This document shows, in pieces, positions 1-64,000 of a DNA stretch of 64,000 nt (positions are counted from its first letter, which is position 1; every line of letters starts with the position of its first letter). Made by a program: the position numbers and the translations under genes. Origin of the DNA: Chloroflexota bacterium. GTDB lineage: Bacteria; Chloroflexota; UBA11872. The stretch covers positions 259 to 64,258 of the forward strand of contig CBDCOK010000001.1 in the NCBI GenBank assembly GCA_965219705.1. Reading direction: 5' to 3'. Below the pieces are notes generated by a model, which saw nothing but the letters and a program-made list of their open reading frames with translations, searched no databases and was not told where the DNA came from.

Positions 1-504
1 TCGGCGTAGGCCAAGTCGGTGGTGGTTGCGTCATTGTTCGTCATGCCGGTTTCAGCCCTCTATTTGTCGAAGCCCACGAGCCGGGCCACAGCGGTCGACG
101 CGCCAGCCCGCCGCCTCGATCCGCGCGTGCGCCTCACACGCGGCGTGAGACACCGCGACATCGTGTTGCCTATCCGCCATCTTTCGCATGTACCGCACCC
201 GGTTTCTTGGACACCCGGTTACGCTACGCGGCTTGACGCAGCTCGTGTTCCTCGCGCGCTTCGAGCGGCGTGCGGTACGCCAGCTTCTCGAGGCGCCAGC
301 ACCGATTGTACCGTTCGACGAACCCGGCGACGGCGGCGCGCACTTCGGCCAGGTCGGAAGACCCGGTCGGCCAGCAGCTACCTCGCCCCTACACCGCAGC
401 CGGCCACCGCCCGGCCCTCGGCCGCACCTGCAGATCGACCTCAGTTCTGAGCCGCTCGTCCGTGATCGGCCGCTGCTGCCGACGGCGCCGAACGGCTCCA
501 AACC

Positions 505-531
505 CACCCACACCAATTTGAGGAGAGCCAG
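505..531. repeat. Solo ISL3-type terminal inverted-repeat remnant (cccacccacaccaatttgaggagagcc)
   Basis: Matches the ends of the three full ISL3 copies (CCCACCCACACCTGTTTGAGGAGAGCC and CCCACACGAATTTGAGGAGA). No adjacent IS body. Confidence 0.4.
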
Positions 532-1058
532 AAAACTGGGGGTGCCCCGCCAACTCTTTCGCAAGAGCGTAGTCTGTAGGTGTCCAGCTTAAACGTGCCA
601 CATTACTCGTCGTGGTGTGTGGCGACAGCCTTCATCCTCGTTGAGTTAGCTCCGGCACAGCCCGATCCTGAATCGCGCGGACGAGCCCGATCAGGCCGTT
701 ATCGAGAACCTTGCCGGGCGAGGCCACTTCTTCGATGTCCGGGCACTTGGGCTCTTGTCATCGTATCCGTGCATTTTCACTTTTCTGGGGTATCCATGTA
801 ACAGGAGTTGCCCGACGCCGTGCTTGTCCACAGGCGGTTCGCCGGAGGCCGCGCCTACTTCAGCGGGTACCCACGTACCTGCGGCGGCGTTGGCGGGGCT
901 CTCCGAGGTCGACAGTTGGCGATGAGGTCCTGGTAGCGCGCCGCTTGCGTGGGCGACGGCGAGTTCACCCACCCGAAAGCCCCTCGCGCCAGCGGACAAC
1001 GGTTCGTGACCGACCACGTCGAACCGGACTCCGGTTAAGTGGATACCCCAGATTCACT

Positions 1059-1075
1059 TTAATTGTATATACTAT
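1059..1075. promoter_or_regulatory. Palindrome TGTATATACTATACA just upstream of brnT; candidate TA operator
   Basis: Perfect palindrome directly in front of the brnT start. Its role is inferred from position only. Confidence 0.3.
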
Positions 1076-1078
1076 ACA

Positions 1079-1360
1079 GTGGCGTTTATCGAATTTGACC
1101 CAGCGAAGAGTGCCAAGAACCGTCGCGAACGCGGGATCGGATTTGAGCGCTTCGCTGACATGGACCTCGAAACCGCCATCAGTGTCGAGGACGCGCGGAA
1201 GGATTATGGCGAACGGCGTTTACGGGTGCTGGGCCACATTGAGGGCCAGCTTCATGCGGCAGTGATCACGGCGCGGGGCGACGCCGTGCGCGTGATCAGC
1301 TTGCGGCGAGCGAACACGAGAGAGGAACGAGCGTATGCGAAAGAACGCCAGTCGCCCTGA
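1079..1360 (+). CDS. brnT: BrnT-family (DUF497) ribonuclease toxin
   Basis: 93 aa beginning MAFIEFDPAKSAKNRRERGIGFE, ending ...VISLRRANTREERAY. This matches the BrnT consensus (EWDxxKxxxNxxKHGV.F, RiISaRrA.rrE). It overlaps the next ORF. Confidence 0.7.
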   Translation: MAFIEFDPAKSAKNRRERGIGFERFADMDLETAISVEDARKDYGERRLRVLGHIEGQLHAAVITARGDAVRVISLRRANTREERAYAKERQSP

Positions 1361-1535
1361 CGTAGAGAATCCGGAATGGACCGCAGAAGAGATTCGCCAG
1401 GCACGGCCGTTGATAGACGTGTTGCCCAAGGAAACAGCGGAAGCCGTTCGGCGGTATCGAGGTCAGCGCGGTCCTCAGAAGAGCCCTACGAAGGAACTGG
1501 TCAGCCTGCGCGTCGACCGCGACGTCGTGGAATGA
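1335..1535 (+). CDS. brnA: BrnA-like antitoxin, probably C-terminally truncated (TGG to TGA at the usual ...DVLEW position)
   Basis: 66 aa ending ...SLRVDRDVVE, stopping exactly where BrnA homologues continue 'W-F-K..GYQTRIN'. The stop codon TGA is one change from TGG. It overlaps the brnT 3' end as expected for a BrnTA pair. Confidence 0.55.
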   Translation: MRKNASRPDVENPEWTAEEIRQARPLIDVLPKETAEAVRRYRGQRGPQKSPTKELVSLRVDRDVVE

Positions 1536-1639
1536 AACATCCCGCGTCGGGGAAACCATGGTGCCGGCGGGTGCTCAGCACCACTGGACGGCCTCTCGTC
1601 CGGCATCGCCAGCCAGCACGCCAGTCGGGCCGACATTGG

Positions 1640-3219
1640 GGCTCTCCTCAAACAGGTGTGGGTGGGTTGAGGTCGATGGGCGCGACCGGGAGTAGCTACG
1701 GGACGGTCGGTCTGTCAACGCGCTGCGCGCGTTCTCCGCTTCGCTGCGACCCTGTCGGGTGACAGGCCGACCGTCGCTCCGCTGAGGGTGCAGTTATGGG
1801 CCTTGCGGCCCGGGCTGGACGGAAGCGTCCGGGCGGTCGAGAGGTTGTGTCGCCGACAGCGGGCGTCTACGGCGGGATGGGCTGGCCGGCCTCCCGTCGG
1901 CCGACGGAAGTCATTGAAAACGCAGGGGCTTCCTGTTCTCATTGGCGTTGCAATAGGACAACCAATGAGGAGGAGGACAGCCCCATGCGTGTGACCACAC
2001 TACTACGCCGACTGCTGGGAGTCACGCAGTTGTACGTCGAGCAGGTGCGCATCGGGACGACGGGGATGTTGAGCGTGTCGGCGCGGCCGTCGTGGCGTCG
2101 GTCCCGGTGCGGGGCGTGCGGCCGCCGGGCGGTGCGCTACGACCGGCAGCCAGCTCGGTTGTGGCGCCATGTGCCGTGGGGTCGGGTCACGGTGTGGCTG
2201 CGGTATGCCCCGTGGCGGGTATCGTGCGGTCGCTGCGGGGTTCGGGTCGAGCAGGTGTCGTGGGCGGCGCACGGCAGCGCGTTCACGGCGCCGCTCGAGG
2301 AGTTGGCGGCCTATCTGGCGCAGGTGACGGACCGGACGACGGCGAGTCGCCTGGTGGGGATTTCGTGGCCGGCGGTCGGCGGCATCGTCGAGCGGGTGGT
2401 GGCTCGCCGGCTGGACTCGACGCGGCTGGCCGGGCTGCGGCGGATCGGCATTGACGAGTTCAGCTATCGGAAGCGGCACCACTATCTGACGGTGGTGGTC
2501 GACCATGACCGCCGGTGCGTGGTCTGGGCCGGGCCGGGGCGCAGCGCCGAAACGCTGGGGACATTCTTCGACCTGTTGGGAGCGGCCGGCTGTGCCCGGA
2601 TCGAACTGGTGACGGCCGACCTGGCGGCGAGCTACCGCAAGGCGGTGGCGGCGCGGGTGCCGCAGGCGCGGGTGGTCTACGACCGATTTCACGTCGAGCG
2701 GCTGGCCGCCGACGCGGTCGACGAGGTCCGCCGCACGGAGCAACACCGCCTGGGGAAGACGTCGGGCAAGGTGCTCAAGAGGACGCGCTATGCGCTGCTG
2801 AAGCACCCGGCGCGCCTGAAGCCGGGTGAAGCGCGACGCCTGGCACGATTGCGCCGGCAGAACCGGGTCCTGGACCGCGCCTACGAGTTGAAGGAGTACC
2901 TGGCGACGATCCTCGAGCAGGCCAAGCCCGACGAGGCCGACGAACTGCTCGACCAGTGGCTGGACTGGGCGGCGCGGTCACGTCTGGCGCCGTTCGTCAA
3001 GCTGGCGCGGACGGTCCGGAAGCACGCGGCGGGGATCCTCGCCTACCTCGACACGAAGATGACCAACGGGCGGGTCGAGGGGATCAACAACAAGCTGCGG
3101 GTCATCGCGCGGCGCGCCTACGGCTTCCACTCGCACGGACCGCTCATCTCCATGCTGTATCTCTGCTGTGGAGGCATCGAGCTGGCGCCACCGCTACCCA
3201 CACGAATTTGAGGAGATTC
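1640..3219 (+). mobile_element. ISL3-family IS, copy 1 (1580 bp), 8-bp target-site duplication GACATTGG
   Basis: Left inverted repeat GGCTCTCCTCAAACAGGTGTGGGTGGG and right end ...CCCACACGAATTTGAGGAGATTC. Identical 8-mers GACATTGG sit at 1632-1639 and 3220-3227. Confidence 0.85.
1985..3211 (+). CDS. ISL3-family transposase (409 aa from the ATG at 1985)
   Basis: N-terminal zinc-finger-like region (CGACGRRAV...CGRCG) and DDE body with ISL3 hallmarks (IGIDEFSYRKRHHY..., GRVEGINNKLRVIARRAYGF). Identical protein recurs at 6531-7757. Confidence 0.85.
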   Translation: MRVTTLLRRLLGVTQLYVEQVRIGTTGMLSVSARPSWRRSRCGACGRRAVRYDRQPARLWRHVPWGRVTVWLRYAPWRVSCGRCGVRVEQVSWAAHGSAFTAPLEELAAYLAQVTDRTTASRLVGISWPAVGGIVERVVARRLDSTRLAGLRRIGIDEFSYRKRHHYLTVVVDHDRRCVVWAGPGRSAETLGTFFDLLGAAGCARIELVTADLAASYRKAVAARVPQARVVYDRFHVERLAADAVDEVRRTEQHRLGKTSGKVLKRTRYALLKHPARLKPGEARRLARLRRQNRVLDRAYELKEYLATILEQAKPDEADELLDQWLDWAARSRLAPFVKLARTVRKHAAGILAYLDTKMTNGRVEGINNKLRVIARRAYGFHSHGPLISMLYLCCGGIELAPPLPTRI

Positions 3220-3316
3220 GACATTGGCCGGCCGCGCCATTCGCATTCGAGAGCGCCAGGATGGCTCCTTCGACTACACTACTACTCGTGGGGGGTGAGA
3301 GAGAAAGGAACTACAA

Positions 3317-3592
3317 ATGAAAAACATCATCGCGCTGCTGAATGATCAACGGTCTGAATTGCTGGACAGTGTCGCTCGAATCGATGCGGCGATCGCCGCC
3401 CTTGGTGTGAAGGCGCGCCCGTCCGCGCCTTCGAGGCAGCCTGCGAAGCGTACGCGCCGCGAGATGTCAGCCGAGGCAAAGCAAGCGGTCTCGGACCGGA
3501 TGAAGAACTATTGGGCGGAACGCAGGAAGCAGGCTGAGCCTACCAACAGCGGTGACGCGGAGAACACGGACGACACGCCGACTGGGGCGTAG
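3317..3592 (+). CDS. Hypothetical small basic protein (91 aa)
   Basis: Good RBS (gagaaaggaactacaaATG). N-terminal amphipathic helix followed by a K/R-rich tail. No family recognised. Confidence 0.4.
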   Translation: MKNIIALLNDQRSELLDSVARIDAAIAALGVKARPSAPSRQPAKRTRREMSAEAKQAVSDRMKNYWAERRKQAEPTNSGDAENTDDTPTGA

Positions 3593-3825
3593 GCACCTAC
3601 CGCAGTGAGCTATCTGGAGCCCTACCTGTTTCACGCCCGGCATACAGCCTCCTGACGTGATCCGGCAGGTTGACGGATCGGCCGTTATTGGACGCTGGAC
3701 CGTCCACGGGGGTGGCGGGCCCGTCTCCGCCCGACGGCCACAGCGCGCATCCGGGATCGACCGCCAACCGTGACTTCTCACCGCGCGCCGAGCACGCCAA
3801 CGAGCTGGCGCCAGGGCGCGACCGT

Positions 3826-5112
3826 CTAGCTGTTTGACACCGGCGACCACGTCGCCGATGGGCACGAACCCGCTGGAGCTTCGAGCGCGTCCGCGAGCAA
3901 ATAGAGGTCGCGCGGGTGCATGCCGAGCCTTCCAGCGTACCAGACCTTGCACTCGAGGCCGTCGATGACGGTCTCCCCGTCTTCGGGGTGATCCTTGTCG
4001 GCGCGATAGAACAGAAGTGTCTGTCCGCCGTACCTCCACTGCGTTGCGTACCTGGGCGGACGCGTCGCCTTGAATCTGCTGAACACCTCTCGGTCCGCGT
4101 AGTGTTCGTCCCACGCAACATGCTGAGCAACCCGAATCACGACAAGACCGACCGACGCCGGTACCAGTCCCCAGTCTCCGTGCTGGTCGTTCCCGGGATC
4201 TCGTGAACCATAACTGACGTCCGCCCCCAACCGTTTCAGCCGTTCAGCCCCGGAGAAGAAAGCGTAAACGTCGAGCATCGTCTGCACGACGACCGGGAGA
4301 AAGATGGGATACGGCGTGTCCTTCACCAGGTTTCCGCCCTTTAGCGACGACTTCCTGATCATCGTCGTCGGCTCAGCGAAGTACCTCGTGTCCATGTAGA
4401 CGGTGCTGCCGAAACTCTGTCCATACACACGCAGTACGCTCTTCACCGTAGGGCGGTCAGCCCCTAAAGCGTTGATGGGTGCATTCAGAGCGGCGTCAGC
4501 GAATCGCCGGTCTACCTCATCGCGGTGCTCATCCTCCAACTCACCGTAGAGGTCGTGCAGACCATGTCCGGCGATCGGTTTTTCCGAGCGAATCAAGTCT
4601 GCCTTCAACGCGAGCTCGGCGGCGTTCATTAGCAGCAGCAGAGGGGGCATCATCTCGACCATCGACTGTGGCAAGCGACCCTTCGGAACGATGGCTCGAT
4701 ACTGCTTCAGATACTCCGCGGAAAACGCCGCCATGAGATCCGGATCACCATGGCGATCGATGGAAAGACCGCCGCTCAACCTGCCTTCGTGGATCGGGAA
4801 CAGCACGTTGCCCCCTGGAGCGGAGACAGCAGGATAGTTCAGAGACATTCCGGCTCGCCCATCAATGCTCCAGATGTGGCCAGTGCGTCGCTCCGCTGCC
4901 GGTCTATTCTCTGGCGTTCCAGGTAGCTTGACGGGTATGTCGGTAGATACAAACCGCAAGGTGGCCCGGACCTCGCAACCGCAGTTAGCACAGGTCAACG
5001 GATCCACGATCTCGACCAGTGAGCGCAGTTCGGGAAGCGCATGCAGTAGCACACGCCGAGGTCGTGATAGGAGCTCCTGTTCACCACTGCATCTGGGACA
5101 TCGCCCCCTCAT
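3826..5112 (-). CDS. Hypothetical protein with N-terminal CxxC...CxxC zinc-ribbon; start uncertain
   Basis: 428-aa ORF with protein-like composition. N-terminus CPRCSGEQ...CANCGC. No confident family assignment. Confidence 0.35.
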   Translation of the reverse strand: MRGRCPRCSGEQELLSRPRRVLLHALPELRSLVEIVDPLTCANCGCEVRATLRFVSTDIPVKLPGTPENRPAAERRTGHIWSIDGRAGMSLNYPAVSAPGGNVLFPIHEGRLSGGLSIDRHGDPDLMAAFSAEYLKQYRAIVPKGRLPQSMVEMMPPLLLLMNAAELALKADLIRSEKPIAGHGLHDLYGELEDEHRDEVDRRFADAALNAPINALGADRPTVKSVLRVYGQSFGSTVYMDTRYFAEPTTMIRKSSLKGGNLVKDTPYPIFLPVVVQTMLDVYAFFSGAERLKRLGADVSYGSRDPGNDQHGDWGLVPASVGLVVIRVAQHVAWDEHYADREVFSRFKATRPPRYATQWRYGGQTLLFYRADKDHPEDGETVIDGLECKVWYAGRLGMHPRDLYLLADALEAPAGSCPSATWSPVSNS

Positions 5113-5216
5113 CCGTTTCAGTTCCCCCTCGACGCCTGTGCTTGGTTCACGCCCGGCCTTCGTTTGAGCAGCGGCAAGTCATTTTTTCTTGCTCTAAGGA
5201 GGGTGTGCTGAATTAG

Positions 5217-5661
5217 GTGGCCATCTTGTGGGGTTCCGGTCATACTCGCAGCATGAGGCGAGACGTGGAGTTGGAAGCCACCATCGTCGGAAAGTACAGC
5301 GCGGTAGCGCCGGTGTTGGACGAGCGTAGTCGCCGGCGGTGGGCAGCGGCCGAGTCGGCGGCGATTGGCTGCGGCGGCGACGCGCTGGTACACCGGCTCT
5401 TCTGCCACATCACGGCGAACTGGCGTGGCGCCCCGCTGACGACCTACGAGACCATCGTCGACCGCATCGGCGACACACGAACCGAGGCCGGGCTTCAGGT
5501 GCAAGCGGAACTCGACACCGGTCAGTACCCTACCGGCGTGACGGTGACTAAGTCGCAGATGGCCGCCATCGCGCTGGTTCCCGATGAGTTTCACGGCGAC
5601 TGGAACTACAAACTCGTCCCTCGATGAAGTTGGCAAATCTATATCGATCACTGTCCTAAGA
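5217..5661 (+). pseudogene. ISAzo13-family transposase C-terminal fragment plus right terminal inverted repeat
   Basis: C-terminus ...GLQVQAELDTGQYPTGVTVTKSQMAAIALVPDEFHGDWNYKLVPR matches the ISAzo13 C-terminal signature (FHGxWNYT). It is followed by the terminal sequence GGCAAATCTATATCGATCACTGTCCTAAG, which recurs at 48166 and 49125. Confidence 0.5.
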
Positions 5662-5885
5662 TCACGATGTGCTCGATCTCGTCGACGGTGATGGTATCCG
5701 CCGTCCGGTCGTAGAGCTTCGTCGTCTTCGGCGAGGCGTGCCCGGCGATCCGCTGCGCATGCTCGAGCGTTCGTCGTCGAGCGCCTCGCCCGCCCGATGG
5801 TGGGCCGGGACGTCGTGACGCTTGCCGCCCTTCTCGTGGAGCCTGAGCCACCCCCGGCTCTCCTGCTGGAAGTAGTCCGCCGCCT
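5648..5885 (-). pseudogene. Tyrosine recombinase fragment (middle to C-terminus), frameshifted
   Basis: ...LEHAQRIAGHASPKTTKLYDRTADTITVDEIEHIVI and, in another frame, DYFQQESRGWLRLHEKGGKRHDVPAHHRAGEALD. Both match the intact integrase at 41608-42594. Its 3' end abuts the ISAzo13-type inverted repeat. Confidence 0.6.
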
Positions 5886-6184
5886 CATCGCGACGACCGA
5901 CATGACGTTGCGACCCCGGCCGAGCGCCTCGACGACCAGTTCGCGGTAGGGCTCGCAGGTGCTCGCCTGCGGCTGGGCGCACAACCGGGACGGTCTCCGA
6001 CCATGGCGGTGGCGGTTCCCAGGGTCGGTGCCCGCCGCGGGCGCCGCCGCCGCGTCGGCTGGACACCTCCACCGAAATGGTCGGTTTTCAATTCCACTAA
6101 TGGCCCGGATTGGGTGTCCACCGAGGCCTGGAGTGCCAGCCCGACCCGCGCCCAGATCGCGTAGGTCGGCGCGCACCCACAGGA

Positions 6185-6522
6185 TCACTCGGGATCCCTC
6201 CTGCCAGCAAGAATCGCGACCACGTTGACCACTGCCGTTGTAGCCTCAGTGCACAGGGCCGCGTCGCGAAAGGTCGCCGTCCGGCGATGCTGCAACGCAT
6301 TCGAAAAGGCGAGTGCCGACTTAGCGTGTCTACGCGCCTCTTCGTTGGCATGACCTGCTAATTCGACCTCGAGATATGCCTCCAGCATTCGCTTGGCGTC
6401 CGTGTCACCAGGCTGAACGCCATCTGTCGGAGGATGCAGTTCTGGTGTATAGACCTCCTGGGCAAGCGAGATTAGTGTCTCTCGTCCCAGAAGCCCAACC
6501 GTCTGAAACCCTTCTTCGTTGC
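6185..6522 (-). pseudogene. C-terminal half of a gene split by ISL3 copy 2 (N-terminal half at 8103-8462)
   Basis: The ORF translation ...RNEEGFQTVGLLGRETLISLAQEVYTPELHPP... continues the N-terminal piece across the 8-bp duplication (RNEG|...). The first ~16 aa of the predicted ORF are IS-derived (PHEFEE = inverted-repeat sequence). Confidence 0.5.
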
Positions 6523-8102
6523 GAATCTCCTCAAATTCGTGTGGGTAGCGGTGGCGCCAGCTCGATGCCTCCACAGCAGAGATACAGCATGGAGATGAGC
6601 GGTCCGTGCGAGTGGAAGCCGTAGGCGCGCCGCGCGATGACCCGCAGCTTGTTGTTGATCCCCTCGACCCGCCCGTTGGTCATCTTCGTGTCGAGGTAGG
6701 CGAGGATCCCCGCCGCGTGCTTCCGGACCGTCCGCGCCAGCTTGACGAACGGCGCCAGACGTGACCGCGCCGCCCAGTCCAGCCACTGGTCGAGCAGTTC
6801 GTCGGCCTCGTCGGGCTTGGCCTGCTCGAGGATCGTCGCCAGGTACTCCTTCAACTCGTAGGCGCGGTCCAGGACCCGGTTCTGCCGGCGCAATCGTGCC
6901 AGGCGTCGCGCTTCACCCGGCTTCAGGCGCGCCGGGTGCTTCAGCAGCGCATAGCGCGTCCTCTTGAGCACCTTGCCCGACGTCTTCCCCAGGCGGTGTT
7001 GCTCCGTGCGGCGGACCTCGTCGACCGCGTCGGCGGCCAGCCGCTCGACGTGAAATCGGTCGTAGACCACCCGCGCCTGCGGCACCCGCGCCGCCACCGC
7101 CTTGCGGTAGCTCGCCGCCAGGTCGGCCGTCACCAGTTCGATCCGGGCACAGCCGGCCGCTCCCAACAGGTCGAAGAATGTCCCCAGCGTTTCGGCGCTG
7201 CGCCCCGGCCCGGCCCAGACCACGCACCGGCGGTCATGGTCGACCACCACCGTCAGATAGTGGTGCCGCTTCCGATAGCTGAACTCGTCAATGCCGATCC
7301 GCCGCAGCCCGGCCAGCCGCGTCGAGTCCAGCCGGCGAGCCACCACCCGCTCGACGATGCCGCCGACCGCCGGCCACGAAATCCCCACCAGGCGACTCGC
7401 CGTCGTCCGGTCCGTCACCTGCGCCAGATAGGCCGCCAACTCCTCGAGCGGCGCCGTGAACGCGCTGCCGTGCGCCGCCCACGACACCTGCTCGACCCGA
7501 ACCCCGCAGCGACCGCACGATACCCGCCACGGGGCATACCGCAGCCACACCGTGACCCGACCCCACGGCACATGGCGCCACAACCGAGCTGGCTGCCGGT
7601 CGTAGCGCACCGCCCGGCGGCCGCACGCCCCGCACCGGGACCGACGCCACGACGGCCGCGCCGACACGCTCAACATCCCCGTCGTCCCGATGCGCACCTG
7701 CTCGACGTACAACTGCGTGACTCCCAGCAGTCGGCGTAGTAGTGTGGTCACACGCATGGGGCTGTCCTCCTCCTCATTGGTTGTCCTATTGCAACGCCAA
7801 TGAGAACAGGAAGCCCCTGCGTTTTCAATGACTTCCGTCGGCCGACGGGAGGCCGGCCAGCCCATCCCGCCGTAGACGCCCGCTGTCGGCGACACAACCT
7901 CTCGACCGCCCGGACGCTTCCGTCCAGCCCGGGCCGCAAGGCCCATAACTGCACCCTCAGCGGAGCGACGGTCGGCCTGTCACCCGACAGGGTCGCAGCG
8001 AAGCGGAGAACGCGCGCAGCGCGTTGACAGGCCGACCGTCCCGTAGCTACTCCCGGTCGCGCCCATCGACCTCAACCCACCCACACCTGTTTGAGGAGAG
8101 CC
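6523..8102 (-). mobile_element. ISL3-family IS, copy 2 (1580 bp), 8-bp duplication TTCGTTGC; transposase 6531-7757 intact
   Basis: Same transposase as copy 1 (471-aa ORF identical) and the same terminal inverted repeats. TTCGTTGC is found at 6515-6522 and 8103-8110. Confidence 0.85.
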
Positions 8103-8462
8103 TTCGTTGCGAGACGCCGCAAGGCGATTTCGAAGCTCGTCGACCGTCCGGTCTACCCGCGCCCAGCCCGTTGGTTGCGCCTCCTCGGCGTAACCGGCAC
8201 GAATTCGCCCGATAAGCGGATTGACGAGCTCGCTCACAAACGTCCGCCGAGACTGATAGCTGGGAAGATCCCCGGTACTCCACCGACCATACCAATCCCA
8301 GAGATCTCTGTACCTGATGGGGTTGTCGATATCCCGTTCAGCGAGCTCAGTCTCTAGCGCCGCGAACGCCTGCTGGTAACGTTCGTTCACATCGGCTATA
8401 CGTGGACCACCAGTTGCCACCGCGATCATGGTGCCTCGCAACTCCTCCAGCACCCCGATCAA
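8103..8462 (-). pseudogene. N-terminal half of the IS-disrupted gene (see 6185-6522)
   Basis: MIGVLEELRGTMIAVATGG...VDELRNRLAASRNEG, then runs into the ISL3 inverted repeat. Its start abuts ISL3 copy 3. Confidence 0.5.
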
Positions 8463-8466
8463 TTCC

Positions 8467-10047
8467 GAATCTCCTCAAATTCGTGTGGGTAGCGGTGGCG
8501 CCAGCTCGATGCCTCCACAGCAGAGATACAGCATGGAGATGAGCGGTCCGTGCGAGTGGAAGCCGTAGGCGCGCCGCGCGATGACCCGCAGCTTGTTGTT
8601 GATCCCCTCGACCCGCCCGTTGGTCATCTTCGTGTCGAGGTAGGCGAGGATCCCCGCCGCGTGCTTCCGGACCGTCCGCGCCAGCTTGACGAACGGCGCC
8701 AGACGTGACCGCGCCGCCCAGTCCAGCCACTGGTCGAGCAGTTCGTCGGCCTCGTCGGGCTTGGCCTGCTCGAGGATCGTCGCCAGGTACTCCTTCAACT
8801 CGTAGGCGCGGTCCAGGACCCGGTTCTGCCGGCGCAATCGTGCCAGGCGTCGCGCTTCACCCGGCTTCAGGCGCGCCGGGTGCTTCAGCAGCGCATAGCG
8901 CGTCCTCTTGAGCACCTTGCCCGACGTCTTCCCCAGGCGGTGTTGCTCCGTGCGGCGGACCTCGTCGACCGCGTCGGCGGCCAGCCGCTCGACGTGAAAT
9001 CGGTCGTAGACCACCCGCGCCTGCGGCACCCGCGCCGCCACCGCCTTGCGGTAGCTCGCCGCCAGGTCGGCCGTCACCAGTTCGATCCGGGCACAGCCGG
9101 CCGCTCCCAACAGGTCGAAGAATGTCCCCAGCGTTTCGGCGCTGCGCCCCTGGCCCGGCCCAGACCACGCACCGGCGGTCATGGTCGACCACCACCGTCA
9201 GATAGTGGTGCCGCTTCCGATAGCTGAACTCGTCAATGCCGATCCGCCGCAGCCCGGCCAGCCGCGTCGAGTCCAGCCGGCGAGCCACCACCCGCTCGAC
9301 GATGCCGCCGACCGCCGGCCACGAAATCCCCACCAGGCGACTCGCCGTCGTCCGGTCCGTCACCTGCGCCAGATAGGCCGCCAACTCCTCGAGCGGCGCC
9401 GTGAACGCGCTGCCGTGCGCCGCCCACGACACCTGCTCGACCCGAACCCCGCAGCGACCGCACGATACCCGCCACGGGGCATACCGCAGCCACACCGTGA
9501 CCCGACCCCACGGCACATGGCGCCACAACCGAGCTGGCTGCCGGTCGTAGCGCACCGCCCGGCGGCCGCACGCCCCGCACCGGGACCGACGCCACGACGG
9601 CCGCGCCGACACGCTCAACATCCCCGTCGTCCCGATGCGCACCTGCTCGACGTACAACTGCGTGACTCCCAGCAGTCGGCGTAGTAGTGTGGTCACACGC
9701 ATGGGGCTGTCCTCCTCCTCATTGGTTGTCCTATTGCAACGCCAATGAGAACAGGAAGCCCCTGCGTTTTCAATGACTTCCGTCGGCCGACGGGAGGCCG
9801 GCCAGCCCATCCCGCCGTAGACGCCCGCTGTCGGCGACACAACCTCTCGACCGCCCGGACGCTTCCGTCCAGCCCGGGCCGCAAGGCCCATAACTGCACC
9901 CTCAGCGGAGCGACGGTCGGCCTGTCACCCGACAGGGTCGCAGCGAAGCGGAGAACGCGCGCAGCGCGTTGACAGGCCGACCGTCCCGTAGCTACTCCCG
10001 GTCGCGCCCATCGACCTCAACCCACCCACACCTGTTTGAGGAGAGCC
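8467..10047 (-). mobile_element. ISL3-family IS, copy 3 (1581 bp), duplication TCAATTCC; transposase frameshifted (pseudogene, 8475-9702)
   Basis: One extra nucleotide (cgcccc-t-ggcccgg near 9150) splits the transposase into 344-aa and 235-aa ORFs. TCAATTCC is found at 8459-8466 and 10048-10055. Confidence 0.8.
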
Positions 10048-10281
10048 TCAATTCCTCATCGGTCACTGCCACTCCCTCCGCCTTCGCCAGCAGGTCGCTG
10101 TCACGGGTGCCAGCCACGACGAGCGCGTGCGCCGCGACGAGGCAGCCGCGAATCGGTTCGGATCCGGCATTCTCGCTGACATCGTACACGAGTAGCAGCA
10201 TGCGGAAGGTGTGGTGGGTTTCGTCGCCTGGTCCCTCCTCAACTGGACGCAGGCCATGGCGATCCGGTGTGTGAGCCTGGG

Positions 10282-10725
10282 TCACGTGGGGTTGAGCGAC
10301 GGGCTTCCTCCCGGCCATCGTCCCGCCTTGATCACCGCCTCAATCTTTCTGGCTTCCTCGTCGGTCGCGGTCATGTGGACTCGGAAAGCCAGATGGTCGC
10401 GAACGTATGCCTTTACCTGCCCATCGAAGCTCAGAGTGCCGGCGCTGATGTCGGCGAGTTGCGACGGCTCGAGCAACGGGAGGACGAGCCGGTCAGCGAT
10501 GTAGACGTTGAACCGGTCGCCGGCCCGGTTGCCGTTCGCGTGCTCTGCGAGTCGGCCGCGTAACCCCCTATTCTTGGTTGCCATTCCGACGTAGATGAAT
10601 GACCCGTCCTGGTCCCAGATCGTGTAGACGCCCCCCTCCTTCGTCGGCACGGTGCGTCGTACCTGCAGCCAACCCCTGAATTGGTGTAGCTGGCCATGCT
10701 CCAAGTCACGCTTCCAGTTCGCCAT
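10282..10725 (-). CDS. GIY-YIG nuclease-domain protein (147 aa)
   Basis: GGVYTIWDQDGSFIYVGMATKNRGLRGRLAEH fits the GIY-YIG motif. Confidence 0.55.
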   Translation of the reverse strand: MANWKRDLEHGQLHQFRGWLQVRRTVPTKEGGVYTIWDQDGSFIYVGMATKNRGLRGRLAEHANGNRAGDRFNVYIADRLVLPLLEPSQLADISAGTLSFDGQVKAYVRDHLAFRVHMTATDEEARKIEAVIKAGRWPGGSPSLNPT

Positions 10726-10859
10726 TGCCCCCCCTGTCTGGGCGAGTCAAATCGGCCGCGGCGAGGCCTTGAGGCCGGCGCGATCGTTGCGCTCGCGTGC
10801 CTGCACGGGCCTGCGGCGCTGGCAGGGGTTGCCGGAGCGGACAAGCTGCGCGTCGGCAC

Positions 10860-11652
10860 CCCGCGTCATTGAATACGCCCGGTCTCTAAATCACGATGCG
10901 CTCGATCTCGTCGACGCTGATCGTGTCCGCCGTCCGGTCGTAGAGCTTGGTCGTCTTCGGCGACGCGTGCCCGGCGATCCGCTGCGCGTGCTCGAGCGTC
11001 CCACCGTTCGACAAGTACGCCGTGATCCCCGTCGCCCGGAACGTATGGCAGCAGGTCGACGCCGACAGTTCCGCCGCCGCCGCCCGACGCTTGATCATCG
11101 CCAGGGACGAGCAGCCGCGACAGCGCCCGCCCCGTCAGCCTCTGCCCCGTCGGGTCGACGCTCTGGAAGAGCGGCGCCTTCGCTTCGCCCGGCCCGGCCA
11201 CCTCGAGGTAGCGTCGAGGGCCTCGCCCGCCCGGTGGTGGGCCGGGACATCGTGCCGCTTGCCGCCCTTTTCGTGGAGCCTCAGCCACCCCCGACTCCCC
11301 TGCCGGAAGTAGTCCGCCCGCCGCATCGCGACGACCGCGCTCACCCGCGCGAAGCTGTAGAGCATGACCGACAGAAGCGCCCGGTCGCGAATGCCCGCGA
11401 GCGTCCTGGTGTCGATCGCCTCGAGCAGCCGGCGGGCCTCGGCCGGCGAGAGCACCGGCGTCGCGCCCTTCGTGACCACATGCTCGGCCCCCGGACTGCC
11501 GCCGCCGGGTTCACCGGGAGGAGCTGGCTGACGACGAGCCAGTCGCCGAGCATGCGGATGGCGGCCAGGTGCTGCTTGACCGTGGGCGCCGAGCCAGGGT
11601 GGCTCCGGATGTAGGCCGCCACGTGCAGCGGCGAGACCGTCTCGAGCGCTAG
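10860..11652 (-). pseudogene. Tyrosine recombinase, degenerate copy (frameshifted, N-terminal part cut off by the IS1634 insertion; remnant continues at 13744-13812)
   Basis: Fragments in three frames: C-terminus ...HTFRATGITAYLSNGGTLEHAQRIAGHASPKTTKLYDRTADTISVDEIERIVI; middle ...RDRALLSVMLYSFARVSAVVAMRRADYFRQGSRGWLRLHEKGG; N-terminal part ...LETVSPLHVAAYIRSHPGSAPTVKQHLAAIRMLGDWLVV. After the IS, ...RTRAAYGRAVGQFLAWCEARGL. Confidence 0.6.
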
Positions 11653-13743
11653 CCCATGTTTACCAAGTTGACCGGCGATTTTGCCCTTTTTGGCGGTATT
11701 TTGAGGCGTGCGCACCCGCAACTTGTTGATTTTAAATGATCGGGATTTGGCAGAACGCGATGTAGTGCCATAATCGTATCGGTGTCCTTGCCCCGCGGTA
11801 GTACACCCCGCTATCGTGGCAGCATGTTCATTCGGCGCACCCAGACCCGCCGGACCGCTGACGGCAAGCCCTATTTCTCGCACCGCCTGGTCCACACCGA
11901 ACGCCTCGGTCACACCGTGTGTCAGCGCACGCTGCTCAACCTCGGGCGCCACTTCGACATTGCCCAGGCTGACTGGCCGCTGCTGTGCACCCGCATCACC
12001 GACGTACTCAACGGCCAAGCACCGCTGATGGCCGACTGCCCGCCCGCCGTCGAGCAGGAAGCGCAGCGCATCGCCGCGCAGTTGCTCGCCCGCGGTGCCG
12101 AGGCGAGCATGCCGACCGGCGCAGCGGCCGACATCCAGCGGGTCGACGTCGACTCGTTGCGCCTGGTCCGCCCCCGCAGCATCGGCGTCGAGCAGTTGGG
12201 TCTGTGGGCGCTCGACCAGGTCGGCCTGCCGGACTTGTTGGCCCGCCTGGGTGTCAACGGCGCGCTGCGCACAGCGGCGGCCGGCGTCATCGTCGGGCGC
12301 ATGGCCCACCCGGCCTCCGAGCGCGAGACGCACCGCTGGCTGCAGCAGCGCAGCGGCCTCGGCGAGTTGCTCGGCGTCGACTTCGAGACCGTCGGCGCCA
12401 TGCAGCTCTACCGCGCCTCGGACCAGTTGGTGAAGCATCGCGACGCGATCGAGGCGCACCTGTTCGACCGCGCCCTCGGGCTCTTCGACCTGCAGCCGAC
12501 CGTCACCCTCTACGACCTGACCAACACGTATTTCGAAGGCGAGGCGAGCGAGCAGCCGCAGGCCAAGCGCGGGCACTCGAAAGAGAGGCGCGGCGATTGC
12601 CCCTTGCTGACCCTCGGTCTGATGCTCGATGCCAGCGGCTTCGTCCGCCGCTCGAAGGTCTTCGCCGGCAACGTCCGCGAACACCGCACCCTGGCCGGCA
12701 TGCTCGACGCGCTCGACGCGCCGGCCGGCGCCCTCGTGGTCGTCGACCGCGGCATCGCTACCGAGGCTGCCATCAGCTGGCTCCGCGAGAACCACTATCG
12801 CTACCTGGTCGTCAGCCGCGAGCGTCACCGGCAGTTCGACGCCGACGCCGCCGTGTCGATCCAGACGCAGTCCAAACAGATCGTGCATCTGCACAAGGTG
12901 GTCGCCACCGACCCCGATGAGGTGCGCCTGTACTGCTACTCCGAGGAGCGGGCCGAGAAGGAACGCGGCATCGTCGAGCGTTTCGCCACCCGCTTCGAGG
13001 CCGCCCTGACCAAGCTCAACGACGGGCTGTCACGGCCGCGCGCCCACAAGCGCGTCGAACAGGTCTGGCAGCGCATCGGGCGCCTCAAGGCCCGGCATAC
13101 CCGCGTCGCCGCCCACTACCAGATCAACGTCACCGCCGACGAGACCGGCAACACGGCCGTCGCCGTCACCTGGACCCGCCGCCCGCAGGACGGCTCGATG
13201 CTCACCCATCCCGGCGTCTACTGCCTGCGCAGCAGCGAGACCGACTGGGACGAAGATACGCTCTGGCGCACCTACACCACGCTCACCGACGTCGAAGCCG
13301 TCTTCCGTTCGCTCAAGTCCGAACTCGGCCTGCGACCCATCTACCACCGCAAGCCGCGACGCGCCGACGGCCACCTGTTCATCACCGTCATCGCCTACCA
13401 ACTCGGCCAGCTCATCCGAACCCGCCTGCGCGCCCACGGCAGCCACGCCTGTTGGACCACCCTCAGACGTCTCGTCGAAGGTCAGCAGCGCGTCACCGCC
13501 ACCTTCCGACGGCCCGACGGCCGCACCCTGCACGTGCGCACCGCCACGCAACCCGAACCCGAGCAGCGCGCCGTCTACGACGCCCTCGGCGTCGACCCGC
13601 ACCCAAGCGGCGTCCGCAAGACGATCGTCTGACCCACCGACCGCCGCCCGCTTGGCACACGGTTGTAGTGCCACTCGAGCCGTTTCATCAGCGTAAGTCG
13701 TTGATTCTAAAATGCCTTGGATCTACCGTTGGTAAACATGGGT
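11653..13743 (+). mobile_element. IS1634-family (IS4 superfamily) IS, ~2.09 kb
   Basis: Terminal inverted repeats CCCATGTTTACCAA (11653) and TTGGTAAACATGGG (13730-13743). It interrupts the integrase pseudogene. Confidence 0.75.
11824..13632 (+). CDS. IS1634-family transposase (602 aa from the ATG at 11824)
   Basis: Long DDE transposase: MFIRRTQTRRTADGKPYFSHRLV...YDLTNTYFEG...VVDRGIATE...RSLKSELGLRPIYHRKPRRADGHLFI. The architecture is typical of IS1634/ISMac5-like transposases. Confidence 0.75.
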   Translation: MFIRRTQTRRTADGKPYFSHRLVHTERLGHTVCQRTLLNLGRHFDIAQADWPLLCTRITDVLNGQAPLMADCPPAVEQEAQRIAAQLLARGAEASMPTGAAADIQRVDVDSLRLVRPRSIGVEQLGLWALDQVGLPDLLARLGVNGALRTAAAGVIVGRMAHPASERETHRWLQQRSGLGELLGVDFETVGAMQLYRASDQLVKHRDAIEAHLFDRALGLFDLQPTVTLYDLTNTYFEGEASEQPQAKRGHSKERRGDCPLLTLGLMLDASGFVRRSKVFAGNVREHRTLAGMLDALDAPAGALVVVDRGIATEAAISWLRENHYRYLVVSRERHRQFDADAAVSIQTQSKQIVHLHKVVATDPDEVRLYCYSEERAEKERGIVERFATRFEAALTKLNDGLSRPRAHKRVEQVWQRIGRLKARHTRVAAHYQINVTADETGNTAVAVTWTRRPQDGSMLTHPGVYCLRSSETDWDEDTLWRTYTTLTDVEAVFRSLKSELGLRPIYHRKPRRADGHLFITVIAYQLGQLIRTRLRAHGSHACWTTLRRLVEGQQRVTATFRRPDGRTLHVRTATQPEPEQRAVYDALGVDPHPSGVRKTIV

Positions 13744-13811
13744 TAGGCCCCGGGCCTCGCACCAGGCCAGGAACTGCCCGACGGCCCGCCCGTAGGCCGC
13801 CCGCGTCCGCC

Positions 13812-14365
13812 AGGCCGCCCACGACGCCGGTGAGGAGCCGCCGGCCGGGCCGCTCACCCGCCAGGCCATCGAGGAGCTCGAGCGGCTGCGGGCCGACTTC
13901 CTCGGTATGGTCAGCCACGAGCTGCGCGCGCCGCTGACCTCCATCAAGGGTTCGGCCGCCACGCTGCTGGAGACCTCGTCGGACCTGGACCCGGCGGAGA
14001 TGCGCGAGTTCTTCCGGATCATCGCCGACCAGGCCGACCACATGCGCGGCCTCATCAGCGACCTGCTCGATGCGGGACGCATCGACTCGGGCACGCTCTC
14101 GGTGGCCCCCGAACCCTCGGAGCTGGCGGCCCTGGTCGACCGCGCGAGGAACACGTTCCTGAGCGGCGGCGGGCGGCACACCGTGCTCATCGACCTCCCG
14201 CCGGCGCTGCCCCCGGTGATGGCCGACCGGCGGCGCATCGTGCAGGTCCTCAACAACCTCTGCTCCAACGCCGCCAGGCACGCTCCCGAGTCCTCCCCCA
14301 TCCGGATCGCCGCGCGGCGCGACGGGGTGCACGTCGCGGTCGCGGTCTCCGACCAAGGCAAGGGC
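13812..14365 (+). pseudogene. Sensor histidine kinase fragment (HisKA + HATPase_c), both ends missing
   Basis: ...AIEELERLRADFLGMVSHELRAPLTSIKGSA (H-box) ...RRRIVQVLNNLCSNAARHAPESSPIRIAARRDGVHVAVAVSDQGKG. Flanked on both sides by ~50-bp direct repeats of integrase sequence (13759-13810, 14367-14418). Confidence 0.55.
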
Positions 14366-14567
14366 AGGCCAGGAACTGCCCCACCGCCCGACCGTAGGCC
14401 GCCCGCGTCCGCCGGTTCGCGATCCGCGCCGCGAAGAACTCGAGGAACTTCCCCACCGCCGCCGGCCCCGCGTCGACGACGAGCCGCGGCAACGCGAGCC
14501 CGCCCCCCTCGACGGCCGCCGGGCGCGGAGCGGTCATCCGCTCGACCAGCGCCACCTCTTCGCTCAT
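14366..14567 (-). pseudogene. Tyrosine recombinase N-terminal fragment
   Basis: MSEEVALVER...LVVDAGPAAVGKFLEFFAARIANRRTRAAYGRAVGQFLA, then breaks into histidine-kinase antisense sequence. Confidence 0.55.
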
Positions 14568-15190
14568 CGCGTCACCCCTCCCCCGCCGCCGGCCGCCTCT
14601 TCCCCGCCGACGAGCGCCTCGAAGCTCTCGTAGTCGTTCGTCAGCGCCTGGGCCAGCGCGAAGAGCCGCCCGACGGCCTCCTGCGCCCCGCCGAAGCGGA
14701 CCTCGATCCGGTCGGGCTCGACCGACACGCCCGCGGGCAGCCCCGCCAGGCGCGCCTCGAGCGCCTCGACGGGAACCGCCACGCGGATCCCGGTGAGCCG
14801 GGCCCGGCGGATCTCGGTCACGACCTTTTCGCGCCGCGTCTCCTCGTGGCGGAAGGCCGCGCGCTTCCGCTGCCTTCGGAGCTGGCGGAGGAGCTCGGCG
14901 CGCGGGAGGGTCAGCAAGTGCCCGGTCCGGCCGGCCCCGAAGGCCGTCATCAGCTGCGCGGCGCGGACCTTCGAGACACCGAAGAGGCGTTCGAGGTCGC
15001 GGCGCGTGAGGAGGTCCTGGTCGAGGTCCTCGAGCTGCTTGATCGCGTCCGGGATGGCGAGCAGCCAGCGCGGGCGGGCGGGCACGCCTCTACCCTGCCA
15101 ACCCTCGGCGGGTCTTGCGGTTGGGAGGATCTGCGGCGGCCACGGTGTGCGCCATGTTAGTGAACGGTCGTTCACAAGGCAAGGCGGCAC
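14564..15190 (-). CDS. Integrase-associated helix-turn-helix protein, Xis-like accessory (start uncertain)
   Basis: ...IKQLEDLDQDLLTRRDLERLFGVSKVRAAQLMTAFGAGRTGHLLTLPRAELLRQL... The same protein precedes the intact integrase at 42595-42987. The stop overlaps the integrase start (ATGA). Confidence 0.45.
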   Translation of the reverse strand: MPPCLVNDRSLTWRTPWPPQILPTARPAEGWQGRGVPARPRWLLAIPDAIKQLEDLDQDLLTRRDLERLFGVSKVRAAQLMTAFGAGRTGHLLTLPRAELLRQLRRQRKRAAFRHEETRREKVVTEIRRARLTGIRVAVPVEALEARLAGLPAGVSVEPDRIEVRFGGAQEAVGRLFALAQALTNDYESFEALVGGEEAAGGGGGVTR

Positions 15191-15218
15191 TGGTACTCGG
15201 TACGTAGGGCATAAAGCG

Positions 15219-15240
15219 GGTTATGGGATGGGCGGCGAGG
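15219..15240 (+). repeat. Direct repeat GGTTATGGGATGGGCGGCGAGG (right flank of DGR cassette; partner at 19363-19384)
   Basis: 21 of 22 nt identical to 19363-19384, same orientation. The pair brackets TR, RT, avd, target A and its promoter. Confidence 0.5.
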
Positions 15241-15432
15241 ACAACACGCCGCCAAAGAAAAGGCTCGCCGCTACGAAACGGCGGCCGGAGCCCGTCGCCC
15301 CCCCGTAGGGACCAGGACGGGCCCCGGCCGTGACGCCGCCGCGCTCATCCGACGGCGCCGGCTCATCATGACCGGCCCTGGACGCTCCCACGCTCGCCCG
15401 GCGCGGCCGTGACCGCGCCGGCTCCGGCAGAG

Positions 15433-15562
15433 GAGCGTGCTCGAAACGCGAAAACCGTTGTTGTCGTTCCGGTTGGCGGCGCGGTTCCTGTTGCGCGCGC
15501 CAGGCTGGAGGTTCTCGGCGTTGTTGTTCCACGAGCCGCCGCGCAGCACGCGACGGCCGGGG
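15433..15562 (-). repeat. DGR template repeat (TR)
   Basis: Minus-strand sequence CGTGCTGCGCGGCGGCTCGTGG-AACAACAACGCCGAGAACCTCCAGCCTGGCGCGCGCAACAGGAACCGCGCCGCCAACCGGAACGACAACAAC-GGTTTTCGCGTTTCGAGCACGCTC. In the target reading frame it would encode RGGSWNNNAENLQPGARNRNRAANRNDNNGFRV. Differences from VR-A lie almost entirely at TR adenines. It starts ~8 nt after the RT stop. Confidence 0.8.
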
Positions 15563-15567
15563 GCCGG

Positions 15568-15948
15568 TCAGGCCCCCGGGACCGGTTGCCCGCGAGGCGC
15601 GAACCACCCGTCCCGGAAGATCGCGCGGCGCAGACGCCACGTGTCGGCGTGCGCCGCATGCGCCACCCAGGCGCGAACCCGCTGCTCCACCTCGCTTCGC
15701 GTCACCGTGCCCGCCCGCCAGCGGTCGCGCAGCCCGCGCAGCCGGTTGCGGAAGCGGCGCACGTTCGCCTCCGGCAGCCGCCGACGGCCGCCCGGCCGCA
15801 GCTCGAACCCGAGGAACGTCGCCGGCGACGACGTCGCCGCCACGTGCGTCTTCGCCGGGTGCAGCGACAGCCGCCGATGCGCCAGAAATGCAGCCACGCG
15901 GCCGCGCCACGCCTCGAGCCGCACCGGGTCGTCGGCGAACAACGCGAG
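15568..15948 (-). CDS. DGR reverse transcriptase, exon 2 (C-terminal thumb region)
   Basis: ...(F)ALFADDPVRLEAWRGRVAAFLAHRRLSLHPAKTHV...FLGFEL...NVRRFRNRLRGL...VEQRVRAWVAHAAHADTWRLRRAIF has the typical DGR RT C-terminal organisation. It continues the YVDD motif of exon 1 across the intron. Confidence 0.75.
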   Translation of the reverse strand, partial: LALFADDPVRLEAWRGRVAAFLAHRRLSLHPAKTHVAATSSPATFLGFELRPGGRRRLPEANVRRFRNRLRGLRDRWRAGTVTRSEVEQRVRAWVAHAAHADTWRLRRAIFRDGWFAPRGQPVPGA

Positions 15949-16598
15949 GTGAGTCGCCCGGGGGAATCTCACCCCCGGGCGCTCGCAGAACTGTACGTGA
16001 ACGTCTCCGCTCATACAGCTCCCATCATCCAGCCGCCGGCGTGAACGGCTTCGCGTGGCTCGACGGCTCCTCCCGCGCGCGCGGTTGACCGTCGGGACAC
16101 GCTGGATGACGCGACCCCTTTGCTCCATCGAGTTTCCCCGACTTCATCGCTCGTACGGGTGCCTCGCATCGGACCTCTCATCCTTGGGGGTCGGCCCCTT
16201 GGATTTCTCCCTTCGCATCGAGGCGACAGGTTCCCACGTTCCGCACAAGGGCCTGGTGCAGGGTCACGCCACCTTTATGCCGGGTGCCGCCCAGCCAAGC
16301 TGCAGGCTCCCGCTGGACTCGTCCCGGGTTAACGACTCGCCCCGGTTTCGACACCGTCCCTACGCTTTCGACACGTTGCCGGTGGTTCATCCTCTTCGTC
16401 TCCCTGCACCCTACCTGACGCGGTCAAGCCGCGCCGTTTCCGTGACGCTTACCACCTCGGCTCTTGACCGAGGCAGCGCACGGCGGTTTGAAGCCTCCCC
16501 CTGCCGGGCGGCTCCGAGGGGCCTGCCCTCATCCCTCGTGCAGCATGGCTGCAGCTAGGTGGCCATCTCGGCCTCCTTTCCGCGCCTTCGTGGCGCAC
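15949..16598 (-). mobile_element. ORF-less group II intron (~650 nt) inserted in the DGR RT gene
   Basis: 5' end GUGCGCC (Ll.LtrB-like GUGCGCCC). Domain V GAGCUGUAUGAGCGGAGACGUUCACGUACAGUUC (plus 15988-16021) has the AGC triad, a GAGA tetraloop and a CACGUAC bulge. Domain VI GAGCGCCCGGGGGUGAGAUUCCCCCGGGCGACUC has a bulged A at -6. 3' end ...ACUCAC. Domain V-to-3'-end spacing is 73 nt. No ORF is present. Confidence 0.75.
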
Positions 16599-17304
16599 AA
16601 TCGTCGACGTAGCGCACATACGGCGCGCCGAGGGCCTCGGTGACGAAGTGGTCGAAGCGGTCGAGGTAGACGTTGGCGAAGAACTGGCTCGTCAGGTTGC
16701 CGATCGGCAGACCGCGCCGCCGCTCGTACGGCGTGAACAGGTCGTCGCCCGGATAGTAGATGTGCACCGGCTCCTGCGGGTTCGAGCCGTCCACGATCCG
16801 GTCGAGCACCACCAGCGTCCGCCGGCACGCGATGCGACGCCGGAGGTCGGCCTTCAGCACCTCGTGGTCGATGGCCGGGAAGTAGCGGAAGACGTCGCCG
16901 CGCAGGACCCAGCGGTATCGGTCGCGCAGCCGCTCGTAGCGCGCCACCGCGCGGTGCGTCCCCTTGCCCGCGCGGTTGGCGTAGCTGTGCGCGATGAACC
17001 CCCGCTCGAACACCGGCGCGACCACCGAGTGCACCGCGTGGTGCACCACCCGGTCGCGGAACGGCGCGGCCGAGATCATTCGGCGCTTCGGGTCGCGGAT
17101 CTCGAACGAGACGAAGCCGCCCGGCCGCCATGTCCCCGCCCGCAGTTCGCGCTCCAGCCGCAGGACCTCCGGCTCCAGGTTCGCGAGAAACCCCGCCGGC
17201 ACCGGCACCCGGCGCTTACCCGCCGCCGCACGCTGGGCCGCCGCGCACAGCGCCTCGAACGTCGCGATTCGCTCGAACAGCCCGTCAGCCCTGCGCCGCC
17301 TCAT
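16599..17304 (-). CDS. DGR reverse transcriptase, exon 1 (ATG at 17304; fingers and palm through YVDD)
   Basis: MRRRRADGLFERIATFEALCAAAQRAA...FRDRVVHHAVHSVVAPVFERGFIAHSYANRAGKGTHRAVARYE...GLPIGNLTSQFFANVYLDRFDHFV...APYVRYVDD. The IGNLTSQ motif is DGR-specific. The ORF then reads into the intron (DDCAPRRRGKEAEMAT*). Confidence 0.8.
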
Positions 17305-17602
17305 CCGCCTTCCGCCAGCCCCCGACGAGCCGGCCGGTCTCGTCGAGGACGCGCGCCGCGTGCTCGTAACGGCGCTCGTCGAGGTGCCCGAGATCCTTCG
17401 CGAGCCGGCACAGCAACCGCAGCTTCTCGATGCCCAGGTTGGCCGCCTGCAGGTGCCGGCGACGGTCCCGCGAATACGTCGCCTCGACCAGCCGCTCCAG
17501 CACGTCGAGCGCCGTCGCCTGCAGCCGATCCCCCAGCAGAAACTTCTGGCGGCGGGGAAACTTCTCCACCGTCGGCACCAGCCACAGCACGAACCCGTAC
17601 AT
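17285..17602 (-). CDS. avd: Avd-like DGR accessory variability determinant (four-helix-bundle family), ~105 aa
   Basis: MYGFVLWLVPTVEKFPRRQKFLLGDRLQATALDVLERLVEATYSRDRRRHLQAANLGIEKLRLLCRLAKDLGHLDERRYEHAARVLDETGRLVGGWRK follows the Avd / 23S-rRNA-IVS four-helix-bundle pattern (..FPK.eRf.L..ri...a....). It overlaps the RT start by 20 nt. Confidence 0.65.
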   Translation of the reverse strand: MYGFVLWLVPTVEKFPRRQKFLLGDRLQATALDVLERLVEATYSRDRRRHLQAANLGIEKLRLLCRLAKDLGHLDERRYEHAARVLDETGRLVGGWRKADEAAQG

Positions 17603-17743
17603 CGACTCCAGCGCGGGACCCGTCCGACGCCCGCCCCGGCCACGTCCGTCCGACGACGACACCATCCCGAATCCTGGGGGGCAACGCCCGGGCAACGCCC
17701 CCCAGACCCCCCTGAAAGATGTAAAGAGCTGAAGGGTCAAGAG

Positions 17744-19279
17744 TTAATCCAGCGTCCTCGACACGCGAAAACCGACGTCGGCGAGCCGGTAGGCGGCGCG
17801 GAGCCAGTCGCGCGCGCCAGGCCGGAGGGAGCTGTCGTACCACGAGCCGCCGCGCAGCACGCGATGGCCGCAGTTCCCCTCCCAGTTCCCCTCCCAGCAG
17901 TCCGACGTCCACTCCCACACGTTCCCAACCATGTCCGACAGCCCCGCCGCGTTCGCGCCGTGGCCGCCCACAGGGCACGTTCCATCAGGACGCGACCCCA
18001 GACCCAACCGGTCGCACCCGGGCTGAGAACCGGTCGCCGCTCGCGCCCACTCCGACTCCGTCGGCAACCGATAAGTCGCGCCTGTCGTCCGGCTCAGCCA
18101 CGACACATACGCCTGAACGTCGTCCCAGCTCACGCACGTCACAGGATGACGGTCCGTCTGCGGAAAGCCCGGGTTGCGCCACGAATCGCCATCGCCGAGC
18201 GTGGTGCAATCGCCGACAGCCCCAGACCCCGTCGCCGAGGCGAACGCACGATACTCCCCCACCGTCACCTCGTAACGGCCCAGCGCCAGAGCGCCGCCGG
18301 GAAGCACCACCATCTCCGGACAATCGTCGCAGTCACGGAACGCGTCCCCAGGACGATACCCAGGGTCCGAGACGCCACCGAACCCGGGCGAGCTCGCGCC
18401 GGAGACCCGGGAACCGGCTGCCGGAGAACCCGTCGCGCCCGACGGCCGACCGGACGCGCCCGCCGGAACACCCGGCGACGAACGAAGGGCCGACAGCCGA
18501 TTCTCGGCCAGACGGCGAAACACCCCGTTCGGGAACTGCTCGAGATACGCCTCGAAGTCGGCTGCGTCGCTGCTGTTCACCACCGACTGCCAGAACACCG
18601 TCTCCTGCTCCGCGCTCGCCGCAGGCGACGGCGGAGACGACGGCTGCTCACGCGCACCCGCCGCGGGCCGTTGCCGGAACGTCGTCTGGCCAGGCCCGGA
18701 AGACCGCAGCGCCGCCACCGACGAGCCATCCAGATAGCCCGTCGCGCGTGAACCCCGCGACGATTGCCAGCCCCGGATCGCGGCACGCGTACGCGGGCCG
18801 AACATCCCGTCCGCGCCACCCGGGTCGAACCCCGCCGACTGAAGCCCCCGCTGAACCTCCTGACGAGCCGCACGGTCCAGGCCAAGCCCCTCCTCGACCA
18901 CCGGGCCATTGCAGCCCCACACCCGAACGACGCACCCAGAACCGCCGCCTCGAGAGCTGCACGCCGACAGCGCCGCCTGCTGAGCCGCGGACGCCGAGCC
19001 ATACGATTCCGCCCAGCCCACCGCCGTGCTGTCCGAGTCCTGGTCCGCCGCATATGCCGCGCAACGCGCGAACGTCAGAACCACAGAGCAGTTCGAGCCG
19101 CACTCCGACAGCGCCCGCCGCTGCGCCGCGCCCGCCGTCTCGTAGTCCACCGCCCAGCCCCACTGGTCGCCCTGCCGCTCGTCGACCGCCAACGCGCCCA
19201 CCGGCTGCGCAAACGCTGCACCCGCCGAACTCAGCATCACCCAAACCACGAGCGAAGACCAACGGTGTGCCTGCATCAA
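17744..19279 (-). CDS. DGR target protein A: signal peptide, DUF4189-like Cys domain, peptidoglycan-binding domain, FGE-sulfatase (C-type-lectin-fold) domain with C-terminal VR
   Basis: 511 aa; MMQAHRWSSLVVWVMLSSAGAAFAQP; VGALAVDERQGDQWGWAVDYETAGAAQRRALSECGSNCSVVLTF...; GFDPGGADGMFGPRTRAAIRGWQ; ...HPVTCVSWDDVQAYVSWLS..ATYRLPTESEW...GNVWEWTSDCW...RVLRGGSWYDSSLRPGARDWLRAAYRLADVGFRVSRTLD. Confidence 0.85.
   Translation of the reverse strand: MMQAHRWSSLVVWVMLSSAGAAFAQPVGALAVDERQGDQWGWAVDYETAGAAQRRALSECGSNCSVVLTFARCAAYAADQDSDSTAVGWAESYGSASAAQQAALSACSSRGGGSGCVVRVWGCNGPVVEEGLGLDRAARQEVQRGLQSAGFDPGGADGMFGPRTRAAIRGWQSSRGSRATGYLDGSSVAALRSSGPGQTTFRQRPAAGAREQPSSPPSPAASAEQETVFWQSVVNSSDAADFEAYLEQFPNGVFRRLAENRLSALRSSPGVPAGASGRPSGATGSPAAGSRVSGASSPGFGGVSDPGYRPGDAFRDCDDCPEMVVLPGGALALGRYEVTVGEYRAFASATGSGAVGDCTTLGDGDSWRNPGFPQTDRHPVTCVSWDDVQAYVSWLSRTTGATYRLPTESEWARAATGSQPGCDRLGLGSRPDGTCPVGGHGANAAGLSDMVGNVWEWTSDCWEGNWEGNCGHRVLRGGSWYDSSLRPGARDWLRAAYRLADVGFRVSRTLD
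17747..17869 (-). repeat. DGR variable repeat VR-A (cognate to TR 15433-15562)
   Basis: Aligns with TR over ~125 nt. The ~24 differences at TR-adenine positions give AAC to TAC/GAC/AGC/CTC/GTC/GCC codons. There is a 6-nt indel, four other non-A changes (gcc-tcc, gtt-gtg, agc-agg, ctc-ctg) and an identical 3' GGTTTTCGCGT segment (IMH-like). Confidence 0.8.
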
Positions 19280-19362
19280 CCTTCTCCTTGGATCTTTGCC
19301 CTCGAGCTCGGAGAGGAACGTATCACAGGGCTCGGAAATAACCTGCCCGCGTCACAACCGCA

Positions 19363-19384
19363 GGTTATGGGATGGGCGGCGGGG
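19363..19384 (+). repeat. Direct repeat GGTTATGGGATGGGCGGCGGGG (left flank of DGR cassette)
   Basis: See 15219-15240. Confidence 0.5.
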
Positions 19385-19519
19385 CGGAAACACGACGACG
19401 GCCCGGCGCGGGCAAACCAGGCTGGCCGATCGGCGAGCGTCGTGACGGCCCGCTTGGAGCGCTCGCGCAGGTCCGCGGGCAGCACCGGCGGTCTGTGCGG
19501 CCCTCAGAGACCAGGATCC

Positions 19520-19586
19520 GGTGACTGTATTGGCGCAAACGCGTATCGGTATATATACTCATGTACTCAGAGTAATTTATGAGTAA
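19520..19586. promoter_or_regulatory. AT-rich region with ATATACTCA(T/C)(G/A)TACTCA repeats upstream of parA (candidate par operator/centromere); related copy at 20455-20480
   Basis: tatatactcatgtactcagagta before parA and catatactcacatactcaaaag after parG. It is AT-rich in a 68% GC context. Confidence 0.3.
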
Positions 19587-20225
19587 GTGATGATCATTTC
19601 GTTTCTAAACCAGAAAGGTGGCGTGGGGAAAACGACGCTTGCCCTCCACGTGGCCGTGGCGCTGCAGCTCCAGGGCCGGGGGCGTGGCCTTGTGGTCGAT
19701 GCGGATCCGCAGGGCTCCGCTCTCGACTGGCAGGCGCAGCGGGCCGAGCCTTCCCCCGTGCCGGTGGTCGGGATGCCGACGCCGACGCTACATCGCGACG
19801 CACGCGCGATCGCGGATACGGACTATCTGGTGATCGACGGGCCGCCGCGGATGGACGTGATCGCGAAATCGGCCATTGCGGCGAGCGACCTAGTGTGCAT
19901 TCCGGTCCAGCCGTCGCCGCTCGACGTGTGGGCGGCGGGCGAGATCTTCGATCTGGTCGAGGAGTGCCGGGTGCTGAAGCCGAGCTTGGCCGTCCGGTTC
20001 GTAATCAACCGGGCGGTTCAGGGGACGGTGCTGGCCGCGGAGGTCGCGGCGGCGCTCGAGAAGTTCAAGACGCCGGTGCTGCCGGTTGTGCGGAACCGCA
20101 CGGAGTACGCGAAGGCGATCCGGGCAGGGAAGACGGCGATGGAAACGCAGCCGCGCGGGCGGGCGGCCAGGGATATCGAGGTGCTGACTGACGCGGTGTG
20201 GAACGCGGCACGGGGGGAGCCATGA
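19587..20225 (+). CDS. parA: ParA-family partition ATPase
   Basis: MMIISFLNQKGGVGKTTLALHVAVAL... is a deviant Walker A (KGGVGKTT) in a ParA/MinD-fold protein of 212 aa. Confidence 0.85.
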   Translation: MMIISFLNQKGGVGKTTLALHVAVALQLQGRGRGLVVDADPQGSALDWQAQRAEPSPVPVVGMPTPTLHRDARAIADTDYLVIDGPPRMDVIAKSAIAASDLVCIPVQPSPLDVWAAGEIFDLVEECRVLKPSLAVRFVINRAVQGTVLAAEVAAALEKFKTPVLPVVRNRTEYAKAIRAGKTAMETQPRGRAARDIEVLTDAVWNAARGEP

Positions 20226-20446
20226 CGGACTGGGGCGCGAAGCCGCGACCGCGGTCGACGACGCATCTGCTGGATACGTTCGTGGGCTCGGCGGGGAAGC
20301 CGAAGCGGGGCGGGGAACACAAGCGGCTGAACGCGATGATTCCCGCTGCCCTGCACCAGCGAATGAAGGTAGCTTGTGCGAAGGCCGGAACGGACATGAC
20401 GACGGTCCTGATCGAGCTGCTCGAGAAGCGGTTTCCCGACGAGTGA
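20222..20446 (+). CDS. ParG-like ribbon-helix-helix partner protein
   Basis: Start overlaps the parA stop (ATGA). KRLNAMIPAALHQRMKVACAKAGTDMTTVLIELLEKRF is an RHH fold, like ParG/CopG. Confidence 0.5.
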   Translation: MTDWGAKPRPRSTTHLLDTFVGSAGKPKRGGEHKRLNAMIPAALHQRMKVACAKAGTDMTTVLIELLEKRFPDE

Positions 20447-20877
20447 ACATCAGCGCATATACTCACATACTCAAAAGAGAGGATGCCGCTGAACAGCTCC
20501 GCCTAGTGCGCCGTGGTTCCCCCTGCCTCGCTACCCCTCGCAGCACGACCGCCGTGTTCGGGCTCGCAGGGTCCGGCCACCCCGCGACCGGTAGCCCCCT
20601 GATGCCGGCGAATCGTCGATGCCGATCGGCCGTCCTCCTGCAACCTCGCTACCTACGTAATTCGCCAGTTCGCCCGTGTCACGGCGGAGGTTCGAGAAAT
20701 CGCCAGCACAGGGCCGCTGAGCGCGCCTAGCGGTCAAGTCTGAGCAGCCGGGGAGCGGCGAGCAACGGCGTGATATCCTGTGAACGTAGAAAACGCGTCC
20801 GTACAGACGAACACCCGGTGCTGCGAACACCGGGCGTCGAAGGTCGGCGGGCGCGCGGGCGATGAGGGCGCCCACGC

Positions 20878-21726
20878 ATGAACAAGTTTACCCCTACACC
20901 CGAATCCGATTCAAGACCACCACCCGTCGAGACGGCAGGCGCGACCGCGCCGGCGCTGGCGTACACCAACCCGCAGCCGCGGCTGCCGCATTCCGAGGCC
21001 TCGCCGCCGGAGCAGCCAGAGACGTTCATGCGGCGGGCCCGGCGCGTGCGGCTTGGGTCGCACCGACTGAAGCTCTGGTACCTCGCGCTGTGCACGTTCG
21101 GCCGGGCGTGGGTGCGGGGTGACGACGTGCTTGAGATCGGTATCAAGCAACGGTCGCTCGCCGGCGAGCTTGAGACGGGCCTGAACCGGGTGTCGAAGGT
21201 GCTCGCGGAGTTGCGGGACACCGGCCTGGTGCACGTGTCGAGGAGCAAGTACCACAGCGTGATCCGGATCTTCCTGACGCCGCAAAACTGGGCAGATACC
21301 CCCGGAACGGGGGTATCTGTGGAAGCCATCCTGCCGCTAGATACCCTCGACACAGGGGTATCTGGAAATCGAGCTACCCCCGAAATAGGGGTAGCAAGTA
21401 CCCCCGAAACAGGGGTAACCAATGTTTCTAGATCTCTTTTGGACGTACAAGCTGCTGCTGCTGACGTACTTCGTACTCCGGAACGGCCGGCGGGTCAGAC
21501 TCGCCGCCAGCAGCAGCAGCGAAATCAAGAACGGCTCGACAAACGGTTCGAGGGTCTGTTTGCGGCGATCGCGGCGCGGGCGCGCGAGCTGGGCATGGAG
21601 TACGACGAGGCGGATGAACGGCGGCGGCTCAAGGCGGAGGAGATCGGCGTCGACGAGCTGCAGGCACTCGCGGATAGACTCGCAGACGAGATTCAGGAGC
21701 GGCGGCGTGGCCGCCGAAGGCGATGA
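20878..21726 (+). CDS. Putative replication/partition-associated winged-helix protein (Rep-like); true extent uncertain because iterons lie inside the ORF
   Basis: MRRARRVRLGSHRLKLWYLALCTFGRAWVRGDDVLEIGIKQRSLAGELETGLNRVSKVLAELRDTGLVHVSRSKYH is a winged-helix-like fold. The downstream ORF portion is built of DNA repeats (TPGTGVS/DTGVSGN/TPEIGVAS/TPETGVTN). Confidence 0.35.
   Translation: MNKFTPTPESDSRPPPVETAGATAPALAYTNPQPRLPHSEASPPEQPETFMRRARRVRLGSHRLKLWYLALCTFGRAWVRGDDVLEIGIKQRSLAGELETGLNRVSKVLAELRDTGLVHVSRSKYHSVIRIFLTPQNWADTPGTGVSVEAILPLDTLDTGVSGNRATPEIGVASTPETGVTNVSRSLLDVQAAAADVLRTPERPAGQTRRQQQQRNQERLDKRFEGLFAAIAARARELGMEYDEADERRRLKAEEIGVDELQALADRLADEIQERRRGRRRR
21296..21420. repeat. Four tandem ~19-bp palindromes TACCCCCGAAAYAGGGGTA (iteron/operator-like), ~30-bp spacing
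   Basis: tacccccggaacgggggta, taccctcgacacaggggta, tacccccgaaataggggta, tacccccgaaacaggggta. Confidence 0.5.
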
Positions 21727-22508
21727 GCCGACCATGTTCGGCGTCAACTACTTACTGGCCGTGAGGTTGCCTGCGACCACATCCCACCGTCGAGGGGATG
21801 CGGCGCAGCGAGGTTAGCGTCCTGCTCTGGGCCGACGTCGCCGAAGCGGGCGCACACCCGGACCTCGGGCCAGGTCGAGCTGGCGGCGGAGTTGACGAGG
21901 CGGGGAGCGCGTCGACAACCGCCAAAGCGACCAAGTCCGCCAACCACTTCGTCGAGAGATGACAGGGCCGCCCGCTTTGCCGGGGGTGGCAGGGGAGTCG
22001 GTCCGGCGTCCTCCGGCTCCGAACATCTCTTGCCGGCGCAGCGCCGCATCGATCTCGGCGGCAGTCGCGGGCCGGAACCCCTGGCCGTCGTCGACGTCGA
22101 TCCGGAACAGACCGCGGCCGCCTCCGGTGGCGACGCGCCATCGCCGCTCAGGCACCTCCCGCCCCGTCCGGCCGCTCGAACAACGTTCGACATCGAGGAA
22201 GGGCCGAACAAGGGGAAGTGGTTCCCTCATCCTCGAGTCCCGTCGCGCCTCCGCCGGACCCAGGCTGGTGTCTGCCTGCATGTGCCCAGGTGTGCCACGA
22301 GTAGCCAAGCAGAGCTACGAGTCCCACAGGGGACACGACCCGAGGGAAGCGGGGGAGCTTCGAGGGCTTGGTGAACGGGCCAGCGGAGAGCCGGCCATGG
22401 TACACTGCCCTCGGGGCCAGCAGTTTAACGGGGCGCAATACGCAAAGTGCTGGCGCACTTTGCCGGCCTGTGGCCGTTGCGTTCACGAGCCGCGGCAGGC
22501 GCGACGAG

Positions 22509-24575
22509 ATGGCATACGCCTTCATGCGCACGATGGTGCAGACGCGCAGCAAGGGCCACACGGCCACCGGCGCGACGTGCTACCGCATGGGCCTGGCCGC
22601 CGAGAGCACCATCTCTGGCGCCGACGGCGAGCCGCGCCGCTTCGACTACACCCGCCGGACCGGCATCGCCGCCACCGGCTGGGCCGCCCCGGCTGGGACC
22701 GACCGGAGCTGGCGCGACCCGGTCAAGTGGGCGCACCGCATCGAGGCGGTCGACAAGCGCAAGAACAGCCGGCAGTGCCGCGACGACGTGGTGGGGATCC
22801 CGGTCGAGCTGGTCGAGGCCGGCGTGGCCGAGCAGGTGGTCCAGGCCTACGCGGACCGGCTCGCGGCGGAGCACAAGACGGTCGTCCACTTCGCGCTGCA
22901 CAAGCCGGACCGGGGCGGCAGGAACCACCACGCGCACGTCCTCTATCCGGGGCGGCACGTGGCGGGGCTGACGTTCTCGCGCAAGCGCGACCGCGAACAG
23001 GACAACCCGAAGGACGGCGGCCCGGACCTGGTGGCGCGGCACAAGTCGATCTGGTCCGAGGTCTGCCGGGGCCGCGGCATCGAGCTCGACTGGACAAGCG
23101 ACGCCCCGGGGCACCACCTCGGACCGGCGCTGTGCGCGGTCAAGCGCGCCCGGCTGGTGGACGAGACCCGCGAGACGATCCGCGAGACGGTCGCGGTGTC
23201 GACGCCGGGCGAGGCGCTGCCGGACAGGCGCACGCTGCGGGCCGTCGCCGAGATCGCCACGCGGGTCAACGACGGGTTGACGGTGACGGAGATGCTCGAG
23301 CGGGAGCGGGAAGAGGCCCTCCGCGGCCGCCCCGCGCCTCGGCCGGTGCCGGCGCCGAAGCCGTTCCGGCCCGAGGTCCTGCCCGCGGCGGGCGCCCACG
23401 AGGTTCTGCCGCCCGTCAGGAGAGCGCCGGAGGTCCTGCCGCCGGCGAGAAAGGCTCCCGAGGTCCTGCCCCCGCGGCGGGAGACGCCGCGGGTTCCGCC
23501 GCCGGTGCGTCGGCCCGAGGTTGTGCCGCCGGCGCGCCGGCCGGCGGCCATCCTCCCGCCCCGGGATGTTGCGACGGCCATCATCGCCGCCCGTGCCGAG
23601 GAGGAGCATCCCCGCGAGACGGCCGCGACGTGGTCGGAGGTCGAGCGGCACATCGAGTTGCAGCGGCGGCAGACGCTGGCCCACGAGCAGGCGCGGGCGG
23701 CCGCCAGCAGGCGCGGCGAGGCCGCCAGGAAGCGCGAGCGCTCGAAGCCCGCACAGCCGCCCGCGCCCCCCGGCCGGATCCGCCGGATCGCGGACTGGCT
23801 CCTGGGTTGCGCGCGCCAGGTGCTCGAGCGCCTCGGCCTCAAGCCCGACGCCGCGCCCGAGCGCGGGGCCGGCCGCACCCCGGCCAGGGCCGAGGCCTCC
23901 ACGCCGCCGCCGCGGCAGCCGCGGCCGGAGCCCAGCTTGTGGGAGCGCTACCAGGCGCGCTGGCCCGACGCCGGCGGGGACCGGGCGATCCTCGAGGACC
24001 TCACGGAGAAACGGCTCCCGGCGGCGCTGGCGGGGAATGTCAGCATCTCCGGCATCGCCGTCTGGCGGCGGGTGCTCCGGGGGATGTTCGAGACAGACGA
24101 TTTCCGCAGGAGCCGGGAGGACCCGAAGCCGTTGCCGCGCTCGCTGGCCCCGGCGGGTCAGGTTGGCCCGCCCGCGGCGGTCCATGCGGCGGACTACGCC
24201 GGCAGCCTCCCGCGGCGGTACCGGGCGGCATTCGACGCGGAGCGGATCGCGGAGCGTTCCCTCGAGGCGGCGGCGCGGGTCCGGCAGACGCTGCGCTACT
24301 GTCGGTTCGCCGGCGAGAGGCGGCAGCGGGCCCTCGAGGACGACGCCGTCCGGCAGGCGTGCGGCGGGGATGCGCAGCGTCTCGACCGGGAGATGCGCGC
24401 GGAGCGTTGCCAGTGGCAACGCCACTGGGACGTGCTCGTGCGGCACGACACCCTGCTGCGCGACGAAGCGCGGGAGCGGGAAGACCAGCGTCAGCGGGAA
24501 CGGCTTGAGAAGCCTGTGGAGCGGTTCCGCACGACCGGGGACCGCGACCGGGTAGAGCCCGGCCGGACGATCTAG
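22509..24575 (+). CDS. mobA: MobA/MobL-family conjugative relaxase (688 aa from the ATG at 22509)
   Basis: MAYAFMRTMVQTRSKGHTATGATCYRMG...FDYTRR.GI...SWRDPVKWAHRIEAVDKRKNSRQCRDDVVGIPVEL...VVHFALHKPDRGGRNHHAHVLY (HxH motif) is a MobA_MobL N-terminal domain. It has a long Pro-rich repeat region (EVLPPxRxAP x6) and a coiled-coil C-terminus. Confidence 0.8.
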   Translation: MAYAFMRTMVQTRSKGHTATGATCYRMGLAAESTISGADGEPRRFDYTRRTGIAATGWAAPAGTDRSWRDPVKWAHRIEAVDKRKNSRQCRDDVVGIPVELVEAGVAEQVVQAYADRLAAEHKTVVHFALHKPDRGGRNHHAHVLYPGRHVAGLTFSRKRDREQDNPKDGGPDLVARHKSIWSEVCRGRGIELDWTSDAPGHHLGPALCAVKRARLVDETRETIRETVAVSTPGEALPDRRTLRAVAEIATRVNDGLTVTEMLEREREEALRGRPAPRPVPAPKPFRPEVLPAAGAHEVLPPVRRAPEVLPPARKAPEVLPPRRETPRVPPPVRRPEVVPPARRPAAILPPRDVATAIIAARAEEEHPRETAATWSEVERHIELQRRQTLAHEQARAAASRRGEAARKRERSKPAQPPAPPGRIRRIADWLLGCARQVLERLGLKPDAAPERGAGRTPARAEASTPPPRQPRPEPSLWERYQARWPDAGGDRAILEDLTEKRLPAALAGNVSISGIAVWRRVLRGMFETDDFRRSREDPKPLPRSLAPAGQVGPPAAVHAADYAGSLPRRYRAAFDAERIAERSLEAAARVRQTLRYCRFAGERRQRALEDDAVRQACGGDAQRLDREMRAERCQWQRHWDVLVRHDTLLRDEAREREDQRQRERLEKPVERFRTTGDRDRVEPGRTI

Positions 24576-24581
24576 CCCGAG

Positions 24582-25394
24582 ATGCACCCTGCGAGCCGCC
24601 GCCAGATCGCCCAGATGCTCGAGACGTTCAGCGTCGCGCCGGAGGTGTCGGCGTTCGACCTCGGCTGCCTGAACCACGAGACCGGGCGCATGTCGTTCCG
24701 CAAGACGTGGACGGCGCCGGAGGTCCGGAAGGCCTTCGGGTGGCTCGCGGCGCGGAACGCGACCGGCAGCTCCTGCTACATCCGGCCGGCGGAGGCCCTC
24801 GGCAGGACGAGCTGGGTGCTCGCCGGCCCGCTGGCCCGGGCCGGGCTCGGCCGCCTGGCGGCCGCCCCGGGCCTGGTCGTCGAGTCGTCGCCGGGCGTCT
24901 TCGAAGCGTGGTTGAGGCTCGCCGCGCCGGTCGACCCCGCCGCCCGCAGCGCCGCCGCCCGGCTGCTTACCCGGGAGGCCGGCGGCGACGCCGGGGCCGT
25001 TCCAGCCGCGCAGCTCGGCCATCTGCCCGGCACGACGAACCGGGCTCCCGGCAGCGCCGGAGACGGGCCGGCGTTTTTCGCGGCGCTGCGCTCGAGGTCG
25101 CCGTCGGCGGTCACGCCGATTCCCCGCGCGGTGGAACCGTTGATCGACCAGCACCGCGGCGGCGGGGGGGAGCTGGCCGCGGCCGGCGAGGAGGCCGCCG
25201 GCCGCCGGGACGATCCGGACCGGAGCCGCCGGGACTTCGCGATCGCGTGCCGGCTGCTCGAGGCCGGGGCCGGCGACCACGCGATCGCGGCCACGATCGC
25301 GGCCGCGCGAGGTTTCGACCCGCAATGCGTGGGCGCCTACATCCCGCGGACGATCCGGGCCGCGCGGCTGCACCTCCAGCACAAGGAAGGATGA
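24582..25394 (+). CDS. Primase-like protein with C-terminal PriCT_1-type motif (RepB'-like)
   Basis: C-terminal ...DPDRSRRDFAIACRLLEAGAGDHAIAATIAAARG resembles PriCT_1 (SRSERDFALA.RLA..GWS.EEI). Immediately downstream of the relaxase, as in MOBQ plasmids. Confidence 0.45.
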   Translation: MHPASRRQIAQMLETFSVAPEVSAFDLGCLNHETGRMSFRKTWTAPEVRKAFGWLAARNATGSSCYIRPAEALGRTSWVLAGPLARAGLGRLAAAPGLVVESSPGVFEAWLRLAAPVDPAARSAAARLLTREAGGDAGAVPAAQLGHLPGTTNRAPGSAGDGPAFFAALRSRSPSAVTPIPRAVEPLIDQHRGGGGELAAAGEEAAGRRDDPDRSRRDFAIACRLLEAGAGDHAIAATIAAARGFDPQCVGAYIPRTIRAARLHLQHKEG

Positions 25395-25395
25395 G

Positions 25396-25833
25396 ATGCC
25401 GACGATCGCCTCGTGGGGGACCGCCGAGGACAGGCCGGAGCGCGAGGCGATGCGCGCCTTGCTGATAGGCCGCAGCTTCATGGCCGCGTACCGCGAGGCC
25501 CGCGGCGGCGAGAAGCAGCACGCCCTCGGTTGGTCGTTCGACTGGATCAGGGAGAAGACCGCCCCCGAGCTGCGGTGGATGTGGTCGAGCGACCGGGCGT
25601 ACAAAGACGAGCACGCCGACGCCTACGCCCAGGTCGCGGGAGACCTGCTGCTCGAGGGCATCGCCGCCGCGGCCCTGTTCTCCAGTGGGTGGTTCAGGCC
25701 CGACATCAGCGAGCGGTTCGGCTGGCTGTTCGAGCCCGCCTGCCTCGAGTACGACGGCTGGCGGCTCGTCGAGCTGCAGGCCAAGGACAACAGGACATAC
25801 GAGAGCTGGACCAGGCCGGCCGGGTCGCCCTAG
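25396..25833 (+). CDS. Hypothetical protein
   Basis: 145-aa ORF starting 2 nt after the previous stop. Protein-like composition. Confidence 0.3.
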   Translation: MPTIASWGTAEDRPEREAMRALLIGRSFMAAYREARGGEKQHALGWSFDWIREKTAPELRWMWSSDRAYKDEHADAYAQVAGDLLLEGIAAAALFSSGWFRPDISERFGWLFEPACLEYDGWRLVELQAKDNRTYESWTRPAGSP

Positions 25834-26139
25834 ATCGCGACAGCAGCCCCGGCTGCCGAACTGCCGGCCAGGGTTGGGTCCGCGCCCCGACCCCCGGAAT
25901 ACGGCCCATATGGGTGCACAGTGGGGAGGCTGACGGGCAGGTACCATCGATCCATCATGTGACCCCGACCCCTTGCCCCCCGCCCCCGGTCCCCCCCTCC
26001 CGGCCGCCTCCGCCCAGGTGGCTGGATAGGGAAAAATCGCGCGCGCTATGCGCGCTCTTGATTTGCCGCGCTGTGCGCGGCAAGGGACGAACGGCACGAC
26101 CTGGCGGGAGGCCCCACGATTCCAGGAAGGAGCGGAACG

Positions 26140-26751
26140 ATGAGCGACGTGCGGCTGGACCCCCAGCAGGTCCCGGCCCGGGCGGAGCTGCTGCTCGCTG
26201 CCGAGCTCGGCGAAGACGCGCCGGGCCAACCGATCTACGCCAGGCTGGAGCCCGACGGCGACGGCGAACGGATGGTCCGCATCAAGGTGGGCGCGATGCT
26301 GACGCGCCGCCTCTACGCGGCCGAGGCGACGGAGGCGCCCTCCGGGGCGGCGTACGGCAACCCGCTGCGGGGCCGGCCCGTGCGGGCTCCGAGCGTGCCG
26401 ATCGGGTCCGCCCTCCTCGCCCGGACCGACGCGGCGGACGCGCACGGCTGGCGCGTCTACCGCGTGACCCCCACCGGGGCCGTGATGATCAACGACGAGT
26501 GGATCGACGACGACCCGGCGAACGGCGGGCTCGCGCTCACGCGGCTGCGGGCCGCGGCGAGGCGAAGCCCGGAGGCGGCGCTGCGCCGCGCGGCGCCGGT
26601 GGCGCCGGAGCATCGCGCGCCGGCGGAGCCGCGCCTGAGCGGGCGCAGCACGAACGCGCCGCGCGGATGGCCGGCGGCCTCCTCGACCGGACGGCCGCGA
26701 TGCAGCGCGCGGCTGCCATCGTGCCCTTCCACAACCACCCGTACAGGGTGA
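26140..26751 (+). CDS. Hypothetical protein
   Basis: RBS aggaaggagcggaacgATG. Two palindromes (GCGCGCGCTATGCGCGC and GCCGCGCTGTGCGCGGC) lie ~80 nt upstream. Confidence 0.35.
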   Translation: MSDVRLDPQQVPARAELLLAAELGEDAPGQPIYARLEPDGDGERMVRIKVGAMLTRRLYAAEATEAPSGAAYGNPLRGRPVRAPSVPIGSALLARTDAADAHGWRVYRVTPTGAVMINDEWIDDDPANGGLALTRLRAAARRSPEAALRRAAPVAPEHRAPAEPRLSGRSTNAPRGWPAASSTGRPRCSARLPSCPSTTTRTG

Positions 26752-26987
26752 CCCCACGCCGAGCGTCGACGACGTCGCCCTGACCGAGCGGCTGCGGCAG
26801 GCCGGCACCCTGACGGACATCGAGGTCGTCGACCACGTGATCTGGCCGACACCCCGCTACTGCAGCAGCTTCAAGGAGACGGGACGCCTGTAGGCAACGA
26901 TAGCGGCGACCGGCTCCGGGCGCTGCTTCCCAGGTAACGCAACCGCCGGAAGCCCCGGCACATCCGCCCAGAAGGGAGTATCGAACC

Positions 26988-27674
26988 ATGTTCGGACTGC
27001 ATCCGAGTGCGCCCACACGCCCCGAAGACTACGCGGCCGGCCGCGCCGGACGGCCGCTCAGGAACACCCGGGTCAGACCCCGCGGGCTCACGCCCAGGCG
27101 GCTCGCGCAGCTGGCCGGCGCCGACCCGCGCGCGGTAGGGCACGCGACGCCGGACCCGTGGGTGCCCGAGCCTGCCCTCGTGCTGAGCGACGTCGTCGCC
27201 GGCCGAGAGCCCTGGACGGGAACGCTCCTCGACCCGGCCAGCCCGCGGCCGGTGCCGATCGGGAGCCTGGTCCGCCGCAGCGCAGGGCCGGCGACGGCGC
27301 GCCACTGGCTGGTGTGGCCCGACGCGCGGCTGCGCCCGGCGAAGCGGCTCGCGGGGGCGGATCCGCGGTCCGTGGCCGCCTACCTCGACGAGCCCGCGAT
27401 GGCTCACTTCGCCCGCGAGCTCGACGAGGCGGCCGTGAGGACGGCCATGGCCGACCACGGCGACGGCCCGTTCGACGCTCACGTCATCGAATGCGCCGTC
27501 GCGGGAGGCTACGGCGGCGACGCCGCGGCGGCCGATGCCGTGACGGCGTGGATCGTCGAGACGCTCCGCCAGGAGATCCCGAAGGGCGGCCGCCACGCCA
27601 GCATCCCGCGCACGTTCGGCCGCCGAGCTCGGAGCCGGCACGCCCAACGCCAGCTGGTGTGCCGATGGCTCTGA
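26988..27674 (+). CDS. Hypothetical protein
   Basis: RBS gaagggagtatcgaaccATG. No family recognised. Confidence 0.3.
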   Translation: MFGLHPSAPTRPEDYAAGRAGRPLRNTRVRPRGLTPRRLAQLAGADPRAVGHATPDPWVPEPALVLSDVVAGREPWTGTLLDPASPRPVPIGSLVRRSAGPATARHWLVWPDARLRPAKRLAGADPRSVAAYLDEPAMAHFARELDEAAVRTAMADHGDGPFDAHVIECAVAGGYGGDAAAADAVTAWIVETLRQEIPKGGRHASIPRTFGRRARSRHAQRQLVCRWL

Positions 27675-28141
27675 CAGGGGCGGCCCGTGTGGCCGTGATC
27701 ACCCGCCGCGGCCACTCGGAGGATCGGGCTCGCCCGGTCGCGCGACGAGGCCGGGCGCTGCATGGAAGACGCGATCCGCTACCGCGCCGCGAGCGTTGGG
27801 CCGAGGCCCGCGAGACCGACCGGAAGGAGACCTTCGTGAAGGCCATGGCCGCGGCCTTCGGAACGAACCCGCCGCCGGCATGGCTCAAGCTCGCCGCCGA
27901 CGCCCGCCGACGGCCGCTCCGCTGAGCGCCGCCCGGCTTCGAGCCCGCCCGCGCCTCCGCCGCCGAGTCCGGCCCCGTCGACATCGCCCCCGCCGCCGAG
28001 CTCCCCGCCTGGATGAAACGGCTGACGCTCCCGCCGGCCGAAACGCAACCGCCCGCCCGGCCGCCGGCCCCGACGGCGGACCGGAACGGCATCGGTGCAT
28101 GCGCGCCGATAGCGCCGCGTTCACCGCCCGGAGGACGACCC

Positions 28142-28498
28142 ATGACACTCATCGACCTGCTCCCCCCGGAGCAACGGCGACAGCTGCGGCGACTGCGCAA
28201 ACGCATCGCCAAACGCCAGTACATGCACCGCGTCCGCGAGCAGCGCAAGCTGCTCTGCGTCGGCGTGGACCTGCCCATCGATGCCGGCACCTGCGGCCGC
28301 TTCGTGCACGCCGGCTATCAGCGCTGCGTCCACTGCACGAGGCGGCGCTGGTGGCTGCTCAAGCACGCGCTGAACGCCGCGGAGGTCGCCGTCACCGCAA
28401 TGCTCGACGAGCACGCGGCTGACAACGACGCTCTCGACGGTGTCCCGGTGGCCGTCCCGCTTCTCGAGGACGTCGGCGACCCCTGCCTGCGCTGGTGA
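28142..28498 (+). CDS. Hypothetical Cys-containing small protein
   Basis: MTLIDLLPPEQRRQLRRLRKRIAKRQYMHRV...CGRFVHAGYQRCVHCTRRRWW. Confidence 0.3.
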   Translation: MTLIDLLPPEQRRQLRRLRKRIAKRQYMHRVREQRKLLCVGVDLPIDAGTCGRFVHAGYQRCVHCTRRRWWLLKHALNAAEVAVTAMLDEHAADNDALDGVPVAVPLLEDVGDPCLRW

Positions 28499-28529
28499 GG
28501 TGCCGGGCAGGAGACGACCGGCAATGCTC

Positions 28530-28880
28530 GGACACTCCGCCAGCCCTCCGGCATCGCCGCTGGATCTCCGAGGTGCGCCAGCATTACCCCGGCTGGCAAC
28601 CTCACGCTCGCCAAGAATCGCTCCTTCCGGGCCGTCCGGACGCTGCGCGAACGGCGCGGCGACGTCGCCCCGACCGCCCGCGTCGTCGGGCTCTCCGCGC
28701 AGGCCGTCAGCGAGCGGTTCGCGGCGCCCGCCCGGGCCGCCGGCGACGAGTCGCGGCTGACCGCCCACTCGGGCCGCGTCGGGGGTCTCGACGCACGCCA
28801 TTCAGCTCGCCGGCGGCTGGAAGATCCCCTCGATGGTCCTCCGCTATGCCGCGACCGTCGCCACCCGCGACGGCGGCGTC
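28530..28880 (+). pseudogene. Tyrosine recombinase C-terminal remnant (frameshifted)
   Basis: ...RLTAHSGRVGG / (+1 frame) STHAIQLAGGWKIPSMVLRYAATVATRDGG corresponds to the H-x-x-R...G-G-W-K-S-x-x-M-V-x-R-Y catalytic region. Confidence 0.4.
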
Positions 28881-29645
28881 CAGCCGATACCTGCGTTGAA
28901 GAGGAGCCGTGCGGCTCGAGAACGTCCCGATCCGCCCACGGCGGGCGCCGCGGCCGAGAAGGAGAGCACGGAACCACACGGGGGGAGGAGAGGGGAGGCA
29001 CGATCAAAGCGCGACAAGGAGGTCGCCTGCCGCGACCCAGAGCAGCGGATCGCCTCGGGCCTGAGCGAGACCGAGGTGGAAACGATCGTCACGGCGCTGT
29101 GCGCGGTCGCCGAGTCCGTCGAGACCCGGTTCCTGCGGCGTCCCGCGTGCTGTGCTGCCGGCAGGCCCACGCCGGCCGCAGCCCCGATCCTGAGCCGGAC
29201 TGCGGCGACCTACACTTTGCAGCCACTGCCGGCAACCGCTGCGGCGCGTCAAGCGCCGCGACGAACCCGACGCAGCGGCGGGACTGTTCGTGTAGCGCCA
29301 GCAGCGCCGGGCCGGCGGGCGAGGTACTGAACGCCCACCGCGTCAGGCCGCGCTTGCGCCGTGAGGTAGTCGATCGCCGCCTGCATCTCGCCGGCGTCCC
29401 ATGTGTTCCAGTCGTCGCTGGCGGGCAGCCCTTCGACGTCGGTGCTCCGGCCCACGGCGACGATCTGGACTACCAGACGCTCGCACAACGCCAGAAAGCG
29501 CCGCGTCAAGGCGGGCGACGGAAGCTCGTTCACCGGTTGCGGTTCAGTTTGTCCCCCCCAGAGTCGGGGCGGGGTCAGGTAAGCAGGAGGCGCAATCCGG
29601 CGAGGATGGCGGCAGCGATGGCGATCCCGGTTCCCACGATCGGGT

Positions 29646-29891
29646 CAATGAATCCAGGCGGTTTCTGGCCGCGCGTGGCGGCGAAGCGGGGTTGACGTAG
29701 TGGGCGTTATGCGACGCCGGCCGGGGCGGCCAGGCAGGGCAGGCTGCGGAACAACTCGCGGCAATGCTCCTCGAGGCCGTATCGAACGACGTCCGCGGCG
29801 GGCTCGATGCGCCATACCAACCTGAGCCTGAGTCCCCGAATCGGCCTTCCCCGTGGTAGGTTGGCTCTTCTCAGCAAAGGAGCAGAACACC
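29646..29891 (+). promoter_or_regulatory. Conserved ~250-bp leader of DGR-target paralogues (copy B); begins CAATGAATCC, contains GGGCGTTATG(C/G)GACGCCGG
   Basis: Near-identical leaders at 44686-44934 and 55345-55576. RBS AAAGGAG 8 nt before the ATG. Confidence 0.5.
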
Positions 29892-31460
29892 ATGCGGACC
29901 GTTGCCGACTCGATGCTGGTTCTGTGCGCGTTGGTGTGCACGGCGTCGGTGGCCTCGGCGCAGCCGCCGGTGGGTGCGCTGGCGATCGACGAGCGGCAGG
30001 GCGACCAGTATGGCTGGGCGGTGGACTACGAGACGGCGGGCGCCGCGCAGGCGCGGGCGCTCGGCGAGTGCGGCGCTGGTTGCCGGGTGGTGTTGACGTT
30101 CAACCGTTGCGCCGCCTACGCGGTAGATCAGGACGCGGACAGCACGGCGGTGGGCTGGGCGGAATCGTTCACGTCGTCGTCGTCGGCCCAGCAGGCGGCG
30201 CTGTCGGAATGCAGCTCACGGGGCGGTTCCGGTTGCGTCGTTCGGGTGTGGGGCTGCAACGGCCCGGTGGTCGAGGAGGCTCTGGGGCTCGACCGCGGGG
30301 CGCGTCAGCAGATTCAGCGGGGCCTGCAGTCGGCGGGCTTCGACCCGGGCGGTGCGGACGGCTTGTTCGGTCCGCGCACGCGCGCAGCGATTCGGCGCTG
30401 GCAGACGTCCCGTGGTTCTCGCGCGACGGGCTATCTGGATGGCGCGTCGGTGGCGGCGCTGCGACCGTCGGCACCGGGTCAGCCGACGTTCCGCCAGCGG
30501 GAGGCGGTCGGTGCGGACACGGCTGCGGCACCTGCCGTCTCCGCGCCGCCGCCGCCAGCGGCCTCCGCCGAGCTCGAGGGGCTGTTCTGGCAGTCGGTCA
30601 TGAACAGCACGAACCCGTCGGAGTTCGAGGCGTATCTGCGGCGGTTCCCGAACGGGCTGTTCAGCGAGCTGGCCGAGGCCCGTCTGGCGGCGCTGCGCGC
30701 GCCGGCGGGCGGGCCGCCGGGTGCGGCAGGGGCGGCGGTCGGCGGCGCCAGGCCGACCTCGGGTTCGCGGGCCTCCGGGGCGACGGCGCCGGCATCCGGG
30801 TCGCGGGTCGGCGCCGGGCCCGGGCGGGGCTTCGGTGCGGCGGCCGGCGCGGACGCTCGTCCCCGGCCGGGCGCGGTGTTCCGGGACTGCGACGTGTGCC
30901 CGGAGATGGTGGTGATGCCGGACGGCCGCCTGGCACTGGGCCGCTACGAGGTGACGGTGGGCGAGTATGGGGCGTTCGCGGCGGCGACGGGGGGCGGCGC
31001 GGGCGCCGGATGCATCACCGTTGGCGATGGCGATTCGTGGCGGGACCCCGGCTTTCCGCAGACGGATCGTCATCCTGTGACGTGCGTGAGCTGGGACGAC
31101 GCGCAGGCGTACGTGTCGTGGCTGAGCGGGCAGGCGGGGGCGACGTATCGGTTGCCGACGGAGACGGAATGGGACCGGGCGGCCGCGGGGTCCCAGCGCG
31201 GGTGCGACTATGGGCGGACGGACATCTTTGGCACGTGCCCGGTGGGCTCCTATGGGGCGAACGGCGCGGGTCTGTTCGGCATGGTCGGGAACTTGTGGGA
31301 ATGGACGCAGGACTGCTGGGAGGACTGTGGCCGCCGCGTGCTGCGCGGCGGCTCCTGGGACTTCGGCGCGGAGTTCCAGCGGCCCGGCGCGCGCTACTGG
31401 GACACCGCCGGCGGCCGGAGCGGCAACGTCGGTTTCCGTGTCGCGAGGACGCCGGATTAG
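29892..31460 (+). CDS. DGR-target paralogue B (same architecture as A); C-terminal VR at ~31329-31454
   Basis: MRTVADSMLVLCALVCTASVASAQPPVGALAIDERQGDQYGWAVDYETAGAAQ... ; ends RVLRGGSWDFGAEFQRPGARYWDTAGGRSGNVGFRVARTPD. Confidence 0.85.
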   Translation: MRTVADSMLVLCALVCTASVASAQPPVGALAIDERQGDQYGWAVDYETAGAAQARALGECGAGCRVVLTFNRCAAYAVDQDADSTAVGWAESFTSSSSAQQAALSECSSRGGSGCVVRVWGCNGPVVEEALGLDRGARQQIQRGLQSAGFDPGGADGLFGPRTRAAIRRWQTSRGSRATGYLDGASVAALRPSAPGQPTFRQREAVGADTAAAPAVSAPPPPAASAELEGLFWQSVMNSTNPSEFEAYLRRFPNGLFSELAEARLAALRAPAGGPPGAAGAAVGGARPTSGSRASGATAPASGSRVGAGPGRGFGAAAGADARPRPGAVFRDCDVCPEMVVMPDGRLALGRYEVTVGEYGAFAAATGGGAGAGCITVGDGDSWRDPGFPQTDRHPVTCVSWDDAQAYVSWLSGQAGATYRLPTETEWDRAAAGSQRGCDYGRTDIFGTCPVGSYGANGAGLFGMVGNLWEWTQDCWEDCGRRVLRGGSWDFGAEFQRPGARYWDTAGGRSGNVGFRVARTPD

Positions 31461-31707
31461 GTCTTGATTCTTTTCTTCTTTTAGTTCTTGGGGGGTCTGG
31501 GGGGCTGCGCCCCATAAGCGCTAACTTGTGTGGATCACATGGTTCTCGGGCAGCTCAGTCCAGCCGAAGTACGCGGAGAGTTGCGGTTGTCGGCGACGTG
31601 GCGGCTCCGCCAGCTCGCGGGAGATCGTTCGCCAGTCACTGATCAGGCGCGCCAGCGGGAGCGACGGTTCGATGGTGCGCGCGACCTGGTTGAGTACGAA
31701 CTTGAAG

Positions 31708-32067
31708 TCACGCCACGGGCTGCGGGGGCGCCGGCGCCGGCACGTCGTAGCCCCAGGGGGAAATCGCGCGGGCGTGGTGGATCAGCTTCTCCACCAACAG
31801 CGCCACGAACAGTTTCCCGTAGAGCCACGCCTTGGCGCTGTCGTCGTCGTACTTCGGCACGTGCCCCAACTGGGCCAGCGACTTGAAGCGCTTGAACACC
31901 AATTCGACCTGCCAGCGCAGGCGATACCACTCCAGCACGTCCGCGGCGGAAAAGGGCGGCTCGGGAAAGGTTGTCAAGACGATCACGTACTCGGCAAACC
32001 GCAGGGTGGCCGGTTGCACCTGCTTGCCTTTGCGGCTAGCGGCGCGACGGATCTTCTTGTGCGCCAA
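31708..32067 (-). pseudogene. IS4/IS5-superfamily DDE transposase C-terminal fragment
   Basis: ...VLEWYRLRWQVELVFKRFKSLAQLGHVPKYDDDSAKAWLYGKLFVALL is a typical DDE_Tnp_1 C-terminus. Confidence 0.45.
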
Positions 32068-32211
32068 GCGGATGGCTTCGGCCGACTTGATCTCGCTGAA
32101 CAGGCGGTGTTCGATGGGGGTTCCACTTCGACGTGGCGGGCGGGTAGTGGGCCACCCTCACCCGCAAGCCGTGTCGGTTGCAGAGGCGATGTTGCAGGTT
32201 CGGGTACCGAC

Positions 32212-33660
32212 AACATTCGTGTTGTGATACACGCTAAGGGCTACGCCTCGTGAGCTTGGCGGGGTCGATCTTGATCTCGCCGTAGAGGATGACGTTCTTC
32301 CACTCGATCGGGCTGACATGCCGCAGTAGGTCGGGGTCGAACGGGAAGTCGGGCGCGGCGGCCAGCCGTGAGATCTCCCGGGCCTGCCAGTAGACGATGC
32401 AGGCGAGAATCAGGGTCAGGCACGAGCACGCGTTCATCTGGTCGTAGACCTCTCGGGCGCTGATGCGCCCTCGCTGCCCGTAGTAGACGGCCCGCGCCAG
32501 GGCGTGGAGCTGCTCGACCTTGAGCAGGCCCCGCCGCACCTTCGCCCGCAGTTGCGGCTCGGACATGTACTGCAGCACGAACTCGGTCTTCAGCGCGCGG
32601 CCGAGCTCGCGGTTGGCGGCGTAGAAGCGGTTCGAGGCCTGGAAGCGGTTGAGCCTCTGCAGGGCGGCCGATGCCGTGGCGTGCCCGGCGGGGAAAGCCG
32701 CGTAGAACTGGCCGATGCGGTCCCACTGCTCGGCGATGAGGCGGAAGTTCACCGCCCGCCGGCCACGCTGGGAGGACCGGCTCGAGGACGCCGTGGTCGC
32801 GGGCCGGGTCGGCGCAGTAGATCCGCTGGCGGTGCAGGCTGCGAATGCGGGGGCAGAACCGCATGCCGATCATCACGAAGGCGGCGAAGTTGATCTCGGT
32901 GTAGCCGTGGGTGTCGGTGTAGTGCTCTTCGAGGTCGAGGTCGCTCTCGTGGTAGAGCACGCCGTCGAGCACGAAGGGCGCGTCGCGGTCGGTGCACTCG
33001 ATCGGGCGGCTGTAGAACGGGGCGTAGTTGTCGGCGACGAACGAGTAGAACTCGAGCGCGAAGTCGTTGAAGCGGGTGCTGTAGGTCCGCTGCAGAACCT
33101 TGTGCGGCATGGCGAAGCGCTGCCCGTCGCTGGCCGACGTCGTGCCGTCGCCCCAATGGCCGGCGGCGTCGAGGCGGGAGATGCCATGGACGATGGTGGC
33201 GAGCGCGGCGCGCTGGTTCTCCTCGACGAGACGCCAATCGCTGACGTGCTTGAGCCGCCTGTAGGCGATGTCGGGCGCGACCTTCTCCATGGTGTAGAGG
33301 CCGAGGTTGCAGCCGTGGGCGAGGATCGCGGCGAGCAGCGCGCACACCTCCCCGGGGTCGACCCGCTTCTCGCCGGGCTGCTGGGAAGTGGACGCTGAAC
33401 CCGAGGTCGTTCTCGACCTCGATGAGTAGGTCGGCGAGCCGGATCGTGCGGCTGCGGGCGTCCAGCCAGCGGTGCAGCTCGGCGAGGCGGTCCGATTGCG
33501 CCGGGTCGGGCTGCTCGGCCGGGTCCGTCTTGAGCCGCCCCCGTCGTCGTCGAACGCGACCTGCCGGTTGTCAGCGACACCCTCCATTTCGGTGGAGGTG
33601 TCCACCGACTCGTCGGCGGCGCTCGCGGCCGGCACCGGCACGGGAACCGCCACTGACGTG
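32212..33660 (-). mobile_element. tnpA: Truncated copy of the Tn3-family transposon (inverted repeat + tnpA C-terminal ~470 codons, frameshifted near 32760); cut by the ISL3-derived remnant
   Basis: Inverted repeat GGGTACCGACAACATTCGTGTTGTGATACACGCTAAGGG at 32212-32250 matches 51412-51450. The protein is ~97% identical to residues ~590-971 of TnpA at 51444-54359. The reading frame switches between ORFs 32241-33653 and 32234-32752. Confidence 0.7.
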
Positions 33661-33669
33661 GCCAGAGAC

Positions 33670-34012
33670 CGTCCCGGTCGCGGGTGGGTCGAGGTCGATC
33701 GATGGGCTCCGCCACGGGTAGCTACGCGACGGGCGGCGTGTCAACGCGCTGCGCGCGTCCTCCGCGTGCGCTTCGGCCCTGGCGGGTGACACGCCGGCCG
33801 TCCCTCCGCTCAAAGCGGAATTATGGGCCTTGCGGCCCTGCCTGGACGGCGGCGTCCAGGCCGTCGACGTCTTCACGCCGGACGCGCGAGGAACAGGCGG
33901 GCGCGTGGGCTTGGTATGCGTAGTCGCGAGGGCGCAGCAGAGGCCGTGAACACGGGGGTTCTTGGGGGTCGCGAGCCGTCGACCTGCGGCCGTTCCCACC
34001 CACACGAATTTG
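33670..34012. mobile_element. ISL3-derived internally deleted remnant (MITE-like, ~340 bp)
   Basis: Left-end-like segment GGGTGGGTCGAGGTCGATCGATGGGCTCCGCCACGGGTAGCTACGCGACGGGCGGCGTGTCAACGCGCTGCGCGCG and right end CCCACCCACACGAATTTGAGGAGA. It lacks the transposase gene. Confidence 0.5.
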
Positions 34013-34270
34013 AGGAGACTCGAACTCAAAGATCAAGGGGACTAGGAGTCTGCGCCGTAGAAAACTTTCGCCCCCACATGATGTGTTTAACTCGACATAT
34101 ACCCACAACATGCAGGGGTCGATCTGGCCTAGAAGCGTTCCAAGGCGCAGACTCCTAGGGGTGCTCGCAATGCGGGCAGTCCCGGTCCGCCACCGCAGCC
34201 TGCTCGTGGAGCTGATCAAGGAACGCCGACCCGTGTGACGGTCGACGAGCGCCCCACCATACCCTGAAGC

Positions 34271-36427
34271 TCAAAAGGCTCCGCCGACCTTCGCGACTGC
34301 GCCGAACAGACTTGAGAAGATGTTCGAGTCCAGGCTCACGCCCACGAACCATGCGCACGCGTGCCCATGATGCGTGAACGCAGGGAACATCTCGTCTGAC
34401 TTCGCCTTCTTGAGCAGTGTATCGCCAAGCGTCATGTCCTCAAGTTCATACTTCGCCCAATGCCTCCCGGCCATGAGCTCCACGCCGCCATAGGGCCCCC
34501 ACGAAAAACCGAACAACGCACCGGGCACCTTGTTGACTGGAATGCCGACAAGAAACCCCGGCTGCCACCAATTGCTTGAGCCTGGGAACAGATCGCGCTC
34601 CCACGGATGGATCTTGACGCCGACCACGTACGACATCTGCGCGGTCGACGTTCCGACCTCCTTGGGAACGCCTGTGTGGTTGTCCCTGTCGCCGTGACGA
34701 AGTCGGAACCGGTACTCCGGCGTCTCCAGGAAGGTCCAGGTGAACGCACCGAACGCCGCAAGGCGATACGTGCGGTGAACTTCGAAGATCCCCTGGCCCA
34801 CGAAACGGAACCCTTCACCCGGCGCGTCCGCCGTTGTCGCCCCTGTTTCGTCAGCACGCACTCTCCCCCCTTGCGGAAAGCTGATGGTCTCCGGCACCGT
34901 CGCGGGCACGACCGCATAGGGTTCACGCGTAGTCTGTTGGAACACCCGGAAGGTCACAACCGAGTTGCGGTCGTAGACTCCCAGCGACAACTCGATCTCC
35001 TGACCTCGACTGTGAGCCAGAATCGTGTTGATCCCCTTGAATAATCTGGCCGCCCCCTCGTTCAGCAGCGACAGCTCCCGATCGATCGCCGAGCGGGCGA
35101 CCATGACCCGGGCAACCGCCGTGTGGACCGCGTGCCGCAAGTCCGGCGTGTCTCTCTCGCAGCAGCCCGACCTTGAGGCGAGGTCGATTTCCCTCTGAAG
35201 GCGTTCCCTCGCGTTCCGGAGAATCGTCACGGCCGTGCCGTCGCCGCATTCCCGGCAGACCTCCTGCCCCGTCGTTCCCACCGTAGCGGCGCTTCCCCGG
35301 AGCACTTCCCGGAGATCGCGGCCGAACATCTTGAGCCATTCGATGTGCGAGTCCTCCGTGGCGGCGAGCTCCCCCGTGAACCGCTCTGCGATAGCGCGCA
35401 GCTCCTCGGGCGTGCGGACGTCCGAGTACTCGTCGTCGAGCCGGTTCGCGAAGTCCAGTACCCAGCGATCCCGCAGGGTGGTCCGGGAGAGATGCGGTCC
35501 GCGGTTATCCTCGACCAGCTCGTCGAGCAGCTTCAGCGCCGCTCCGTGGGTCCGGAGGTTGTCGAGATGCTGGTTCATCCGGGTGTCGAGATCCTCGGTA
35601 TCTCTGACGACTCTGTCGAGGAGTCCATCGACGCCCACCGCCCGCCAGCGCTCGCCGATGTGCCGGTGGTTCACGACCAGTCGGTCAGTGCGTGCGATCC
35701 ACTCTCGAATCTCCCGGCGTTCATTGGCATGGACGAGTTGCTTCCTCTTTTCCGCGGGAGAAAGCCTGCAGAAGTCCCTCTCGGGCACCTTGAGCTTTCC
35801 GCGAAGGTCTGCGAGGGCGCGCGTCAGCGACGGTACCCGGTCATGAGGTGGACCGCCCAATCCCTCACCCAACACCGGCTCGACAGCTTCGTGGAGCTCC
35901 CTCAGGTCGGTCGCGACGGTTCGGACCCCGTCGACGATCTTCTGGCGATCGCTCTGAATCTGCAGGATCAGCTGCCTGGCCGACTCGCGCGTGAGGAAGC
36001 CACGAACGACCGACTCGATGGTAGCGGGTTCGATGACGATGTTCGCGATGTCCTGTGCGCCCTTCGTTTCCGGCAGGGCCTGCTCGCCCACGTCGATCGA
36101 AGAGAGCTGCCCCCCCTGGACGCGTGGAAGTGCGTCGGGAACCTCCAGCGCCTCTACGAGCATGCGATACGAGGTGAAGAGCTTCGGATACCGAATGGTC
36201 AAGGACACCGGGGTTCCCGCCTTGACCGCGTGCAGCTCTCTGTCGAAGGGCACCGTCGTCTTCTTGCCGAGAAACTCGACGTCGACGAGAGTCCGCTCGC
36301 TGCAGCCGTCGAAGACGAAGGAGTCGTGCCAGCGATCGGCGGATGCGGCCGTCGGGAAGAACACCGCGGCAGACAGGACCAGGGTCGCCGAAACACCGAT
36401 CGACCTCGACGGTAGCCGTAAGCACAT
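34271..36427 (-). CDS. Secreted protein, probable outer-membrane beta-barrel C-terminus (718 aa)
   Basis: Signal peptide MCLRLPSRSIGVSATLVLSAAVFFPTAASA. The C-terminal ~250 aa are Gly/aromatic-rich and end in ...AVAKVGGAF (terminal F). Confidence 0.45.
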   Translation of the reverse strand: MCLRLPSRSIGVSATLVLSAAVFFPTAASADRWHDSFVFDGCSERTLVDVEFLGKKTTVPFDRELHAVKAGTPVSLTIRYPKLFTSYRMLVEALEVPDALPRVQGGQLSSIDVGEQALPETKGAQDIANIVIEPATIESVVRGFLTRESARQLILQIQSDRQKIVDGVRTVATDLRELHEAVEPVLGEGLGGPPHDRVPSLTRALADLRGKLKVPERDFCRLSPAEKRKQLVHANERREIREWIARTDRLVVNHRHIGERWRAVGVDGLLDRVVRDTEDLDTRMNQHLDNLRTHGAALKLLDELVEDNRGPHLSRTTLRDRWVLDFANRLDDEYSDVRTPEELRAIAERFTGELAATEDSHIEWLKMFGRDLREVLRGSAATVGTTGQEVCRECGDGTAVTILRNARERLQREIDLASRSGCCERDTPDLRHAVHTAVARVMVARSAIDRELSLLNEGAARLFKGINTILAHSRGQEIELSLGVYDRNSVVTFRVFQQTTREPYAVVPATVPETISFPQGGRVRADETGATTADAPGEGFRFVGQGIFEVHRTYRLAAFGAFTWTFLETPEYRFRLRHGDRDNHTGVPKEVGTSTAQMSYVVGVKIHPWERDLFPGSSNWWQPGFLVGIPVNKVPGALFGFSWGPYGGVELMAGRHWAKYELEDMTLGDTLLKKAKSDEMFPAFTHHGHACAWFVGVSLDSNIFSSLFGAVAKVGGAF

Positions 36428-36439
36428 GTCACATCTCCT

Positions 36440-37558
36440 CTATGCGGTGGGGTCGCCGAGCAATTGGAACTGCAGCAACGTCTTAAGCTCGTAGTTGGTT
36501 CCGACACGGTCGGGGCGGCGCTCGATGCGTTCCAGAAACTGCTCCCGTGCTTCACGGAACGCCTCGCCGGACCCGAGAGAATCTCTCACCCCGTCGAAGA
36601 ACACGGACGCGAGAAAGTCGGCATTCTCGAGGTCGAGGGAGCCTCCGGATCGGCCCTTCGTCAGGTGGGCGCCGTAGGCGAGACCCGTGGCCGCCACGAC
36701 CGAACGCATACCCGAGCGAAACCCGGTGTCGATGCAGGTCTCGCCGCGCGGGCCTGACCGCGGCTTGAAGCCGTAGCAGTTCTCGCAGTACATGCTCGAC
36801 CCGGCCACCTCGGGAAAGCTGAAGCTCACGTGATCCATGACCCTCACGAAACCCGACCGCTCGTCGAACGCCTGCCATTCGTCGTGGTCCGGACGTCCGT
36901 GAAGGTTGACGTAGAGCCAGCGGCACGTCAGGTCGTCCCGATGTCTTTCGTCGAGCTCGTAGTGCGGCGCGATGCGAAAGAGGACCGGTCCGGGCATCCG
37001 CTCAGCGACGTGGGCTCCCGTGTGCCGCCATTCCTCGCTCACGATGGCGGTCGCGCCGGACTTCGCGGGCGCGGGGCTCCCCACGAGATCGATGAGGGCG
37101 AGAAAGTCCTCGAGCCGCTTGGAGCGAGGACTCGGAAGCCGGCTCACGATGCGGGGACACCTGACGTAGTCCCATAGCGTCTCGCCGTCGGCCCCGTACG
37201 GCAGGTCCGTCAGCACGACCGCGTCGGCGTCGAGAGCGCGATTGCGAACCGGGTTCACGACCTCGACCATGGGAAGCACGCCATGCCCTCCCACCAATAG
37301 CACCGCGTCGCAGTCCTGGCGCTGCGCGTACGCCCGGACGGTCGCGACAGTCCCCCTCGACGACCCGGAACCCAGGGCGGACAGTCCGGCCGCCGCCATT
37401 GCCACGGGGTCGTCGAGAACTGCAAGGTGACCCTCTATGGACTGCGCGGCGAGCCGGTCGACGAGGTGTTCGAGGCGCTTGCTCAAGGTGGGGTACGCCT
37501 CGGAGCCGAACTCCACCTCGATTCCGGCGGCCGCGGTGACAATCAGGAGGGCGTTCAT
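36440..37558 (-). CDS. Hypothetical protein (373 aa from the ATG at 37558); possible caspase-like HG...C motifs
   Basis: MNALLIVTAAAGIEVEFG...LLVGGHGVLPMVEV...WLYVNLHGRPDHDEW...SSMYCENCYG. Middle gene of a three-gene minus-strand operon. Confidence 0.4.
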   Translation of the reverse strand: MNALLIVTAAAGIEVEFGSEAYPTLSKRLEHLVDRLAAQSIEGHLAVLDDPVAMAAAGLSALGSGSSRGTVATVRAYAQRQDCDAVLLVGGHGVLPMVEVVNPVRNRALDADAVVLTDLPYGADGETLWDYVRCPRIVSRLPSPRSKRLEDFLALIDLVGSPAPAKSGATAIVSEEWRHTGAHVAERMPGPVLFRIAPHYELDERHRDDLTCRWLYVNLHGRPDHDEWQAFDERSGFVRVMDHVSFSFPEVAGSSMYCENCYGFKPRSGPRGETCIDTGFRSGMRSVVAATGLAYGAHLTKGRSGGSLDLENADFLASVFFDGVRDSLGSGEAFREAREQFLERIERRPDRVGTNYELKTLLQFQLLGDPTA

Positions 37559-37560
37559 GG

Positions 37561-39036
37561 CTAGTGATCCGTTGAGTCGGCCGCGCCGGCATCCGCCGGT
37601 TTCCCCGCATCCGCCGAAGCCGCCGCGTTCCGCGCATCTGCCGCATCCGGTGGGGGGGGGGATTTCGAACAGCAGCATGATTTGGCGAGCTTGAGCAGCC
37701 TTGACGCCTCGGTGTCGACCTCGTCCAGAGCGGCGTTGCAGCAATCCAACTTGGACTTGCACTCCGGACAGCCGCGCGACTGCGCGTCCTTGAGGCGACT
37801 CCGGGCCTTGTCGACGGCTTGAGAGAGAGCCTCGCCGCACGAGTCCAGCGCGGACTTACATTCTGACGTGAAGCACGATTGGGCGCGCTCGAGTAGCTTC
37901 TCGACCTCGGTAATGACGTCGCCCAAGGCGTTGCAGGAGTCTGGCTTGGGCTTGCATTTCGGGCAGCAGCATGATTTGGCGAGCTTGAGCAGCCTGGAAG
38001 CCTCGGTGATGGCCTTGGCCAAGGCGACGAGGTTGTTCTTTTGTTCTCTGCTCTCCGCCTCTTTCCTTTGCATTTCCATGAAACACAGACGACCGTTGAC
38101 GAACTCGGTCACACGATCACGGAACTCGCCATAGCGATGACGTGCGAGACACAACAGCGCTAGCGCGATGAGGATCGCGATGACTGGAGACCAACAGTAG
38201 CCATGGCTGGACTCCGACCACCTGTACAGCACGAAACCCAATGCGAGCACGGGAAGGACAAGACTGGCAGCGACTTGGGCGAACCGATGGTAGTTTCGGA
38301 CGAGGTAGTCGTAGTCTTCCTGTGTGATGACGTTCTTGCCAATCAGATAGAGCGGGTCCTTGTAAGGCTCTGGCGCGGTACGACGGAAGGGCGTCAGGAG
38401 CAACTTGTTAACAGGGTTCAAGACGATGCCGATCAGCCAGCCGAGCACGTAGATGGACAAGAGAGTCGAGAAGAGCCGGCCGAAGGCTATCGGTGCCAGT
38501 GCAAGGCGTTCGTCCTGCAGAGAGTCGATATCGGCGTTCAGGGATTCCACCCGGGCAAGGTGCATCGCTTCATCTGCCGTGGCTTGGGCGGCACGCCTCG
38601 TAGCCTCAGTGAGCTTGCCGTCGTTGCGATTGACCGCGCCCTGGTACTCGCCGAGCCTGCCCTTGGCTTCCTCACGCAAGCCATGTCGGCGCTGCCAGCG
38701 GTCAAGATAGACGCCACGGACGTGGTTGCGAAGTTCGATGGCGTTATCGAGGGCCGCTTGGGCGCTTTGTTGAGATCGAGCGGTGACTTGAACACGCTCC
38801 TGAGCGTGCCGCAGTCGACGGGCTGCAAGGCAGCGGTCTTGCTCAAGCTCAACGCGCTGGCGGTTGATCTCCGTGTAGGCCGAGAATCGATAAAGGAGTG
38901 TTCTGAGGGGCGACTCGGAGGTGGAGTCTGCGGTCCCGAGCAGGAGCGCGACTGCCATGAGGGCGCCGGCCGGGGTGATCGAGCCGGTGATGCCCAGGTT
39001 GATGAACTGCTTGGCGAGCGTGAGGATGTTGCTCAT
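37561..39036 (-). CDS. Membrane protein with coiled-coil region and C-terminal Cys-rich repeats
   Basis: N-terminal TM segment, coiled coil, two TM segments (LFSTLLSIYVLGWLIGIVL; VAASLVLPVLALGFVLY). C-terminal repeats AKSCCCPKCKPKPDSC...CFTSECKSALDSCGEAL...GCPECKSKLDCCNAAL...AKSCCCSKSPPPP. Confidence 0.5.
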   Translation of the reverse strand: MSNILTLAKQFINLGITGSITPAGALMAVALLLGTADSTSESPLRTLLYRFSAYTEINRQRVELEQDRCLAARRLRHAQERVQVTARSQQSAQAALDNAIELRNHVRGVYLDRWQRRHGLREEAKGRLGEYQGAVNRNDGKLTEATRRAAQATADEAMHLARVESLNADIDSLQDERLALAPIAFGRLFSTLLSIYVLGWLIGIVLNPVNKLLLTPFRRTAPEPYKDPLYLIGKNVITQEDYDYLVRNYHRFAQVAASLVLPVLALGFVLYRWSESSHGYCWSPVIAILIALALLCLARHRYGEFRDRVTEFVNGRLCFMEMQRKEAESREQKNNLVALAKAITEASRLLKLAKSCCCPKCKPKPDSCNALGDVITEVEKLLERAQSCFTSECKSALDSCGEALSQAVDKARSRLKDAQSRGCPECKSKLDCCNAALDEVDTEASRLLKLAKSCCCSKSPPPPDAADARNAAASADAGKPADAGAADSTDH

Positions 39037-39136
39037 GAACGTGGGGATGTCCCGTTGATTGTTGGATTTCGCGGGTGGCGGACTCCGTTCTTGATATAGA
39101 CGAGTCTACATTATGGTAGCGGCAAGATGAAAAGGG

Positions 39137-39210
39137 GCTCTCCTCAAACAGGTGTGGGTGGGTTGAGGTTGATGGGCGCGACGAGGAGTAGGCTCCGTTG
39201 GGCTACCGTT
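39137..39210 (+). repeat. ISL3 left-end fragment (~70 bp)
   Basis: GGCTCTCCTCAAACAGGTGTGGGTGGGTTGAGGTTGATGGGCGCGACGAGGAGTAG... matches the left inverted repeat and adjacent sequence, then diverges. Confidence 0.5.
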
Positions 39211-39351
39211 GCAGTCCTCCTCGTGGAAGCAGGCGGCTACCGCCAGGATCAGCAGGGCAAGTGTCGAGCGTTTCATGATCAGTGAAACGATCCGGCAGAC
39301 CCAAGTTAACGGAAGGGGTCTTATTGGACCCCCCAGCTCGATCGGCCCCGT

Positions 39352-41286
39352 TCACGGCCGGTAACCGGACGGGCACTGACAGGGCCGACCGCCGCGAGCC
39401 CCAAGCGCATCGAGCCCGTCGCACGCCGCGTTGATCTCCTGGTGGCGGGCGTTGATCTGCTCGGGCGTCGATGACGTGCCGGCGCCTAGCGCGCACCAGG
39501 CACCAGCGGCCTGCAGCGCGAAGGCCCGGCGCTGAAAGTCGACGCCTGACCCGCACCAGCTCAGCCCCAGACTCCGCACGTTGGCCGGACGCGGATAGCC
39601 AGGAATCTCGCACGCCCGCCGCTGGCGTTGCGGCTGCGGCGGTGGCTCCGCCGCTGCGGCTGGCTGTCGGCGGTCCGGCCGGGTCGGCGTCTGACGTCGT
39701 GATTCCTGTCTCGACTCGTTGAATCGCGGGTCGTAGCGCGCGTCGTTCATCCGCCAGTAGGGCTCGGAGTCCTTCAGGACTTCGTTCTCTTGCGCGTAAT
39801 CCCACGGCGTCCGCCCCGCATCATCTGGAGCCAACGGGTCGGCCCCGGCTGCCAGCAACGGCTCGATCACGGCCGGATTCTTCTCGTTGTACCGCGCGGC
39901 ATGGTGCAACGGCGTGGAGCCGGACCGGGTGCGCGCCACGGGGTTGGCCCCGGCGCCGAGCAGCGCCTCGAGCACGGCCGGATTCTCGTTGTTCTGAGCG
40001 GCGAGATGCAGGAGCGTCCGGCCGTCGCTCGCCCGCCACGCACGGTTCGCTCCTGCCGCTAGCAGGGCTTCAAGCACGGCGACATTCTCGTTGCCCCACG
40101 CTGCCAAACTCAGAGGAGTGTCGCCGCCCTCAATGCTGACCTCTATATTGGCGCCGGCCGCCAACAGAAACTCGATCACAGCCGGACTCTCGGTGTTGCG
40201 AGCGGCGACATGCAGGGGCGTCCAGCCGCGGTCGGACCGGGCGTCGATGTCCGCCCCGGCCGCCAGCAGAAACTCGAGGACGGCCGGATTCTCGTTGTTT
40301 CTAGCGGCGTAATGCAGGAGAGTCAGGCCGTCAGTCGTTTGCATGTCTAGATTGCCGCCGGCGTCCAGAAGCACCTCAAGAATGGCTAGGTTCGAGCTAT
40401 TGGTGGCTGCCTCATGCAGCGGCGTGTGACCGTCACCGTCAGTCCGTGCCAGCATGTCGGCCCCAGCGGCGAGCAGAGCTTCGAGCACGGCTGCGTTCTC
40501 GTTTCTCCAGGCCGCCATGTGCAAGGGTGTGTGGCCGATGTCGTCCTGCGCCTCGATGTTTGCCCCAGCCGCCAGCAACGCCTCGAGAACGGCCGGATTC
40601 TCGTTGTTCTGAGCGGCGTGGTGCAGGGCCGTACTCTCACTGCCGTTGCGTGCTTCCAGGTTCGCCCCGGCCACCAGCAGAGCCTCGATCACGGTTGGGG
40701 CCTTGCTGCTCCAAGCCGCCCAGTGCAGCGGCGTGGTGCGGTCATCGTCGCGCGCCGCCACGTCCGCGCCGCCAGCAAGGCAGGCCTTTGCGTCCTCCGC
40801 GGTCGCCATCTCGAAGAACTCCTGCGTGTTCCAATCCTCGCAACTCACCGCCTGGACCGGAGCAGGTGACTCGGTGGCGGCCGGCGGCGCAGCGGGTGAC
40901 TCCGCGACCGGCGGCACATCGGTTGCGGCGACCTCGGACTCCGCAGGCCGCGGTTCGCCGGCCACGCGGAGCAGTTCGGCCTGCAGGCCGTCCAGATACC
41001 CGGTCGTTGGCATTCCCCGCGCCGCCTGCCAGCGACGAATCGCCTCGCGACTCCGCGGGCCGAACAACCCGTCCGGCGCGCCCGCGTCGAAGCCCTCGCT
41101 GCGCAGCCCCTGCTGAATTAGTCGACGCGCGGGTCGATCGAGACCCAGCGACGCTTCGACAGCCGCCGGATCCTGCGCGGCCGTGGCCACCGTCATCCGG
41201 AACGCCGCTCCCGGAGGCGGTACCAGAACCGCTGCCGAGACGACGAACGCCAGCAACAGAACGACGGCGAGCCACTCATGGCGCAT
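39352..41286 (-). CDS. Ankyrin-repeat protein with N-terminal signal peptide and peptidoglycan-binding domain
   Basis: MRHEWLAVVLLLAFVVSAAVL; GFDAGAPDGLFGPRSREAIRRWQAARGMPTTGYLDG (PG_binding_1); then ~12 ankyrin repeats (TPLHxAAxxxxxxVVEALLAAGAN); Cys-rich C-terminus. Confidence 0.8.
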   Translation of the reverse strand: MRHEWLAVVLLLAFVVSAAVLVPPPGAAFRMTVATAAQDPAAVEASLGLDRPARRLIQQGLRSEGFDAGAPDGLFGPRSREAIRRWQAARGMPTTGYLDGLQAELLRVAGEPRPAESEVAATDVPPVAESPAAPPAATESPAPVQAVSCEDWNTQEFFEMATAEDAKACLAGGADVAARDDDRTTPLHWAAWSSKAPTVIEALLVAGANLEARNGSESTALHHAAQNNENPAVLEALLAAGANIEAQDDIGHTPLHMAAWRNENAAVLEALLAAGADMLARTDGDGHTPLHEAATNSSNLAILEVLLDAGGNLDMQTTDGLTLLHYAARNNENPAVLEFLLAAGADIDARSDRGWTPLHVAARNTESPAVIEFLLAAGANIEVSIEGGDTPLSLAAWGNENVAVLEALLAAGANRAWRASDGRTLLHLAAQNNENPAVLEALLGAGANPVARTRSGSTPLHHAARYNEKNPAVIEPLLAAGADPLAPDDAGRTPWDYAQENEVLKDSEPYWRMNDARYDPRFNESRQESRRQTPTRPDRRQPAAAAEPPPQPQRQRRACEIPGYPRPANVRSLGLSWCGSGVDFQRRAFALQAAGAWCALGAGTSSTPEQINARHQEINAACDGLDALGARGGRPCQCPSGYRP

Positions 41287-41607
41287 CGCTGCCTCCCAAG
41301 TGCAGGAGATCAGATTCCCTGCTTCATCGACAGGGGAGTTTAGATGGCAAGAAGCATATCGTGGATTGCATTACGCACATGACATAGCTCATCCCGCCTC
41401 GGCAGTGGGCTCCTGCTGGCCAGCACGGCGTGCGGATCATCGGGACCCTCCTCGGTTGTCCTTGCATCCAACCGTCGGCCGCGCGACGGGGCCCCGGCAC
41501 GACCGAACTGCTCGGATCGCATCTCTTCCATCTCCCTGCCGGCGAACCCTACCCGCGCCGCCCGACAGCTGCGCCGTCGGCACCGGCGCCAGTCAGTACG
41601 GCCAACT

Positions 41608-42594
41608 CTAGATCACGATGCGCTCGATCTCGTCGACGGTGATCGTGTCCGCCGTCCGGTCGTAGAGCTTCGTCGTCTTCGGCGAGGCGTGCCCGGCGAT
41701 CCGCTGCGCGTGATCGAGCGTCCCCCCGTTCGACAGATACGCCGTGATCCCCGTCGCCCGGAACGTGTGGCAGCAGGTCGACGGCGGCAGATCCGCCGCC
41801 GCCGCCCGCCGCTTGATCATCGCCAGGACGAGACGCCGCGACAGCGCCCGCCCCGTCAGATGCCACCCCGCGGGGTCGAGGCTCTGGAAGAGCGGCGCCT
41901 TCGCCTCGCCCGGCCCGGCCGCCGCGAGATAGTCGTCGAGCGCCTCGGCCGCCCGATGGTGCGCCGGGACGTCGTGGCGCTTGCCGCCCTTCTCGTGCAG
42001 CCTGAGCCAACCCCGGCTCTCCTGCCGGAAGTAGTCCTGCCGCCGCATCGCGATGACCGCACTCACCCGCGCGAAGCTGTAGAGCATCACCGAGACGAGC
42101 GCCCGGTCGCGCCGGCCCGCGAGGGTAGTCGTGTCGATCGCCTCGAGCAGCCGGCGGGCCTCGGCCGGCGACACCGCCGGCGTCGCGCCCTTGGTGACGA
42201 CGTGCTTCGGTCCCCGAACCGCCGCGGCCGGGTTCACCGGGAGGACCTGGCTGACGACGAGCCAGTCGCCGAGCATGCGGATCGCGGCCAGGTGCTGTTT
42301 GACCGTCGGCGCCGACCCGGGGTGCGTCCGGATGTAGGCCGCCACGTGCAGCGGCGAGACCGCCTCGAGGGCCAGCCCGCGCGCCTCGCACCACGCCAGA
42401 AACTGCCCCACCGCCCGCCCGTACGCCGCCCGCGTGCGCCGGTTGGCGATCCGCGCCGCGAAGAACTCGAGAAACTTCCCCACCGCCGCCGGCCCCGCGT
42501 CGACGACGAGCCGCGGCAGCAGGGGGCCGCCCCGCCCGGCGGCCGCCGGGCGCAGGGCGCCCGCCCGCTCGACCAGCGCCACGTCTTCGCTCAT
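41608..42594 (-). CDS. Tyrosine recombinase/integrase, intact copy (329 aa from the ATG at 42594)
   Basis: MSEDVALVER...core-binding domain...RDRALVSVMLYSFARVSAV (R)...GWLRLHEKGGKRHDVPAHH (H-x-x-R region)...HTFRATGITAYLSNGG...GHASPKTTKLYDRT (catalytic Y). Fragments of the same gene recur at 5648, 10860, 13744 and 14366. Confidence 0.8.
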   Translation of the reverse strand: MSEDVALVERAGALRPAAAGRGGPLLPRLVVDAGPAAVGKFLEFFAARIANRRTRAAYGRAVGQFLAWCEARGLALEAVSPLHVAAYIRTHPGSAPTVKQHLAAIRMLGDWLVVSQVLPVNPAAAVRGPKHVVTKGATPAVSPAEARRLLEAIDTTTLAGRRDRALVSVMLYSFARVSAVIAMRRQDYFRQESRGWLRLHEKGGKRHDVPAHHRAAEALDDYLAAAGPGEAKAPLFQSLDPAGWHLTGRALSRRLVLAMIKRRAAAADLPPSTCCHTFRATGITAYLSNGGTLDHAQRIAGHASPKTTKLYDRTADTITVDEIERIVI

Positions 42595-42987
42595 CCCGTC
42601 ACCTCTCCCCCGCCGCCGGCCGCCTCCTTCCCCGCCGGCGAGCGCCTCGAACCGTTCGTAGTCGCTGACGAGCGCCTGGGCCAGCGCGTAGAGTCGTCCG
42701 ACGGCGTCCTTCGCCCCGCTGAAGCGCACCTCGATCCGGTCCGCCTCGACCGTCACCCCGTCGGGCAGTCCCGACAGGCGCGCATCGAGCGCCTCGACCG
42801 GCACGGCCACGCGGATCCCGGTCAGCCGCGCCCGGCGGATCTCGGTGACCACCTTCTCGCGCCGCGTCTCCTCGCGGCGGAAGGCGGCGCGCTTGCGGTG
42901 CCTCCGAAGCTGCCGCAGGAGCTCGGCCCGCGGCAGCGTCAGCAGGTGCCCGGTCCGGTGGGCGCCGAAGGCCGTCATCAGCTGCAC
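42595..42987 (-). CDS. Integrase-associated HTH protein (N-terminus truncated by the Tn3 inverted repeat; in-frame with the integrase, no intervening stop)
   Basis: ...LFGVSKVRAVQLMTAFGAHRTGHLLTLPRAELLRQLRRHRKRAAF... is homologous to 14564-15190. Homology ends at 43016 where the Tn3-type inverted repeat begins. Confidence 0.4.
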
Positions 42988-43078
42988 GGCGCGGACCTTC
43001 GAGACGCCGAAGAGCGGGTCGTTTGCGGGAGGGGGCGAGATCCTACGCTAAGCCCACCCGGCGGCGCGGATCTCGGGT

Positions 43079-43690
43079 TCAGGCCCCGAGGACCTTCCGG
43101 CCCTGCTCCCGCAACTGGCCCTGTGGGCCGACGTACCGGTAGAGCGTCACCGGCCTGATGCCGAGTTCGCGGCACAGCTCCGACACCGACGTGTCGCGGT
43201 GCGCCATCGCGGACTGGGCCAGCCTCACCTGGGCTTTCGAGAGCGCGAACTTCCTGCCGCCCTTGCGTCCGCGAGCCCGCGACACCTTGAGCCCGGCCAC
43301 GGTGCGTTCGCGGATCAGCTCCCGCTCGAACTCGGCCAGCGCCGCGAAGATGCCGAACACGAGGCGGCCGGCCGCGGTCGTGGTGTCGACCGGCGCGCCC
43401 TGGCCGGCGAGCACCCGCAGGCCCACGCCGCGTGCCGACAGGTCCTGCACGGTGTTGACCAGGTGGGCGAGGTTGCGGCCGAGGCGGTCGAGCTTCCAGA
43501 CGACGAGCACGTCGCCCTTGCGCAGGGCGCGCAAGCAGCTGTCGAGTCCCGGCCGGTCGTCGCGGACGCCGGACGCGAAGCCGTGGTACAGGTTGACGGC
43601 GTCGACGCCCTCGGCCCGCAGGGCGTCGCGCTGCAGGTCGAGCGACTGGGAGCCGTCGGTCTTCGAGACGCGGGCGTAGCCGATCAGCAT
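43079..43690 (-). CDS. tnpR: Serine recombinase (resolvase, TnpR)
   Basis: MLIGYARVSKTDGSQSLDLQRDAL... gives the catalytic Ser in YARVS. Helix-turn-helix C-terminus. 203 aa from the ATG at 43690. Confidence 0.8.
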   Translation of the reverse strand: MLIGYARVSKTDGSQSLDLQRDALRAEGVDAVNLYHGFASGVRDDRPGLDSCLRALRKGDVLVVWKLDRLGRNLAHLVNTVQDLSARGVGLRVLAGQGAPVDTTTAAGRLVFGIFAALAEFERELIRERTVAGLKVSRARGRKGGRKFALSKAQVRLAQSAMAHRDTSVSELCRELGIRPVTLYRYVGPQGQLREQGRKVLGA

Positions 43691-43802
43691 GTATCGCAAA
43701 CGGTCGTTTGGGACACGAGGGCGCGGGCGGCTTCTGGCGAGCTCCTCCACGTATCGTAGGCCGTGTCCCAATCAACGTTTCGCATACGTCCAGTGAAAGA
43801 GC

Positions 43803-44685
43803 ATGGCACGGAGAACCGTCCTGACCGGCCGGCAGAGGTCGGCCCTGTTTTCCCTTCCGCAACGCGAGGCGGACCTGCTGCGCCACTACACCCTGAGCGA
43901 CGAGGACCTGCAGAACATCGAGGTCCGGCGGCGTCCCCGCAACAAGCTGGGCTTCGCGCTGCAGCTGTGCGTCCTCCGCTACCCGGGCCGTCTGCTGGCC
44001 CCGGGCGAGTTCGTTCCCCCGGTGGTCGTGGACTTCATCGGCCGCCAGCTCCACCTGGACGGGGAGGAGCTCGGCGACTACGCGGTGCGGGCCGAGACCC
44101 TGCACGAGCATCTGGCGGAGCTGCGCCGCCTGTATGGATTCCGGTCCTTCTCGGGCGGCGCGGCGCGTGAGCTCGTCGAGCGGCTCCGCGAAGAAGCGCC
44201 CCAGGCGCAGTCGAACGAGGACCTGGTCCGGAGGTTCGTCGAGGCCTGTCGGCGCACGCGGACCATCCTGCCGGCCACGACGACGATCGAGCGGCTCTGC
44301 GCCGACGCGCTGGTCGACGCGGAACGCCGGATCGAAGCCCGCATCGCCGAGCGGGTGCCGCCCGGGCTGCGGCGCGACCTCGAGCATCTGCTCGAAGAGA
44401 CGGTCGACGCCGGCGTGACGCGGTTCGTGTGGCTCAGGCAGTTCGAGCCGGGCAGCAATTCGGCCGACGCCAACCGGTTGCTGGACCGCCTCGAGCACCT
44501 CCGGCGCCTCGCGGTTCCGGAAGGCCTCTTCGGCGACATCCCTCCGCATCGGATCACGCGGCTGCGCCGGCAGGGGGAGCGCTACTTCGCCGACGGGCTC
44601 CGCGAGCTCCCGGACAACCGCCGCCTCGCGAGCATGCTGGGCCGGCGAAGCCGGGCCCGCGCCTGCAGGCGGAAGCCGATCCGAG
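43803..44685 (+). pseudogene. tnpA: Tn3-family transposase N-terminal fragment (DUF4158 region), 3'-truncated
   Basis: MARRTVLTGRQRSALFSLPQREADLLRHYTLSDEDLQNIEVRRRPRNKLGFALQLCVLRYPGR... is the Tn3 TnpA N-terminal domain. The ORF reads through into the paralogue-D leader. Confidence 0.65.
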
Positions 44686-44934
44686 CAATGAATCCGGGGG
44701 GGTTGTTCGCCTCAGGCGGGGGGCGAAGCGGGGTCAACGTAGTGGGCGTTATGGGACGCCGGCCTGGGGCGGCCAGGCCGGCCAGGCTGCGGAACAACTC
44801 GCGGCAATGCTCCTCGAGGCCGCATCGAACGACGTCCGCGGCGGGCTCGATGCGCCATGCCAACCTGAGCCTGAGTCCCCGAATCGGCCTTCCCCGTGGT
44901 AGGTTGGCTCTCCTCAGCAAAGGAGCGGAACACC
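44686..44934 (+). promoter_or_regulatory. Conserved leader of DGR-target paralogues (copy D)
   Basis: See 29646-29891. Confidence 0.5.
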
Positions 44935-46611
44935 ATGCGGACCGTTGCCGACTCGATGCTGGTTCTCTGCGCGTTGGTGTGCACGGCGTCGGTAGCCTCG
45001 GCGCAGACGCCGGTGGGGGCGCTGGCGACCGACGAAGGTGAGCAGTGGGGCTGGGCGGTGGACTACGAGACGGCGGGCGCCGCGCAGGCGCGGGCGCTCA
45101 GCGAGTGCGGCGGTGGTTGCCGGGTGGTGTTGACGTTCAACCGTTGCGCCGCCTACGCCGCGGACCAGGACGCGGCCAGCACGGCGGTGGGCTGGGCGGA
45201 ATCGTACGGCTCGGCGGCTGCGGCTCAGCAGGCGGCGCTGACTGAGTGCAGCTTGCGGGGCGGCTCTGGCTGCATCGTTCGGGTGTGGGGCTGCAACGGC
45301 CCGGTGGTCGAGGAGGGGTTGAGCCTCGACCGTGCGGCGCGTCGTCAGGTTCAGGAGGGCCTGCAGGCCGCCGGCTTCGACCCGGGCGGCGTGGACGGGA
45401 TGTTCGGTCCGCGGACGCGGGCGGCGATCCGGGGTTGGCAGTCGTCGCGGGGTGCGCGGCCGACGGGGTATCTGGACGGTCCGGGGGTCGAGGCGCTGCG
45501 GTCGGCCGGCGGTTCCGGTCCGGCGACGGGAGCCGCGTCCCCGGCGCCCGTGGCACGGCAGCCGGCGTCCACCGCTGCGCTGTCCGCGCCGCCCGCGGCC
45601 GGCGCGGAACTGGAGGGCCTGTTCTGGCAGTCCATCATGAACAGCGCGAACCCGGCGGAGTTCGAGGCGTATCTCGCGCAGTTCCCGAACGGGGTGTTCC
45701 GGGCCCTGGCCGAGGCCCGCCTGGCGGCGCTGCGCGCGCCGGCGGGTACTCCGTCCGGGGCGGCCGGGTCGCGAGTCGACGGCGCGGGGTCGCCGGCTGT
45801 CCGGTCACCGGTCCCGGGCGGGCGGGTCGCCGGAGCTCCCGCTCCAGCCGCCGGGATTGCCGCGGGCGACGCTGCGCGTCCGCGGCCGGGCGACGTGTTC
45901 CGGGACTGCGACGCCTGCCCGGAGCTGGTGGTGGTACCGGCGGGCCGGTTCCGGATGGGCTGCGTCTCCGGCACGGGCTGCCGGGACAGCGAGCTGCCGG
46001 TGCACGAGGTGGCGGTGGCGTCGTTCGCGCTGGGCGTGCACGAGGTGACGTTCGCGGAGTACGAACGCTTCGCCGCGGCGACGGGCCGTGACCGGCCGAA
46101 CGATCGAGGTTGGGGCGGGGGCGCCCGTCCGGTGATCAACGTGTCGTGGGAGGACGCGGCGGCCTACGCGGACTGGCTGTCCGGCGAGACGGGCGCGCGG
46201 TATCGGTTGCCGAGCGAGTCGGAGTGGGAGTATGCGGCGCGGGCCGGCGCCGAGACGGCGCACGCCTGGGGGAACGACATCGGCTTTCGCGAAGTCTGCA
46301 ACTGGGCGAACTACTATGGCTGCAGAGACGAGACGGAGCCGGTGGGCTCGTTAGCGGCGAACGGGTGGGGCCTGCACGACATGCACGGCAACGTGTTGGA
46401 GTGGGTGGCGGACTGCTGGCATCGCAGCTACGCGGGTGCACCGCGCGATGGCTCGGCGTGGACGAGCGGCGGTTGCGGTGCTCGTACATTGCGGGGCGGT
46501 TCCTGGAGGAACGGTAGTCTGGACAGTCTCCGCTCGGCCCACCGCGACACAGCCCCTGCCGGGCACCGGTTAGACACCTTCGGTTTTCGCGTGGCGAGGA
46601 CGCTGCGTTGA
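44935..46611 (+). CDS. DGR-target paralogue D (more canonical FGE-sulfatase/SUMF1-like domain); VR-like C-terminus ~46488-46608
   Basis: Same N-terminal architecture. C-terminus ...HGNVLEWVADCW...GARTLRGGSWRNGSLDSLRSAHRDTAPAGHRLDTFGFRVARTLR. The 3' end GGTTTTCGCGTGGCGAGGACGCTG resembles the VR-A 3' end. Confidence 0.8.
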   Translation: MRTVADSMLVLCALVCTASVASAQTPVGALATDEGEQWGWAVDYETAGAAQARALSECGGGCRVVLTFNRCAAYAADQDAASTAVGWAESYGSAAAAQQAALTECSLRGGSGCIVRVWGCNGPVVEEGLSLDRAARRQVQEGLQAAGFDPGGVDGMFGPRTRAAIRGWQSSRGARPTGYLDGPGVEALRSAGGSGPATGAASPAPVARQPASTAALSAPPAAGAELEGLFWQSIMNSANPAEFEAYLAQFPNGVFRALAEARLAALRAPAGTPSGAAGSRVDGAGSPAVRSPVPGGRVAGAPAPAAGIAAGDAARPRPGDVFRDCDACPELVVVPAGRFRMGCVSGTGCRDSELPVHEVAVASFALGVHEVTFAEYERFAAATGRDRPNDRGWGGGARPVINVSWEDAAAYADWLSGETGARYRLPSESEWEYAARAGAETAHAWGNDIGFREVCNWANYYGCRDETEPVGSLAANGWGLHDMHGNVLEWVADCWHRSYAGAPRDGSAWTSGGCGARTLRGGSWRNGSLDSLRSAHRDTAPAGHRLDTFGFRVARTLR

Positions 46612-46638
46612 GTCTTGATTCGTCCCCTCTTTACCTCC

Positions 46639-46676
46639 TAGGGTACCGACCAGATCCGTGTAGAAATACACCCTAA
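46639..46676 (+). repeat. Tn3-family-type terminal inverted repeat remnant (GGGTACCGACCAGATCCGTGTAGAAATACACCCTAAC)
   Basis: Resembles the 51412 inverted repeat (GGGTACCGAC...CGTGT...ATACAC..CTAA). Probably the outer end of the Tn3 relative whose tnpA C-terminus is at 48272-48954, now separated by the IS5 insertion. Confidence 0.35.
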
Positions 46677-48165
46677 CAGCCCGTGGCGAAAGTCAGGGGA
46701 TCCGCACTCGACCGGCTCGATCGAGTTCCGTACACTGGACGGCATGGCGATGGGCAAGAAACCGGCGGCTCGACAGCCGTCGCCGATGTGGGTGACCACG
46801 GCGGACCTTCCGACGAACGCCGGGCATCCCTTCTTCGAGCGTCTGAACCGGGTCCTGGAGGAGGCAGGCTTCGACGCCTTCGTCGAGGGACTGTGCGGGG
46901 CGTTCTACGCTGCGCGGATGGGCCGGCCGAGTCTACGGCCGGGCCGGTATTTCCGTCTGCTGTTCATCGGCTATTTCGAAGGGTTGTCCTCCGAGCGGGG
47001 GATCGCGTGGCGGGTGGCCGATTCGCTGAGTCTGCGGTCGTTTCTGGACCTGGACGTGACCGAGGCGGCACCGGACCACTCGACGTTGTCGCGCACGCGG
47101 CGGCTGATCGACGTGGAGACGCACGTGGCGGTTTTCACGTGGGTGTTGGAGCGGCTCTCCGCTGCAGGCCTGTTGCGGGGGAAGACGGTCGGCATCGATG
47201 CGACGACGCTGGAAGCGAACGCGGCGATGCGGAGCATCGAGCGTCGGGACACGGGCGAATCCTACGAGGCGTTCATTCGGCGGTTGGCGGAAGCGTCGGG
47301 GGTGGAGACACCGACACAGGCGGATCTGGCTCGGTTCGACCGGTCGCGGAAGAACAAGAAGACGTCGAACAAGGAGTGGAAATCGCCGCAGGACCCGGAC
47401 GCGAAGGTCGCGAAGATGAAGGACGGCCGGACGCACTTGGCTCACAAGGCCGAGCACGGGGTCGACATGGACACGGGGGCCATCGTGTCGGTGACGGTGC
47501 AGGATGCATCCGACGGCGATACGGCCACGCTGCCGGAGACGCTGATCACGGCGGCCGAGCAGGTGGAGTTGGTGGCGCCGGACGGTCCGGGGGTCGAAGA
47601 GGTGGTCGCCGACAAGGGGTACCACAGCGACGCGACGCTGGTGGCCCTCGGCGAGGTGGGGGTTCGGAGTCACGTATCGGAGCCGGAGCGCGGCCGGCGC
47701 TGCTGGCAGGACAAGAGGACGGGAGAGACGCCGCCGGAGAAGCGCGCTGCGCAGAAGGCGCTGTATGCGAACCGCCGGCGTGTGGGCGGGCGGCGGGGTC
47801 GTCGCCTGCAACGCTGCCGGGGCGAGGTGGTGGAGCGTTCTTTCGCACACATGTATGAGACAGGGGGAATGCGTCGGGTGTGGGTGCGCGGTCACGAGAA
47901 TGTCCGCAAGCGGGTGCTGATCCAGGCGGCCGCCTGCAACATCGGGCTGCTCCTGCGCCACCAGACCGGCATCGGTACGCCCCGGAGCCTGCAGGGGCGG
48001 GCTCTTTCGGCGATTTGCCGCCTGATCGACCGTCTGATCGACCGCTGGGGGCGTCTGACGCGCGCCTGGGGGTTCAAATGGACACCGACGGCCCTCGTCG
48101 GCTCAATTGCTCATCGCCAAGCTGCCTGAACAGCAGGGCTCAGCGATCAGACTTCTTCCACGGGC
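46667..48165 (+). mobile_element. IS5/IS1182-family IS (~1.5 kb); transposase 46744-48129 (461 aa)
   Basis: Transposase ...HPFFERLNRVLEEAGFDAFVEGLCGAFYAARMGRPSLRPGRYFRLLFIGYFEGLSSERGIAWRVADSLSL... (IS1182 group). Terminal inverted repeats CAGCCCGTGGCGAAAGTC and GACTTCTTCCACGGGCTGC. Confidence 0.75.
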
Positions 48166-48275
48166 TGCTAAGGACAGTGATCGATATAGATTTGCCGACT
48201 TCCGCAGGGCCCAGCCCCTTTTCGCTGCTCGGCACGCCCTGCACACGGCAAGGTAATTTCCGGCAGCATCCTAAG
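48166..48275 (+). repeat. 110-bp repeat starting with the ISAzo13-type terminal sequence CTAAGGACAGTGATCGATATAGATTTGCC; direct copy at 49125-49235
   Basis: ~95% identical to 49125-49235. The first ~35 nt match the IS end at 5631-5661. Confidence 0.55.
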
Positions 48276-48954
48276 CGTTTCGCGGTGCCCGACGGTCGCC
48301 GCCTGGCCAGCGGTATTCCCCGGTCAGGTTGATGTGCTCCCAGCCGAGCGGCGAGACGTGGGCCAGGAGTTCGCCCGGGATCTCGAGCCCGGCTTGCCTC
48401 CTCGCGAAGACGGCGTCGCCGAGCTTCAACGTGTTCCAGTAGATGATGATCGCGGCCAGCAGGTTGAGGCGACCCGGTAGTGCTGCCCTTCGCCGGTTCG
48501 GTCCTGCAGCTCGCCGCGTTGGTGAAAGTTGATCGCGCGCTTGAGGGCGTGGTGCGCCTCGCCCTTTGTTCAACCCGACCTGGACCCGACGTCGCATCCC
48601 GGGGTCGGTGGTCCAGTCGATCATGAACAGGGAGCATTCGACGCGACGCGGCCGACCTCCCGCGGCGAGCTTGCGTAGGCTCTGGCTGGGCCGCATGGTC
48701 CCGGCGGCCATGGTCGCCGCCACGCGCAGGATGTCCGCCCAGTTCCGGTCGATCAGGTCCACGTTCACCTTGCCGCCGACCAGCGGGCGCAGGAGCTTCG
48801 GGACGTCCGCGCGGTCGAACACGTAGAGGCGCTTCGACGGCAGGTCCCGGATGCGCGGGACGAAGGCGTAGCCGAGGATCGAGCACGCGGCGAAGACGTG
48901 GTCGGTATGCCCGCAGAACAGCAGCCCGCCAAAGACGCGTCCCACCGCGCGCAC
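48272..48954 (-). pseudogene. Tn3-family transposase C-terminal fragment (third Tn3 relative), degenerate
   Basis: ...ECSLFMIDWTTDPGMRRRVQVGLNKG... and ...LNLLAAIIIYWNTLKLGDAVFARRQAGLEIPGELLAHVSPLGWEHINLTGEYRW match the conserved Tn3 TnpA C-terminal region. Confidence 0.55.
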
Positions 48955-49124
48955 TCAGCACGATGGCAGTATCCCGAGTTGCTCGAGGAGGGATACGTCC
49001 CCGTTCCCGTTGGATTCCTCCGCCACTATGCGAGCCTGAAGCCGTACCCGCTCACCTCGGGGGAGGCACTCTTCGTCGTCCACCTGATGGCGTTCAAATG
49101 GGACAGCGACTCGCCGTTTCCGTC

Positions 49125-49235
49125 CTTAGGACAGTGATCGATATAAATTTGCCGACTTCCGCAGGGCCCAGCCCCTCTTTCGCTGCTCGGCACGCCCTGC
49201 ACACGGCAAGATAATTTCCGGCAACATCCTTACAA
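49125..49235 (+). repeat. Second copy of the 110-bp ISAzo13-end-like repeat
   Basis: See 48166-48275. Confidence 0.55.
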
Positions 49236-49481
49236 GAGGCTCGCCTCGAGAATGGGCGTTTCGGTCAAGATGGCACGGCGCCACGCGCAGAGCCTCGATC
49301 AGAAGGGCTACCTCCGTCGCCTGGTCCGCGTCGGCCAGACCAACCGCTTCAACCTCACGCCGTTGTTCGACGCCCTGCGGTCGGCCGTCATGACACGGCG
49401 CGCACCGTCGACACAGGCGCAAGAGTCCGCGCCAGAACGACTGGTTGACTTGCCGGCGTGAGCCTCCCCCGCGCGACCGAA

Positions 49482-49613
49482 CTCGACCAGCCGCTCCAGC
49501 ACGTCGAGCGCCGTCACCTGCAGCCGGTCGCCCAGCAGGAACTTCTGCCGCTGCGGGAACTTCTCCACCGTCGGCACCAGCCACCCCCAGGAGGAAGAGA
49601 ACAGAAGAATCAA
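49482..49613 (-). pseudogene. avd: Avd gene 5' fragment (remnant of a second DGR cassette next to target C)
   Basis: WLVPTVEKFPQRQKFLLGDRLQVTALDVLERLVE is ~90% identical to Avd at 17285-17602. Homology ends after ~44 codons. Confidence 0.55.
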
Positions 49614-49616
49614 GAC

Positions 49617-51173
49617 CTAATCAAGCGTCCTCGCGACACGGAAACCGAAGTCGGTGACCCGGCCGCGGACGTGGTCCCAGAAGCGCGCGCCGGGCCGCTC
49701 CGCGACGTCGTACCAGGAGCCGCCGCGCAGCACGCGATGGACGCAGTCGCCCTCCCAGCAGTCCTCCGTCCATTCCGACAGGTTCCCGACCATGTCGAAC
49801 AGGCCCGCGCCGTTCGCACCGTACGAGCCGACCGGGCACGTGCTAAGGTTCCCAGTCCGCTCACGGTCGCAGCCGCGCTGGGAACCCGCCGCCGCCCGGT
49901 CCCATTCCGCCTCGGTCGGCAAGCGATAAGTCGCCCCGGCCGTCCGGCTCAGCCACGACACATACGCCTGCGCGTCGTCCCAGCTCACGCACGTCACAGG
50001 ATGACGGTCCGTCTGCGGAAAGCCCGGGTCCCGCCGCGAATCGCCGCCAAAGGTGAGGCATCCGCCGCCCGCACCGCCGCCCGTCGCCGACGTGAACGCC
50101 CCATACTCGCCCACCGTCACCTCGTAGCGGCCCAGCGCGAGACGGCCGTCCGGCATCACCACCATCTCCGGGCACACCTCGCAGTCCCGGAACACCGCGC
50201 CCGGCTGCGGACGCGCGTCCGCGCCGGCCGCAGGCCCGCCGACCCGCGACCCGGACGCCGCCGCGGAGGCGCCGGAGACGCGCGAACCCGAAGCCGCGGT
50301 CCCGGCGCCGCCGCCGCGCGCCCCTGCCGCGCCGGACGCCCCGCCCGCCGGCGCGCCCAGCGCTGTCAGCCGGGCCTCGGCCAGCTCGCTGAACAGCCCG
50401 TTCGGGAACCGCCGCAGATACGCCTCGAACTCCGATGGGTTCGTGCTGTTCATGATTGACTGCCAGAACAGGCCCTCGAGCTCGGCAGAGGCGGCCGGCG
50501 CGGCCGCTGGCGGTGGCTGCGGCGGCGGCGCGGAGACGGCAGGCGGCGCAGCCGCGGCGGCGGCGGCCGGCTCCCGCTGGCGGAACGTCGGCTGACCCGG
50601 TGCCGACGGCCGCAGCGCCGCCGCCGACGGCCCATCCAGATAGCCCGTTGCGCGAGAACCCCGAGACGTCTGCCAGCGCCGAATCGCTGCGCGCGTGCGC
50701 GGACCGAACAAGCCGTCCGCACCGCCCGGGTCGAAGCCCGCCGACTGCAGGCCCCGCTGAATCTGCTGACGCGCCCCACGGTCGAGGCCCAGACCCTCCT
50801 CGACCACCGGGCCGTTGCAGCCCCACACCCGAACGAGGCATCCTGTGCCGCCACGCGAGCTGCACTCAGTCAGCGCACGCTGGCGGGCGCCGGCCGGCGA
50901 GGAGTACGACTCCCCCCAACCCACCGCCGTGCTGTCCGCGTCCTGGTCCGCCGCGTACGCGGCGCAGCGCTCGAACGTCAGCACCACCGAGCAGCCCGAG
51001 CCGCACTCCGACAGCACCCGCTGGCGAGCGGCCGCCGCCGTCTCGTAGTCGACTGCCCACCCCCACCGGTCGCCCTGGCGTTCGTCGACCGCCAGCGCAC
51101 CCACCGGCGGCTGCGCCGCGGGCGCCGACGCCATCCGCAGCAACACCCAGAAGACGAGCGCCAATCGGACCAT
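49617..51173 (-). CDS. DGR-target paralogue C (full length); VR at ~49623-49739
   Basis: MVRLALVFWVLLRMASAPAAQPPVGALAVDERQGDRWGWAVDYETAAAARQ... ; ends RVLRGGSWYDVAERPGARFWDHVRGRVTDFGFRVARTLD. Confidence 0.85.
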   Translation of the reverse strand: MVRLALVFWVLLRMASAPAAQPPVGALAVDERQGDRWGWAVDYETAAAARQRVLSECGSGCSVVLTFERCAAYAADQDADSTAVGWGESYSSPAGARQRALTECSSRGGTGCLVRVWGCNGPVVEEGLGLDRGARQQIQRGLQSAGFDPGGADGLFGPRTRAAIRRWQTSRGSRATGYLDGPSAAALRPSAPGQPTFRQREPAAAAAAAPPAVSAPPPQPPPAAAPAASAELEGLFWQSIMNSTNPSEFEAYLRRFPNGLFSELAEARLTALGAPAGGASGAAGARGGGAGTAASGSRVSGASAAASGSRVGGPAAGADARPQPGAVFRDCEVCPEMVVMPDGRLALGRYEVTVGEYGAFTSATGGGAGGGCLTFGGDSRRDPGFPQTDRHPVTCVSWDDAQAYVSWLSRTAGATYRLPTEAEWDRAAAGSQRGCDRERTGNLSTCPVGSYGANGAGLFDMVGNLSEWTEDCWEGDCVHRVLRGGSWYDVAERPGARFWDHVRGRVTDFGFRVARTLD

Positions 51174-51443
51174 CGGGAACCTCCTCGAAGTCGTTGCACC
51201 CCCGCCGGCCCGCGCGCCAGGCCCGCCACGACGGCTGCCGCGATCCTATCGCCGGTGTCCGTTGCAGCAAACCGCGAGTTGTCCTGCTCCGCCGGTCCTT
51301 GTTGGCAATCTTCTGAAACCGCGGTGTATGTTCCAGCTGGACATACAACGCGGTGGACTAAACCGCTACGGCGGTAGACGCTCAGTCGACCCGCCGGCAC
51401 TGCCGCGTCCAGGGTACCGACACCATTCGTGTTGTGATACACG

Positions 51444-54359
51444 CTAAGGGCGTCGCATCTTGAGCTTGGCGGGGTCGATCTTGATCTCGCCGTAGAGGAT
51501 GACGTTCTTCCACTCGATCGGGCTGACATGCCGCAGCAGATCGGGGTCGACCGGGAAGTCCGGCGCGGTGGCCAGCCGTGAGATCTCCCGGGCCTGCCAG
51601 TAGACGATGCAGGCGAGAATCAAGGTCAGGCACGAGCACGCGTTCATCTGGTCGTAGACATCGCGGGCGCTGATGCGCCCCCGCTGCCCGTAGTAGACGG
51701 CGCGCGCCAGGGCGTGGAGCTGCTCGACCTTGAGCAGGCCCCGCCGCACCTTCGCTCGCAGCTGCGGCTCGGACATGTACTGCAGCACGAATTCGGTCTT
51801 CAGCGCCCGGCCGAGCTCGCGGTTGGCGGCGTAGAAGCGGTTCGAGGCCTGGAAGCGGTTGAGCCTCTGCAGGGCGGCCGACGCCGTGGCGTGCCCTGCG
51901 GGGAACGCCGCGTAGAACTGGCCGATGCGGTCCCACTGCTCGGCGATGAGGCGGAAGTTCACCGCCCGCCGGCCGCGCTTGAGGACCGGCTCGAGGACGC
52001 CGTGGTCGCGGTCCGGGTCGGCGCAGTAGATCCGCTGGCGGTGCAGGCTGCGGATGCGCGGGCAGAACCGCATGCCGACCATCCCGAAGGCCGCGAAGTT
52101 GATCTCGGTGTAGCCGTGGGTGTCGGTGTAGTGCTCTTCGAGGTCGAGGTCGCTCTCGTGGTAGAGCACGCCGTCGAGCACGAAGGGCGCGTCGCGGTCG
52201 GTGCACTCGATCGGGCGGCTGTAGAACGGGGCGTAGTTGTCGGCGACGAAGGAGTAGAACTCAAGCGCGAAGTCGTTGAAGCGCGTGCTGTAGGTCCGCT
52301 GCAGCACCTTGTGCGGCATGGCGAAGCGCTGTCCGTCGCTGGCCGACGTCGTGCCGTCGCCCCAATAGCCGGCGGCGTCGAGGCGGGAGATGCCGTGGAC
52401 GATGGCGGCGAGCGCGGCCCGCTGGTTCTCCTCGACGAGACGCCAATCGCTGACGTACTTGAGCCGCCTGTAGGCGATGTCGGGGGCGACCTTCTCCATG
52501 GTGTACAGGCCGAGGTTGCAGCCGTGGGCGAGGATCGCGGCGAGCAGCGCGCACACCTCCCCGGGGTCGACCCGCTTCTCGCCGGGCTGCTGGAAGTGGA
52601 CGCTGAACCCGAGGTCGTTCTCGACCTCGATGAGCAGGTCGGCCAGCCGGATCGAGCGGCTGCGGGCGTCCAGCCAGCGGTGGAGTTCGGTGAGGCTGTC
52701 CGATTGCGCCGGGTCGGGCTGCTCGGCCGCGTCCGTCTTCAGTCGCCACCCGTCGTCGTCGAACGCGACCTGCCGGTTGTCAGCGACACCTTCCAGGAAC
52801 CGGTCGAACGCATCCGACAGACGCGCCTTCAGTTGCTCGACCGCCGCAGCGGGATCGACGGGGAACCCGGTTCGCACCCAGAACGCTTCGCGGACCTGCT
52901 CCCACCGCGCGGCGGGCAGGAAGAACGCCTCGAACCGGCCGAAGTTCTTCGCGCCGTCGATGGCGAGGTTGCCGGTCTGGATCTCGTCGCGCACCTTGAG
53001 GAACAACGCGCTCTCCCAGCGTCGGCGGTCCGTCACGCCGTCATGGCGGATGAGCGGCTGCAGCGCCGCCGGGGCGAAGTCGAGCGGCGCATGGGGCGGA
53101 GCGCCGCGGCGCCCCGCCGCGCGGTGTTCGCGGTAGGCCCGCAGCGCCGACAGCGTCGGCGACGTCCCCTCGCCCTGCTCGTCGACGAACTTCATCCTGC
53201 TCAGAAACGGCCCGGCGAACTGGCTCAGCCCGGCGTGCCGCTCGACCGTCTGCTCGAAGCGGGCCTTCCGGTCGCCCCGCGTCCAGTTCACCAGGTCGGA
53301 CTGGTCCTCGCGCAGCTGCGCCTCGGGCACGGTTGACAGCAGCCGGACCCGCAACTCGTCGTCGCCGACGTCGGGATCGAGCAGCACCGCGCCGAGCTGG
53401 CGGTAGCGGTGAACGATCCGGTCGACGGCCTGGCGTTGCGCCTTGAGCATGTCGTCGAGGCGGGTCTCGACCAGCTTGCGATTGCGGTCGAGGAGCTTGC
53501 CGTACATGTCGACGGCTTGGTCGAGCGTGTCGCGCCACGTCTGGTGCAGGAAGCACACCAGCGCGAGGTGACGGCGTGGGGCCGCCATCCTGCGCACCCG
53601 GTCGGCTGACGCGGTTCGCACGCTGTGGAACAGGATCCGCTGGTAGTTGCCGTTGACCCAGTCCACGTTGACTCCCAGTACGCCGGTCGCCTCGATCAGT
53701 TCCAGCCGCGCCAGCAGCCGCTTCATGCCCCCGACCGACGGGTTCGACGAACTCGCCTTGATCCGGTTCAAGGGCGAGTGCGGCTGGTCGTCGTCGACGG
53801 CGACCAGCGCGTCAAGACCTTCGCGCATCGGTGCCGACAGGCGCTCGGCCATGCGTTGCGTCAGCAACGTCCGGGCCTTGTGTCGGGCCGCCCCTATCGC
53901 GCGGCGCAACACCGGATCGGACGGTGCGAGAACGTGCTCGTCGCGGAGCCAGGCGCGCGCCCGAGCCAGCAGCGAGGCGGTCCGCTCGAGCCGCAACGCC
54001 TCGTCCTCGAGGAACCGCGCCAGCCGTTCTCCGGCGGCGGCCTCGAAAGCGCGCAGACGCAGGTACTCGCCGATGCGCTGCTGATGCTCCGAGACCGTCT
54101 GCTGCCGGCTGGCGTAGGCGTGGATCGTCTCGGCGTCGGCGCCTAGCTGCAGGGCCGCGAACCTCAGGATCTCCCCGTCGATCTCCAGGGGCGTCTGTTG
54201 GGGGAATCTGCCGAGCACACGCACGAAGGCGACCTGGTACGCGAAACCCAACCGGTTGTGGGAGCCCCGCCGCAGGGCGATCTCGCGGCGGTCGGCCTCG
54301 AGGAAGGTGGCATCGCGGACCAAGCGGGGGCGGGAGACGTCGGGGTCGGAGACCGGCAC
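51444..54359 (-). CDS. tnpA: Tn3-family transposase TnpA (971 aa)
   Basis: Full-length: N-terminal DUF4158-like region, central ...GEKRVDPGEVCALLAAILAHGCNLGLYTMEKV..., C-terminal DDE region ...DTHGYTEINFAAFGMVGMRFCPRIRSL...MNACSCLTLILACIVYW. Confidence 0.85.
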   Translation of the reverse strand: MPVSDPDVSRPRLVRDATFLEADRREIALRRGSHNRLGFAYQVAFVRVLGRFPQQTPLEIDGEILRFAALQLGADAETIHAYASRQQTVSEHQQRIGEYLRLRAFEAAAGERLARFLEDEALRLERTASLLARARAWLRDEHVLAPSDPVLRRAIGAARHKARTLLTQRMAERLSAPMREGLDALVAVDDDQPHSPLNRIKASSSNPSVGGMKRLLARLELIEATGVLGVNVDWVNGNYQRILFHSVRTASADRVRRMAAPRRHLALVCFLHQTWRDTLDQAVDMYGKLLDRNRKLVETRLDDMLKAQRQAVDRIVHRYRQLGAVLLDPDVGDDELRVRLLSTVPEAQLREDQSDLVNWTRGDRKARFEQTVERHAGLSQFAGPFLSRMKFVDEQGEGTSPTLSALRAYREHRAAGRRGAPPHAPLDFAPAALQPLIRHDGVTDRRRWESALFLKVRDEIQTGNLAIDGAKNFGRFEAFFLPAARWEQVREAFWVRTGFPVDPAAAVEQLKARLSDAFDRFLEGVADNRQVAFDDDGWRLKTDAAEQPDPAQSDSLTELHRWLDARSRSIRLADLLIEVENDLGFSVHFQQPGEKRVDPGEVCALLAAILAHGCNLGLYTMEKVAPDIAYRRLKYVSDWRLVEENQRAALAAIVHGISRLDAAGYWGDGTTSASDGQRFAMPHKVLQRTYSTRFNDFALEFYSFVADNYAPFYSRPIECTDRDAPFVLDGVLYHESDLDLEEHYTDTHGYTEINFAAFGMVGMRFCPRIRSLHRQRIYCADPDRDHGVLEPVLKRGRRAVNFRLIAEQWDRIGQFYAAFPAGHATASAALQRLNRFQASNRFYAANRELGRALKTEFVLQYMSEPQLRAKVRRGLLKVEQLHALARAVYYGQRGRISARDVYDQMNACSCLTLILACIVYWQAREISRLATAPDFPVDPDLLRHVSPIEWKNVILYGEIKIDPAKLKMRRP

Positions 54360-54478
54360 GGCTCTGTCCGAGATAAACGGGCGTTCTGACCGAACAGTTC
54401 AGCAGCAGGGAACATGACGCGTTCCATGTCCCGCATCTGTCAGATACAATACGCGCAGCTGCATTCCATGGACAGGCC

Positions 54479-55093
54479 GTGAAGACCGTCGCCTATCTGC
54501 GCGTCTCGACCCCGCAGCAGGACGTGAGCAGCCAGCGCCTCGCCATCCTGGAGTACGCGCGGGAGCACGACCTCCACATCGACGACTTCATCGAGGCGAC
54601 TGCCTCCGGACAGGCGTCCGAGAAGCGCCGCCGGCTCGACGAGCTGACGAACGCCCTGCAGCACGGCGACCGTCTGGTCGTCAGCGAACTCTCCCGGCTC
54701 GGCCGGTCGCTGGGTCAGGTCGTCGCCGTGCTCGACGCCCTCGCCAAGGCGGGCGTCGCCTTCGTGGCCCTGAAGGAGAACATCCGCGTCGAGGGCAAGC
54801 GCGACATCCAGACCAAGGTCATGACCACGCTCTTCGCGCTGTTCGCCGAGGTCGAGCGCGACCTGATCTCCGAGCGCACCCGCGAGGGCCTCGCCAAGGC
54901 CAGGGCCTCGGGCCGCAAGCTCGGGCGCCCGAAGGGATCGCTGGGCGTCTCACGGCTTGACGGCAAGGAGGACGAGATCCGGCGCTTCCTCGAGCTGGGC
55001 GTCTCGAAGACCGCCATCGCCAAGATCACCGGCGTGTCCCGGACCGCGCTCTACAGCTTCATGACCACCAGAGGGCTCAGGCCGAGCCGTTAG
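54479..55093 (+). CDS. tnpR: Serine recombinase/resolvase TnpR
   Basis: MKTVAYLRVSTPQQDVSSQ... gives the catalytic Ser in YLRVS. 204 aa with a C-terminal HTH (GVSKTAIAKITGVSRTALY). The stop lies inside the right inverted repeat. Confidence 0.85.
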   Translation: MKTVAYLRVSTPQQDVSSQRLAILEYAREHDLHIDDFIEATASGQASEKRRRLDELTNALQHGDRLVVSELSRLGRSLGQVVAVLDALAKAGVAFVALKENIRVEGKRDIQTKVMTTLFALFAEVERDLISERTREGLAKARASGRKLGRPKGSLGVSRLDGKEDEIRRFLELGVSKTAIAKITGVSRTALYSFMTTRGLRPSR

Positions 55094-55344
55094 CGTGTAT
55101 CAGAGCACGAATGGTGTCGGTACCCTTGAGGAGAACGAGGACCGCCGCGTCGAGCTCGAAACCCACCGGAGGCCGACGGCTCGAGGCACTCTCGACCACG
55201 TCGCCGACTGCACGAGGCGGACGCTGACGCACCCGCCATCCGGACGGGCCGGTCAGCGCCGTGCGATAGATGGCCCCCGACGCACCTGAGGCATGTCCGG
55301 GCGGCGCAACGCCGGATCGAGTCGGCCGCCTCGGCGGGTTCGGG

Positions 55345-55576
55345 CAATGAATCCTGGTGTTTTCGGCCGCTGGGGCGGGGCAACGCCAAGTTAACGTAGT
55401 GGGCGTTATCAGACGCCGGCCTGGGGCGGCTAGGCTGCGGAACAACTCGCGGCAATACTCCTCGAGGACGTATCGAACGATGTCCGCGGCGGGCTCGATG
55501 CGCCATGCCAACCTGAGTCCCCGCATCGGCCTTCCCCGTGGTAGGTTGGCTCTTCTCAGCAAAGGAGCAGAACACC
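55345..55576 (+). promoter_or_regulatory. Conserved leader of DGR-target paralogues (copy E)
   Basis: See 29646-29891. Confidence 0.5.
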
Positions 55577-55868
55577 ATGCGGACCGTTGCCGACTCGATG
55601 CTCGTTCTCTGCGCGCTGGTGTGCACGGCGTCGGTAGCCTCGGCGCAGCCGCCGGTGGGCGCGCTGGCGGTCGACGAGCGGCAGGGCGACCAGTATGGCT
55701 GGGCGGTGGACTACGAGACGGCGGGCGCGGCGCAGGCGCTCAGCGAGTGCGGCGCTGGTTGCCGGGTGGTGTTGACGTTCAACCGTTGCGCCGCGTATGC
55801 GGCGGACCAGGACGCGGACAGCACGGCGGTGGGCTGGGCGGAATCGTTCACGTCGTCGTCTGCAGGGC
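55577..55868 (+). pseudogene. DGR-target paralogue E, 5' fragment only (~97 codons)
   Basis: MRTVADSMLVLCALVCTASVASAQPPVGALAVDERQGDQYGWAVDYETAGAAQALSECGAGCRVVLTFNRCAAYAADQDADSTAVGWAESFTSSS, then unrelated sequence. The motif GGTTATGGGACGCC follows at 55974. Confidence 0.7.
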
Positions 55869-55994
55869 CAGTTGCGGGAGCAAAGGGCCAGAAGGTCCTC
55901 GCCTCCTGAACCGGCAGATCGTGACGCGGGTTGGGCTTAGCGTAGGGATTCCGCCCCCTCCCGCAAACAACCCGGTTATGGGACGCCAGGGCCG

Positions 55995-56615
55995 TCACCG
56001 GGCCACTCGACGGTCGCCGCAGACCGCTTCTAGATGTTCCTGCCAAGCAGCATCGTCGAGTCGCCCGCCGACCTGTCCGGCCGCGTCGCCGCAGTGATTG
56101 CACCCGGCGATGATGCTGCCGTCCCATTCACCGGGCTGCTCCCGGCGCCTAAAAATCGCCCCAGCTGAATCGGGTTCCAACTCTGAACCGGCGCTGAACC
56201 AAGCGCAATCGGTCCCGGCCCCGGTCAAGGGACATGGTCCATAGTAATTAGGGGGGCTCTCACCGGGGAAGGGGTCGTCCCTCCTGTAGTCCGCCCGCGC
56301 CTGTAGCGCCGCCTCGACTTCCGACCAGACCCTCACGCGGCCAGCCTTGGCGGCCGCCGCGTTGGCCCGTTGCGCCGCCTCGATTTTCTCCCAGTCCTTG
56401 ACCAGCCCGGCAGCTACAGCAGCATCCGTGGCGAGTGCGGTGAGCTCCACAACGCGTTCGGCCAAGGACCTCAAGTCCTCCCGGCCGTCGTGCAGCTGAC
56501 GGTTGAGGTTGTCGACGCTCTCCCGCAAGCTCTTCAGGTTCGCCGCAACCGACCAGACGCCAGCCGCGGCCACAGCCGACATGACCGCGAGCACGATGAT
56601 CTGAGGGTCCGTCAT
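55995..56615 (-). CDS. Hypothetical membrane-anchored protein (206 aa)
   Basis: MTDPQIIVLAVMSAVAAAGVWSVAANL is an N-terminal TM helix, followed by a coiled coil. It is preceded by a possible 44-aa membrane peptide ORF (56612-56746). Confidence 0.35.
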   Translation of the reverse strand: MTDPQIIVLAVMSAVAAAGVWSVAANLKSLRESVDNLNRQLHDGREDLRSLAERVVELTALATDAAVAAGLVKDWEKIEAAQRANAAAAKAGRVRVWSEVEAALQARADYRRDDPFPGESPPNYYGPCPLTGAGTDCAWFSAGSELEPDSAGAIFRRREQPGEWDGSIIAGCNHCGDAAGQVGGRLDDAAWQEHLEAVCGDRRVAR

Positions 56616-56959
56616 GACAGCAGCAGGCGCACCAGCACGCCGACGGCGGCGATGGTAGTGGCCTGCACGAAGGCGAGCCGCCAAGTGAGGGTGGCGACGG
56701 CTTGAGCGATCTCGCCGCGGACGTCGGCGCGCAGCGTGTCGAGCATCGGGTCGCTGGCGTTCGGCCGTTGCCGGCCGTGCGTCGAGAAAGGCGGCGAGGA
56801 CCGTACGAGCGTCACCCGGGGATCGAGCTCCTGAACCCGGGGCGTTCTCGGGCCGCGGGCGGCATGACGGTATTTGCCTTGGGTGTCACCGTGCACTCAT
56901 GCACTAATTTAGAAGGATACAGGGAAATGGCGAGGTGGCGGCCCTGCGCTGGGCCGACC

Positions 56960-57135
56960 CGATCATCGGCCTCAGCGGCGACCAGATCAACCGGCGCTTC
57001 GCGGCCCGCGCGGCGGGAAGTCGGTCGCATCGAACGATCCCTGTTCATGATCGAGTGGACCACGGACCCCGACGTGCGCCGGCGGCGCGCCCTGGTTGGC
57101 TTGAGCAAGGGCGAGTGGCGGAACGTTTACTCCGA
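56960..57135 (+). pseudogene. Short Tn3-family transposase fragment
   Basis: ...ERSLFMIEWTTDPDVRRRRALVGLSKGEWRNVYSEF is the conserved Tn3 TnpA C-terminal segment, related to the 48272-48954 fragment. Confidence 0.4.
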
Positions 57136-60100
57136 GTTCTCCGTTGACAATTCTGCCTGTCGCAAGACGAGCTGCGTCGCGTCTTCGGCCAGATCCGGAG
57201 GGTAGCCGTACTTTGCCAGCAGCCGGCGAACATTGCGCCGCAGGCTTGCCCGTACCGACTCGCGCTGGGTCCAGTCGAGCTTTGGCATCTTCTTGACCAT
57301 TTCGGTCAGTTCCCGGGCCATGAGACGTAGCGTGTCGCTCTGCATCGCTTCTCGGGCTGACCCGTTCTCCGCTAGGGCGTCGTAGAAGGCGGTTTCCTCG
57401 CCGCTTAGGCCGAGTTCTTCGCCGTGCCGCTGCGCGTCTCGCAAGCTCTTCGCCAAGTCGATCAGCTGCGAGATCATTTCGGCGGTGGTGATCGCCTTGT
57501 TCGTATAGCGCAGCATCGCGTCTTCGAGCGCCTCGCGAAACTTTCGGCTCTGGACAATGTTCGTGCGCTCGGTGATACGAATCTGGTCATTGAGCAGCTT
57601 GCGCAGCGTCTCCAAGGCCAGGTTCTTCTGCTCCAGCCCCGCCACCCGACCGAGGAACTCATCGCTAAGGATGTCGAGGCGGGCTTCCGACAGCCCCGCG
57701 ACGGCGAACAGGTCGATCACTTCGTCGGCATCGATCGCGCCGCCTATCACCTGGCGCACGGCGGCGTCGATGTCGCGTTGCCGAGCGTGACCGGCGCCAC
57801 CGCCGGTATCGTCGGTCAGTCGTTTGCGAATCATCGCCACCACGCGCTGGAAAAAGGCGAGGTGTGGCGTGATGGCCTCGGTCTCCGGGCGCGGAACCGC
57901 CAGCGCGAAGGCCGCCGACAGTTCCTTGACCAGCGTGCGCAGGCGCTTCCAGCCGTCGTTTTGGCCAAAAACGTGATCGATCGCGCGTAGATACACCAAC
58001 AGCACGGCTTGCGGTTTGGCGTCGAGCGCCTGCTCGTAGTCGCAACCGTGGAAGAAGCCACGCAGTTTCTCGAAGGCCGCCTGCATGGCAGGCACAGCCT
58101 CGTCTTGCACCTTCCTGACGGCCTCGCCCGTGCCGCCGGCCTGAGTGTAGGTCGCGAGCGCATCTGCCAACTGGTCGGCCAGGCCCAGCAGGTCCACGAT
58201 CAATCCGCCGGGCTTGTCGCCGTAGACGCGATTCACGCGCGCGATGGCCTGCATCAGGTTGTGCCCGGCCAGCGGCTTATCCAGATACATGGTGTGCGCC
58301 GGCGGGCAATCGAAGCCGGTCAGCCACATGTCACAGACGATCACCAGGCGAAGGTCGTCGTGGGGGGCCTTGAAGCGCTCCGCCAGACGCTTGCGGGCGG
58401 CCTTGGTGCGCACATGGTTTCTGAGCGGCTCGGGATCGTCGTTGGTGCCGGTCACGACCACCTTCATCGCCCCTCGTTCGTCGTCGATGTCGTGCCAGTC
58501 CGGGCGCAGCGTGCGGATCGCCTCGTAGAGCCGCGCGGCGATGTCGCGGCTCATGGTCAGGACCATCGCCTTGCCTTCCATCGCGGCGCGGCGCTTCTCC
58601 CAGTGCTCGACGATGAACGCCGCTAGGCGTTCGATGCGCTCCTGAGCGCCGACCAGGGACTCCAGCGGTACGCGAATACTGTCCTCCGCCCCTTCCCCGC
58701 CGCGGTCGGCGTTGGCGACGGACTCAACCTCTGCCTCGGCGACGCGCGCGCCCTCCTCGTCCACCTTCAGTTTGATGATGCGGGATTCGTAGTAGAGCGG
58801 CCGGGTGGCGCCGTCCTCGACGGCCTGGCGGATGTCGTAGACGTCCGCGTATTCGCCGAAGACGTGGATCGTGTTTCTGTCGTCGCGCTCCAGCGGCGTG
58901 CCGGTGAAGCCGACGAACGTGGCGTTCGGCAGCGCCTCGCGCATCCAGCGCGCGCCGCCCTCGACGAAGCCGTACTGGCTGCGGTGGGCCTCGTCGGCCA
59001 TGACGACCACGTTCGAGCGCTCCGAGACCACGCCGTGTGCCTCGGCGAACTTTTGGATCGTCGTGAACACCACCCCGCCCGCGGCCCGGTCGAGCAGCGC
59101 CTTGAGATCCTCACGGCTCACGGCCTGGACAGGGTCCTGCCGAAGCAGCACGCGCCCGGCGGTGAAGGTGTCGAAGAGCTGATCGTCGAGATCGTTGCGG
59201 TCGGTGATCATGACGACCGTTGGGTTGGTCATGCGTGGCTCGCAGATTAGCCCACCGGCCAGCATCAACATGGTCAGCGACTTGCCCGAGCCCTGGGTGT
59301 GCCAGATCACGCCCCCGCGACCGTCACCCGTGCCGGACGGCGGCTTGAGACGCGTAAGCACGCTGGTGCGCGCCTTGCGCACCGCGCGGAACTGGTGGTA
59401 ACCTGCGATCTTTTTGGCGATCTCGCCACGCTCGTCCTCCTCGAAGGTGACGCAGGTCCGCAGGTAGTCGACCAACGTCCGCGGATCGAACAGGCCTCGG
59501 ATCAGCGCCTCCAGGGTCGGCGCGCCGCCACCCTCACGGTCGTCGATCGGGCACCAGGGCATGAAGCGGCTGCGCCCGCTGGTGATCGAGCCGACGCGGG
59601 TCAGCATGCCGTCAGAGACCACCAGCGCCAGATTCGACACGAACAGGTCGGAGACCGTCTGCATGTAACGGTCGAGTTGGTCGATGGCCACGCCCAGGTC
59701 TGCCTGGGTGTCGGTCGGGGCCTTCAACTCGATCACCGCGACCGGTAGCCCGTTCAGAAACATCGTCAGGTCCGGCCGGATGATCTTGCCCGACGGCCCC
59801 GCGACGCTGAGCTGGCGCACCGCCAGAAGCTCATTCGCGTCCGGGTTATCGAAATCGACGAGCCGGGCGCGGCCGCCGCGGGTCTCTCCACTCTTCGAGT
59901 CGCGATACTCGATCTCGGCACCGCCGGTGAGCATCGCGTGGAACCAGCAGTTATTCTGGATCAGTGTCGGGTGCGGCGGGCGCGACAGGATGCGCACAAC
60001 CTCCTTGATGAGGTCGTGCGGCAGATCGGGGTTGAGGCGATGCAGCGCGGCCGCGAGACGGCCCTTCAACATGACCTGGGACACATCGCTGCGCTCGCCA

Positions 60101-60201
60101 GCGTCGTCGAGCTCAGCGCTGCATGTAACAGCCACGCCGGTCTCTCCGAAGTGCAGAGATGTTAAATCTTCGACGAACTGCTCGCTGACTCTCGCCATCA
60201 T
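57127..60201 (-). CDS. hsdR: Type I restriction enzyme R subunit (HsdR), 1024 aa
   Basis: N-terminal nuclease region, SF2 helicase motifs (GSGKSLTM, DEAHRSQ, TGTPL), C-terminal helical domain. The start overlaps the upstream gene's stop (ATGA). Confidence 0.9.
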   Translation of the reverse strand: MMARVSEQFVEDLTSLHFGETGVAVTCSAELDDAGERSDVSQVMLKGRLAAALHRLNPDLPHDLIKEVVRILSRPPHPTLIQNNCWFHAMLTGGAEIEYRDSKSGETRGGRARLVDFDNPDANELLAVRQLSVAGPSGKIIRPDLTMFLNGLPVAVIELKAPTDTQADLGVAIDQLDRYMQTVSDLFVSNLALVVSDGMLTRVGSITSGRSRFMPWCPIDDREGGGAPTLEALIRGLFDPRTLVDYLRTCVTFEEDERGEIAKKIAGYHQFRAVRKARTSVLTRLKPPSGTGDGRGGVIWHTQGSGKSLTMLMLAGGLICEPRMTNPTVVMITDRNDLDDQLFDTFTAGRVLLRQDPVQAVSREDLKALLDRAAGGVVFTTIQKFAEAHGVVSERSNVVVMADEAHRSQYGFVEGGARWMREALPNATFVGFTGTPLERDDRNTIHVFGEYADVYDIRQAVEDGATRPLYYESRIIKLKVDEEGARVAEAEVESVANADRGGEGAEDSIRVPLESLVGAQERIERLAAFIVEHWEKRRAAMEGKAMVLTMSRDIAARLYEAIRTLRPDWHDIDDERGAMKVVVTGTNDDPEPLRNHVRTKAARKRLAERFKAPHDDLRLVIVCDMWLTGFDCPPAHTMYLDKPLAGHNLMQAIARVNRVYGDKPGGLIVDLLGLADQLADALATYTQAGGTGEAVRKVQDEAVPAMQAAFEKLRGFFHGCDYEQALDAKPQAVLLVYLRAIDHVFGQNDGWKRLRTLVKELSAAFALAVPRPETEAITPHLAFFQRVVAMIRKRLTDDTGGGAGHARQRDIDAAVRQVIGGAIDADEVIDLFAVAGLSEARLDILSDEFLGRVAGLEQKNLALETLRKLLNDQIRITERTNIVQSRKFREALEDAMLRYTNKAITTAEMISQLIDLAKSLRDAQRHGEELGLSGEETAFYDALAENGSAREAMQSDTLRLMARELTEMVKKMPKLDWTQRESVRASLRRNVRRLLAKYGYPPDLAEDATQLVLRQAELSTENSE

Positions 60202-61403
60202 GCGTCCTCACCACCCCGTCCCAGAAGACTTTCGAAGCGCACAAGAAGGGCTTCATGTGGTACCGCTGGCGAAATCTTGGTAGTCGAATCAGCTACGCAC
60301 TCCATGTGCCATCTATTAGCCTTGTTGTATTTGAAATCCCACACGTTAGTCCGATGCCCGGTGTCGTTGTCGGCGGCATATGAGAACGGACTGAGATCCA
60401 AGGTTAGTCTGCCCACACGAGCGAACACCCTGGCCATTCCGTCGACCGCTGTTGCGGACATGACAAGCGCGGCTGCGTCGGCGTCAAGGGCGAGCTCACT
60501 AATGCGGCGACTCTGCGCGTGGCCTTTCAATTGCTCGACCTCTGCTTTGCCTCCAGCCTGGATACTGTGGATGCGTATCAGGTCAACACTCTGTATATCG
60601 CGCAGATCAAACAAGGCTTCGCGGAATACAGGATATGCCTCTTCGATGATTGTTTTCGCTTGCACGTCAGATTTGGTTGATGCATGTGAAAAGTAGTTGC
60701 GCACGACATTCAGCCGTCTAACTTCCCCAAGTACATCTATGGGAAGCAATGAGGCAACTTGCAGGTCGACCCCCAGCTCCTTTGCCCGATGCAGCACACC
60801 TTCAATGAGGCCGATACGCACCGTCAGCCTGTCAGAGAGCAGGTCTCCTCGTTTGCACTTTCGCCACCCCTGATCCCTCCCACCACGAAGAACTAGCGGT
60901 GCCAGGGATGTCGCACTTACCGCAGCTTCGGACAGTGCAAGCGCCGTCAGAAAGCGAATCAGAGATTCCCAAGTGTCCCGCAGACGGTACAAGCGCGTAA
61001 GTGACGAGCGGGATCCCTCTAGGAAGCCATGGAACGGCACCGCAATAGATGCTGGAAACTGCTCACACACAGCCTGCTCTAGGTCCTTGCGAACCATCTC
61101 TGACCAGTCGTCACGACCGCGCCGGGCGGCGGCGGGGGCCATTCTCTCCAACACGTTGGCAGGATGAAACTGCTCTTGCCCGATTTCGACCATTCCATAC
61201 GAGGACTCACACCAAAAGCGATAATCTGCCTCGTCTCTGCTTTTTCGCCGCTCGGTAAGGGACTGATCGGGATCGAGGCGTTCTGCTTCCAGTTGATCGC
61301 GGGAGGACGAGTCTGTCACGAACCGACCCTCACAGTTCCCGATAGAAGTTGCGGAAGGAGGTGATCGCGCACCTGCGCCAACTGCAGGCTTTCCTTGACG
61401 CAA
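60198..61403 (-). CDS. Hypothetical protein with HEPN-like Rx4H motif, embedded between hsdS and hsdR (start uncertain)
   Basis: ...GEVRRLNVVRNYFSHASTKSDVQ contains R-N-Y-F-S-H (Rx4H). The predicted N-terminus overlaps hsdS by ~90 nt, so the true start is probably an internal Met. Confidence 0.4.
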   Translation of the reverse strand: MRQGKPAVGAGARSPPSATSIGNCEGRFVTDSSSRDQLEAERLDPDQSLTERRKSRDEADYRFWCESSYGMVEIGQEQFHPANVLERMAPAAARRGRDDWSEMVRKDLEQAVCEQFPASIAVPFHGFLEGSRSSLTRLYRLRDTWESLIRFLTALALSEAAVSATSLAPLVLRGGRDQGWRKCKRGDLLSDRLTVRIGLIEGVLHRAKELGVDLQVASLLPIDVLGEVRRLNVVRNYFSHASTKSDVQAKTIIEEAYPVFREALFDLRDIQSVDLIRIHSIQAGGKAEVEQLKGHAQSRRISELALDADAAALVMSATAVDGMARVFARVGRLTLDLSPFSYAADNDTGHRTNVWDFKYNKANRWHMECVADSTTKISPAVPHEALLVRFESLLGRGGEDA

Positions 61404-62656
61404 GCCGTGAGCAGATCGAAAAGCGGATCAGACGTTTTCTGATAGGCGGCGATCACGTCGCCTATCGGCACGACCACCGGTAGCGGCCGGAAGTTCTTCT
61501 TGCTGATCTCGGGGAAGGTTGTTCCGCTCGCGTGAGCCTTGATCGCGTCCATCGAGGTCAGCGCCCAGCTGAGAACGTAGGTGGGCGGCAGCGGGCCGTC
61601 ACACACCATCGCGATGAACCCCTGGTTGATCGCAGTTGGCACTCTAGCGATTGCCAGGTAGCCGACTGGAGCGCGCGATGACATCAAGACTGTGCCAACG
61701 GGCAGCATGCCGGAGCTGATCGAGTTGACACCCGCCGCCGTGATGCGGCGGTCCGTGTCCAGTAACACCGGGTGGGAGAGTCTCGACATGTCCTTCGGGG
61801 TCGCCCAACAGTGCTCGCCGCCGTCCCAGTATTCAGGATTCTTCGTGCTCGGGGTGCCGCCACCCTTCGTCGTGACGACATCGCCAATGCCCTTCACCTC
61901 CCACCCTTCCGGCACTGGGCCGGTGTCGGAATCGACGAAGCGGGTGGGCAGGGCGTCGAAGACGGGCTGGGGCATGGAGGGGAAGGAGGTCGCTCCGGCG
62001 GCCTTCGCTTTCACCGGTTCGAAGTCAACGAACCACGCACGAAAGATCGCCCCCGCCAGCCGCTCCAGCGCCCGCGCTGCCCGCCGGTTCTGCTCGATCT
62101 TGTCATCCAGTGCCCCTAGAACACCGGCGATGGCGTGTTGTTCGGTAGTTGGGGGTAGTAGAAACGGAAGCGCACCCAAGATCGAACTATTCAGATTGGG
62201 CATCGTTGCGCCAACGGCATGACGCACAACCCATTCACGCGAAGCTGGATGGCTCAGAAAGTACGATGCGTAGGCCGGGTCAACGATTCCATTACCAAGG
62301 CGGACTCGGAGACAACCCGTTCCGCAGAGCCAGCCGCTCTCCCTTTCGGAAATCAGCGCCCTGCGTTCTACGTCACCACGCCGGCTGTAGACGATGTCAC
62401 CTGGCTTCACGAGATACCGAGAGAGTCTCTGGGCATCGCTCGGAGTGATACGAGCAATCCCTTCCACATCCACCCGGTCATGAGAGATGTCTTGCGGCAT
62501 GATCGAGGGCACGCCAACGGCTACGTAGTCGGAGGCGTGAAGCTGGCTCCCGAACGGGCCCGTCTGGATGTCACCACCGCCACGGCGGCACACCTCCCCC
62601 AGGGGTTCCCATTTCCAATCCTCGCGAGCGACTTGGAAGAGCGCGTCAGCCGCCAT
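61316..62656 (-). CDS. hsdS: Type I restriction-modification specificity subunit (HsdS)
   Basis: Two target-recognition domains separated by a conserved helical repeat (...[43 protein letters not shown]...). The C-terminal ...[12 protein letters not shown] is typical. The start overlaps the hsdM stop. Confidence 0.8.
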
Positions 62657-64000
62657 TGCACAAGCCTCCCAGCCGCGCCCGCACCACCCTCACCAACCGC
62701 TCCCCCTCCGCAAAGCACTCTTCTAGCTCGGCCAGCAGCTGCGGGTACTTCTCCGCGAACGGCTCGCCGTCGTCATGCTGCTCTTCGGCACCGACGAAAC
62801 GGCCGGGAGTGAGCACGAAGTCGTGTTTGGCGATCCCCGCGATCGTCTCAGCCTTGCAGAAGCCGGGGATGTCCCGGTAGACCCACACGCCGTGCTGCGC
62901 CTCCTCCCACCAGTCGGGCGCGGGCTCGCTGCGCCACTGGCGGAACGCGTAGACGATACGGCCGAGGTCGGAATCGACGTTCGGGTCGCCCATGCCATCG
63001 GCCAGCATGCTTTCGCCGTCGTCGCCGCCGGTAAGCACGCGCAGGGTGCGGGTCTGCATCGTGCCGAGCTTACGGGCGTCGATGAAGAGCGTCTCGCCCT
63101 TGCGGTCGCGCCCACCGTGCTTGAGGTTCTTGCCAATCTTGTTGCGAGCGAGGAACCAGAGGCAGGCAGGGATGCCCGTGGTGAGGAAGAGTTGGGCCGG
63201 TAGCGCGACGATGCAATCAACCAGGTCGGCCTCGACGATGCGCTGGCGGATCTCACCCTCACCGACGGAGCCGGTGGACAACGAGCCGTTGGCCATGACG
63301 AAGCCAGCAACCCCGCCGCCGCGGCCGTTAGGCGACGAGAGGTGGTGGATGAAGTGCTGGATCCAGGCGTAGTTGGCGTTGCCGACCGGCGGCGTACCAT
63401 AGCGCCAGCGCACGTCGTCGGCCAGCAGTTTGCCCGACCAGTCCGAGATGTTGAACGGCGGATTGGCGAGGATGTAGTCGGCCTTGAGGTCGGGGTGCAG
63501 GTTGCACAGGAAGCTGTCGGCGGGCTGAGAGCCAAGGTTGGCCTCGATGCCGCGGATGGCCAAGTTCATGTGCGCCAGCCGCCAGGTGGTGGGATTGGAC
63601 TCCTGGCCGAAAATCGAGATGTCGGTCTTCTGCCCGCCGTGGGCTTCCACGAAGCGCTCGGATTGCACGAACATGCCGGCCGAGCCGCAGCAAGGGTCGT
63701 AGACGCGGCCCTCGTAGGGTTCGAGCATTTCGACTAGCAGCCGCACGATGCAGCGCGGCGTAAAGAACTCGCCACCGAGCTTGCCCTCGGCCTGGGCGAA
63801 CTTGCCGAGGAAATACTCGTAGACGCGGCCGAGCGTGTCGCGAGCTTTGGCGCGATCGCCCCTGAAGCCGATGTCGGCGATCAGGTCGATCAGCCCCTTC
63901 ATCTTCTCCGGCGCGATGCTGCGACGGGCGTAGTCGCGCGGCAGCTTGCCCTTGAGGTTCGGGTTGTCGCGCTCGACAGCGAGGATGGCATCATCGATCA
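62646..64000 (-). CDS. hsdM: Type I restriction-modification N6-adenine methyltransferase (HsdM), 5' end beyond window
   Basis: [24 protein letters not shown] (SAM-binding motif I), ILANPPFN (motif IV). The reading frame stays open to the window edge (...[32 protein letters not shown] upstream of the first Met). Confidence 0.9.

Follow-up and report, generated by a model that had tools for sequence, protein, structure and literature searches.

Can a diversity-generating retroelement (DGR) still diversify its target when its reverse transcriptase (RT) gene is cut, within the codons of the catalytic motif, by a second retroelement? In a DGR, the RT and Avd copy the TR RNA into cDNA, misreading adenines, and the cDNA then overwrites the VR. 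The question is raised by a locus within a 64-kb stretch of bacterial DNA (the whole of which is termed the window), where the target gene, avd, the RT gene, and the TR are all present on the minus strand (Table 1). We hold with considerable confidence that this is a plasmid-borne DGR with the order avd-RT-TR, and that its RT gene is split by an ORF-less group II intron.

Table 1. Features of the DGR and of the intron within its RT gene (window coordinates)
Feature	Position	Strand	Basis
DGR target gene	17744-19279	-	ORF; Pfam; PDB matches
VR, 114 nt	17751-17864	-	alignment with TR
G+C-rich inverted repeat GGGGGGC(N14)GCCCCCC	17676-17703	-	seen in sequence
avd, 105 aa	17285-17602	-	NCBIfam and Pfam
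RT exon 1	16599-17304	-	ORF; L001 alignment breaks exactly at its end
Intron target site in RT, IBS2 and IBS1	16599-16611	-	EBS/IBS pairing
IBS2 TACGTCG	16605-16611	-	
IBS1 GACGATT	16599-16605	-	
ORF-less group II intron, 651 nt	15948-16598	-	Rfam; exact empty site in L001
Domain I core	16413-16530	-	
EBS1 AGTCGTT	16331-16337	-	
EBS2 TGGCGTG	16265-16271	-	
14-nt deletion site	between 16161 and 16160	-	
ORF-deletion junction	near 16043	-	
Domains V-VI	15948-16023	-	
RT exon 2	15568-15947	-	L001 alignment; spliced product vs P0001; bRT alignment
TR, 120 nt	15434-15553	-	alignment with VR
Terminator-like hairpin, T-rich tail	15266-15283	-	consensus scan only

Components of the DGR

An earlier note on this DNA had described a four-part DGR, and its Avd family, DGR-type RT, adenine-specific TR/VR differences, target fold, and gene order are all borne out; what does not stand is an intact RT. 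The avd product (105 aa) matches NCBIfam NF033474 (DivGenRetAVD) at 100.6 bits (cut-off 80) and Pfam bAvd at 63 bits (cut-off 40), and the 3' end of its gene does overlap the RT start ATG (17304) by 20 nt, as had been proposed. The gene order, avd-RT-TR, is that of architecture B2 (Wu et al., PMC5758913).

The target protein, 511 aa when counted from a TTG start (an ATG lies one codon further on), consists of a hydrophobic N-terminus, DUF4189 (PF13827, 60 bits), PG_binding_1 (PF01471, 47 bits), a Pro/Ser/Gly-rich linker, and an FGE-sulfatase domain with a C-type-lectin fold (PF03781, 133 bits), and it ends in ...RGGSWYDSSLRPGARDWLRAAYRLADVGFRVSRTLD. When compared with PDB chains, its last 200 aa find matches in PvdO and the FGE family. 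The VR comprises the final 38 codons of this FGE-sulfatase-domain gene. Four paralogous target-like genes are present in the window.

The TR begins 14 nt past the RT stop, downstream of the RT gene as had been claimed, contains 26 adenines, mainly in AAC codons, and would encode RGGSWNNNAENLQPGARNRNRAANRNDNNGFRV; no second TR-like sequence was found in the window. On realignment, the TR and VR differ by a single 6-nt indel and share an identical CGGTTTTCGCGT block, both as noted before. Multiple-of-3 TR/VR indels occur in about 7% of curated DGRs, mostly beside AAC (Wu et al. 2018, PMC5758913), and the length difference is uninformative either way. With a codon-respecting gap, 17/25 aligned TR adenines are changed versus 2/89 other bases (Fisher p 2e-12); with a minimum-mismatch gap, the corresponding figures are 15/23 and 3/91 (Fisher p 1.5e-10). 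Across the two gap placements, 15-17 of 18-19 mismatches thus fall at TR adenines, fewer than the ~24 counted earlier, and the claimed adenine enrichment holds (p about 1e-10 to 2e-12). One of these A-site differences (CAG/CGG) may be a mutation of the TR rather than a change in the VR, because the TR of an uninterrupted allele, L001, carries a G there.

Toward the 3' end of the repeats, a 12-nt block identical between TR and VR is followed by two non-A differences, and the last 24 nt of the VR (17751-17774, CGGTTTTCGCGTGTCGAGGACGCT) may constitute an IMH-like end. The non-A mismatches within the repeat (T>G, C>G) are confined to this end of the VR, as would be expected for IMH versus IMH*. 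The inverted repeat 48 nt downstream of the VR (GGGGGGC/GCCCCCC) folds as a hairpin, and the stability of the region is no better than that of shuffles (z 0.52). Likewise, the terminator-like hairpin ~150 nt past the TR, possibly the end of the operon, comes from a consensus scan with no more hits than in shuffled sequence.

The VR is hypervariable between two alleles that are otherwise 97% identical: it differs by 18.4% from that of L001, versus 0.3-3.8% for the neighbouring genes and 0.3% for avd plus RT exon 1. Such a pattern would be indirect evidence of ongoing mutagenic retrohoming.

Among known systems, the Bordetella phage BPP-1 DGR supplies the most similar solved RT (bRT), and it shares the Avd family, adenine-specific TR/VR differences, a gene of the C-type-lectin fold with the VR at its 3' end, and a conserved 3' end followed by few non-A differences. 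In BPP-1, however, the order is avd-TR-RT and the target is mtd, whereas the target here is of the FGE-sulfatase type with DUF4189 and peptidoglycan-binding domains, the surroundings are plasmid-like and IS-rich rather than phage, and the RT is intron-split. The B2 DGRs with CLec/FGE-sulfatase targets surveyed by Wu et al. 2018 (PMC5758913) have the same avd-RT-TR core, and the multiple-of-3 indel beside AAC codons at the present locus is of the kind recorded there; an intron-interrupted RT, however, receives no mention in the text of that survey.

The interrupted RT gene

The RT had been described as a single gene with an IGNLTSQ motif, YVDD, and a DGR-type thumb. All three are present (the motifs as GLPIGNLTSQ, the counterpart of GIPIGSLTSQ in bRT, and RYVDD), but the ORF carrying IGNLTSQ and YVDD terminates 14 codons past the latter, and the thumb is encoded 651 nt further downstream, in an ORF of its own beyond a group II intron. 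Specifically, exon 1 encompasses codons 1-235 and the first base of codon 236, its 3' end encoding ...GLPIGNLTSQFFANVYL...RYVDD plus T, and exon 2 extends from the last two bases of codon 236 through the stop (...(F)ALFADDPVRLEAWRG...), including the thumb. No uninterrupted, expressible RT gene is present; the ORF becomes whole only after conceptual splicing, which yields RYVDD-F-ALFADD and an RT of 361 aa. The junction RYVDDFALF is thereby restored, as in all uninterrupted homologues, the alignment with bRT continues across it, and the spliced protein, aligned along 100% of its length, shares 99% identity with the uninterrupted P0001 of allele L001. Its best PDB relative is bRT (8ub7, 5e-42, 147.5 bits), the best group II RT being GsI-IIC at 76.8 bits. 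The NCBIfam RT models searched were exclusively non-DGR, and the RT fell below the cut-off for all of them; its assignment to the DGR type follows from the PDB match and the motif. The interruption of the catalytic motif by an ORF-less intron alters how the element would function now, and whether it does.

L001 provides an exact empty site for the intron. Its positions 8574-10706 align to window positions 18748-16599, breaking exactly at the end of exon 1, and positions 10707-11374 align to 15947-15276. In the RT, the two alleles differ by 10 synonymous and 3 non-synonymous changes.

The intron, which is 651 nt in length (a multiple of 3) and runs from 5' GTGCG to ACTCACC 3', matches Rfam models RF01999 (108.4 bits, gathering 36) and RF00029 (55.7 bits, gathering 40), both at full length, and its ribozyme core includes the 5' GUGYG, the domain I core, the domain V AGC triad, and the domain VI bulged A. 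IBS1 and IBS2 together are the Tyr-Val-Asp-Asp codons plus T. EBS1 (AGUCGUU) pairs with GACGAUU at 7/7 positions and EBS2 (UGGCGUG) with UACGUCG at 7/7, G-U pairs included, the GUC (Val) codon of the DGR being read by EBS2 via a G-U wobble.

No ORF, and no intron-encoded RT/maturase (IEP), was found in the intron, and no IEP was found elsewhere in the 64-kb window. Relatives of 1877 nt match the window intron with 94-95% identity in nt 1-555 and 98-100% in nt 557-651; where the window intron has its ORF-deletion junction, they possess a long ORF, 491 codons from stop to stop, with the group II RT motifs PQGG..SPLLAN and RYADD. These IEP-encoding relatives occur in related Vicinamibacterales MAGs. 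An additional 14 nt (ACAGGGGCGGAGCG), present in 29/29 aligned relatives, are absent from the window intron, and the domain before domain IV (domain III by position) is incomplete: the missing nucleotides are the 5' strand of its covarying basal helix, and their loss takes that strand from 8 of the 12 base pairs. The helix is conserved, with 96% of cells paired and compensatory changes giving a score reached by 0/500 shuffles. Because the deletion sits between imperfect direct repeats, a partly substitute helix can be drawn.

Lineage of the intron and its host sites

Copies in the group II RT genes of other genomes match the window intron at 94-98% identity, and an S. meliloti pSymA intron does so at 79%. 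It would appear to be class D / IIB3-like, together with M.a.I5, P.l.I2, and B.th.I3, judging from its likeness to rhizobial introns, the target site that it has in common with those introns, and their description in PMC2504315. At least 120 genome loci contain RYADD|GTGYGCC, with 94 of those having a usable 5' exon being of the group II RT type. More than 100 relatives have the same EBS1 and EBS2 as the window intron. Among the 144 copies compared, both elements hardly vary and, in the majority of copies, base-pair with the exon; in IS6-hosted relatives, covariation is seen at position -2. Plasmid twintrons were found in S. meliloti, B. elkanii, and C. pasteurianum.

The intron probably arrived by retrohoming, its source being a population of En-less, RmInt1-like introns whose usual home is the stretch encoding RYADD in the RT genes of other group II introns. 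Under the proposed target rule, EBS1 (AGUCGUU) and EBS2 (YGGCGUG) would pair with GAYGAYU and UAYGCNG, and GUC would be tolerated via a G-U wobble. RYADD homing by En-less group II introns has published precedent (Tourasse & Kolsto 2008, PMC2504315), and the host RT of B.th.I3 is retron-like, which shows that host RTs are not restricted to those of group II introns (PMC2504315). Compared by description, B.th.I3, M.a.I5, UA.I3, and P.l.I2 are likewise inserted in RT catalytic-motif DNA with motif codons as IBS1/IBS2 (PMC2504315), and the published B.th.I3 target, AGGTATGCTGATGACT, fits the GAYGAYT rule found here. In contrast to these, the window intron has a DGR RT with RYVDD as its host (hence the G-U wobble), and it is ORF-less with a further internal deletion.

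DGR-type RT exons occur at the same intron junction in 10 metagenome loci (9 distinct), three of which have introns carrying an IEP. For example, L167, with both exons present, splices in frame to RYVDDFLIL; L162 has a target, avd, and an AAC-rich TR upstream; and L129 is a related DGR with an RT about 70% similar, the same target C-terminus, and an intron at the same site. We found no literature report of an intron-split DGR RT. Considering the window together with these at least nine distinct loci, three with a full IEP, it is tempting to suggest that RT-active-site-homing group II introns recurrently colonise DGR RT genes, hypermutation then being gated or silenced by the maturase of a second retroelement, although we regard this as rather unlikely. 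If true, DGR activity would have a natural on/off layer, and one retroelement would be parasitising another family at its catalytic codons.

Could the locus be explained otherwise? We give almost no credence to the idea that the repeats are an ordinary diverged duplication beside an unrelated RT. Duplicated 3' ends do exist, given the four target-like paralogues, but the paralogue ends VR2 and VR3 show 13-14 non-A mismatches versus 2-3 in VR1, the adenine bias is strong (p about 1e-10), and an Avd equivalog and a bRT-like RT are adjacent; the mismatch recount contradicts such a duplication. Nor is the 651-nt insert at all likely to be an assembly chimera, in which intron reads originating in a group II RT gene were joined to the DGR RT via shared RY(A/V)DD-coding sequence. 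About 16 nt of 5' exon are indeed in common with the usual host sites, and many scanned contigs break at this intron; however, both junctions are base-exact, the insert length is divisible by 3, exon sequence in common at the 3' junction goes no further than TCG, the insert has private deletions of its own, and independent metagenome contigs (L167) have the same arrangement with both exons. Less remote, but improbable, is an intron ancestral in the DGR lineage, from which L001 would have arisen by precise intron loss. The presence of an intron at the same site in the related L129 is consistent with this, as is divergence from L001 that is uneven along the cassette. Against it, more than 100 uninterrupted full-length homologues stand among the matches listed versus a handful that are interrupted, the low-divergence block runs past the intron (the first exon-2 difference from L001 is 123 nt downstream), and the 94-98% identity of the intron to copies in the group II RT genes of other genomes points to recent spread.

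Present activity of the DGR

In this DGR, the VR that the cDNA would overwrite is the 3' end of a gene of surface type with the FGE-sulfatase fold. Because the RT gene is cut at its active-site codons, the DGR would be workable only with the intron spliced out, and since the maturase ORF has been lost, RT synthesis would require splicing with a maturase encoded at another place in the genome. Translation without splicing would produce a truncated RT ending 14 codons past YVDD, with the thumb missing. On balance, we lean slightly toward a DGR that is presently off or strongly attenuated rather than fully active, because the 5' strand of a conserved, covarying helix is missing. Three observations count against an inactive element: a partly substitute helix can be drawn, domain III defects are tolerable given protein help, and both RT exons are intact and near-identical to the intron-less allele. 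Exons in this state would be expected if the insertion is very recent, but equally if selection has continued to maintain function.

A sizeable possibility, although short of even, is that the intron splices well in vivo by means of the maturase of a near-identical, ORF-containing copy at another site in the genome, leaving a fully functional DGR gated by another retroelement. The 14-nt loss from the conserved helix and the lack of a maturase gene within 64 kb argue against efficient splicing. In its favour, the scores of domains I, V, and VI (108 and 56 bits) resemble those obtained for working relatives (110-123 and 56-58 bits), the EBS/IBS pairing is complete, the exons are intact with mainly synonymous changes in the RT, and IEP-encoding relatives with RNA 94-100% identical occur in related Vicinamibacterales MAGs. 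Documented cases in which a related IEP splices ORF-less introns in trans come from T. elongatus (PMC2882425) and Trichodesmium (PMC12584367), where the TeI3 family and the dnaN introns, respectively, are similarly ORF-less ribozymes within genes that need the RT/maturase of a related intron. Their hosts are other introns, tRNA genes, and housekeeping genes, whereas the host here is the RT of another retroelement.

The split reverse transcriptase of the DGR

In diversity-generating retroelements (DGRs), a reverse transcriptase (RT) and Avd copy a template repeat (TR) with errors at adenines, and the product replaces the variable repeat (VR) of a target gene. The minus-strand cassette described here is a genuine DGR of already known architecture, and its new feature is an ORF-less, RT-active-site-homing group II intron within the DGR RT. 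We document the parts of the DGR, the exact insertion, the rule by which the intron pairs with its target and the recurrence of such insertions in other DGRs. No report of an intron-interrupted DGR RT was found in the literature searched, which included two DGR surveys. The avd-RT-TR order corresponds to architecture B2 of Wu et al. (PMC5758913), and the earlier claim of an avd gene of ~105 aa overlapping the RT start by 20 nt was borne out (see table). The target protein ends in ...RGGSWYDSSLRPGARDWLRAAYRLADVGFRVSRTLD, and a statistically undistinctive GGGGGGC/GCCCCCC hairpin is present 3' of the VR.

Features of the DGR, its intron and the target-gene paralogues in the window
Feature	Position	Strand	Remarks
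DGR target gene	17744-19279	minus	511 aa; DUF4189, PG_binding_1 and FGE-sulfatase domains
VR	17751-17864	minus	final 114 nt of target gene, matching TR
avd	17285-17602	minus	105 aa; NCBIfam Avd equivalog 100.6 bits (cut-off 80) and Pfam bAvd
RT start	ATG at 17304	minus	20-nt overlap with avd stop; frame holds GLPIGNLTSQFFANVYL and RYVDD
Group II intron domain I core	16413-16530	minus	RF01999, 108.4 bits (gathering 36)
Intron EBS1	16331-16337	minus	standard AGUCGUU; 7/7 pairs with GACGAUU
Intron EBS2	16265-16271	minus	UGGCGUG; 7/7 pairs with UACGUCG
Group II intron domains V-VI	15948-16023	minus	RF00029, 55.7 bits (gathering 40)
TR	15434-15553	minus	120 nt, 14 bases past RT stop (15568-15570)
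Target-gene paralogue	29853-31460	plus	DUF4189/PG_binding_1/FGE-sulfatase
Target-gene paralogue	44896-46611	plus	DUF4189/PG_binding_1/FGE-sulfatase
Target-gene paralogue	49617-51173	minus	DUF4189/PG_binding_1/FGE-sulfatase
VR-like 3' ends of two paralogues	VR2 31333-31452, VR3 49624-49739		13-14 non-adenine mismatches to the only TR

The adenine-specific pattern of TR/VR differences proposed in the earlier note is real, but the ~24 adenine-site differences counted there were too many, the recount giving 15-17. When all placements of the single 6-nt gap were tried, the minimum-mismatch gap left 18 differences, 15 of them at TR adenines (15/23 adenines vs. 3/91 other bases; Fisher p 1.5e-10), and a gap that respects codons (VR without GCC GAG) left 19, with 17 at adenines (p 2e-12). 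One A>G difference (CAG to CGG) may be due to a change on the TR side, because the TR of the sister allele on contig L001 has G there. With the codon-respecting gap, two non-adenine differences are left, T>G and C>G. Both lie 3' of the CGGTTTTCGCGT block, which the two repeats share unchanged, and so in the terminal stretch where a difference between the repeat ends known as IMH and IMH* is to be expected. The 6-nt indel falls between AAC codons; since TR and VR differ in length in ~7% of curated DGRs, usually by a multiple of three and usually beside AAC (PMC5758913), it is uninformative on activity.

The IGNLTSQ and YVDD motifs previously attributed to the RT were found, but the RT is not one ORF. 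The RYVDD-bearing ORF continues as CAPRRRGKEAEMAT and then stops, and the remainder of the protein (LALFADDPVRLEAWRG... plus the thumb) is in a different ORF, 15568-16128; a database look-up of the products of both ORFs returned no further copies on record. Matches to group II intron domain I and domains V-VI are the sole Rfam matches across the whole window, with no second intron. The intron interval (16598-15948) is 651 nt (3 x 217) with 5' end GTGCG, and once it is conceptually removed, GAT T runs into TC GCG, which yields RYVDD-F-ALFADD in a 361-aa protein. This spliced RT has >100 full-length uninterrupted homologues, with RYVDDFA(L/A)F in every one inspected. The top homologue, P0001, is 99% identical across 100% of the 361 aa and is encoded on L001 (ENA ERZ25067264), where the sister allele has no intron. 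Window 18748-16599 aligns with L001 8574-10706 and window 15947-15276 with L001 10707-11374, an empty site that sets both intron boundaries with single-base precision. Among solved structures, the spliced RT is nearest to the Bordetella phage bRT (8ub7, 147.5 bits; top group II RT, 76.8 bits), in an alignment that spans the exon junction.

Target-site pairing and probable origin of the intron

EBS1 and EBS2, the intron stretches that pair with exon stretches IBS1 and IBS2, were compared across 144 aligned copies of the lineage and are nearly always AGUCGUU and YGGCGUG, respectively. EBS1 pairs with GAYGAYU (Asp-Asp plus U) and EBS2 with UAYGCNG (Tyr-Ala plus G), and G residues in both lie opposite codon third positions, so that synonymous variants are tolerated. 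The U in the Val codon of the DGR RT is read via G-U wobble and, judged from this pairing, the intron would need no retargeting to accept a DGR RT. Lineage members have also been observed inside IS6-family transposase genes on plasmids of R. leguminosarum (L002 2970) and Rhizobium sp. T1473 (L005 3501), where they sit directly past (Y/H)LDE codons, the R. leguminosarum copy being ORF-less. EBS1 is altered in these relatives (AUUCGUU, CUUCGUU) and tracks their own exons, supporting the EBS1 assignment. Because these copies follow (Y/H)LDE with a matching EBS1, the lineage apparently prefers codons of acidic catalytic motifs (GAYGAN) in mobile-element enzymes.

Introns B.th.I3, M.a.I5, UA.I3 and P.l.I2 are known to insert in the RYADD codons of RT ORFs, with those codons themselves serving as IBS1 and IBS2, and the host of B.th.I3 is a retron-like RT (Tourasse and Kolsto, PMC2504315), making it the nearest precedent for the intron-split DGR RT. 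Plasmid BLAST placed relatives of the window intron in rhizobia, Clostridium and others. Three of them, in S. meliloti pSymA (L003), B. elkanii (L006) and C. pasteurianum pCLOPA01 (L004), share an arrangement in which, according to annotation, a group II RT gene is split by an inner intron with its own ltrA. The intron junction lies just past ...RYADD in S. meliloti and B. elkanii, the two inspected, and the spliced S. meliloti junction is RYADD-F-VMGFE. A scan of one genome per species with TAYNNNGAYGAYK followed by GTGYGCCRCGA yielded at least 120 matches from many bacterial and archaeal phyla. The 5' exon reached at least 60 codons in 102 matches listed, of which 94 were of group II RT type (PQGG..SPLLAN...RYADD) and none of DGR type.

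Insertion of the intron recurs in other DGR RTs. In a metagenome scan limited to NTN middle codons, 10 of 49 loci (9 distinct) have a DGR-type 5' exon, G(L/I)P(I/L)G(N/S)xTSQ...DHF...RY(V/M)DD, directly abutting the intron. These are L129, L143, L144, L146, L150, L151 (identical in sequence to L162), L164, L166 and L167; an RF01999 match is present in all that have sufficient downstream sequence, and L150, L164 and L167 possess a full intron-encoded RT/maturase (IEP). The L167 intron (1860 nt) conceptually splices in frame to RYVDDFLIL, L162 has a target, avd and an AAC-rich TR upstream, and L129 is related to the DGR of the window. DGR finders and surveys treat the RT as a single ORF, and intron-split DGR RTs would therefore escape detection or be taken for pseudogenes; with nine further examples, this blind spot seems to be a recurring one. 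Two retroelement families are thereby linked, in that a lineage reading RT catalytic-motif codons can cross from group II RT to DGR RT via wobble.

The identical intron 5' start was also seen past ..ARSRYVDD in the metagenome loci L132, L133, L145, L148, L153, L158, L168, L169 and L173, and past RY(V/L)DD in L155, L171 (..DYPDPDRYVDD) and L154 (..RYKRYLDD). The ORFs concerned gave no match to either the DGR or the group II RT query, and at several of the loci the sequence diverges where the EBS would be expected. In the DGR-type locus L151, besides the RT intron, group II domains V-VI are matched a second time (2800-2875, minus strand), upstream of the RT gene, so some DGR cassettes may hold more than one intron. 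Finally, two Vicinamibacterales MAG loci (L114 4457-702 and L027 1067-1) each hold two head-to-tail copies of this intron, with no base between the end of one and the start of the other; in L027, the first of the two copies is ORF-less.

Condition of the intron and activity of the cassette

The nearest relatives of the window intron are in Vicinamibacterales MAGs. Relatives of 1877 nt, whose identity to the window intron is 94-95% across nt 1-555 and 98-100% across nt 557-651, carry a long ORF of 491 codons between stops in which group II RT motifs, RYADD among them, are present; this makes the window copy a delta-ORF derivative. In another ORF-less variant, of 698 nt, the deletion has other end-points. 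A search of the window with an IEP query returned no maturase/IEP gene, the DGR RT itself being the sole match. The window copy also lacks 14 nt (ACAGGGGCGGAGCG) past intron nt 438 that are kept in 29/29 other aligned copies, among which the internal AGGGGCGGA is nearly invariant. In a 25-sequence alignment, these 14 nt supply the 5' side of the basal helix in the domain directly before domain IV, with 95.9% of cells paired and both-side changes at nine pairs; 0/500 shuffles attain the observed helix score, and slid controls are 41-59% paired. The deletion takes the 5' partner of 8/12 basal pairs and lies between imperfect repeats, so that a weaker substitute helix can be drawn. On this structural model, the loss is probably harmful to splicing, to an uncertain degree.

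Comparison with L001 bears on the history of the cassette. Divergence is 0.3% in avd (1/298 nt) and in RT exon 1 (2/706 nt), 3.2% in RT exon 2, 3.8% in the target 5' of the VR, 7-8% in non-coding spacers and 18.4% in the VR, where differences are mostly at TR-adenine positions. The RT differences comprise 10 synonymous and 3 non-synonymous changes. The disparity between RT exon 2 and avd plus RT exon 1 (window 15568-17602 vs. L001 9640-11086; Fisher p 1e-4) suggests, from sequence divergence, that an avd-RT 5' block was recently exchanged, with a boundary ~120 nt downstream of the intron; a boundary at the intron itself is ruled out, as differences in exon 2 begin only 123 nt further downstream. 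VR divergence alongside a conserved RT indicates that the lineage has diversified its VR, which speaks to lineage history and not to the time after intron arrival. As for the present cassette, RT production would require trans-assisted splicing, and the damaged intron copy would probably splice poorly; together these would tilt the balance, modestly, toward a silent rather than an active cassette. In intron-split hosts, DGR activity would then depend on intron splicing, and the intron-bearing and intron-less alleles, 97% identical, offer a natural pair on whether insertion halts VR diversification.

Surroundings of the cassette

The three target-gene paralogues resemble sister DGR cassettes that have decayed and have neither RT nor TR. 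VR2 and VR3 were considered as further targets of the window TR and rejected because of their non-adenine mismatches. An avd remnant (49482-49584; 103 nt, 91% identical to avd) lies 3' of one paralogue.

The entire DGR cassette is enclosed by a 25-nt direct repeat (15216-15240 and 19360-19384; 23/25 identical, with an exact 19-mer, GGTTATGGGATGGGCGGCG), whose copies, 4144 nt apart, are its only two occurrences in the window and which is absent from L001. One terminator-like hairpin overlaps with the upstream copy, and a second such hairpin is ~25 nt from the downstream copy. Direct repeats of 25 bp have been reported to flank the host retroelement of B.th.I3.

The region is IS-rich, with one IS present in three copies of ~99.8% identity (1635-3226, 6519-8103 and 8460-10052), one of them inverted. 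Two further stretches (32202-33586 and 51412-52795) are 96% repeats of each other and show Tn3-type similarity. A DDE_Tnp_1 IS (46659-48174) shares 89-91% identity with copies from Vicinamibacterales MAGs, and this common IS suggests that the host is related to them. ParA is encoded at window 19587-20225, and RepA_C and ParA in the sister locus L001 make the setting plasmid-like. Finally, the next ORF downstream of the DGR (14564-15190, minus strand) encodes 208 aa and has no Pfam match; it also adjoins the DGR in L001 (86% at the DNA level) and has a duplicate in the window at 42392-43014 (88%).

Follow-up and report, generated by a model that had tools for sequence, protein, structure and literature searches.

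The DGR segment and the adjacent recombinase module

The window analysed here, a stretch of 64,000 nucleotides of Chloroflexota DNA, carries on its minus strand a DGR within a segment that is enclosed by two short repeats and runs in the order target A leader, target A, avd, reverse transcriptase (RT) gene with an intron, template repeat (TR) and a 180-nt terminator region. On one side the repeats are adjoined by a plasmid backbone, on the other by a dif-like site and a recombinase module, of which a paralogous copy lies at the D locus (labels of the type L018 denote comparison loci):

19587-21726, plus strand: parA, parG and a rep-like gene (Pfam), plasmid backbone beyond repeat copy 2, 91-93% identical to L018
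19363-19384, minus strand: repeat copy 2, an attL-like hybrid; the match to L018 extends to TCCCATAACC, after which L018 tracks the flank on the 15219 side
19280-19362, minus strand: target A leader (~85 nt), left end of the putatively inserted segment, absent from L018 and L009
17744-19279, minus strand: DGR target gene A with DUF4189, PG_binding_1 and FGE-sulfatase domains; VR at 17751-17870
17285-17600, minus strand: avd (bAvd family; Pfam PF22296, E = 7e-17)
15568-17250, minus strand: DGR reverse transcriptase gene (ORFs; RVT_1; Rfam RF01999 and RF00029)
15434-15559, minus strand: TR, matched by self-BLAST to VR_A 17751-17870, VR_B 31329-31452 and VR_C 49624-49743
15241-15419, minus strand: conserved non-coding hairpin region from the TR to the site, common to L009, L013 and L015
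15219-15240, minus strand: repeat copy 1, attR-like; left arm and first 2 nt of the spacer of an intact dif-like site, including the exact 19-mer, inside an invariant block of the 11-locus alignment
15208-15228, minus strand: complete dif-like core site, TCCCATAA-CCCGCT-TTATGCC (plus strand GGCATAA AGCGGG TTATGGGA)
15154-15182, minus strand: predicted module promoter TTGCCT-17-TAACAT, recognised in the sequence itself and highly conserved across 11 loci
14564-15085, minus strand: partner-protein gene (173 aa); the protein belongs to an orphan family and may have a winged helix at its N-terminus
10889-14567, minus strand: A-locus Xer-like recombinase pseudogene (tblastn pieces; self-BLAST)
41611-42594, minus strand: D-locus Xer-like recombinase paralogue, uninterrupted; its 328-aa product is 90% identical to that of L015

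A group II intron that lacks an ORF (about 15940-16555) splits the RT gene after the YVDD motif, and the mismatches between TR and VR are adenine-biased, with 15 of 19 at TR adenines. The hairpin region combines a strong GC hairpin with a terminator-like hairpin followed by a T-run (15283-15266, terminator scan) and has a fold z-score of -2.2; it is also present at sites that have no DGR (L013 and L015), and this terminator region may be native to the module rather than part of the cassette. Another terminator-like hairpin (19364-19346) directly follows the repeat at the target A leader. Between the repeats, ORF and domain searches detected no recombinase or transposase, and inspection of the sequence revealed no terminal inverted repeats.

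The site-linked module consists of two genes, encoding the 173-aa orphan protein and an Xer-like tyrosine recombinase. The spacer of the predicted promoter is occupied by the palindrome GTGAACGACCGTTCAC (minus-strand reading); a stricter promoter scan did not call this promoter. The partner protein has 1056 detected homologues and no match in Pfam, NCBIfam or PHROG; its AlphaFold2 model (mean pLDDT 62) yielded nothing significant in a fold search (best E = 0.18), and from such a weak model and non-significant matches the protein may contain a winged helix. The A-locus recombinase gene is disrupted by a 553-nt insert, an IS4-like element (transposase 11782-13632, DDE_Tnp_1) and a frameshift; at the D locus, it is the partner gene that is cut, at 43014, by a Tn3-family terminal repeat. 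The recombinase scores 108 bits with the XerD model and 100 bits with the XerC model, both under the curated cut-offs.

Repeats, dif-like site and empty site

The exact 19-mer GGTTATGGGATGGGCGGCG is present at 15219-15237 and 19363-19381, both on the plus strand. As the sequence-only reading had noticed, near-identical 22-mers in the same orientation enclose TR, RT with its intron, avd and the target: 15219-15240 and 19363-19384 agree at 21 of 22 nucleotides, and even with up to three mismatches allowed in GGTTATGGGATGGGCGGCG these are the only two matches in the window (0.03 expected; pair reproduced in 0 of 100 shuffles). Over stretches of 40-200 nt on each side of the copies, the likeness is no greater than that of shuffled sequence; the flanks are unrelated. 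The pair is non-random and sharply bounded.

The same reading had extended this site to a related core in the leaders of B, D and E and past the E fragment. Exact cores do occur at 29706 (GTTATGCGACGCC) and at 44748 and 55975 (GTTATGGGACGCC), and the copy at 55405 (GTTATCAGACGCC) is two mismatches off the proposed pattern; if two mismatches are tolerated, the 13-mer pattern shows only weak enrichment (8 matches, 3.7 expected). Five copies of the 9-mer TCC(C/A)ATAAC are present, every one on the same strand, where base composition predicts about 0.26 (own calculation). The motif of the B, D and E leaders, 187 nt upstream of the start codon in B, is a distinct conserved element of ~35 nt (type 2) that has only TCCMATAAC in common with the dif-like repeat:

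44732-44760, minus strand: type-2 element of the D leader, GGCG TCCCATAAC GCCCACTACGTTGACC; paralogues at 29690-29718 (B) and 55389-55417 (E)
3668-3696, minus strand: further type-2 element, GCG TCCAATAAC GGCCGATCCGTCAACC
55975-55987, minus strand: truncated type-2 element past E, cut right after TCCCATAAC-C by the 38-bp terminal repeat of a Tn3-family element, from 55974 downwards

Because the type-2 element is located 66-69 nt inside a duplicated leader, its three copies in B, D and E are inherited rather than independent; relative to the gene, they face the other way from the repeat upstream of target A, and the copy past E ends at a transposon terminus. The type-2 motif does not represent a recurrence of the att-like site at cassette boundaries.

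The dif-like site has the consensus of an imperfect palindrome, CCCATAA-N6-TTATGSS (TCCCATAA-N6-TTATGSS), of which the 15219 copy is the left arm; two arms around a 6-nt centre are the geometry of dif (PMC5357621). In an alignment of 11 independent metagenomic loci, TCCCATAAC-N5-TTATG is invariant amid variable intergenic DNA, at a constant position ~25 nt upstream of the conserved module promoter. The motif CATAA-N6-TTATG is found once per module and nowhere else in the ~240 kb searched, except for one copy directly upstream of another, more distant recombinase gene in L018. On the left of the site, sequence varies sharply from one locus to the next, in the manner of an insertion hot spot, and many independent left-flank junctions cluster there; the left-flank homology across the 11 loci ends 0-12 nt to the left of TCCCATAAC and not within the N6 spacer, so that the crossover position is ambiguous.

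The 19363 copy shares the left arm and 2 nt of the spacer and then switches to unrelated DNA, a position observed directly. Its right arm is degenerate (TTGTG at 7-nt spacing) and can be aligned only if the attL spacer is taken as 7 nt. The outer 10 nt next to the 9-mer vary among loci and track the module clade; both repeat copies of the window carry the clade-1 patch, as does the A-locus module, which is consistent with insertion into a clade-1 site, and the identity of these outer positions, which bring the repeat to 19 nt, stems from copying rather than from constraint.

Comparison with empty sites, suggested by the sequence-only reading, had a positive outcome. L018 has the gene order recombinase, partner gene, single site, parA, parG and rep, with no DGR, and its ParA is 96% identical to that of the window. 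Positions 5757-6636 of L018 align to 14365-15233 of the window and positions 6619-7826 to 19360-20540; the blocks share an 18-nt overlap that falls exactly at the single repeat, and window 15238-19362 is therefore an indel at the site. At 85-93% identity to the window, with left arms that differ at 5-6 of the 10 outer positions, L018 is an orthologous empty site, not the direct progenitor.

In L009, the closest relative, the DGR adjoins the site, with no second site copy in the 4.3 kb available upstream, and L016 has an avd remnant next to the site. Bracketing by two copies is seen in this window only, against a single copy, within the compared DNA, in each of the 10 site-bearing comparison loci (L009, L011-L013 and L015-L020), and so is not a rule of the family. 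Nor does the 15219 copy mark the end of the DGR: it lies 195 nt beyond the TR and belongs to the recombinase module, which is present without a DGR elsewhere.

Origin of the repeat pair

The empty site in L018 and the sequence switch inside a dif-like palindrome beside an Xer-like recombinase gene support the att-like character of the 22-mer pair. We consider it somewhat more probable than the contrary (roughly 0.55) that the repeats are half-site copies of the dif-like site, into which the 4.1-kb DGR segment was inserted by site-specific recombination. Under this scenario, TCCCATAA-N6-TTATGSS would be the cognate site of the plasmid module (partner protein and Xer-like recombinase), and the repeat would correspond to the left, putatively recombinase-binding, arm with the first 2 nt of the central region. 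The 15219 copy would be the intact site, still at its original position upstream of the module promoter, and the 19363 copy a hybrid junction in which the left arm is followed by the target A leader with only a degenerate right arm. The two would then be the attR-like and attL-like junctions of a recombinase-less segment; its entry could have been a conservative site-specific recombination, catalysed in trans like the entry of IMEX elements into dif, and would have left one functional and one crippled site. We infer that the adjacent recombinase was the catalyst and that the intermediate was circular, although a metagenome scan did not detect a circular junction of the segment. Given the missing right arm at attL and the A-locus recombinase pseudogene, the insertion is presumably now fixed.

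An unlikely, but not negligible, alternative is replicon fusion or a larger rearrangement via the dif-like site, instead of a mobile DGR cassette. A single recombination between a parA-type plasmid and a plasmid with the DGR, site and module would have joined the site of the former to a secondary site upstream of target A, so that 19363 would be a cointegrate junction; the reciprocal junction, later destroyed by the Tn3-family insertion at 43015, would be beyond observation. The window does contain two directly oriented modules (A, and D at 41611-43014) and a third fragment (5660-5877), and the partner-gene region of L018 is nearer to that of the D locus (90.4%) than to that of the A locus (86.5%), which itself is closest to that of the DGR-linked L009 (91.1%); the adjacency of DGR and site in L009 and the avd remnant in L016 fit as well. 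However, the left arm at 19363 has the clade-1 patch GCCGCCCA, not the clade-2 GCCTA expected from an L018/D-type site, and over the 3' portion of the recombinase gene A (91.8%) and D (92.6%) are equally far from L018; the A copy, being a pseudogene, might simply diverge faster.

Less probable still is an origin without any recombinase, through replication slippage or recombination between short homologies of 19-22 nt, either as a deletion of the DGR in the L018 lineage or as a duplication of DNA in the window lineage, the location of the repeats within a conserved palindrome being incidental. An indel with short direct repeats, one of which remains in the shorter allele, is a signature of slippage deletion too, and the region is full of IS and Tn3 rearrangements. 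Such events, however, explain neither the first origin of the two copies, nor the right boundary 2 nt into the centre of an Xer-linked site that is invariant in 11 loci, nor the clustering of many independent left-flank junctions at this site; moreover, a length of 19-22 nt is short for RecA-dependent recombination.

There is only a slim chance that the motif is a shared operator through which a regulator, e.g., the 173-aa winged-helix-like protein, controls both the module and target A. Minus-strand genes do lie downstream of both copies, with start codons at ~130 nt (15219) and ~85 nt (19363), the full site is at a fixed distance from a conserved promoter in 11 loci, and the partner protein may have a winged helix, judging by the same weak model and fold matches. 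Yet only half of the palindrome is present at 19363, the outer 10 nt of the repeat are not conserved among loci, the target A relatives in L009 and L010 lack the motif upstream, and the palindrome in the promoter spacer is the better operator candidate; regulation would also leave the empty-site relationship unexplained. Chance coincidence of a GC-rich 19-mer, a sequence that unrelated genomes of different phyla also contain by chance within coding regions (GYGMGG), is effectively refuted by the shuffles and by the empty-site allele, which matches the repeat exactly (~3e-6 expected for a 19-mer common to two 300-nt flanks of this base composition, own calculation).

Relationship to known site-specific recombination systems

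Insertion of the DGR segment at the dif-like site would resemble the integration of IMEX (CTX-phi, VGJ-phi, TLC-phi and the gonococcal island GGI), in which a recombinase-less element likewise occupies a dif-like site, an empty-site allele exists, and one good junction and one with a divergent arm result. In VGJ-phi and GGI, as here, identity extends through one arm and part of the centre, whereas the other arm is divergent (PMC5357621). Whereas IMEX use the chromosomal dif on which XerC/XerD and FtsK act, the site described here is plasmid-borne and lies directly upstream of its own Xer-like recombinase, which scores far under the XerC and XerD cut-offs, and of the 173-aa partner gene; it holds a whole DGR in place of a phage.

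An imperfect palindrome, usually one per replicon, is also typical of single-recombinase Xer systems (XerS/difSL, XerH/difH) and of plasmid multimer resolution (cer, psi; Cre-loxP; ResD-rfsF). In several loci, a conserved region of ~180 nt flanks the core on one side, reminiscent of the accessory sequences of cer and psi. The differences are another site sequence, an extra, obligatory-looking partner gene of no known family, and the divergent DNA to the left of the site, which is not expected for a pure resolution site. The xerS gene immediately adjoins difSL, forming one module with it, as observed here (PMC5357621).

The pdif modules of Acinetobacter similarly are discrete plasmid accessory modules bounded by Xer-type sites (PMC6449649, PMC13141974), and transposable elements of the IS1202 family adjoin such sites (PMC10132070), just as a Tn3-family end abuts a TCCCATAAC copy in the window. 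However, pdif modules are flanked by complete, inverted 28-bp XerC/XerD sites, many per plasmid, and rely on host XerCD, whereas here a complete site is paired with a half-site in direct orientation and the recombinase is encoded on the plasmid. Integrons (attI/attC) share the arrangement of a recombinase gene and an adjacent site that holds recombinase-less cargo bounded by short core copies, but the integron-integrase model gives 26.7 bits against a cut-off of 265, the core is GTTATGG and not GTTRRRY, an attC-like folded site is absent, and transcription of the cargo runs towards the recombinase module instead of away from it.

With respect to the cargo, DGRs are known to travel with mobile DNA, ICE-borne Bacteroides DGRs being transferred, and the mobility of DGRs whose targets are bacterial proteins is relatively unexplored (bioRxiv 10.1101/2024.11.15.621889). 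Compared to DGRs carried as passengers by phages or ICEs of 50-100 kb, the unit that differs between relatives is here little more than the DGR itself (4.1 kb), located at a recombinase site. On these comparisons, the case in the window would be classified as a variant of site-specific integration of the Xer/IMEX type.

Repeat pair and its cargo

The near-identical direct repeats that the sequence-only reading had seen on either side of the DGR hold up in a search of the window. A 19-mer, GGTTATGGGATGGGCGGCG, occurs on the plus strand at 15219-15237 and again at 19363-19381, and the two copies, 4144 nt apart and in direct orientation, are identical at 21 of the 22 positions when compared over 22 nt. 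Even at 3 mismatches the window contains no further match (0.03 expected), and none of 100 shuffles yielded two copies. The alignments of the 40 nt and of the 200 nt on either side of the copies are at the level of shuffled sequences, so that the repeat is a short island with sharp edges; an extension to approximately 40 nt, where CGTGTT recurs, was rejected on the same grounds.

The DNA between the two copies is the DGR, on the minus strand, with the following components.

Components of the DGR between the repeat copies
19279-17744, minus strand: target gene A, with DUF4189, PG_binding_1 and FGE-sulfatase domains
minus strand: avd, of the bAvd family
15568-17250, minus strand: DGR RT (RVT_1), split right after the catalytic YVDD by an ORF-less group II intron
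about 15940-16555, minus strand: the group II intron in the RT (Rfam RF01999 at 16530-16413, RF00029 at 16023-15948)
15559-15434, minus strand: TR

Between the TR and VR_A, 15 of the 19 mismatches fall at TR adenines, in addition to a 6-nt indel. The cargo accordingly possesses all that defines a DGR, namely an RT, Avd, a TR/VR pair with adenine-biased mismatches and a target gene. The segment 15241-19362 encodes only the target, avd, RT, TR and the ORF-less group II intron, with no recombinase and no transposase, and sequence inspection revealed no terminal inverted repeats at its ends, 15241 and 19362.

The window contains five paralogues of the target gene (A-E), and the TR (15434-15559) matches the 3' ends of three of these, at 80% in A (17751-17870), 75% in B (31329-31452) and 70% in C (49624-49743); VR_B and VR_C show numerous non-adenine differences from the TR. 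Paralogue C is followed by an avd-like ORF (49308-49613) that shares 91% identity with the A-cassette avd (17483-17585) across 103 nt; C is possibly what remains of a second DGR.

The 15219 copy had also been taken for the boundary of the DGR, a view that has to be abandoned: in two comparison loci that lack a DGR, L013 and L015, homology to the window extends from the adjacent recombinase module past the site to 15408-15419, approximately 15-25 nt short of the TR. The shared interval 15241-15419 contains a strong GC hairpin and then a terminator-like hairpin with a T-run; Rfam produced no match in this hairpin region.

The window as a whole is a plasmid-like mosaic: it carries the genes parA and parG together with a rep-like gene (19587-21726), one complete Tn3-family transposon, remnants of a second one, and several IS copies. 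The complete transposon, a small element at 51412-55129, encodes TnpA (971 aa) and TnpR (204 aa) and has 38-bp terminal repeats (GGGTACCGACACC...ACGCTAAG); its tnpA end is present once more beside paralogue B (32202-33653). A 1.6-kb IS encoding a 471-aa transposase is present in three copies that are more than 99.6% identical (1635-3226, 6519-8103 and 8460-10052), two in tandem orientation and one inverted. Nine tandem repeats of 102-105 nt (39828-40734), taken to be putative ankyrin-type repeats, are located within a 644-aa minus-strand ORF (39352-41286).

Exact look-up of the window ParA and target proteins retrieved no record, and in comparisons of the window with PLSDB, at the DNA and protein levels, fragments of the group II intron were the only matches. 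A scan of species-representative genomes (a set that does not contain the source genome) for the 19-mer detected 8 loci in diverse phyla, all of them coding sequences (GYGMGG) that match by chance and have unrelated flanks.

The dif-like site and its module

On the minus strand, the 15219 copy is directly followed by a 173-aa ORF that has no family assignment and then by a tyrosine recombinase gene. At this locus (the A locus), two insertions fragment the recombinase gene, an IS4-like element and an insert of 553 nt; the latter is flanked by a 49-nt direct repeat (13763-13811 and 14365-14413, 94% identical) and carries a histidine-kinase-like fragment. An uninterrupted recombinase paralogue is found at 42594-41611 (the D locus), where a terminal repeat of the second, truncated Tn3-family element (43015-44677) interrupts the 173-aa partner gene at 43014. 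The module recombinase scores 108 bits with the XerD model and 100 bits with the XerC model, far below the respective cut-offs of 330 and 335, and thus is Xer-like rather than an orthologue of either. For the partner protein, 1056 homologues are recorded in public metagenome assemblies, those listed being 78-94% identical, and there is no match in PLSDB (a curated database of plasmids), IMG/VR or JGI metagenome contigs. Its structural model (mean pLDDT 62) displays an N-terminal helix-turn-helix-plus-hairpin arrangement, and a fold search with this low-confidence model gave no match below E = 0.1.

The site was compared across eleven loci, the window and ten further independent module-bearing loci, which include circular plasmid-like contigs of 33-56 kb and a 5.7-Mb chromosome. 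In all of these it is an imperfect palindrome, CCCATAA-N6-TTATGSS, the 7-bp dyad being perfect in L011, L019 and L020; TCCCATAAC and TTATG, with five variable bases between them, are identical in 11/11 loci, and the intergenic surroundings vary (alignments A3 and A4). The core CATAA-N6-TTATG occurs once per module, with one extra occurrence in L018, a related plasmid contig, and nowhere else in approximately 240 kb, where we estimate that base composition alone would yield about 0.01 matches. The extra L018 palindrome, CATAATGTCCTTTATG (L018 1928-1943), is located 14 nt upstream of the gene for a 532-aa, more distant tyrosine recombinase (approximately 68% nucleotide identity to the module recombinase), which suggests that this type of site is used by a wider recombinase family. 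A conserved promoter-like TTGCxT-17-TAACAT follows about 25 nt downstream of the site in the 11 loci, at a constant distance from the full site. Such a constant position would suit the transcriptional operator that the sequence-only reading gave as an alternative; of this site, the second window copy comprises one half. The promoter spacer is filled by a 16-nt palindrome, GTGAACGACCGTTCAC (minus strand, window 15160-15175), which recurs at the same position in the 10 other loci and is likely an operator distinct from the dif-like site.

The dif consensus is GGTGCGCATAA TGTATA TTATGTTAAAT. Compared with this consensus, the site agrees in the inner pentamers CATAA and TTATG, which are those of E. 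coli dif, and in the 6-nt spacing, and differs in the outer arms and the centre. Sites of the dif type comprise arms with partial dyad symmetry and a 6-8 bp central region in which strand exchange takes place (PMC5357621), a geometry that fits the two partially dyad-symmetric arms and the 6-nt centre of the window site.

The 19-mer of the window spans the left arm, including the outer 10 nt of this arm, and reaches two bases into the centre. These outer 10 nt differ from locus to locus, so that the 19-nt identity of the window copies reflects copying or very close relatedness, not a common sequence constraint. The 19363 copy, which on the minus strand reads ...GTGTTTCCGCCC CGCCGCCCA TCCCATAACC TGCGGTTGTGACGCGGGCAGGTTATTT..., has the left arm and the first two spacer bases in common with the 15219 copy and is a half-site: a right arm is discernible only as TTGTG at a 7-nt spacing, and beyond the shared part there is a terminator-like hairpin and then the leader of target A. 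Two other assignments were rejected. The DNA to the right of the 19363 copy resembles by eye the Tn-Y repeat and hence a degenerate Tn3-family terminal repeat, but the similarity is unanchored, the terminator-like hairpin occupies this place and the inner end ACGCTAAG is missing. A serine-resolvase half-site, suggested by the resemblance of CGTCCAATA to TGTCYNNTA, was dropped, as the comparison loci have no site-linked resolvase gene and every one of them has a tyrosine recombinase linked to the site.

According to the sequence-only reading, a related core recurs in the leaders of paralogues B, D and E. The motif is indeed present there, exactly at 29706 and 44748 and with two mismatches at 55405, and a further exact copy is found at 55975; it is, however, part of a separate element and not the same site. 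The copies at 29706, 44748 and 55405 sit within a leader duplicated along with the paralogues, with homology starting at 29637, 44677 and 55340, 66-69 nt ahead of the motif, so that the three were inherited together. The element, here denoted type 2, is about 35 nt long and reads GGCG TCC(A/C)ATAAC SSCC.. TMCGTYRACC.

Type-2 elements in the window
3668-3696
29690-29718
44732-44760
55389-55417

Among the comparison loci, the type-2 element occurs at L009 5885 and twice in L010 (2984 and about 19870) and is absent from L011-L020; it is found only on replicons with this DGR target family. The dif-like site and the type-2 element have a 9-mer and a GCCC(A)CTACGT stretch in common, but the latter is devoid of the spacer and the right arm and, relative to the target gene, is oriented opposite to the attL-like copy upstream of target A. 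At 55975, the element is cut short: a 38-bp Tn3-family terminal repeat, the same end as at 43015, begins right after TCCCATAAC-C, which may reflect a preference of such transposons for a locally AT-rich patch. A reading of the motif as the 3' end of a small gene on the minus strand, the product of which would close with 'GVP-stop', was discarded given that ORFs ending at the TAA are not conserved.

An unoccupied site and the proposed route of insertion

The sequence-only reading had proposed a comparison with empty sites, and L018 provides one. This contig carries the closest homologue of the window ParA (96% identical), in the gene order recombinase (328 aa), 173-aa gene, site, parA, parG, rep-like gene. 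In blastn alignments of this related backbone, L018 5757-6636 corresponds to window 14365-15233 (85%) and L018 6619-7826 to window 19360-20540 (91%), the latter match running on to 21780 at 93%; the two blocks overlap by 18 nt, and the overlap falls on the single site copy of L018. In a three-way comparison, L018 is equivalent to the parA-side flank of the 19363 copy until TCCCATAACC and from there on to the module-side flank of the 15219 copy, the attL-to-L018 switch point being 2 nt inside the N6 centre. Among the compared loci, two site copies are found in the window only. Judging from these alignments, window 15238-19362 is an insertion relative to the L018 backbone, or else there is a matching deletion in L018, and the repeat, which borders the segment on either side in the window and occurs a single time in the short allele, forms an attL/attR/attB pattern.

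The best-supported explanation is conservative site-specific recombination at the dif-like site, mediated in trans by the Xer-like recombinase of the module. Such an event would have produced the intact attR-like site at 15208-15228 and an attL-like hybrid with a poor right arm; the circle junction would be expected to read hairpin region, CGCCGCCCATCCCATAACC, then TGCGGTTGTGAC, and the empty site to read parA flank, left arm, then CGCTTTATGCC. A search of the JGI metagenome contigs for the exact attL junction gave no match. Homology of the left flanks among the eleven loci stops 0-12 nt to the left of TCCCATAAC, and these flanks fall into at least six unrelated classes (the terminator region, the parA side, an avd remnant in L016, a Tn3 fragment in L017, L012, and L019 together with L020). 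Such clustering of the breaks suggests either repeated exchange at the site or a defined end of the module at this position. There is no proper right arm at attL, and the recombinase gene of the A locus is a pseudogene; the DGR segment is therefore probably fixed by now, with some possibility of mobility remaining through the intact D-locus paralogue.

Fusion of two plasmids into a cointegrate, instead of cassette insertion, would suit the presence of two modules in direct orientation in the window, as well as the affinities of the partner-gene regions: the A-locus module is closest to the DGR-linked L009 (91.1%), and for L018 identity is higher with the D-locus copy (90.4%) than with the A-locus copy (86.5%). 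However, the left arm of attL carries an outer patch of the clade-1 kind, which the A locus, L016 and L017 also have, and not of the L018/L012 kind, so that insertion into a clade-1 site fits better. L009 itself is 89-93% identical to the window and collinear with it over the target, avd, RT (in which there is a deletion), TR, terminator region, site and module; at the expected place of the second copy it has a different target gene (4.3 kb upstream of the site are covered). Its RT deletion comprises the stretch 17284-15901, that is, the 5' part of the RT and the intron.

A more far-reaching proposal, which we consider improbable, is that the gene pair and the dif-like site constitute a capture platform, so far undescribed and widespread among plasmids of uncultured high-GC bacteria, that takes up recombinase-less segments at its site, a whole DGR being one such cassette. 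The differing left flanks of the 11 loci would then be different captured cargoes, among them the DGR, the avd remnant, the Tn3 fragment, the parA side, and the terminator region with methylase or other genes after it. Were this the case, the platform would be functionally comparable to an integron or a pdif system, and DGR hypervariation could pass between plasmids as a 4-kb unit.

Relation to known mobile systems

The proposed insertion at the dif-like site can be set against several known routes of gene mobility. The sites of pdif modules are complete, in inverted orientation, and recombined by the host XerCD (PMC6449649, PMC13141974), whereas the window copies are direct and the second has the left arm only. 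An integron is contradicted by the score of 26.7 bits with the integron-integrase model (cut-off 265) and by GTTATGG, with a T at a purine position of the GTTRRRY core. A transposon with target-site duplication fares no better: there are no inverted repeats at 15241/19362 and no internal transposase, and the 19-22 nt repeat is far longer than the 5 bp duplication of the Tn3 family.

DGRs occur on phages and ICEs, and the known mobile cases, to our knowledge, ride inside large phages or ICEs. The movement between genomes of DGRs that diversify bacterial (non-phage) proteins is poorly understood. A recent study remarks that, for DGRs with bacterial proteins as targets, mobility has been relatively little explored (bioRxiv 10.1101/2024.11.15.621889). 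None of the literature searched describes a DGR in the form of a small, recombinase-less insertion at an Xer-like site, an absence that is not proof of novelty. Here, two related plasmid backbones differ essentially by the DGR itself, which occupies a recombinase site and is bordered by att-like junctions; targeted hypermutation would be exchangeable as a small cassette, provided that the segment is mobile. The comparison also brings out a module of recombinase, partner gene and site that is abundant, with more than 1000 metagenome homologues, and the site specificity of which is now open to direct test.

The segment 15241-19362 resembles IMEX in that it has no recombinase gene of its own and in the combination of flanking site copies with an unoccupied single-site allele (L018), and differs in that the window site lies between parA and a plasmid-borne module instead of being a chromosomal dif served by the host XerC/XerD. 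Integrated IMEX elements present the same picture as the window junctions: VGJ-phi and GGI share one arm and part of the central region with dif and differ on the other side (PMC5357621). CTX-phi integration is described as irreversible (PMC5357621, PMC6744903). In the adjacency of the recombinase gene to its own site within a single module, the system is similar to XerS/difSL. Nevertheless, the module stands outside both IMEX and the single-module Xer families, with a recombinase below the XerC/XerD cut-offs, a plasmid-borne site and an invariably present partner gene of unassigned family.

Follow-up and report, generated by a model that had tools for sequence, protein, structure and literature searches.

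The window, by which we mean the whole 64,000-nt (64-kb) stretch of DNA that was analysed, has a GC content of 68% and carries IS elements that are 83-91% identical to Vicinamibacterales loci. On its minus strand lies a locus consisting of a target gene, the accessory gene avd, a reverse transcriptase (RT) gene in two exons and a pair of repeats termed TR and VR (Table 1). The target gene product matches the Pfam families FGE-sulfatase (2.5e-38), DUF4189 and PG_binding_1. The avd ORF matches Pfam bAvd with 62.3 bits (cutoff 40), and its true start is probably further in than that of the listed ORF, because the homologue in a related locus, L090, is called at 126 aa. The RT shows an RVT_1 match and the motif LPIGNLTSQ, which contains IGNLTSQ and which we take to be a mark of the RTs of diversity-generating retroelements (DGRs). 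The core substitutions between TR and VR are all found at TR adenines (~18, counted by hand), and the VR has in addition one 6-nt deletion. The bAvd and FGE-sulfatase matches, the IGNLTSQ motif and the adenine-only substitutions together confirm that the locus is a DGR, as had been predicted. Two other VR-like repeats were rejected. The repeat at 31329..31452 was dismissed as cognate VR, since 14 of the 31 mismatches lie away from adenines, and the one at 49624..49743 is only 70% identical.

Table 1. Features of the DGR locus and of the intron in its RT gene (window coordinates).
Feature	Coordinates	Strand	Description	Basis
DGR target gene	17744..19279	(-)	511 aa as listed; VR at C-terminal end, ~17751..17870	
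DGR VR	17751..17870	(-)	aligned to TR	
DGR accessory gene avd	17285..17740	(-)	listed ORF 151 aa	Pfam bAvd
DGR RT exon 1	16599..17304	(-)	ATG at 17304, to YVRYVDD and first base (T) of Phe codon	
IBS2	16607..16611	(-)	TACGT, exon 1	
IBS1	16599..16605	(-)	GACGATT, exon 1	
ORF-less group II intron	15948..16598	(-)	651 nt, GUGCG...GACUCACC	intron-less allele L090, Rfam, covariation
Domain I part	16413..16530	(-)	full-length model match	Rfam RF01999 group-II-D1D4-2
Candidate EBS2	16361..16365	(-)	GCGUA, intron positions 234-238, unpaired stretch	pairs with exon -9..-13 (TAYGY)
Candidate EBS1	16331..16337	(-)	AGUCGUU, intron positions 262-268, hairpin loop	pairs with exon -1..-7 (GAYGAYT)
IEP gene remnant, domain IV	16025..16147	(-)	40 codons: first ~34 codons of IEP joined to its last 5	ORF list, tblastn
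Domain V	15988..16021	(-)	GAGCUGUAUGAGCGGAGACGUUCACGUACAGUUC	RF00029 alignment
Domain VI and 3' end	15948..15985	(-)	bulged branch-point A at 15954; last base 15948	RF00029 alignment
DGR RT exon 2	15568..15947	(-)	TC finishes Phe codon, then ALFADD...; stop codon 15570..15568	
DGR TR	15435..15558	(-)	directly 3' of RT stop; AAC-codon-rich	

Boundaries and structure of the insert

The RT ORF is split after YVRYVDD by an insert of 651 nt, close to the ~650 nt first estimated; beyond it, RT homology picks up again at ALFADD and continues as far as the stop codon that ends at 15568. The RVT_1 match of exon 1 stops where the exon stops. The last complete codon of this exon, GAT, lies at 16602..16600; reading on into the insert gives CAPRRRGKEAEMAT followed by a stop codon, and the RT predicted from unspliced mRNA is truncated 14 codons past YVDD. 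L090 is an intron-less allele of the locus with 97% identical DNA. It reads ...GTCGACGATT^TCGCGTTG... at the site (^ marks the junction), and its BLAST alignment breaks at window positions 16599/15947, which gives the exon junction GACGATT^TCGCG and a clean insertion without target duplication. Excision of 16598..15948 in silico joins the exons in frame as YVDD-F-ALFADD and leaves an intact RT of 361 aa. No stop or frameshift interrupts either exon, the protein read across the joined exons shares 99% identity with the RT protein of the intron-less allele (P0001), and YVDDFALF is present in all seven close RT homologues read (85-99% identical). The original prediction had set the 3' end (...ACUCAC) at 15949, whereas L090 and Rfam both place it one base on, at 15948 (...GACUCACC). 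Because the true boundary is 16598..15948, the one-nucleotide ambiguity suspected at the junction is gone; the idea of an out-of-frame or inactive RT stemmed from this misplaced base and is unfounded. Since an intact RT is obtained only after removal of the 651 nt, we infer that DGR function depends on splicing of the intron.

Group II introns have a conserved 5' GUGYG and usually a 3' terminal AY. The insert starts with GUGCGCC at 16598, as first read, and its GUGCG (16598..16594) is the same in all 73 5' ends of the intron family described below. Among the checks that the original prediction had proposed, a scan with Rfam group II models, a fold of the domains and a search for EBS/IBS pairs support it. 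Two Rfam models match the intron far above chance: RF01999 with 108.4 bits (E = 2e-21; gathering score 36), and RF00029 Intron_gpII, which comprises domains V and VI, with 55.7 bits (E = 3e-8; gathering 40) in a full-length match over 16023..15948, the model end coinciding with 15948. Domain V has exactly the textbook string that had been quoted for it, and a 38-mer of the window copy that spans it occurs unchanged in 89 stretches of public genomes. The bulged A of domain VI is also present as predicted, being the 7th and not the 6th base from the 3' end. RNAalifold, run on 10 relatives, predicts 117 pairs in domains I-III, 63 of which show compensatory changes; a single-sequence MFE fold had a z-score of -3.9 with domain V mispaired, and the Rfam alignments and RNAalifold were preferred. 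A terminal AY is lacking, as the window intron ends in ...CACC. The same end is common to the ~100 family 3' ends read (exceptions: L006, L030 and L026), and the published relative B.th.I3 apparently ends in CU (...CACU). The non-AY end thus looks like a peculiarity of the lineage and not like decay.

The insert has no maturase ORF, as the original prediction stated, and neither the ORF list nor tblastn revealed a gene for an intron-encoded protein (IEP) in the insert or in the 64-kb window, apart from the 40-codon remnant. In tblastn with the IEP of the full-length relative L082, residues 1-50 match this remnant with 76% identity. Such full-length relatives, the parental form that had been postulated, are found in related genomes and not in the window itself; they are ~1877 nt long, 94-96% identical to the window intron and carry an RT and maturase ORF. 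Compared with them, the window copy has a deletion at positions 569-1780, which takes out 1212 nt of domain IV and with them the complete RT/maturase ORF, so that the copy is unable to produce an IEP of its own. The 5' part of domain IV, including the IEP start codon, is kept. This alignment identifies the window copy as a deletion derivative of an IEP-encoding intron of ~1877 nt. There are just 2 private substitutions in positions 1-555. An additional 14-nt deletion just 3' of domain III is absent from all other copies examined and, lying between domains III and IV, could impair folding. Splicing would most likely rely on a maturase supplied in trans by a full-length family member in the same genome, whose presence in the same cell we assume; the full-length relatives in related genomes are consistent with the predicted requirement for a trans-acting maturase.

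Alternatively, the insertion might be a dead end, that is, an intron unable to splice, which has turned the RT gene into a pseudogene and left the DGR inert, as recent damage yet to decay. The loss of the ORF, the absence of an IEP from the 64-kb window and the private deletion adjoining domain III would all fit. So would the 6-nt deletion in the VR, which a working DGR would erase, and the 3 positions at which the window TR differs from the L090 TR; in L090, TR and VR are equal in length and their core differs by A substitutions only. Since an active DGR is expected to overwrite its VR, the deletion suggests that the DGR may not have fired recently. The state of the sequence nevertheless argues against a dead end: the exons are intact and give a product nearly identical to that of the intron-less allele, the ribozyme has only its 2 private substitutions and a domain V shared to the base with public genomes, and the retained IEP-start part of domain IV is also kept in ORF-less forms that were evidently mobilised. 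Overall, we consider a dead end possible, if on the unlikely side.

The intron family and its target site

The family IEP scores 421.6 bits against TIGR04416 (cutoff 300), and its Pfam domains are RVT_1 and GIIM only. Dozens of family copies occur in Vicinamibacterales MAGs (Acidobacteriota), at least 38 loci being found in a single MAG (hand count). One ORF-less form of 698 nt is present in at least 22 copies, and the 569/~1781 deletion type of the window copy recurs in L067 and L083. ORF-less forms are found at several sites, and mobilisation in trans is therefore implied. Family copies also form head-to-tail tandem arrays. Recognition of the intron's own 3' end was ruled out as their origin, ...GACTCACC having no pairing to EBS1; a better fit is that a site already occupied is invaded again, the incoming copy inserting between the 5' exon and the intron in place. 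Taken together, the several ORF-less derivatives, the arrays and the signs of recombination between copies point to a very large and recent expansion of the lineage in Vicinamibacterales.

About 70 family copies are inserted after TAY-GYN-GAY-GAY-T, the codons for Y-[A/V]-D-D, for the most part in RT genes that belong to other group II introns. Of ten hosts tested in spliced form, six score above the TIGR04416 cutoff, and one is the family's own IEP. The consensus of 27 distinct 5' sites is TAY GYN GAY GAY T^, to which TAC GTC GAC GAT T^ corresponds in the window. In these 27 exons positions -7 and -4 are always G and -3 is always A, T/A/G are near-invariant at -13/-12/-10, only C or T occurs at -2 and -5, and nearly the same holds for -11. 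Judged from these copies, the lineage regularly homes to the Y-[A/V]-D-D codons in RT genes, and the window insertion lies at this very site, a point that the original prediction had missed. Predicted targets of a full-length intron would be TACGCGGACGACT^TCG and TACGTCGACGATT^TCG (in longer form TACGTCGACGATT^TCGCG), and GTGCGCCACG directly after YxDD codons would mark further insertions. The Val-type junctions L094/L099 and L098 from a metagenome scan were discarded, as they contain the 14-nt intron start only and gave no intron alignment.

The intron has candidate sequences for pairing with this site. The loop of EBS1 is conserved while its stem covaries (CCGGG/CCCGG vs CCAGG/CCUGG), and it pairs with exon positions -2..-7 in 27/27 distinct sites. 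The motif surrounding EBS2, GAAAGCGUAG, recurs unchanged in B.th.I3 and in 6 further relatives, and two additional ones depart from it solely at the G after GCGUA. EBS2 can pair at all five positions in 21 of the 27 sites, and there is one compensating change, in L092, whose two introns have differing EBS loops. In the window exon all 12 positions can pair with the candidates, 9 by Watson-Crick and 3 by G-U pairs. The assignment of EBS1 and EBS2 is thus based on complementarity, conservation and the one covariation in L092. Wherever the exon has a C/T wobble base the candidates offer a G, and neither of them pairs with the four-fold-degenerate base. Such a wobble-tolerant EBS would explain, in testable terms, how an element guided by RNA recognises a protein motif and not just a single DNA sequence.

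The matching IBS1 and IBS2 in exon 1 also bear on a technical explanation, in which misassembly across a repeated element put the insert into the RT gene. The family is indeed highly repetitive, and mismatched 5' and 3' exons surround its members in several public contigs (L091, L093 and the hosts H9, H12 and H23). In L091 and L093 the 3' flanks derive from a different group II IEP, and both were used as evidence at the 5' junction only; mismatches of this kind could reflect nested insertion with later recombination, or chimeric assembly. In the window, however, both flanks follow a single gene and the intron-less allele collinearly, to the base, and the private deletion shows that the copy is not a collapsed consensus. 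We therefore regard an assembly artefact as very improbable.

Proposed origin and relation to known introns

In our view the insert is very probably a mobile group II intron of a IIB-like, endonuclease-less lineage that homes to the catalytic Y-A-D-D codons of RTs, has lost its ORF, and makes the DGR RT dependent on splicing. A family member would have reverse-spliced into the sense strand of the RT gene, between TAC GTC GAC GAT T and TC GCG. Its entry would have been guided by pairing of the exon with EBS1 (AGUCGUU, -1..-7) and EBS2 (GCGUA, -9..-13), in which G-U wobbles would accommodate both the Val codon in place of Ala and the GAT codon. Splicing of the window intron would then be left to a maturase provided in trans by a full-length family member located elsewhere in the genome. 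Two retroelement systems would thereby be linked, as the mutagenic DGR RT could be made only once a group II intron has been removed, probably by the maturase of another element. Moreover, DGR surveys demanding an intact RT ORF would overlook or misclassify loci that are split in this way.

The intron could also have been kept as a regulator and not as a parasite, making DGR hypermutation conditional on a group II maturase or on conditions that allow self-splicing. Its precise insertion in sense orientation into an otherwise intact DGR would suit such a role, and introns of Trichodesmium coordinate host-gene expression via a shared maturase, as set out in the introduction of PMC12584367. Still, this explanation seems quite improbable: a 97%-identical allele does without the intron, there is no sign of its conservation at the locus, only one other DGR-type RT with a related intron was found (verified at the 5' junction alone), and the generic Y[A/V]DD-codon targeting of the lineage fully accounts for the site.

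Returning to a homing parasite, we may ask how wide its host range is. Homing to RT motifs has already been published, and a DGR RT as the host of such an intron appears to be the new element; the literature searched, including the DGR survey PMC5758913 by a term search, yielded no description of a group II intron within a DGR RT. Possible further hosts in public genomes are a DGR RT (L093), Drt3b (L091) and RT_UG19 (L096), L091 and L096 being assigned by 5' exon match, along with retron-like RTs such as the host of B.th.I3. The known hosts of the lineage would thus be extended to DGR RTs and, by the 5' junction alone, to two defence-type RTs. That the lineage is a general parasite of bacterial RTs, not solely of group II introns, which reads the Y-[A/V]-D-D motif through codon degeneracy, is an attractive but doubtful extension. 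If it is true, a host retroelement or defence system would either come to need the intron's maturase or be silenced by it, and hypermutation by the window DGR would be conditional on group II intron activity.

Among known systems, RmInt1-type introns of Sinorhizobium/Rhizobium, which are endonuclease-less and IIB-like, have ~64-68% whole-length DNA similarity to full-length family members, and a Mesorhizobium relative of this type has the same GUGCGCCACGAAGG 5' end. They differ in their target sequences, the Mesorhizobium copy coming after ...CTCGACGAAG. By its similarity to the rhizobial introns, the window intron would tentatively be classed as D-like; a PDB sequence search gave no class information. 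The TeI3 introns of Thermosynechococcus elongatus offer a parallel for the lost ORF: they are ORF-less and are mobilised and spliced by the IEPs of the related TeI4 introns (Mohr et al. 2010, PMC2882425). In both systems ORF-less deletion derivatives exist beside full-length relatives and insert into group II introns, producing twintrons. Sharing of a maturase in trans was shown experimentally for TeI3 (PMC2882425) and is proposed here for the window intron. In contrast to the window family, TeI3 has its insertion site between two start codons in the TeI4 ORF and not in a catalytic motif, and its host genes are different.

The closest correspondence is with the group II introns that home to RT active sites, B.th.I3, M.a.I5, UA.I3 and P.l.I2 (Tourasse and Kolsto 2008, PMC2504315, section 13, citing Dai and Zimmerly 2003). 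These are described as ~1.8 kb long, with 58-67% sequence homology throughout and an IEP without endonuclease; the published target of B.th.I3 is AGGTATGCTGATGACT, and its IBS1 and IBS2 in the 5' exon are the (R)YADD codons (PMC2504315). B.th.I3, from Bacillus thuringiensis israelensis, was located on pBTHD789-2. Its junction AGGTATGCTGATGACT^GTGCG resembles CGCTACGTCGACGATT^GTGCG in the window, with RYADD codons as IBS1 and IBS2. The two introns share the motifs GAAAGCGUAG (EBS2) and AGUCGUUAAC (EBS1), the 5' end GUGCGCCACGAA and a similar 3' end, ...ACUCAC(C/U), and the first 440 nt of their RNAs show 65% identity. The IEPs of B.th.I3 and L082 are 53% identical over 414 aa, and the parent of the window intron would, like B.th.I3, have been ~1.8-1.9 kb long and encoded an IEP with RT and X domains and no endonuclease. 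Even the host is comparable, as the RT that harbours B.th.I3 is retron-like and not that of a group II intron either. These comparisons, made at the sequence level with B.th.I3 and by description with M.a.I5, UA.I3 and P.l.I2, place the window intron in the RT-active-site-homing lineage. Unlike B.th.I3, it is an ORF-less deletion derivative, it occupies a DGR RT whose motif carries Val (YVDD), accommodated through a predicted G-U wobble at -9, and its family has hugely expanded in Vicinamibacterales, where it forms tandem arrays.

Structure of the interrupted DGR

The reverse transcriptase (RT) gene of the diversity-generating retroelement (DGR) starts with an ATG that overlaps the stop codon of the gene upstream. 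Its exon 1 translates as ...APYVRYVDD and then, inside the insert, as CAPRRRGKEAEMAT followed by a stop codon, and RT similarity restarts about 650 nt downstream at ALFADDPVRLEAW..., which is the break directly after YVDD that the original prediction had described on the minus strand. The group II intron proposed to fill this gap was recovered in an Rfam scan of the whole window at gathering thresholds, which gave exactly two matches, both inside the RT gap. Thus, a split RT gene carrying a group II intron is real, far beyond chance.

When the RT was spliced conceptually and used as a protein query, many uninterrupted homologues were retrieved, including P0001 (99% identical, 361 aa), and YVDDFALF is present in all seven homologues that were read (85-99% identical). 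P0001 is encoded on contig L090, which carries the same DGR as an intron-less allele (DNA 97% identical). Its junction reads ...GTCGACGATT|TCGCGTTG..., and BLAST aligns it with the window up to position 16599 and again from 15947, so that the insert is exactly 651 nt long; it lies in the RT gene without target duplication or positional ambiguity. The intron starts with GUGCG (the predicted GUGCGCC, the domain V sequence and the bulged A of domain VI are all present) and ends with ...GACUCACC. Both the L090 allele and the Rfam model place this end at 15948, one base further than the predicted ...ACUCAC, and the branch A at 15954 lies seventh, not sixth, from the intron 3' end. Nor is there a frameshift at the junction, as had been suspected: excision gives GAT-TTC-GCG, or YVDD-F-ALFADD, in an ORF of 361 aa, whereas the unspliced RT terminates 14 codons past YVDD. 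Together, these comparisons show a sense-oriented group II intron with exact boundaries, whose predicted excision restores the frame, and after the one-base correction they support the original interpretation.

Features of the interrupted DGR and of the surrounding window
Feature	Position	Strand	Remarks
DGR RT ORF, including intron	17304..15568	minus	ATG to stop
Intron	16598..15948	minus	
RF01999 group-II-D1D4-2	16530..16413	minus	Rfam 108.4 bits, E = 2e-21
RF00029 Intron_gpII, domains V + VI	16023..15948	minus	Rfam 55.7 bits, E = 3e-8
Remnant of intron-encoded protein (IEP) gene	16147..16025	minus	40-codon fusion of first ~34 + last 5 codons
Template repeat (TR)	15558..15435	minus	AAC-rich, directly past RT stop
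Variable region (VR)	17870..17751	minus	3' end of target gene, aligned to TR
VR-like repeat	31329..31452	plus	75% identical to TR
VR-like repeat	49624..49743	minus	70% identical to TR
avd-like fragment	49482..49584		
ParA/CbiA-type partition gene	19587..20225	plus	
IS-like/repeated element	1919..3186		
IS-like/repeated element	6556..7823		
IS-like/repeated element	8500..9768		
IS-like/repeated element	11645..13746		
IS-like/repeated element	46659..48177		

The ORF upstream of the RT matches Pfam bAvd, and the next gene further upstream has a Pfam FGE-sulfatase domain (C-type-lectin fold). Read codon-wise, all substitutions between TR and VR (about 18, counted by hand) are at TR adenines; the window VR lacks 6 nt (GCCGAG) present in the TR. 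In L090, TR and VR are of equal length with core substitutions at adenines only, and its VR differs from the window VR at adenine-templated positions, which argues for diversification since the alleles split. No second RT was found within the window. Two VR-like repeats are found in paralogous FGE-sulfatase-type genes. Their mismatches to the window TR show no adenine specificity (A at 17 of 31), so that these repeats and the avd-like fragment look like DGR target modules that have been orphaned or have decayed. A partition gene adjoins the DGR in both alleles (L090 2056-4170, where there is also a RepA_C gene), and the DGR may reside on a plasmid or other mobile replicon. The IS-like or repeated elements of the window, among them a ~1.27-kb repeat present three times and a transposase-like ORF of 616 aa, are 81-91% identical to Vicinamibacterales MAG loci, the one clue to where the window belongs taxonomically.

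Intron family and the ORF-less copy

Exact matches to the 38-nt domain V string were found in 89 stretches of public genomes. Nearly all are from Vicinamibacterales MAGs, one of which supplies at least 38 loci by hand count of the listed matches. BLAST with the window intron distinguishes three main forms at these loci: a full-length form (~1877 nt, 94-96% identical to the window intron), an ORF-less form (698 nt, at least 22 copies) and other, rarer deletion forms. The full-length copies have an ORF in domain IV. With the NCBIfam model for group II intron RT/maturases, TIGR04416 (cutoff 300), it reaches 421.6 bits, and the IEP has Pfam RVT_1 and GIIM but lacks an endonuclease domain. The alignment shows that the window copy belongs to this family and has, by its sequence, lost the IEP: relative to the full-length intron it lacks positions 569-1780 and, through a private deletion, 14 nt (439-452) immediately 3' of domain III, and it has only 2 private substitutions in positions 1-555. 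As predicted, no maturase ORF is left beyond the 40-codon fusion, and no IEP gene was found in the window. The 569/~1781 deletion type also occurs at other insertion sites (L067, L083), so ORF-less copies have spread, which implies that an IEP mobilised them in trans. The deletions of two ORF-less forms (569/1749 and 569/~1781) have the same 5' breakpoint ...GAAGCCGTT| (full-length position 569, about 554-556 in the window intron), which points to shared ancestry or to a hotspot for deletion. The sequence at this breakpoint is loosely like the homing site (GCCGTT|TCGT); a third ORF-less form breaks at 582/1658.

Target recognition and other hosts

Among about 70 family copies, the flanks are strikingly alike (...TAC GCN GAY GAY T | TC GTN...) and encode Y-A-D-D, then F, L or I. 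Exons were joined for ten distinct hosts, nine of which were scanned. At three loci (L018, L037, L057) the 5' exon is the family's own IEP. Rare ectopic sites copy the DNA motif, in TtcA (HHADD|F, L044) and in a TonB-dependent receptor (WYADD|Y, L073). Non-RT genes are entered at ...GCGGACGACT| or ...TATGTGGACGATT| (L044, L073 and L095/L097; HHADD, WYADD and RYVDD), the 5' exon of L095/L097 being weakly Cas7b-like. Insertions into non-RT genes carrying the motif show that DNA sequence is recognised, not RT genes as such.

Among 27 distinct 5' exons, G at -7, G at -4 and A at -3 are invariant and -13, -12, -10 and -6 nearly so; -2 and -5 are only C/T, as nearly are -11 and -9, and -8 is free. 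A search for exon-binding sites (EBS), also foreseen, shows two intron segments complementary to this pattern. One candidate EBS, AGUCGUU at intron positions 262-268, is complementary to -1..-7 and sits in a hairpin loop on a covarying stem; the other, GCGUA at positions 234-238, is complementary to -9..-13 and lies in a stretch without base pairs. Both segments have G opposite each C/T wobble position and skip the third, four-fold-degenerate base of the Ala/Val codon. The window exon TAC GTC GAC GAT T could pair at all 12 positions, three as G-U, which explains the hit on a YVDD RT.

In Vicinamibacterales MAG 98a3bb7b, 698-nt and 1877-nt forms abut base-to-base (...GACTCACC|GTGCG...) in head-to-tail tandem arrays (L033 4724-7867, L034 5006-6496, L038 3918-6587, L039 1099-1891). 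The first copy follows a normal YADD 5' exon, which is intact, and only the +1 base differs; the best explanation for these arrays appears to be that an occupied site was invaded again. Some copies have the 5' exon of one RT gene and the 3' exon of another, e.g., NYADD^LVILIDGYRRW (L086 1501-4075, L057 6012-7943 in minus-strand orientation, L037 1609-3489, L018 1428-5817, also L091 and L093). Such mosaics suggest that intron copies have recombined or that nested insertions have collapsed; where the contig comes from short-read metagenome data, assembly chimerism could also be the cause.

Metagenomes scanned for V-D-D codons with the first 14 nt of the intron after them gave nine loci, L095/L097 among them. 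L093 has a related intron of full length after ...GYVRYVDD of an RT 62% identical to the window RT, and this is a second, independent DGR-type 5' junction. Related introns also lie directly past YVDD in L091 (human gut metagenome, 3580-3893) and L096 (2040-2780), whose 5' exons match PADLOC Drt3b (294 bits) and RT_UG19 (324 bits), respectively. For these three loci the verified evidence is the 5' junction; the 3' flank of L091 and L093 is another group II IEP, which points to either collapsed nested insertions or assembly chimeras.

Functional status and relation to known introns

Our account of the intron's identity and origin is, as a whole, probable. The intron would have arrived by retrohoming and would be removed from the DGR mRNA with the aid of the maturase of a full-length copy in the same genome, in which case DGR activity would depend on its splicing. 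The chances that it still splices efficiently are roughly even. The private 14-nt deletion, the lack of an IEP gene in the window and the 6-nt difference between VR and TR point against current function.

ORF-less group II introns relying on the maturases of relatives are already known (PMC4424553, PMC2882425). A DGR RT as group II intron host was not found in the searchable literature, including the searchable text of a large DGR survey (PMC5758913). According to Tourasse and Kolsto, 2008 (PMC2504315), B.th.I3 sits in a retron-like RT gene at AGGTATGCTGATGACT (RYADD), introns of its type are 58-67% identical, about 1.8 kb long and B-like in structure without an endonuclease domain, and the RT active site serves as their IBS1 and IBS2. 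We located B.th.I3 on pBTHD789-2 with exactly the published target. It has the GAAAGCGUAG and AGUCGUUAAC motifs and the 5' end in common with the window intron. Over the first 440 nt the two introns are 65% identical; the B.th.I3 IEP shares 53% identity with that of the full-length relative L082. Target, motifs and identities thus show that the window intron is, by sequence, a member of the known B.th.I3 lineage. One retroelement is nested in the catalytic codon of another, a principle published since 2003-2008; new here are the host type, a DGR RT, and the ORF-less form of this RT-motif-homing lineage, whose expansion and host range merit a systematic look.
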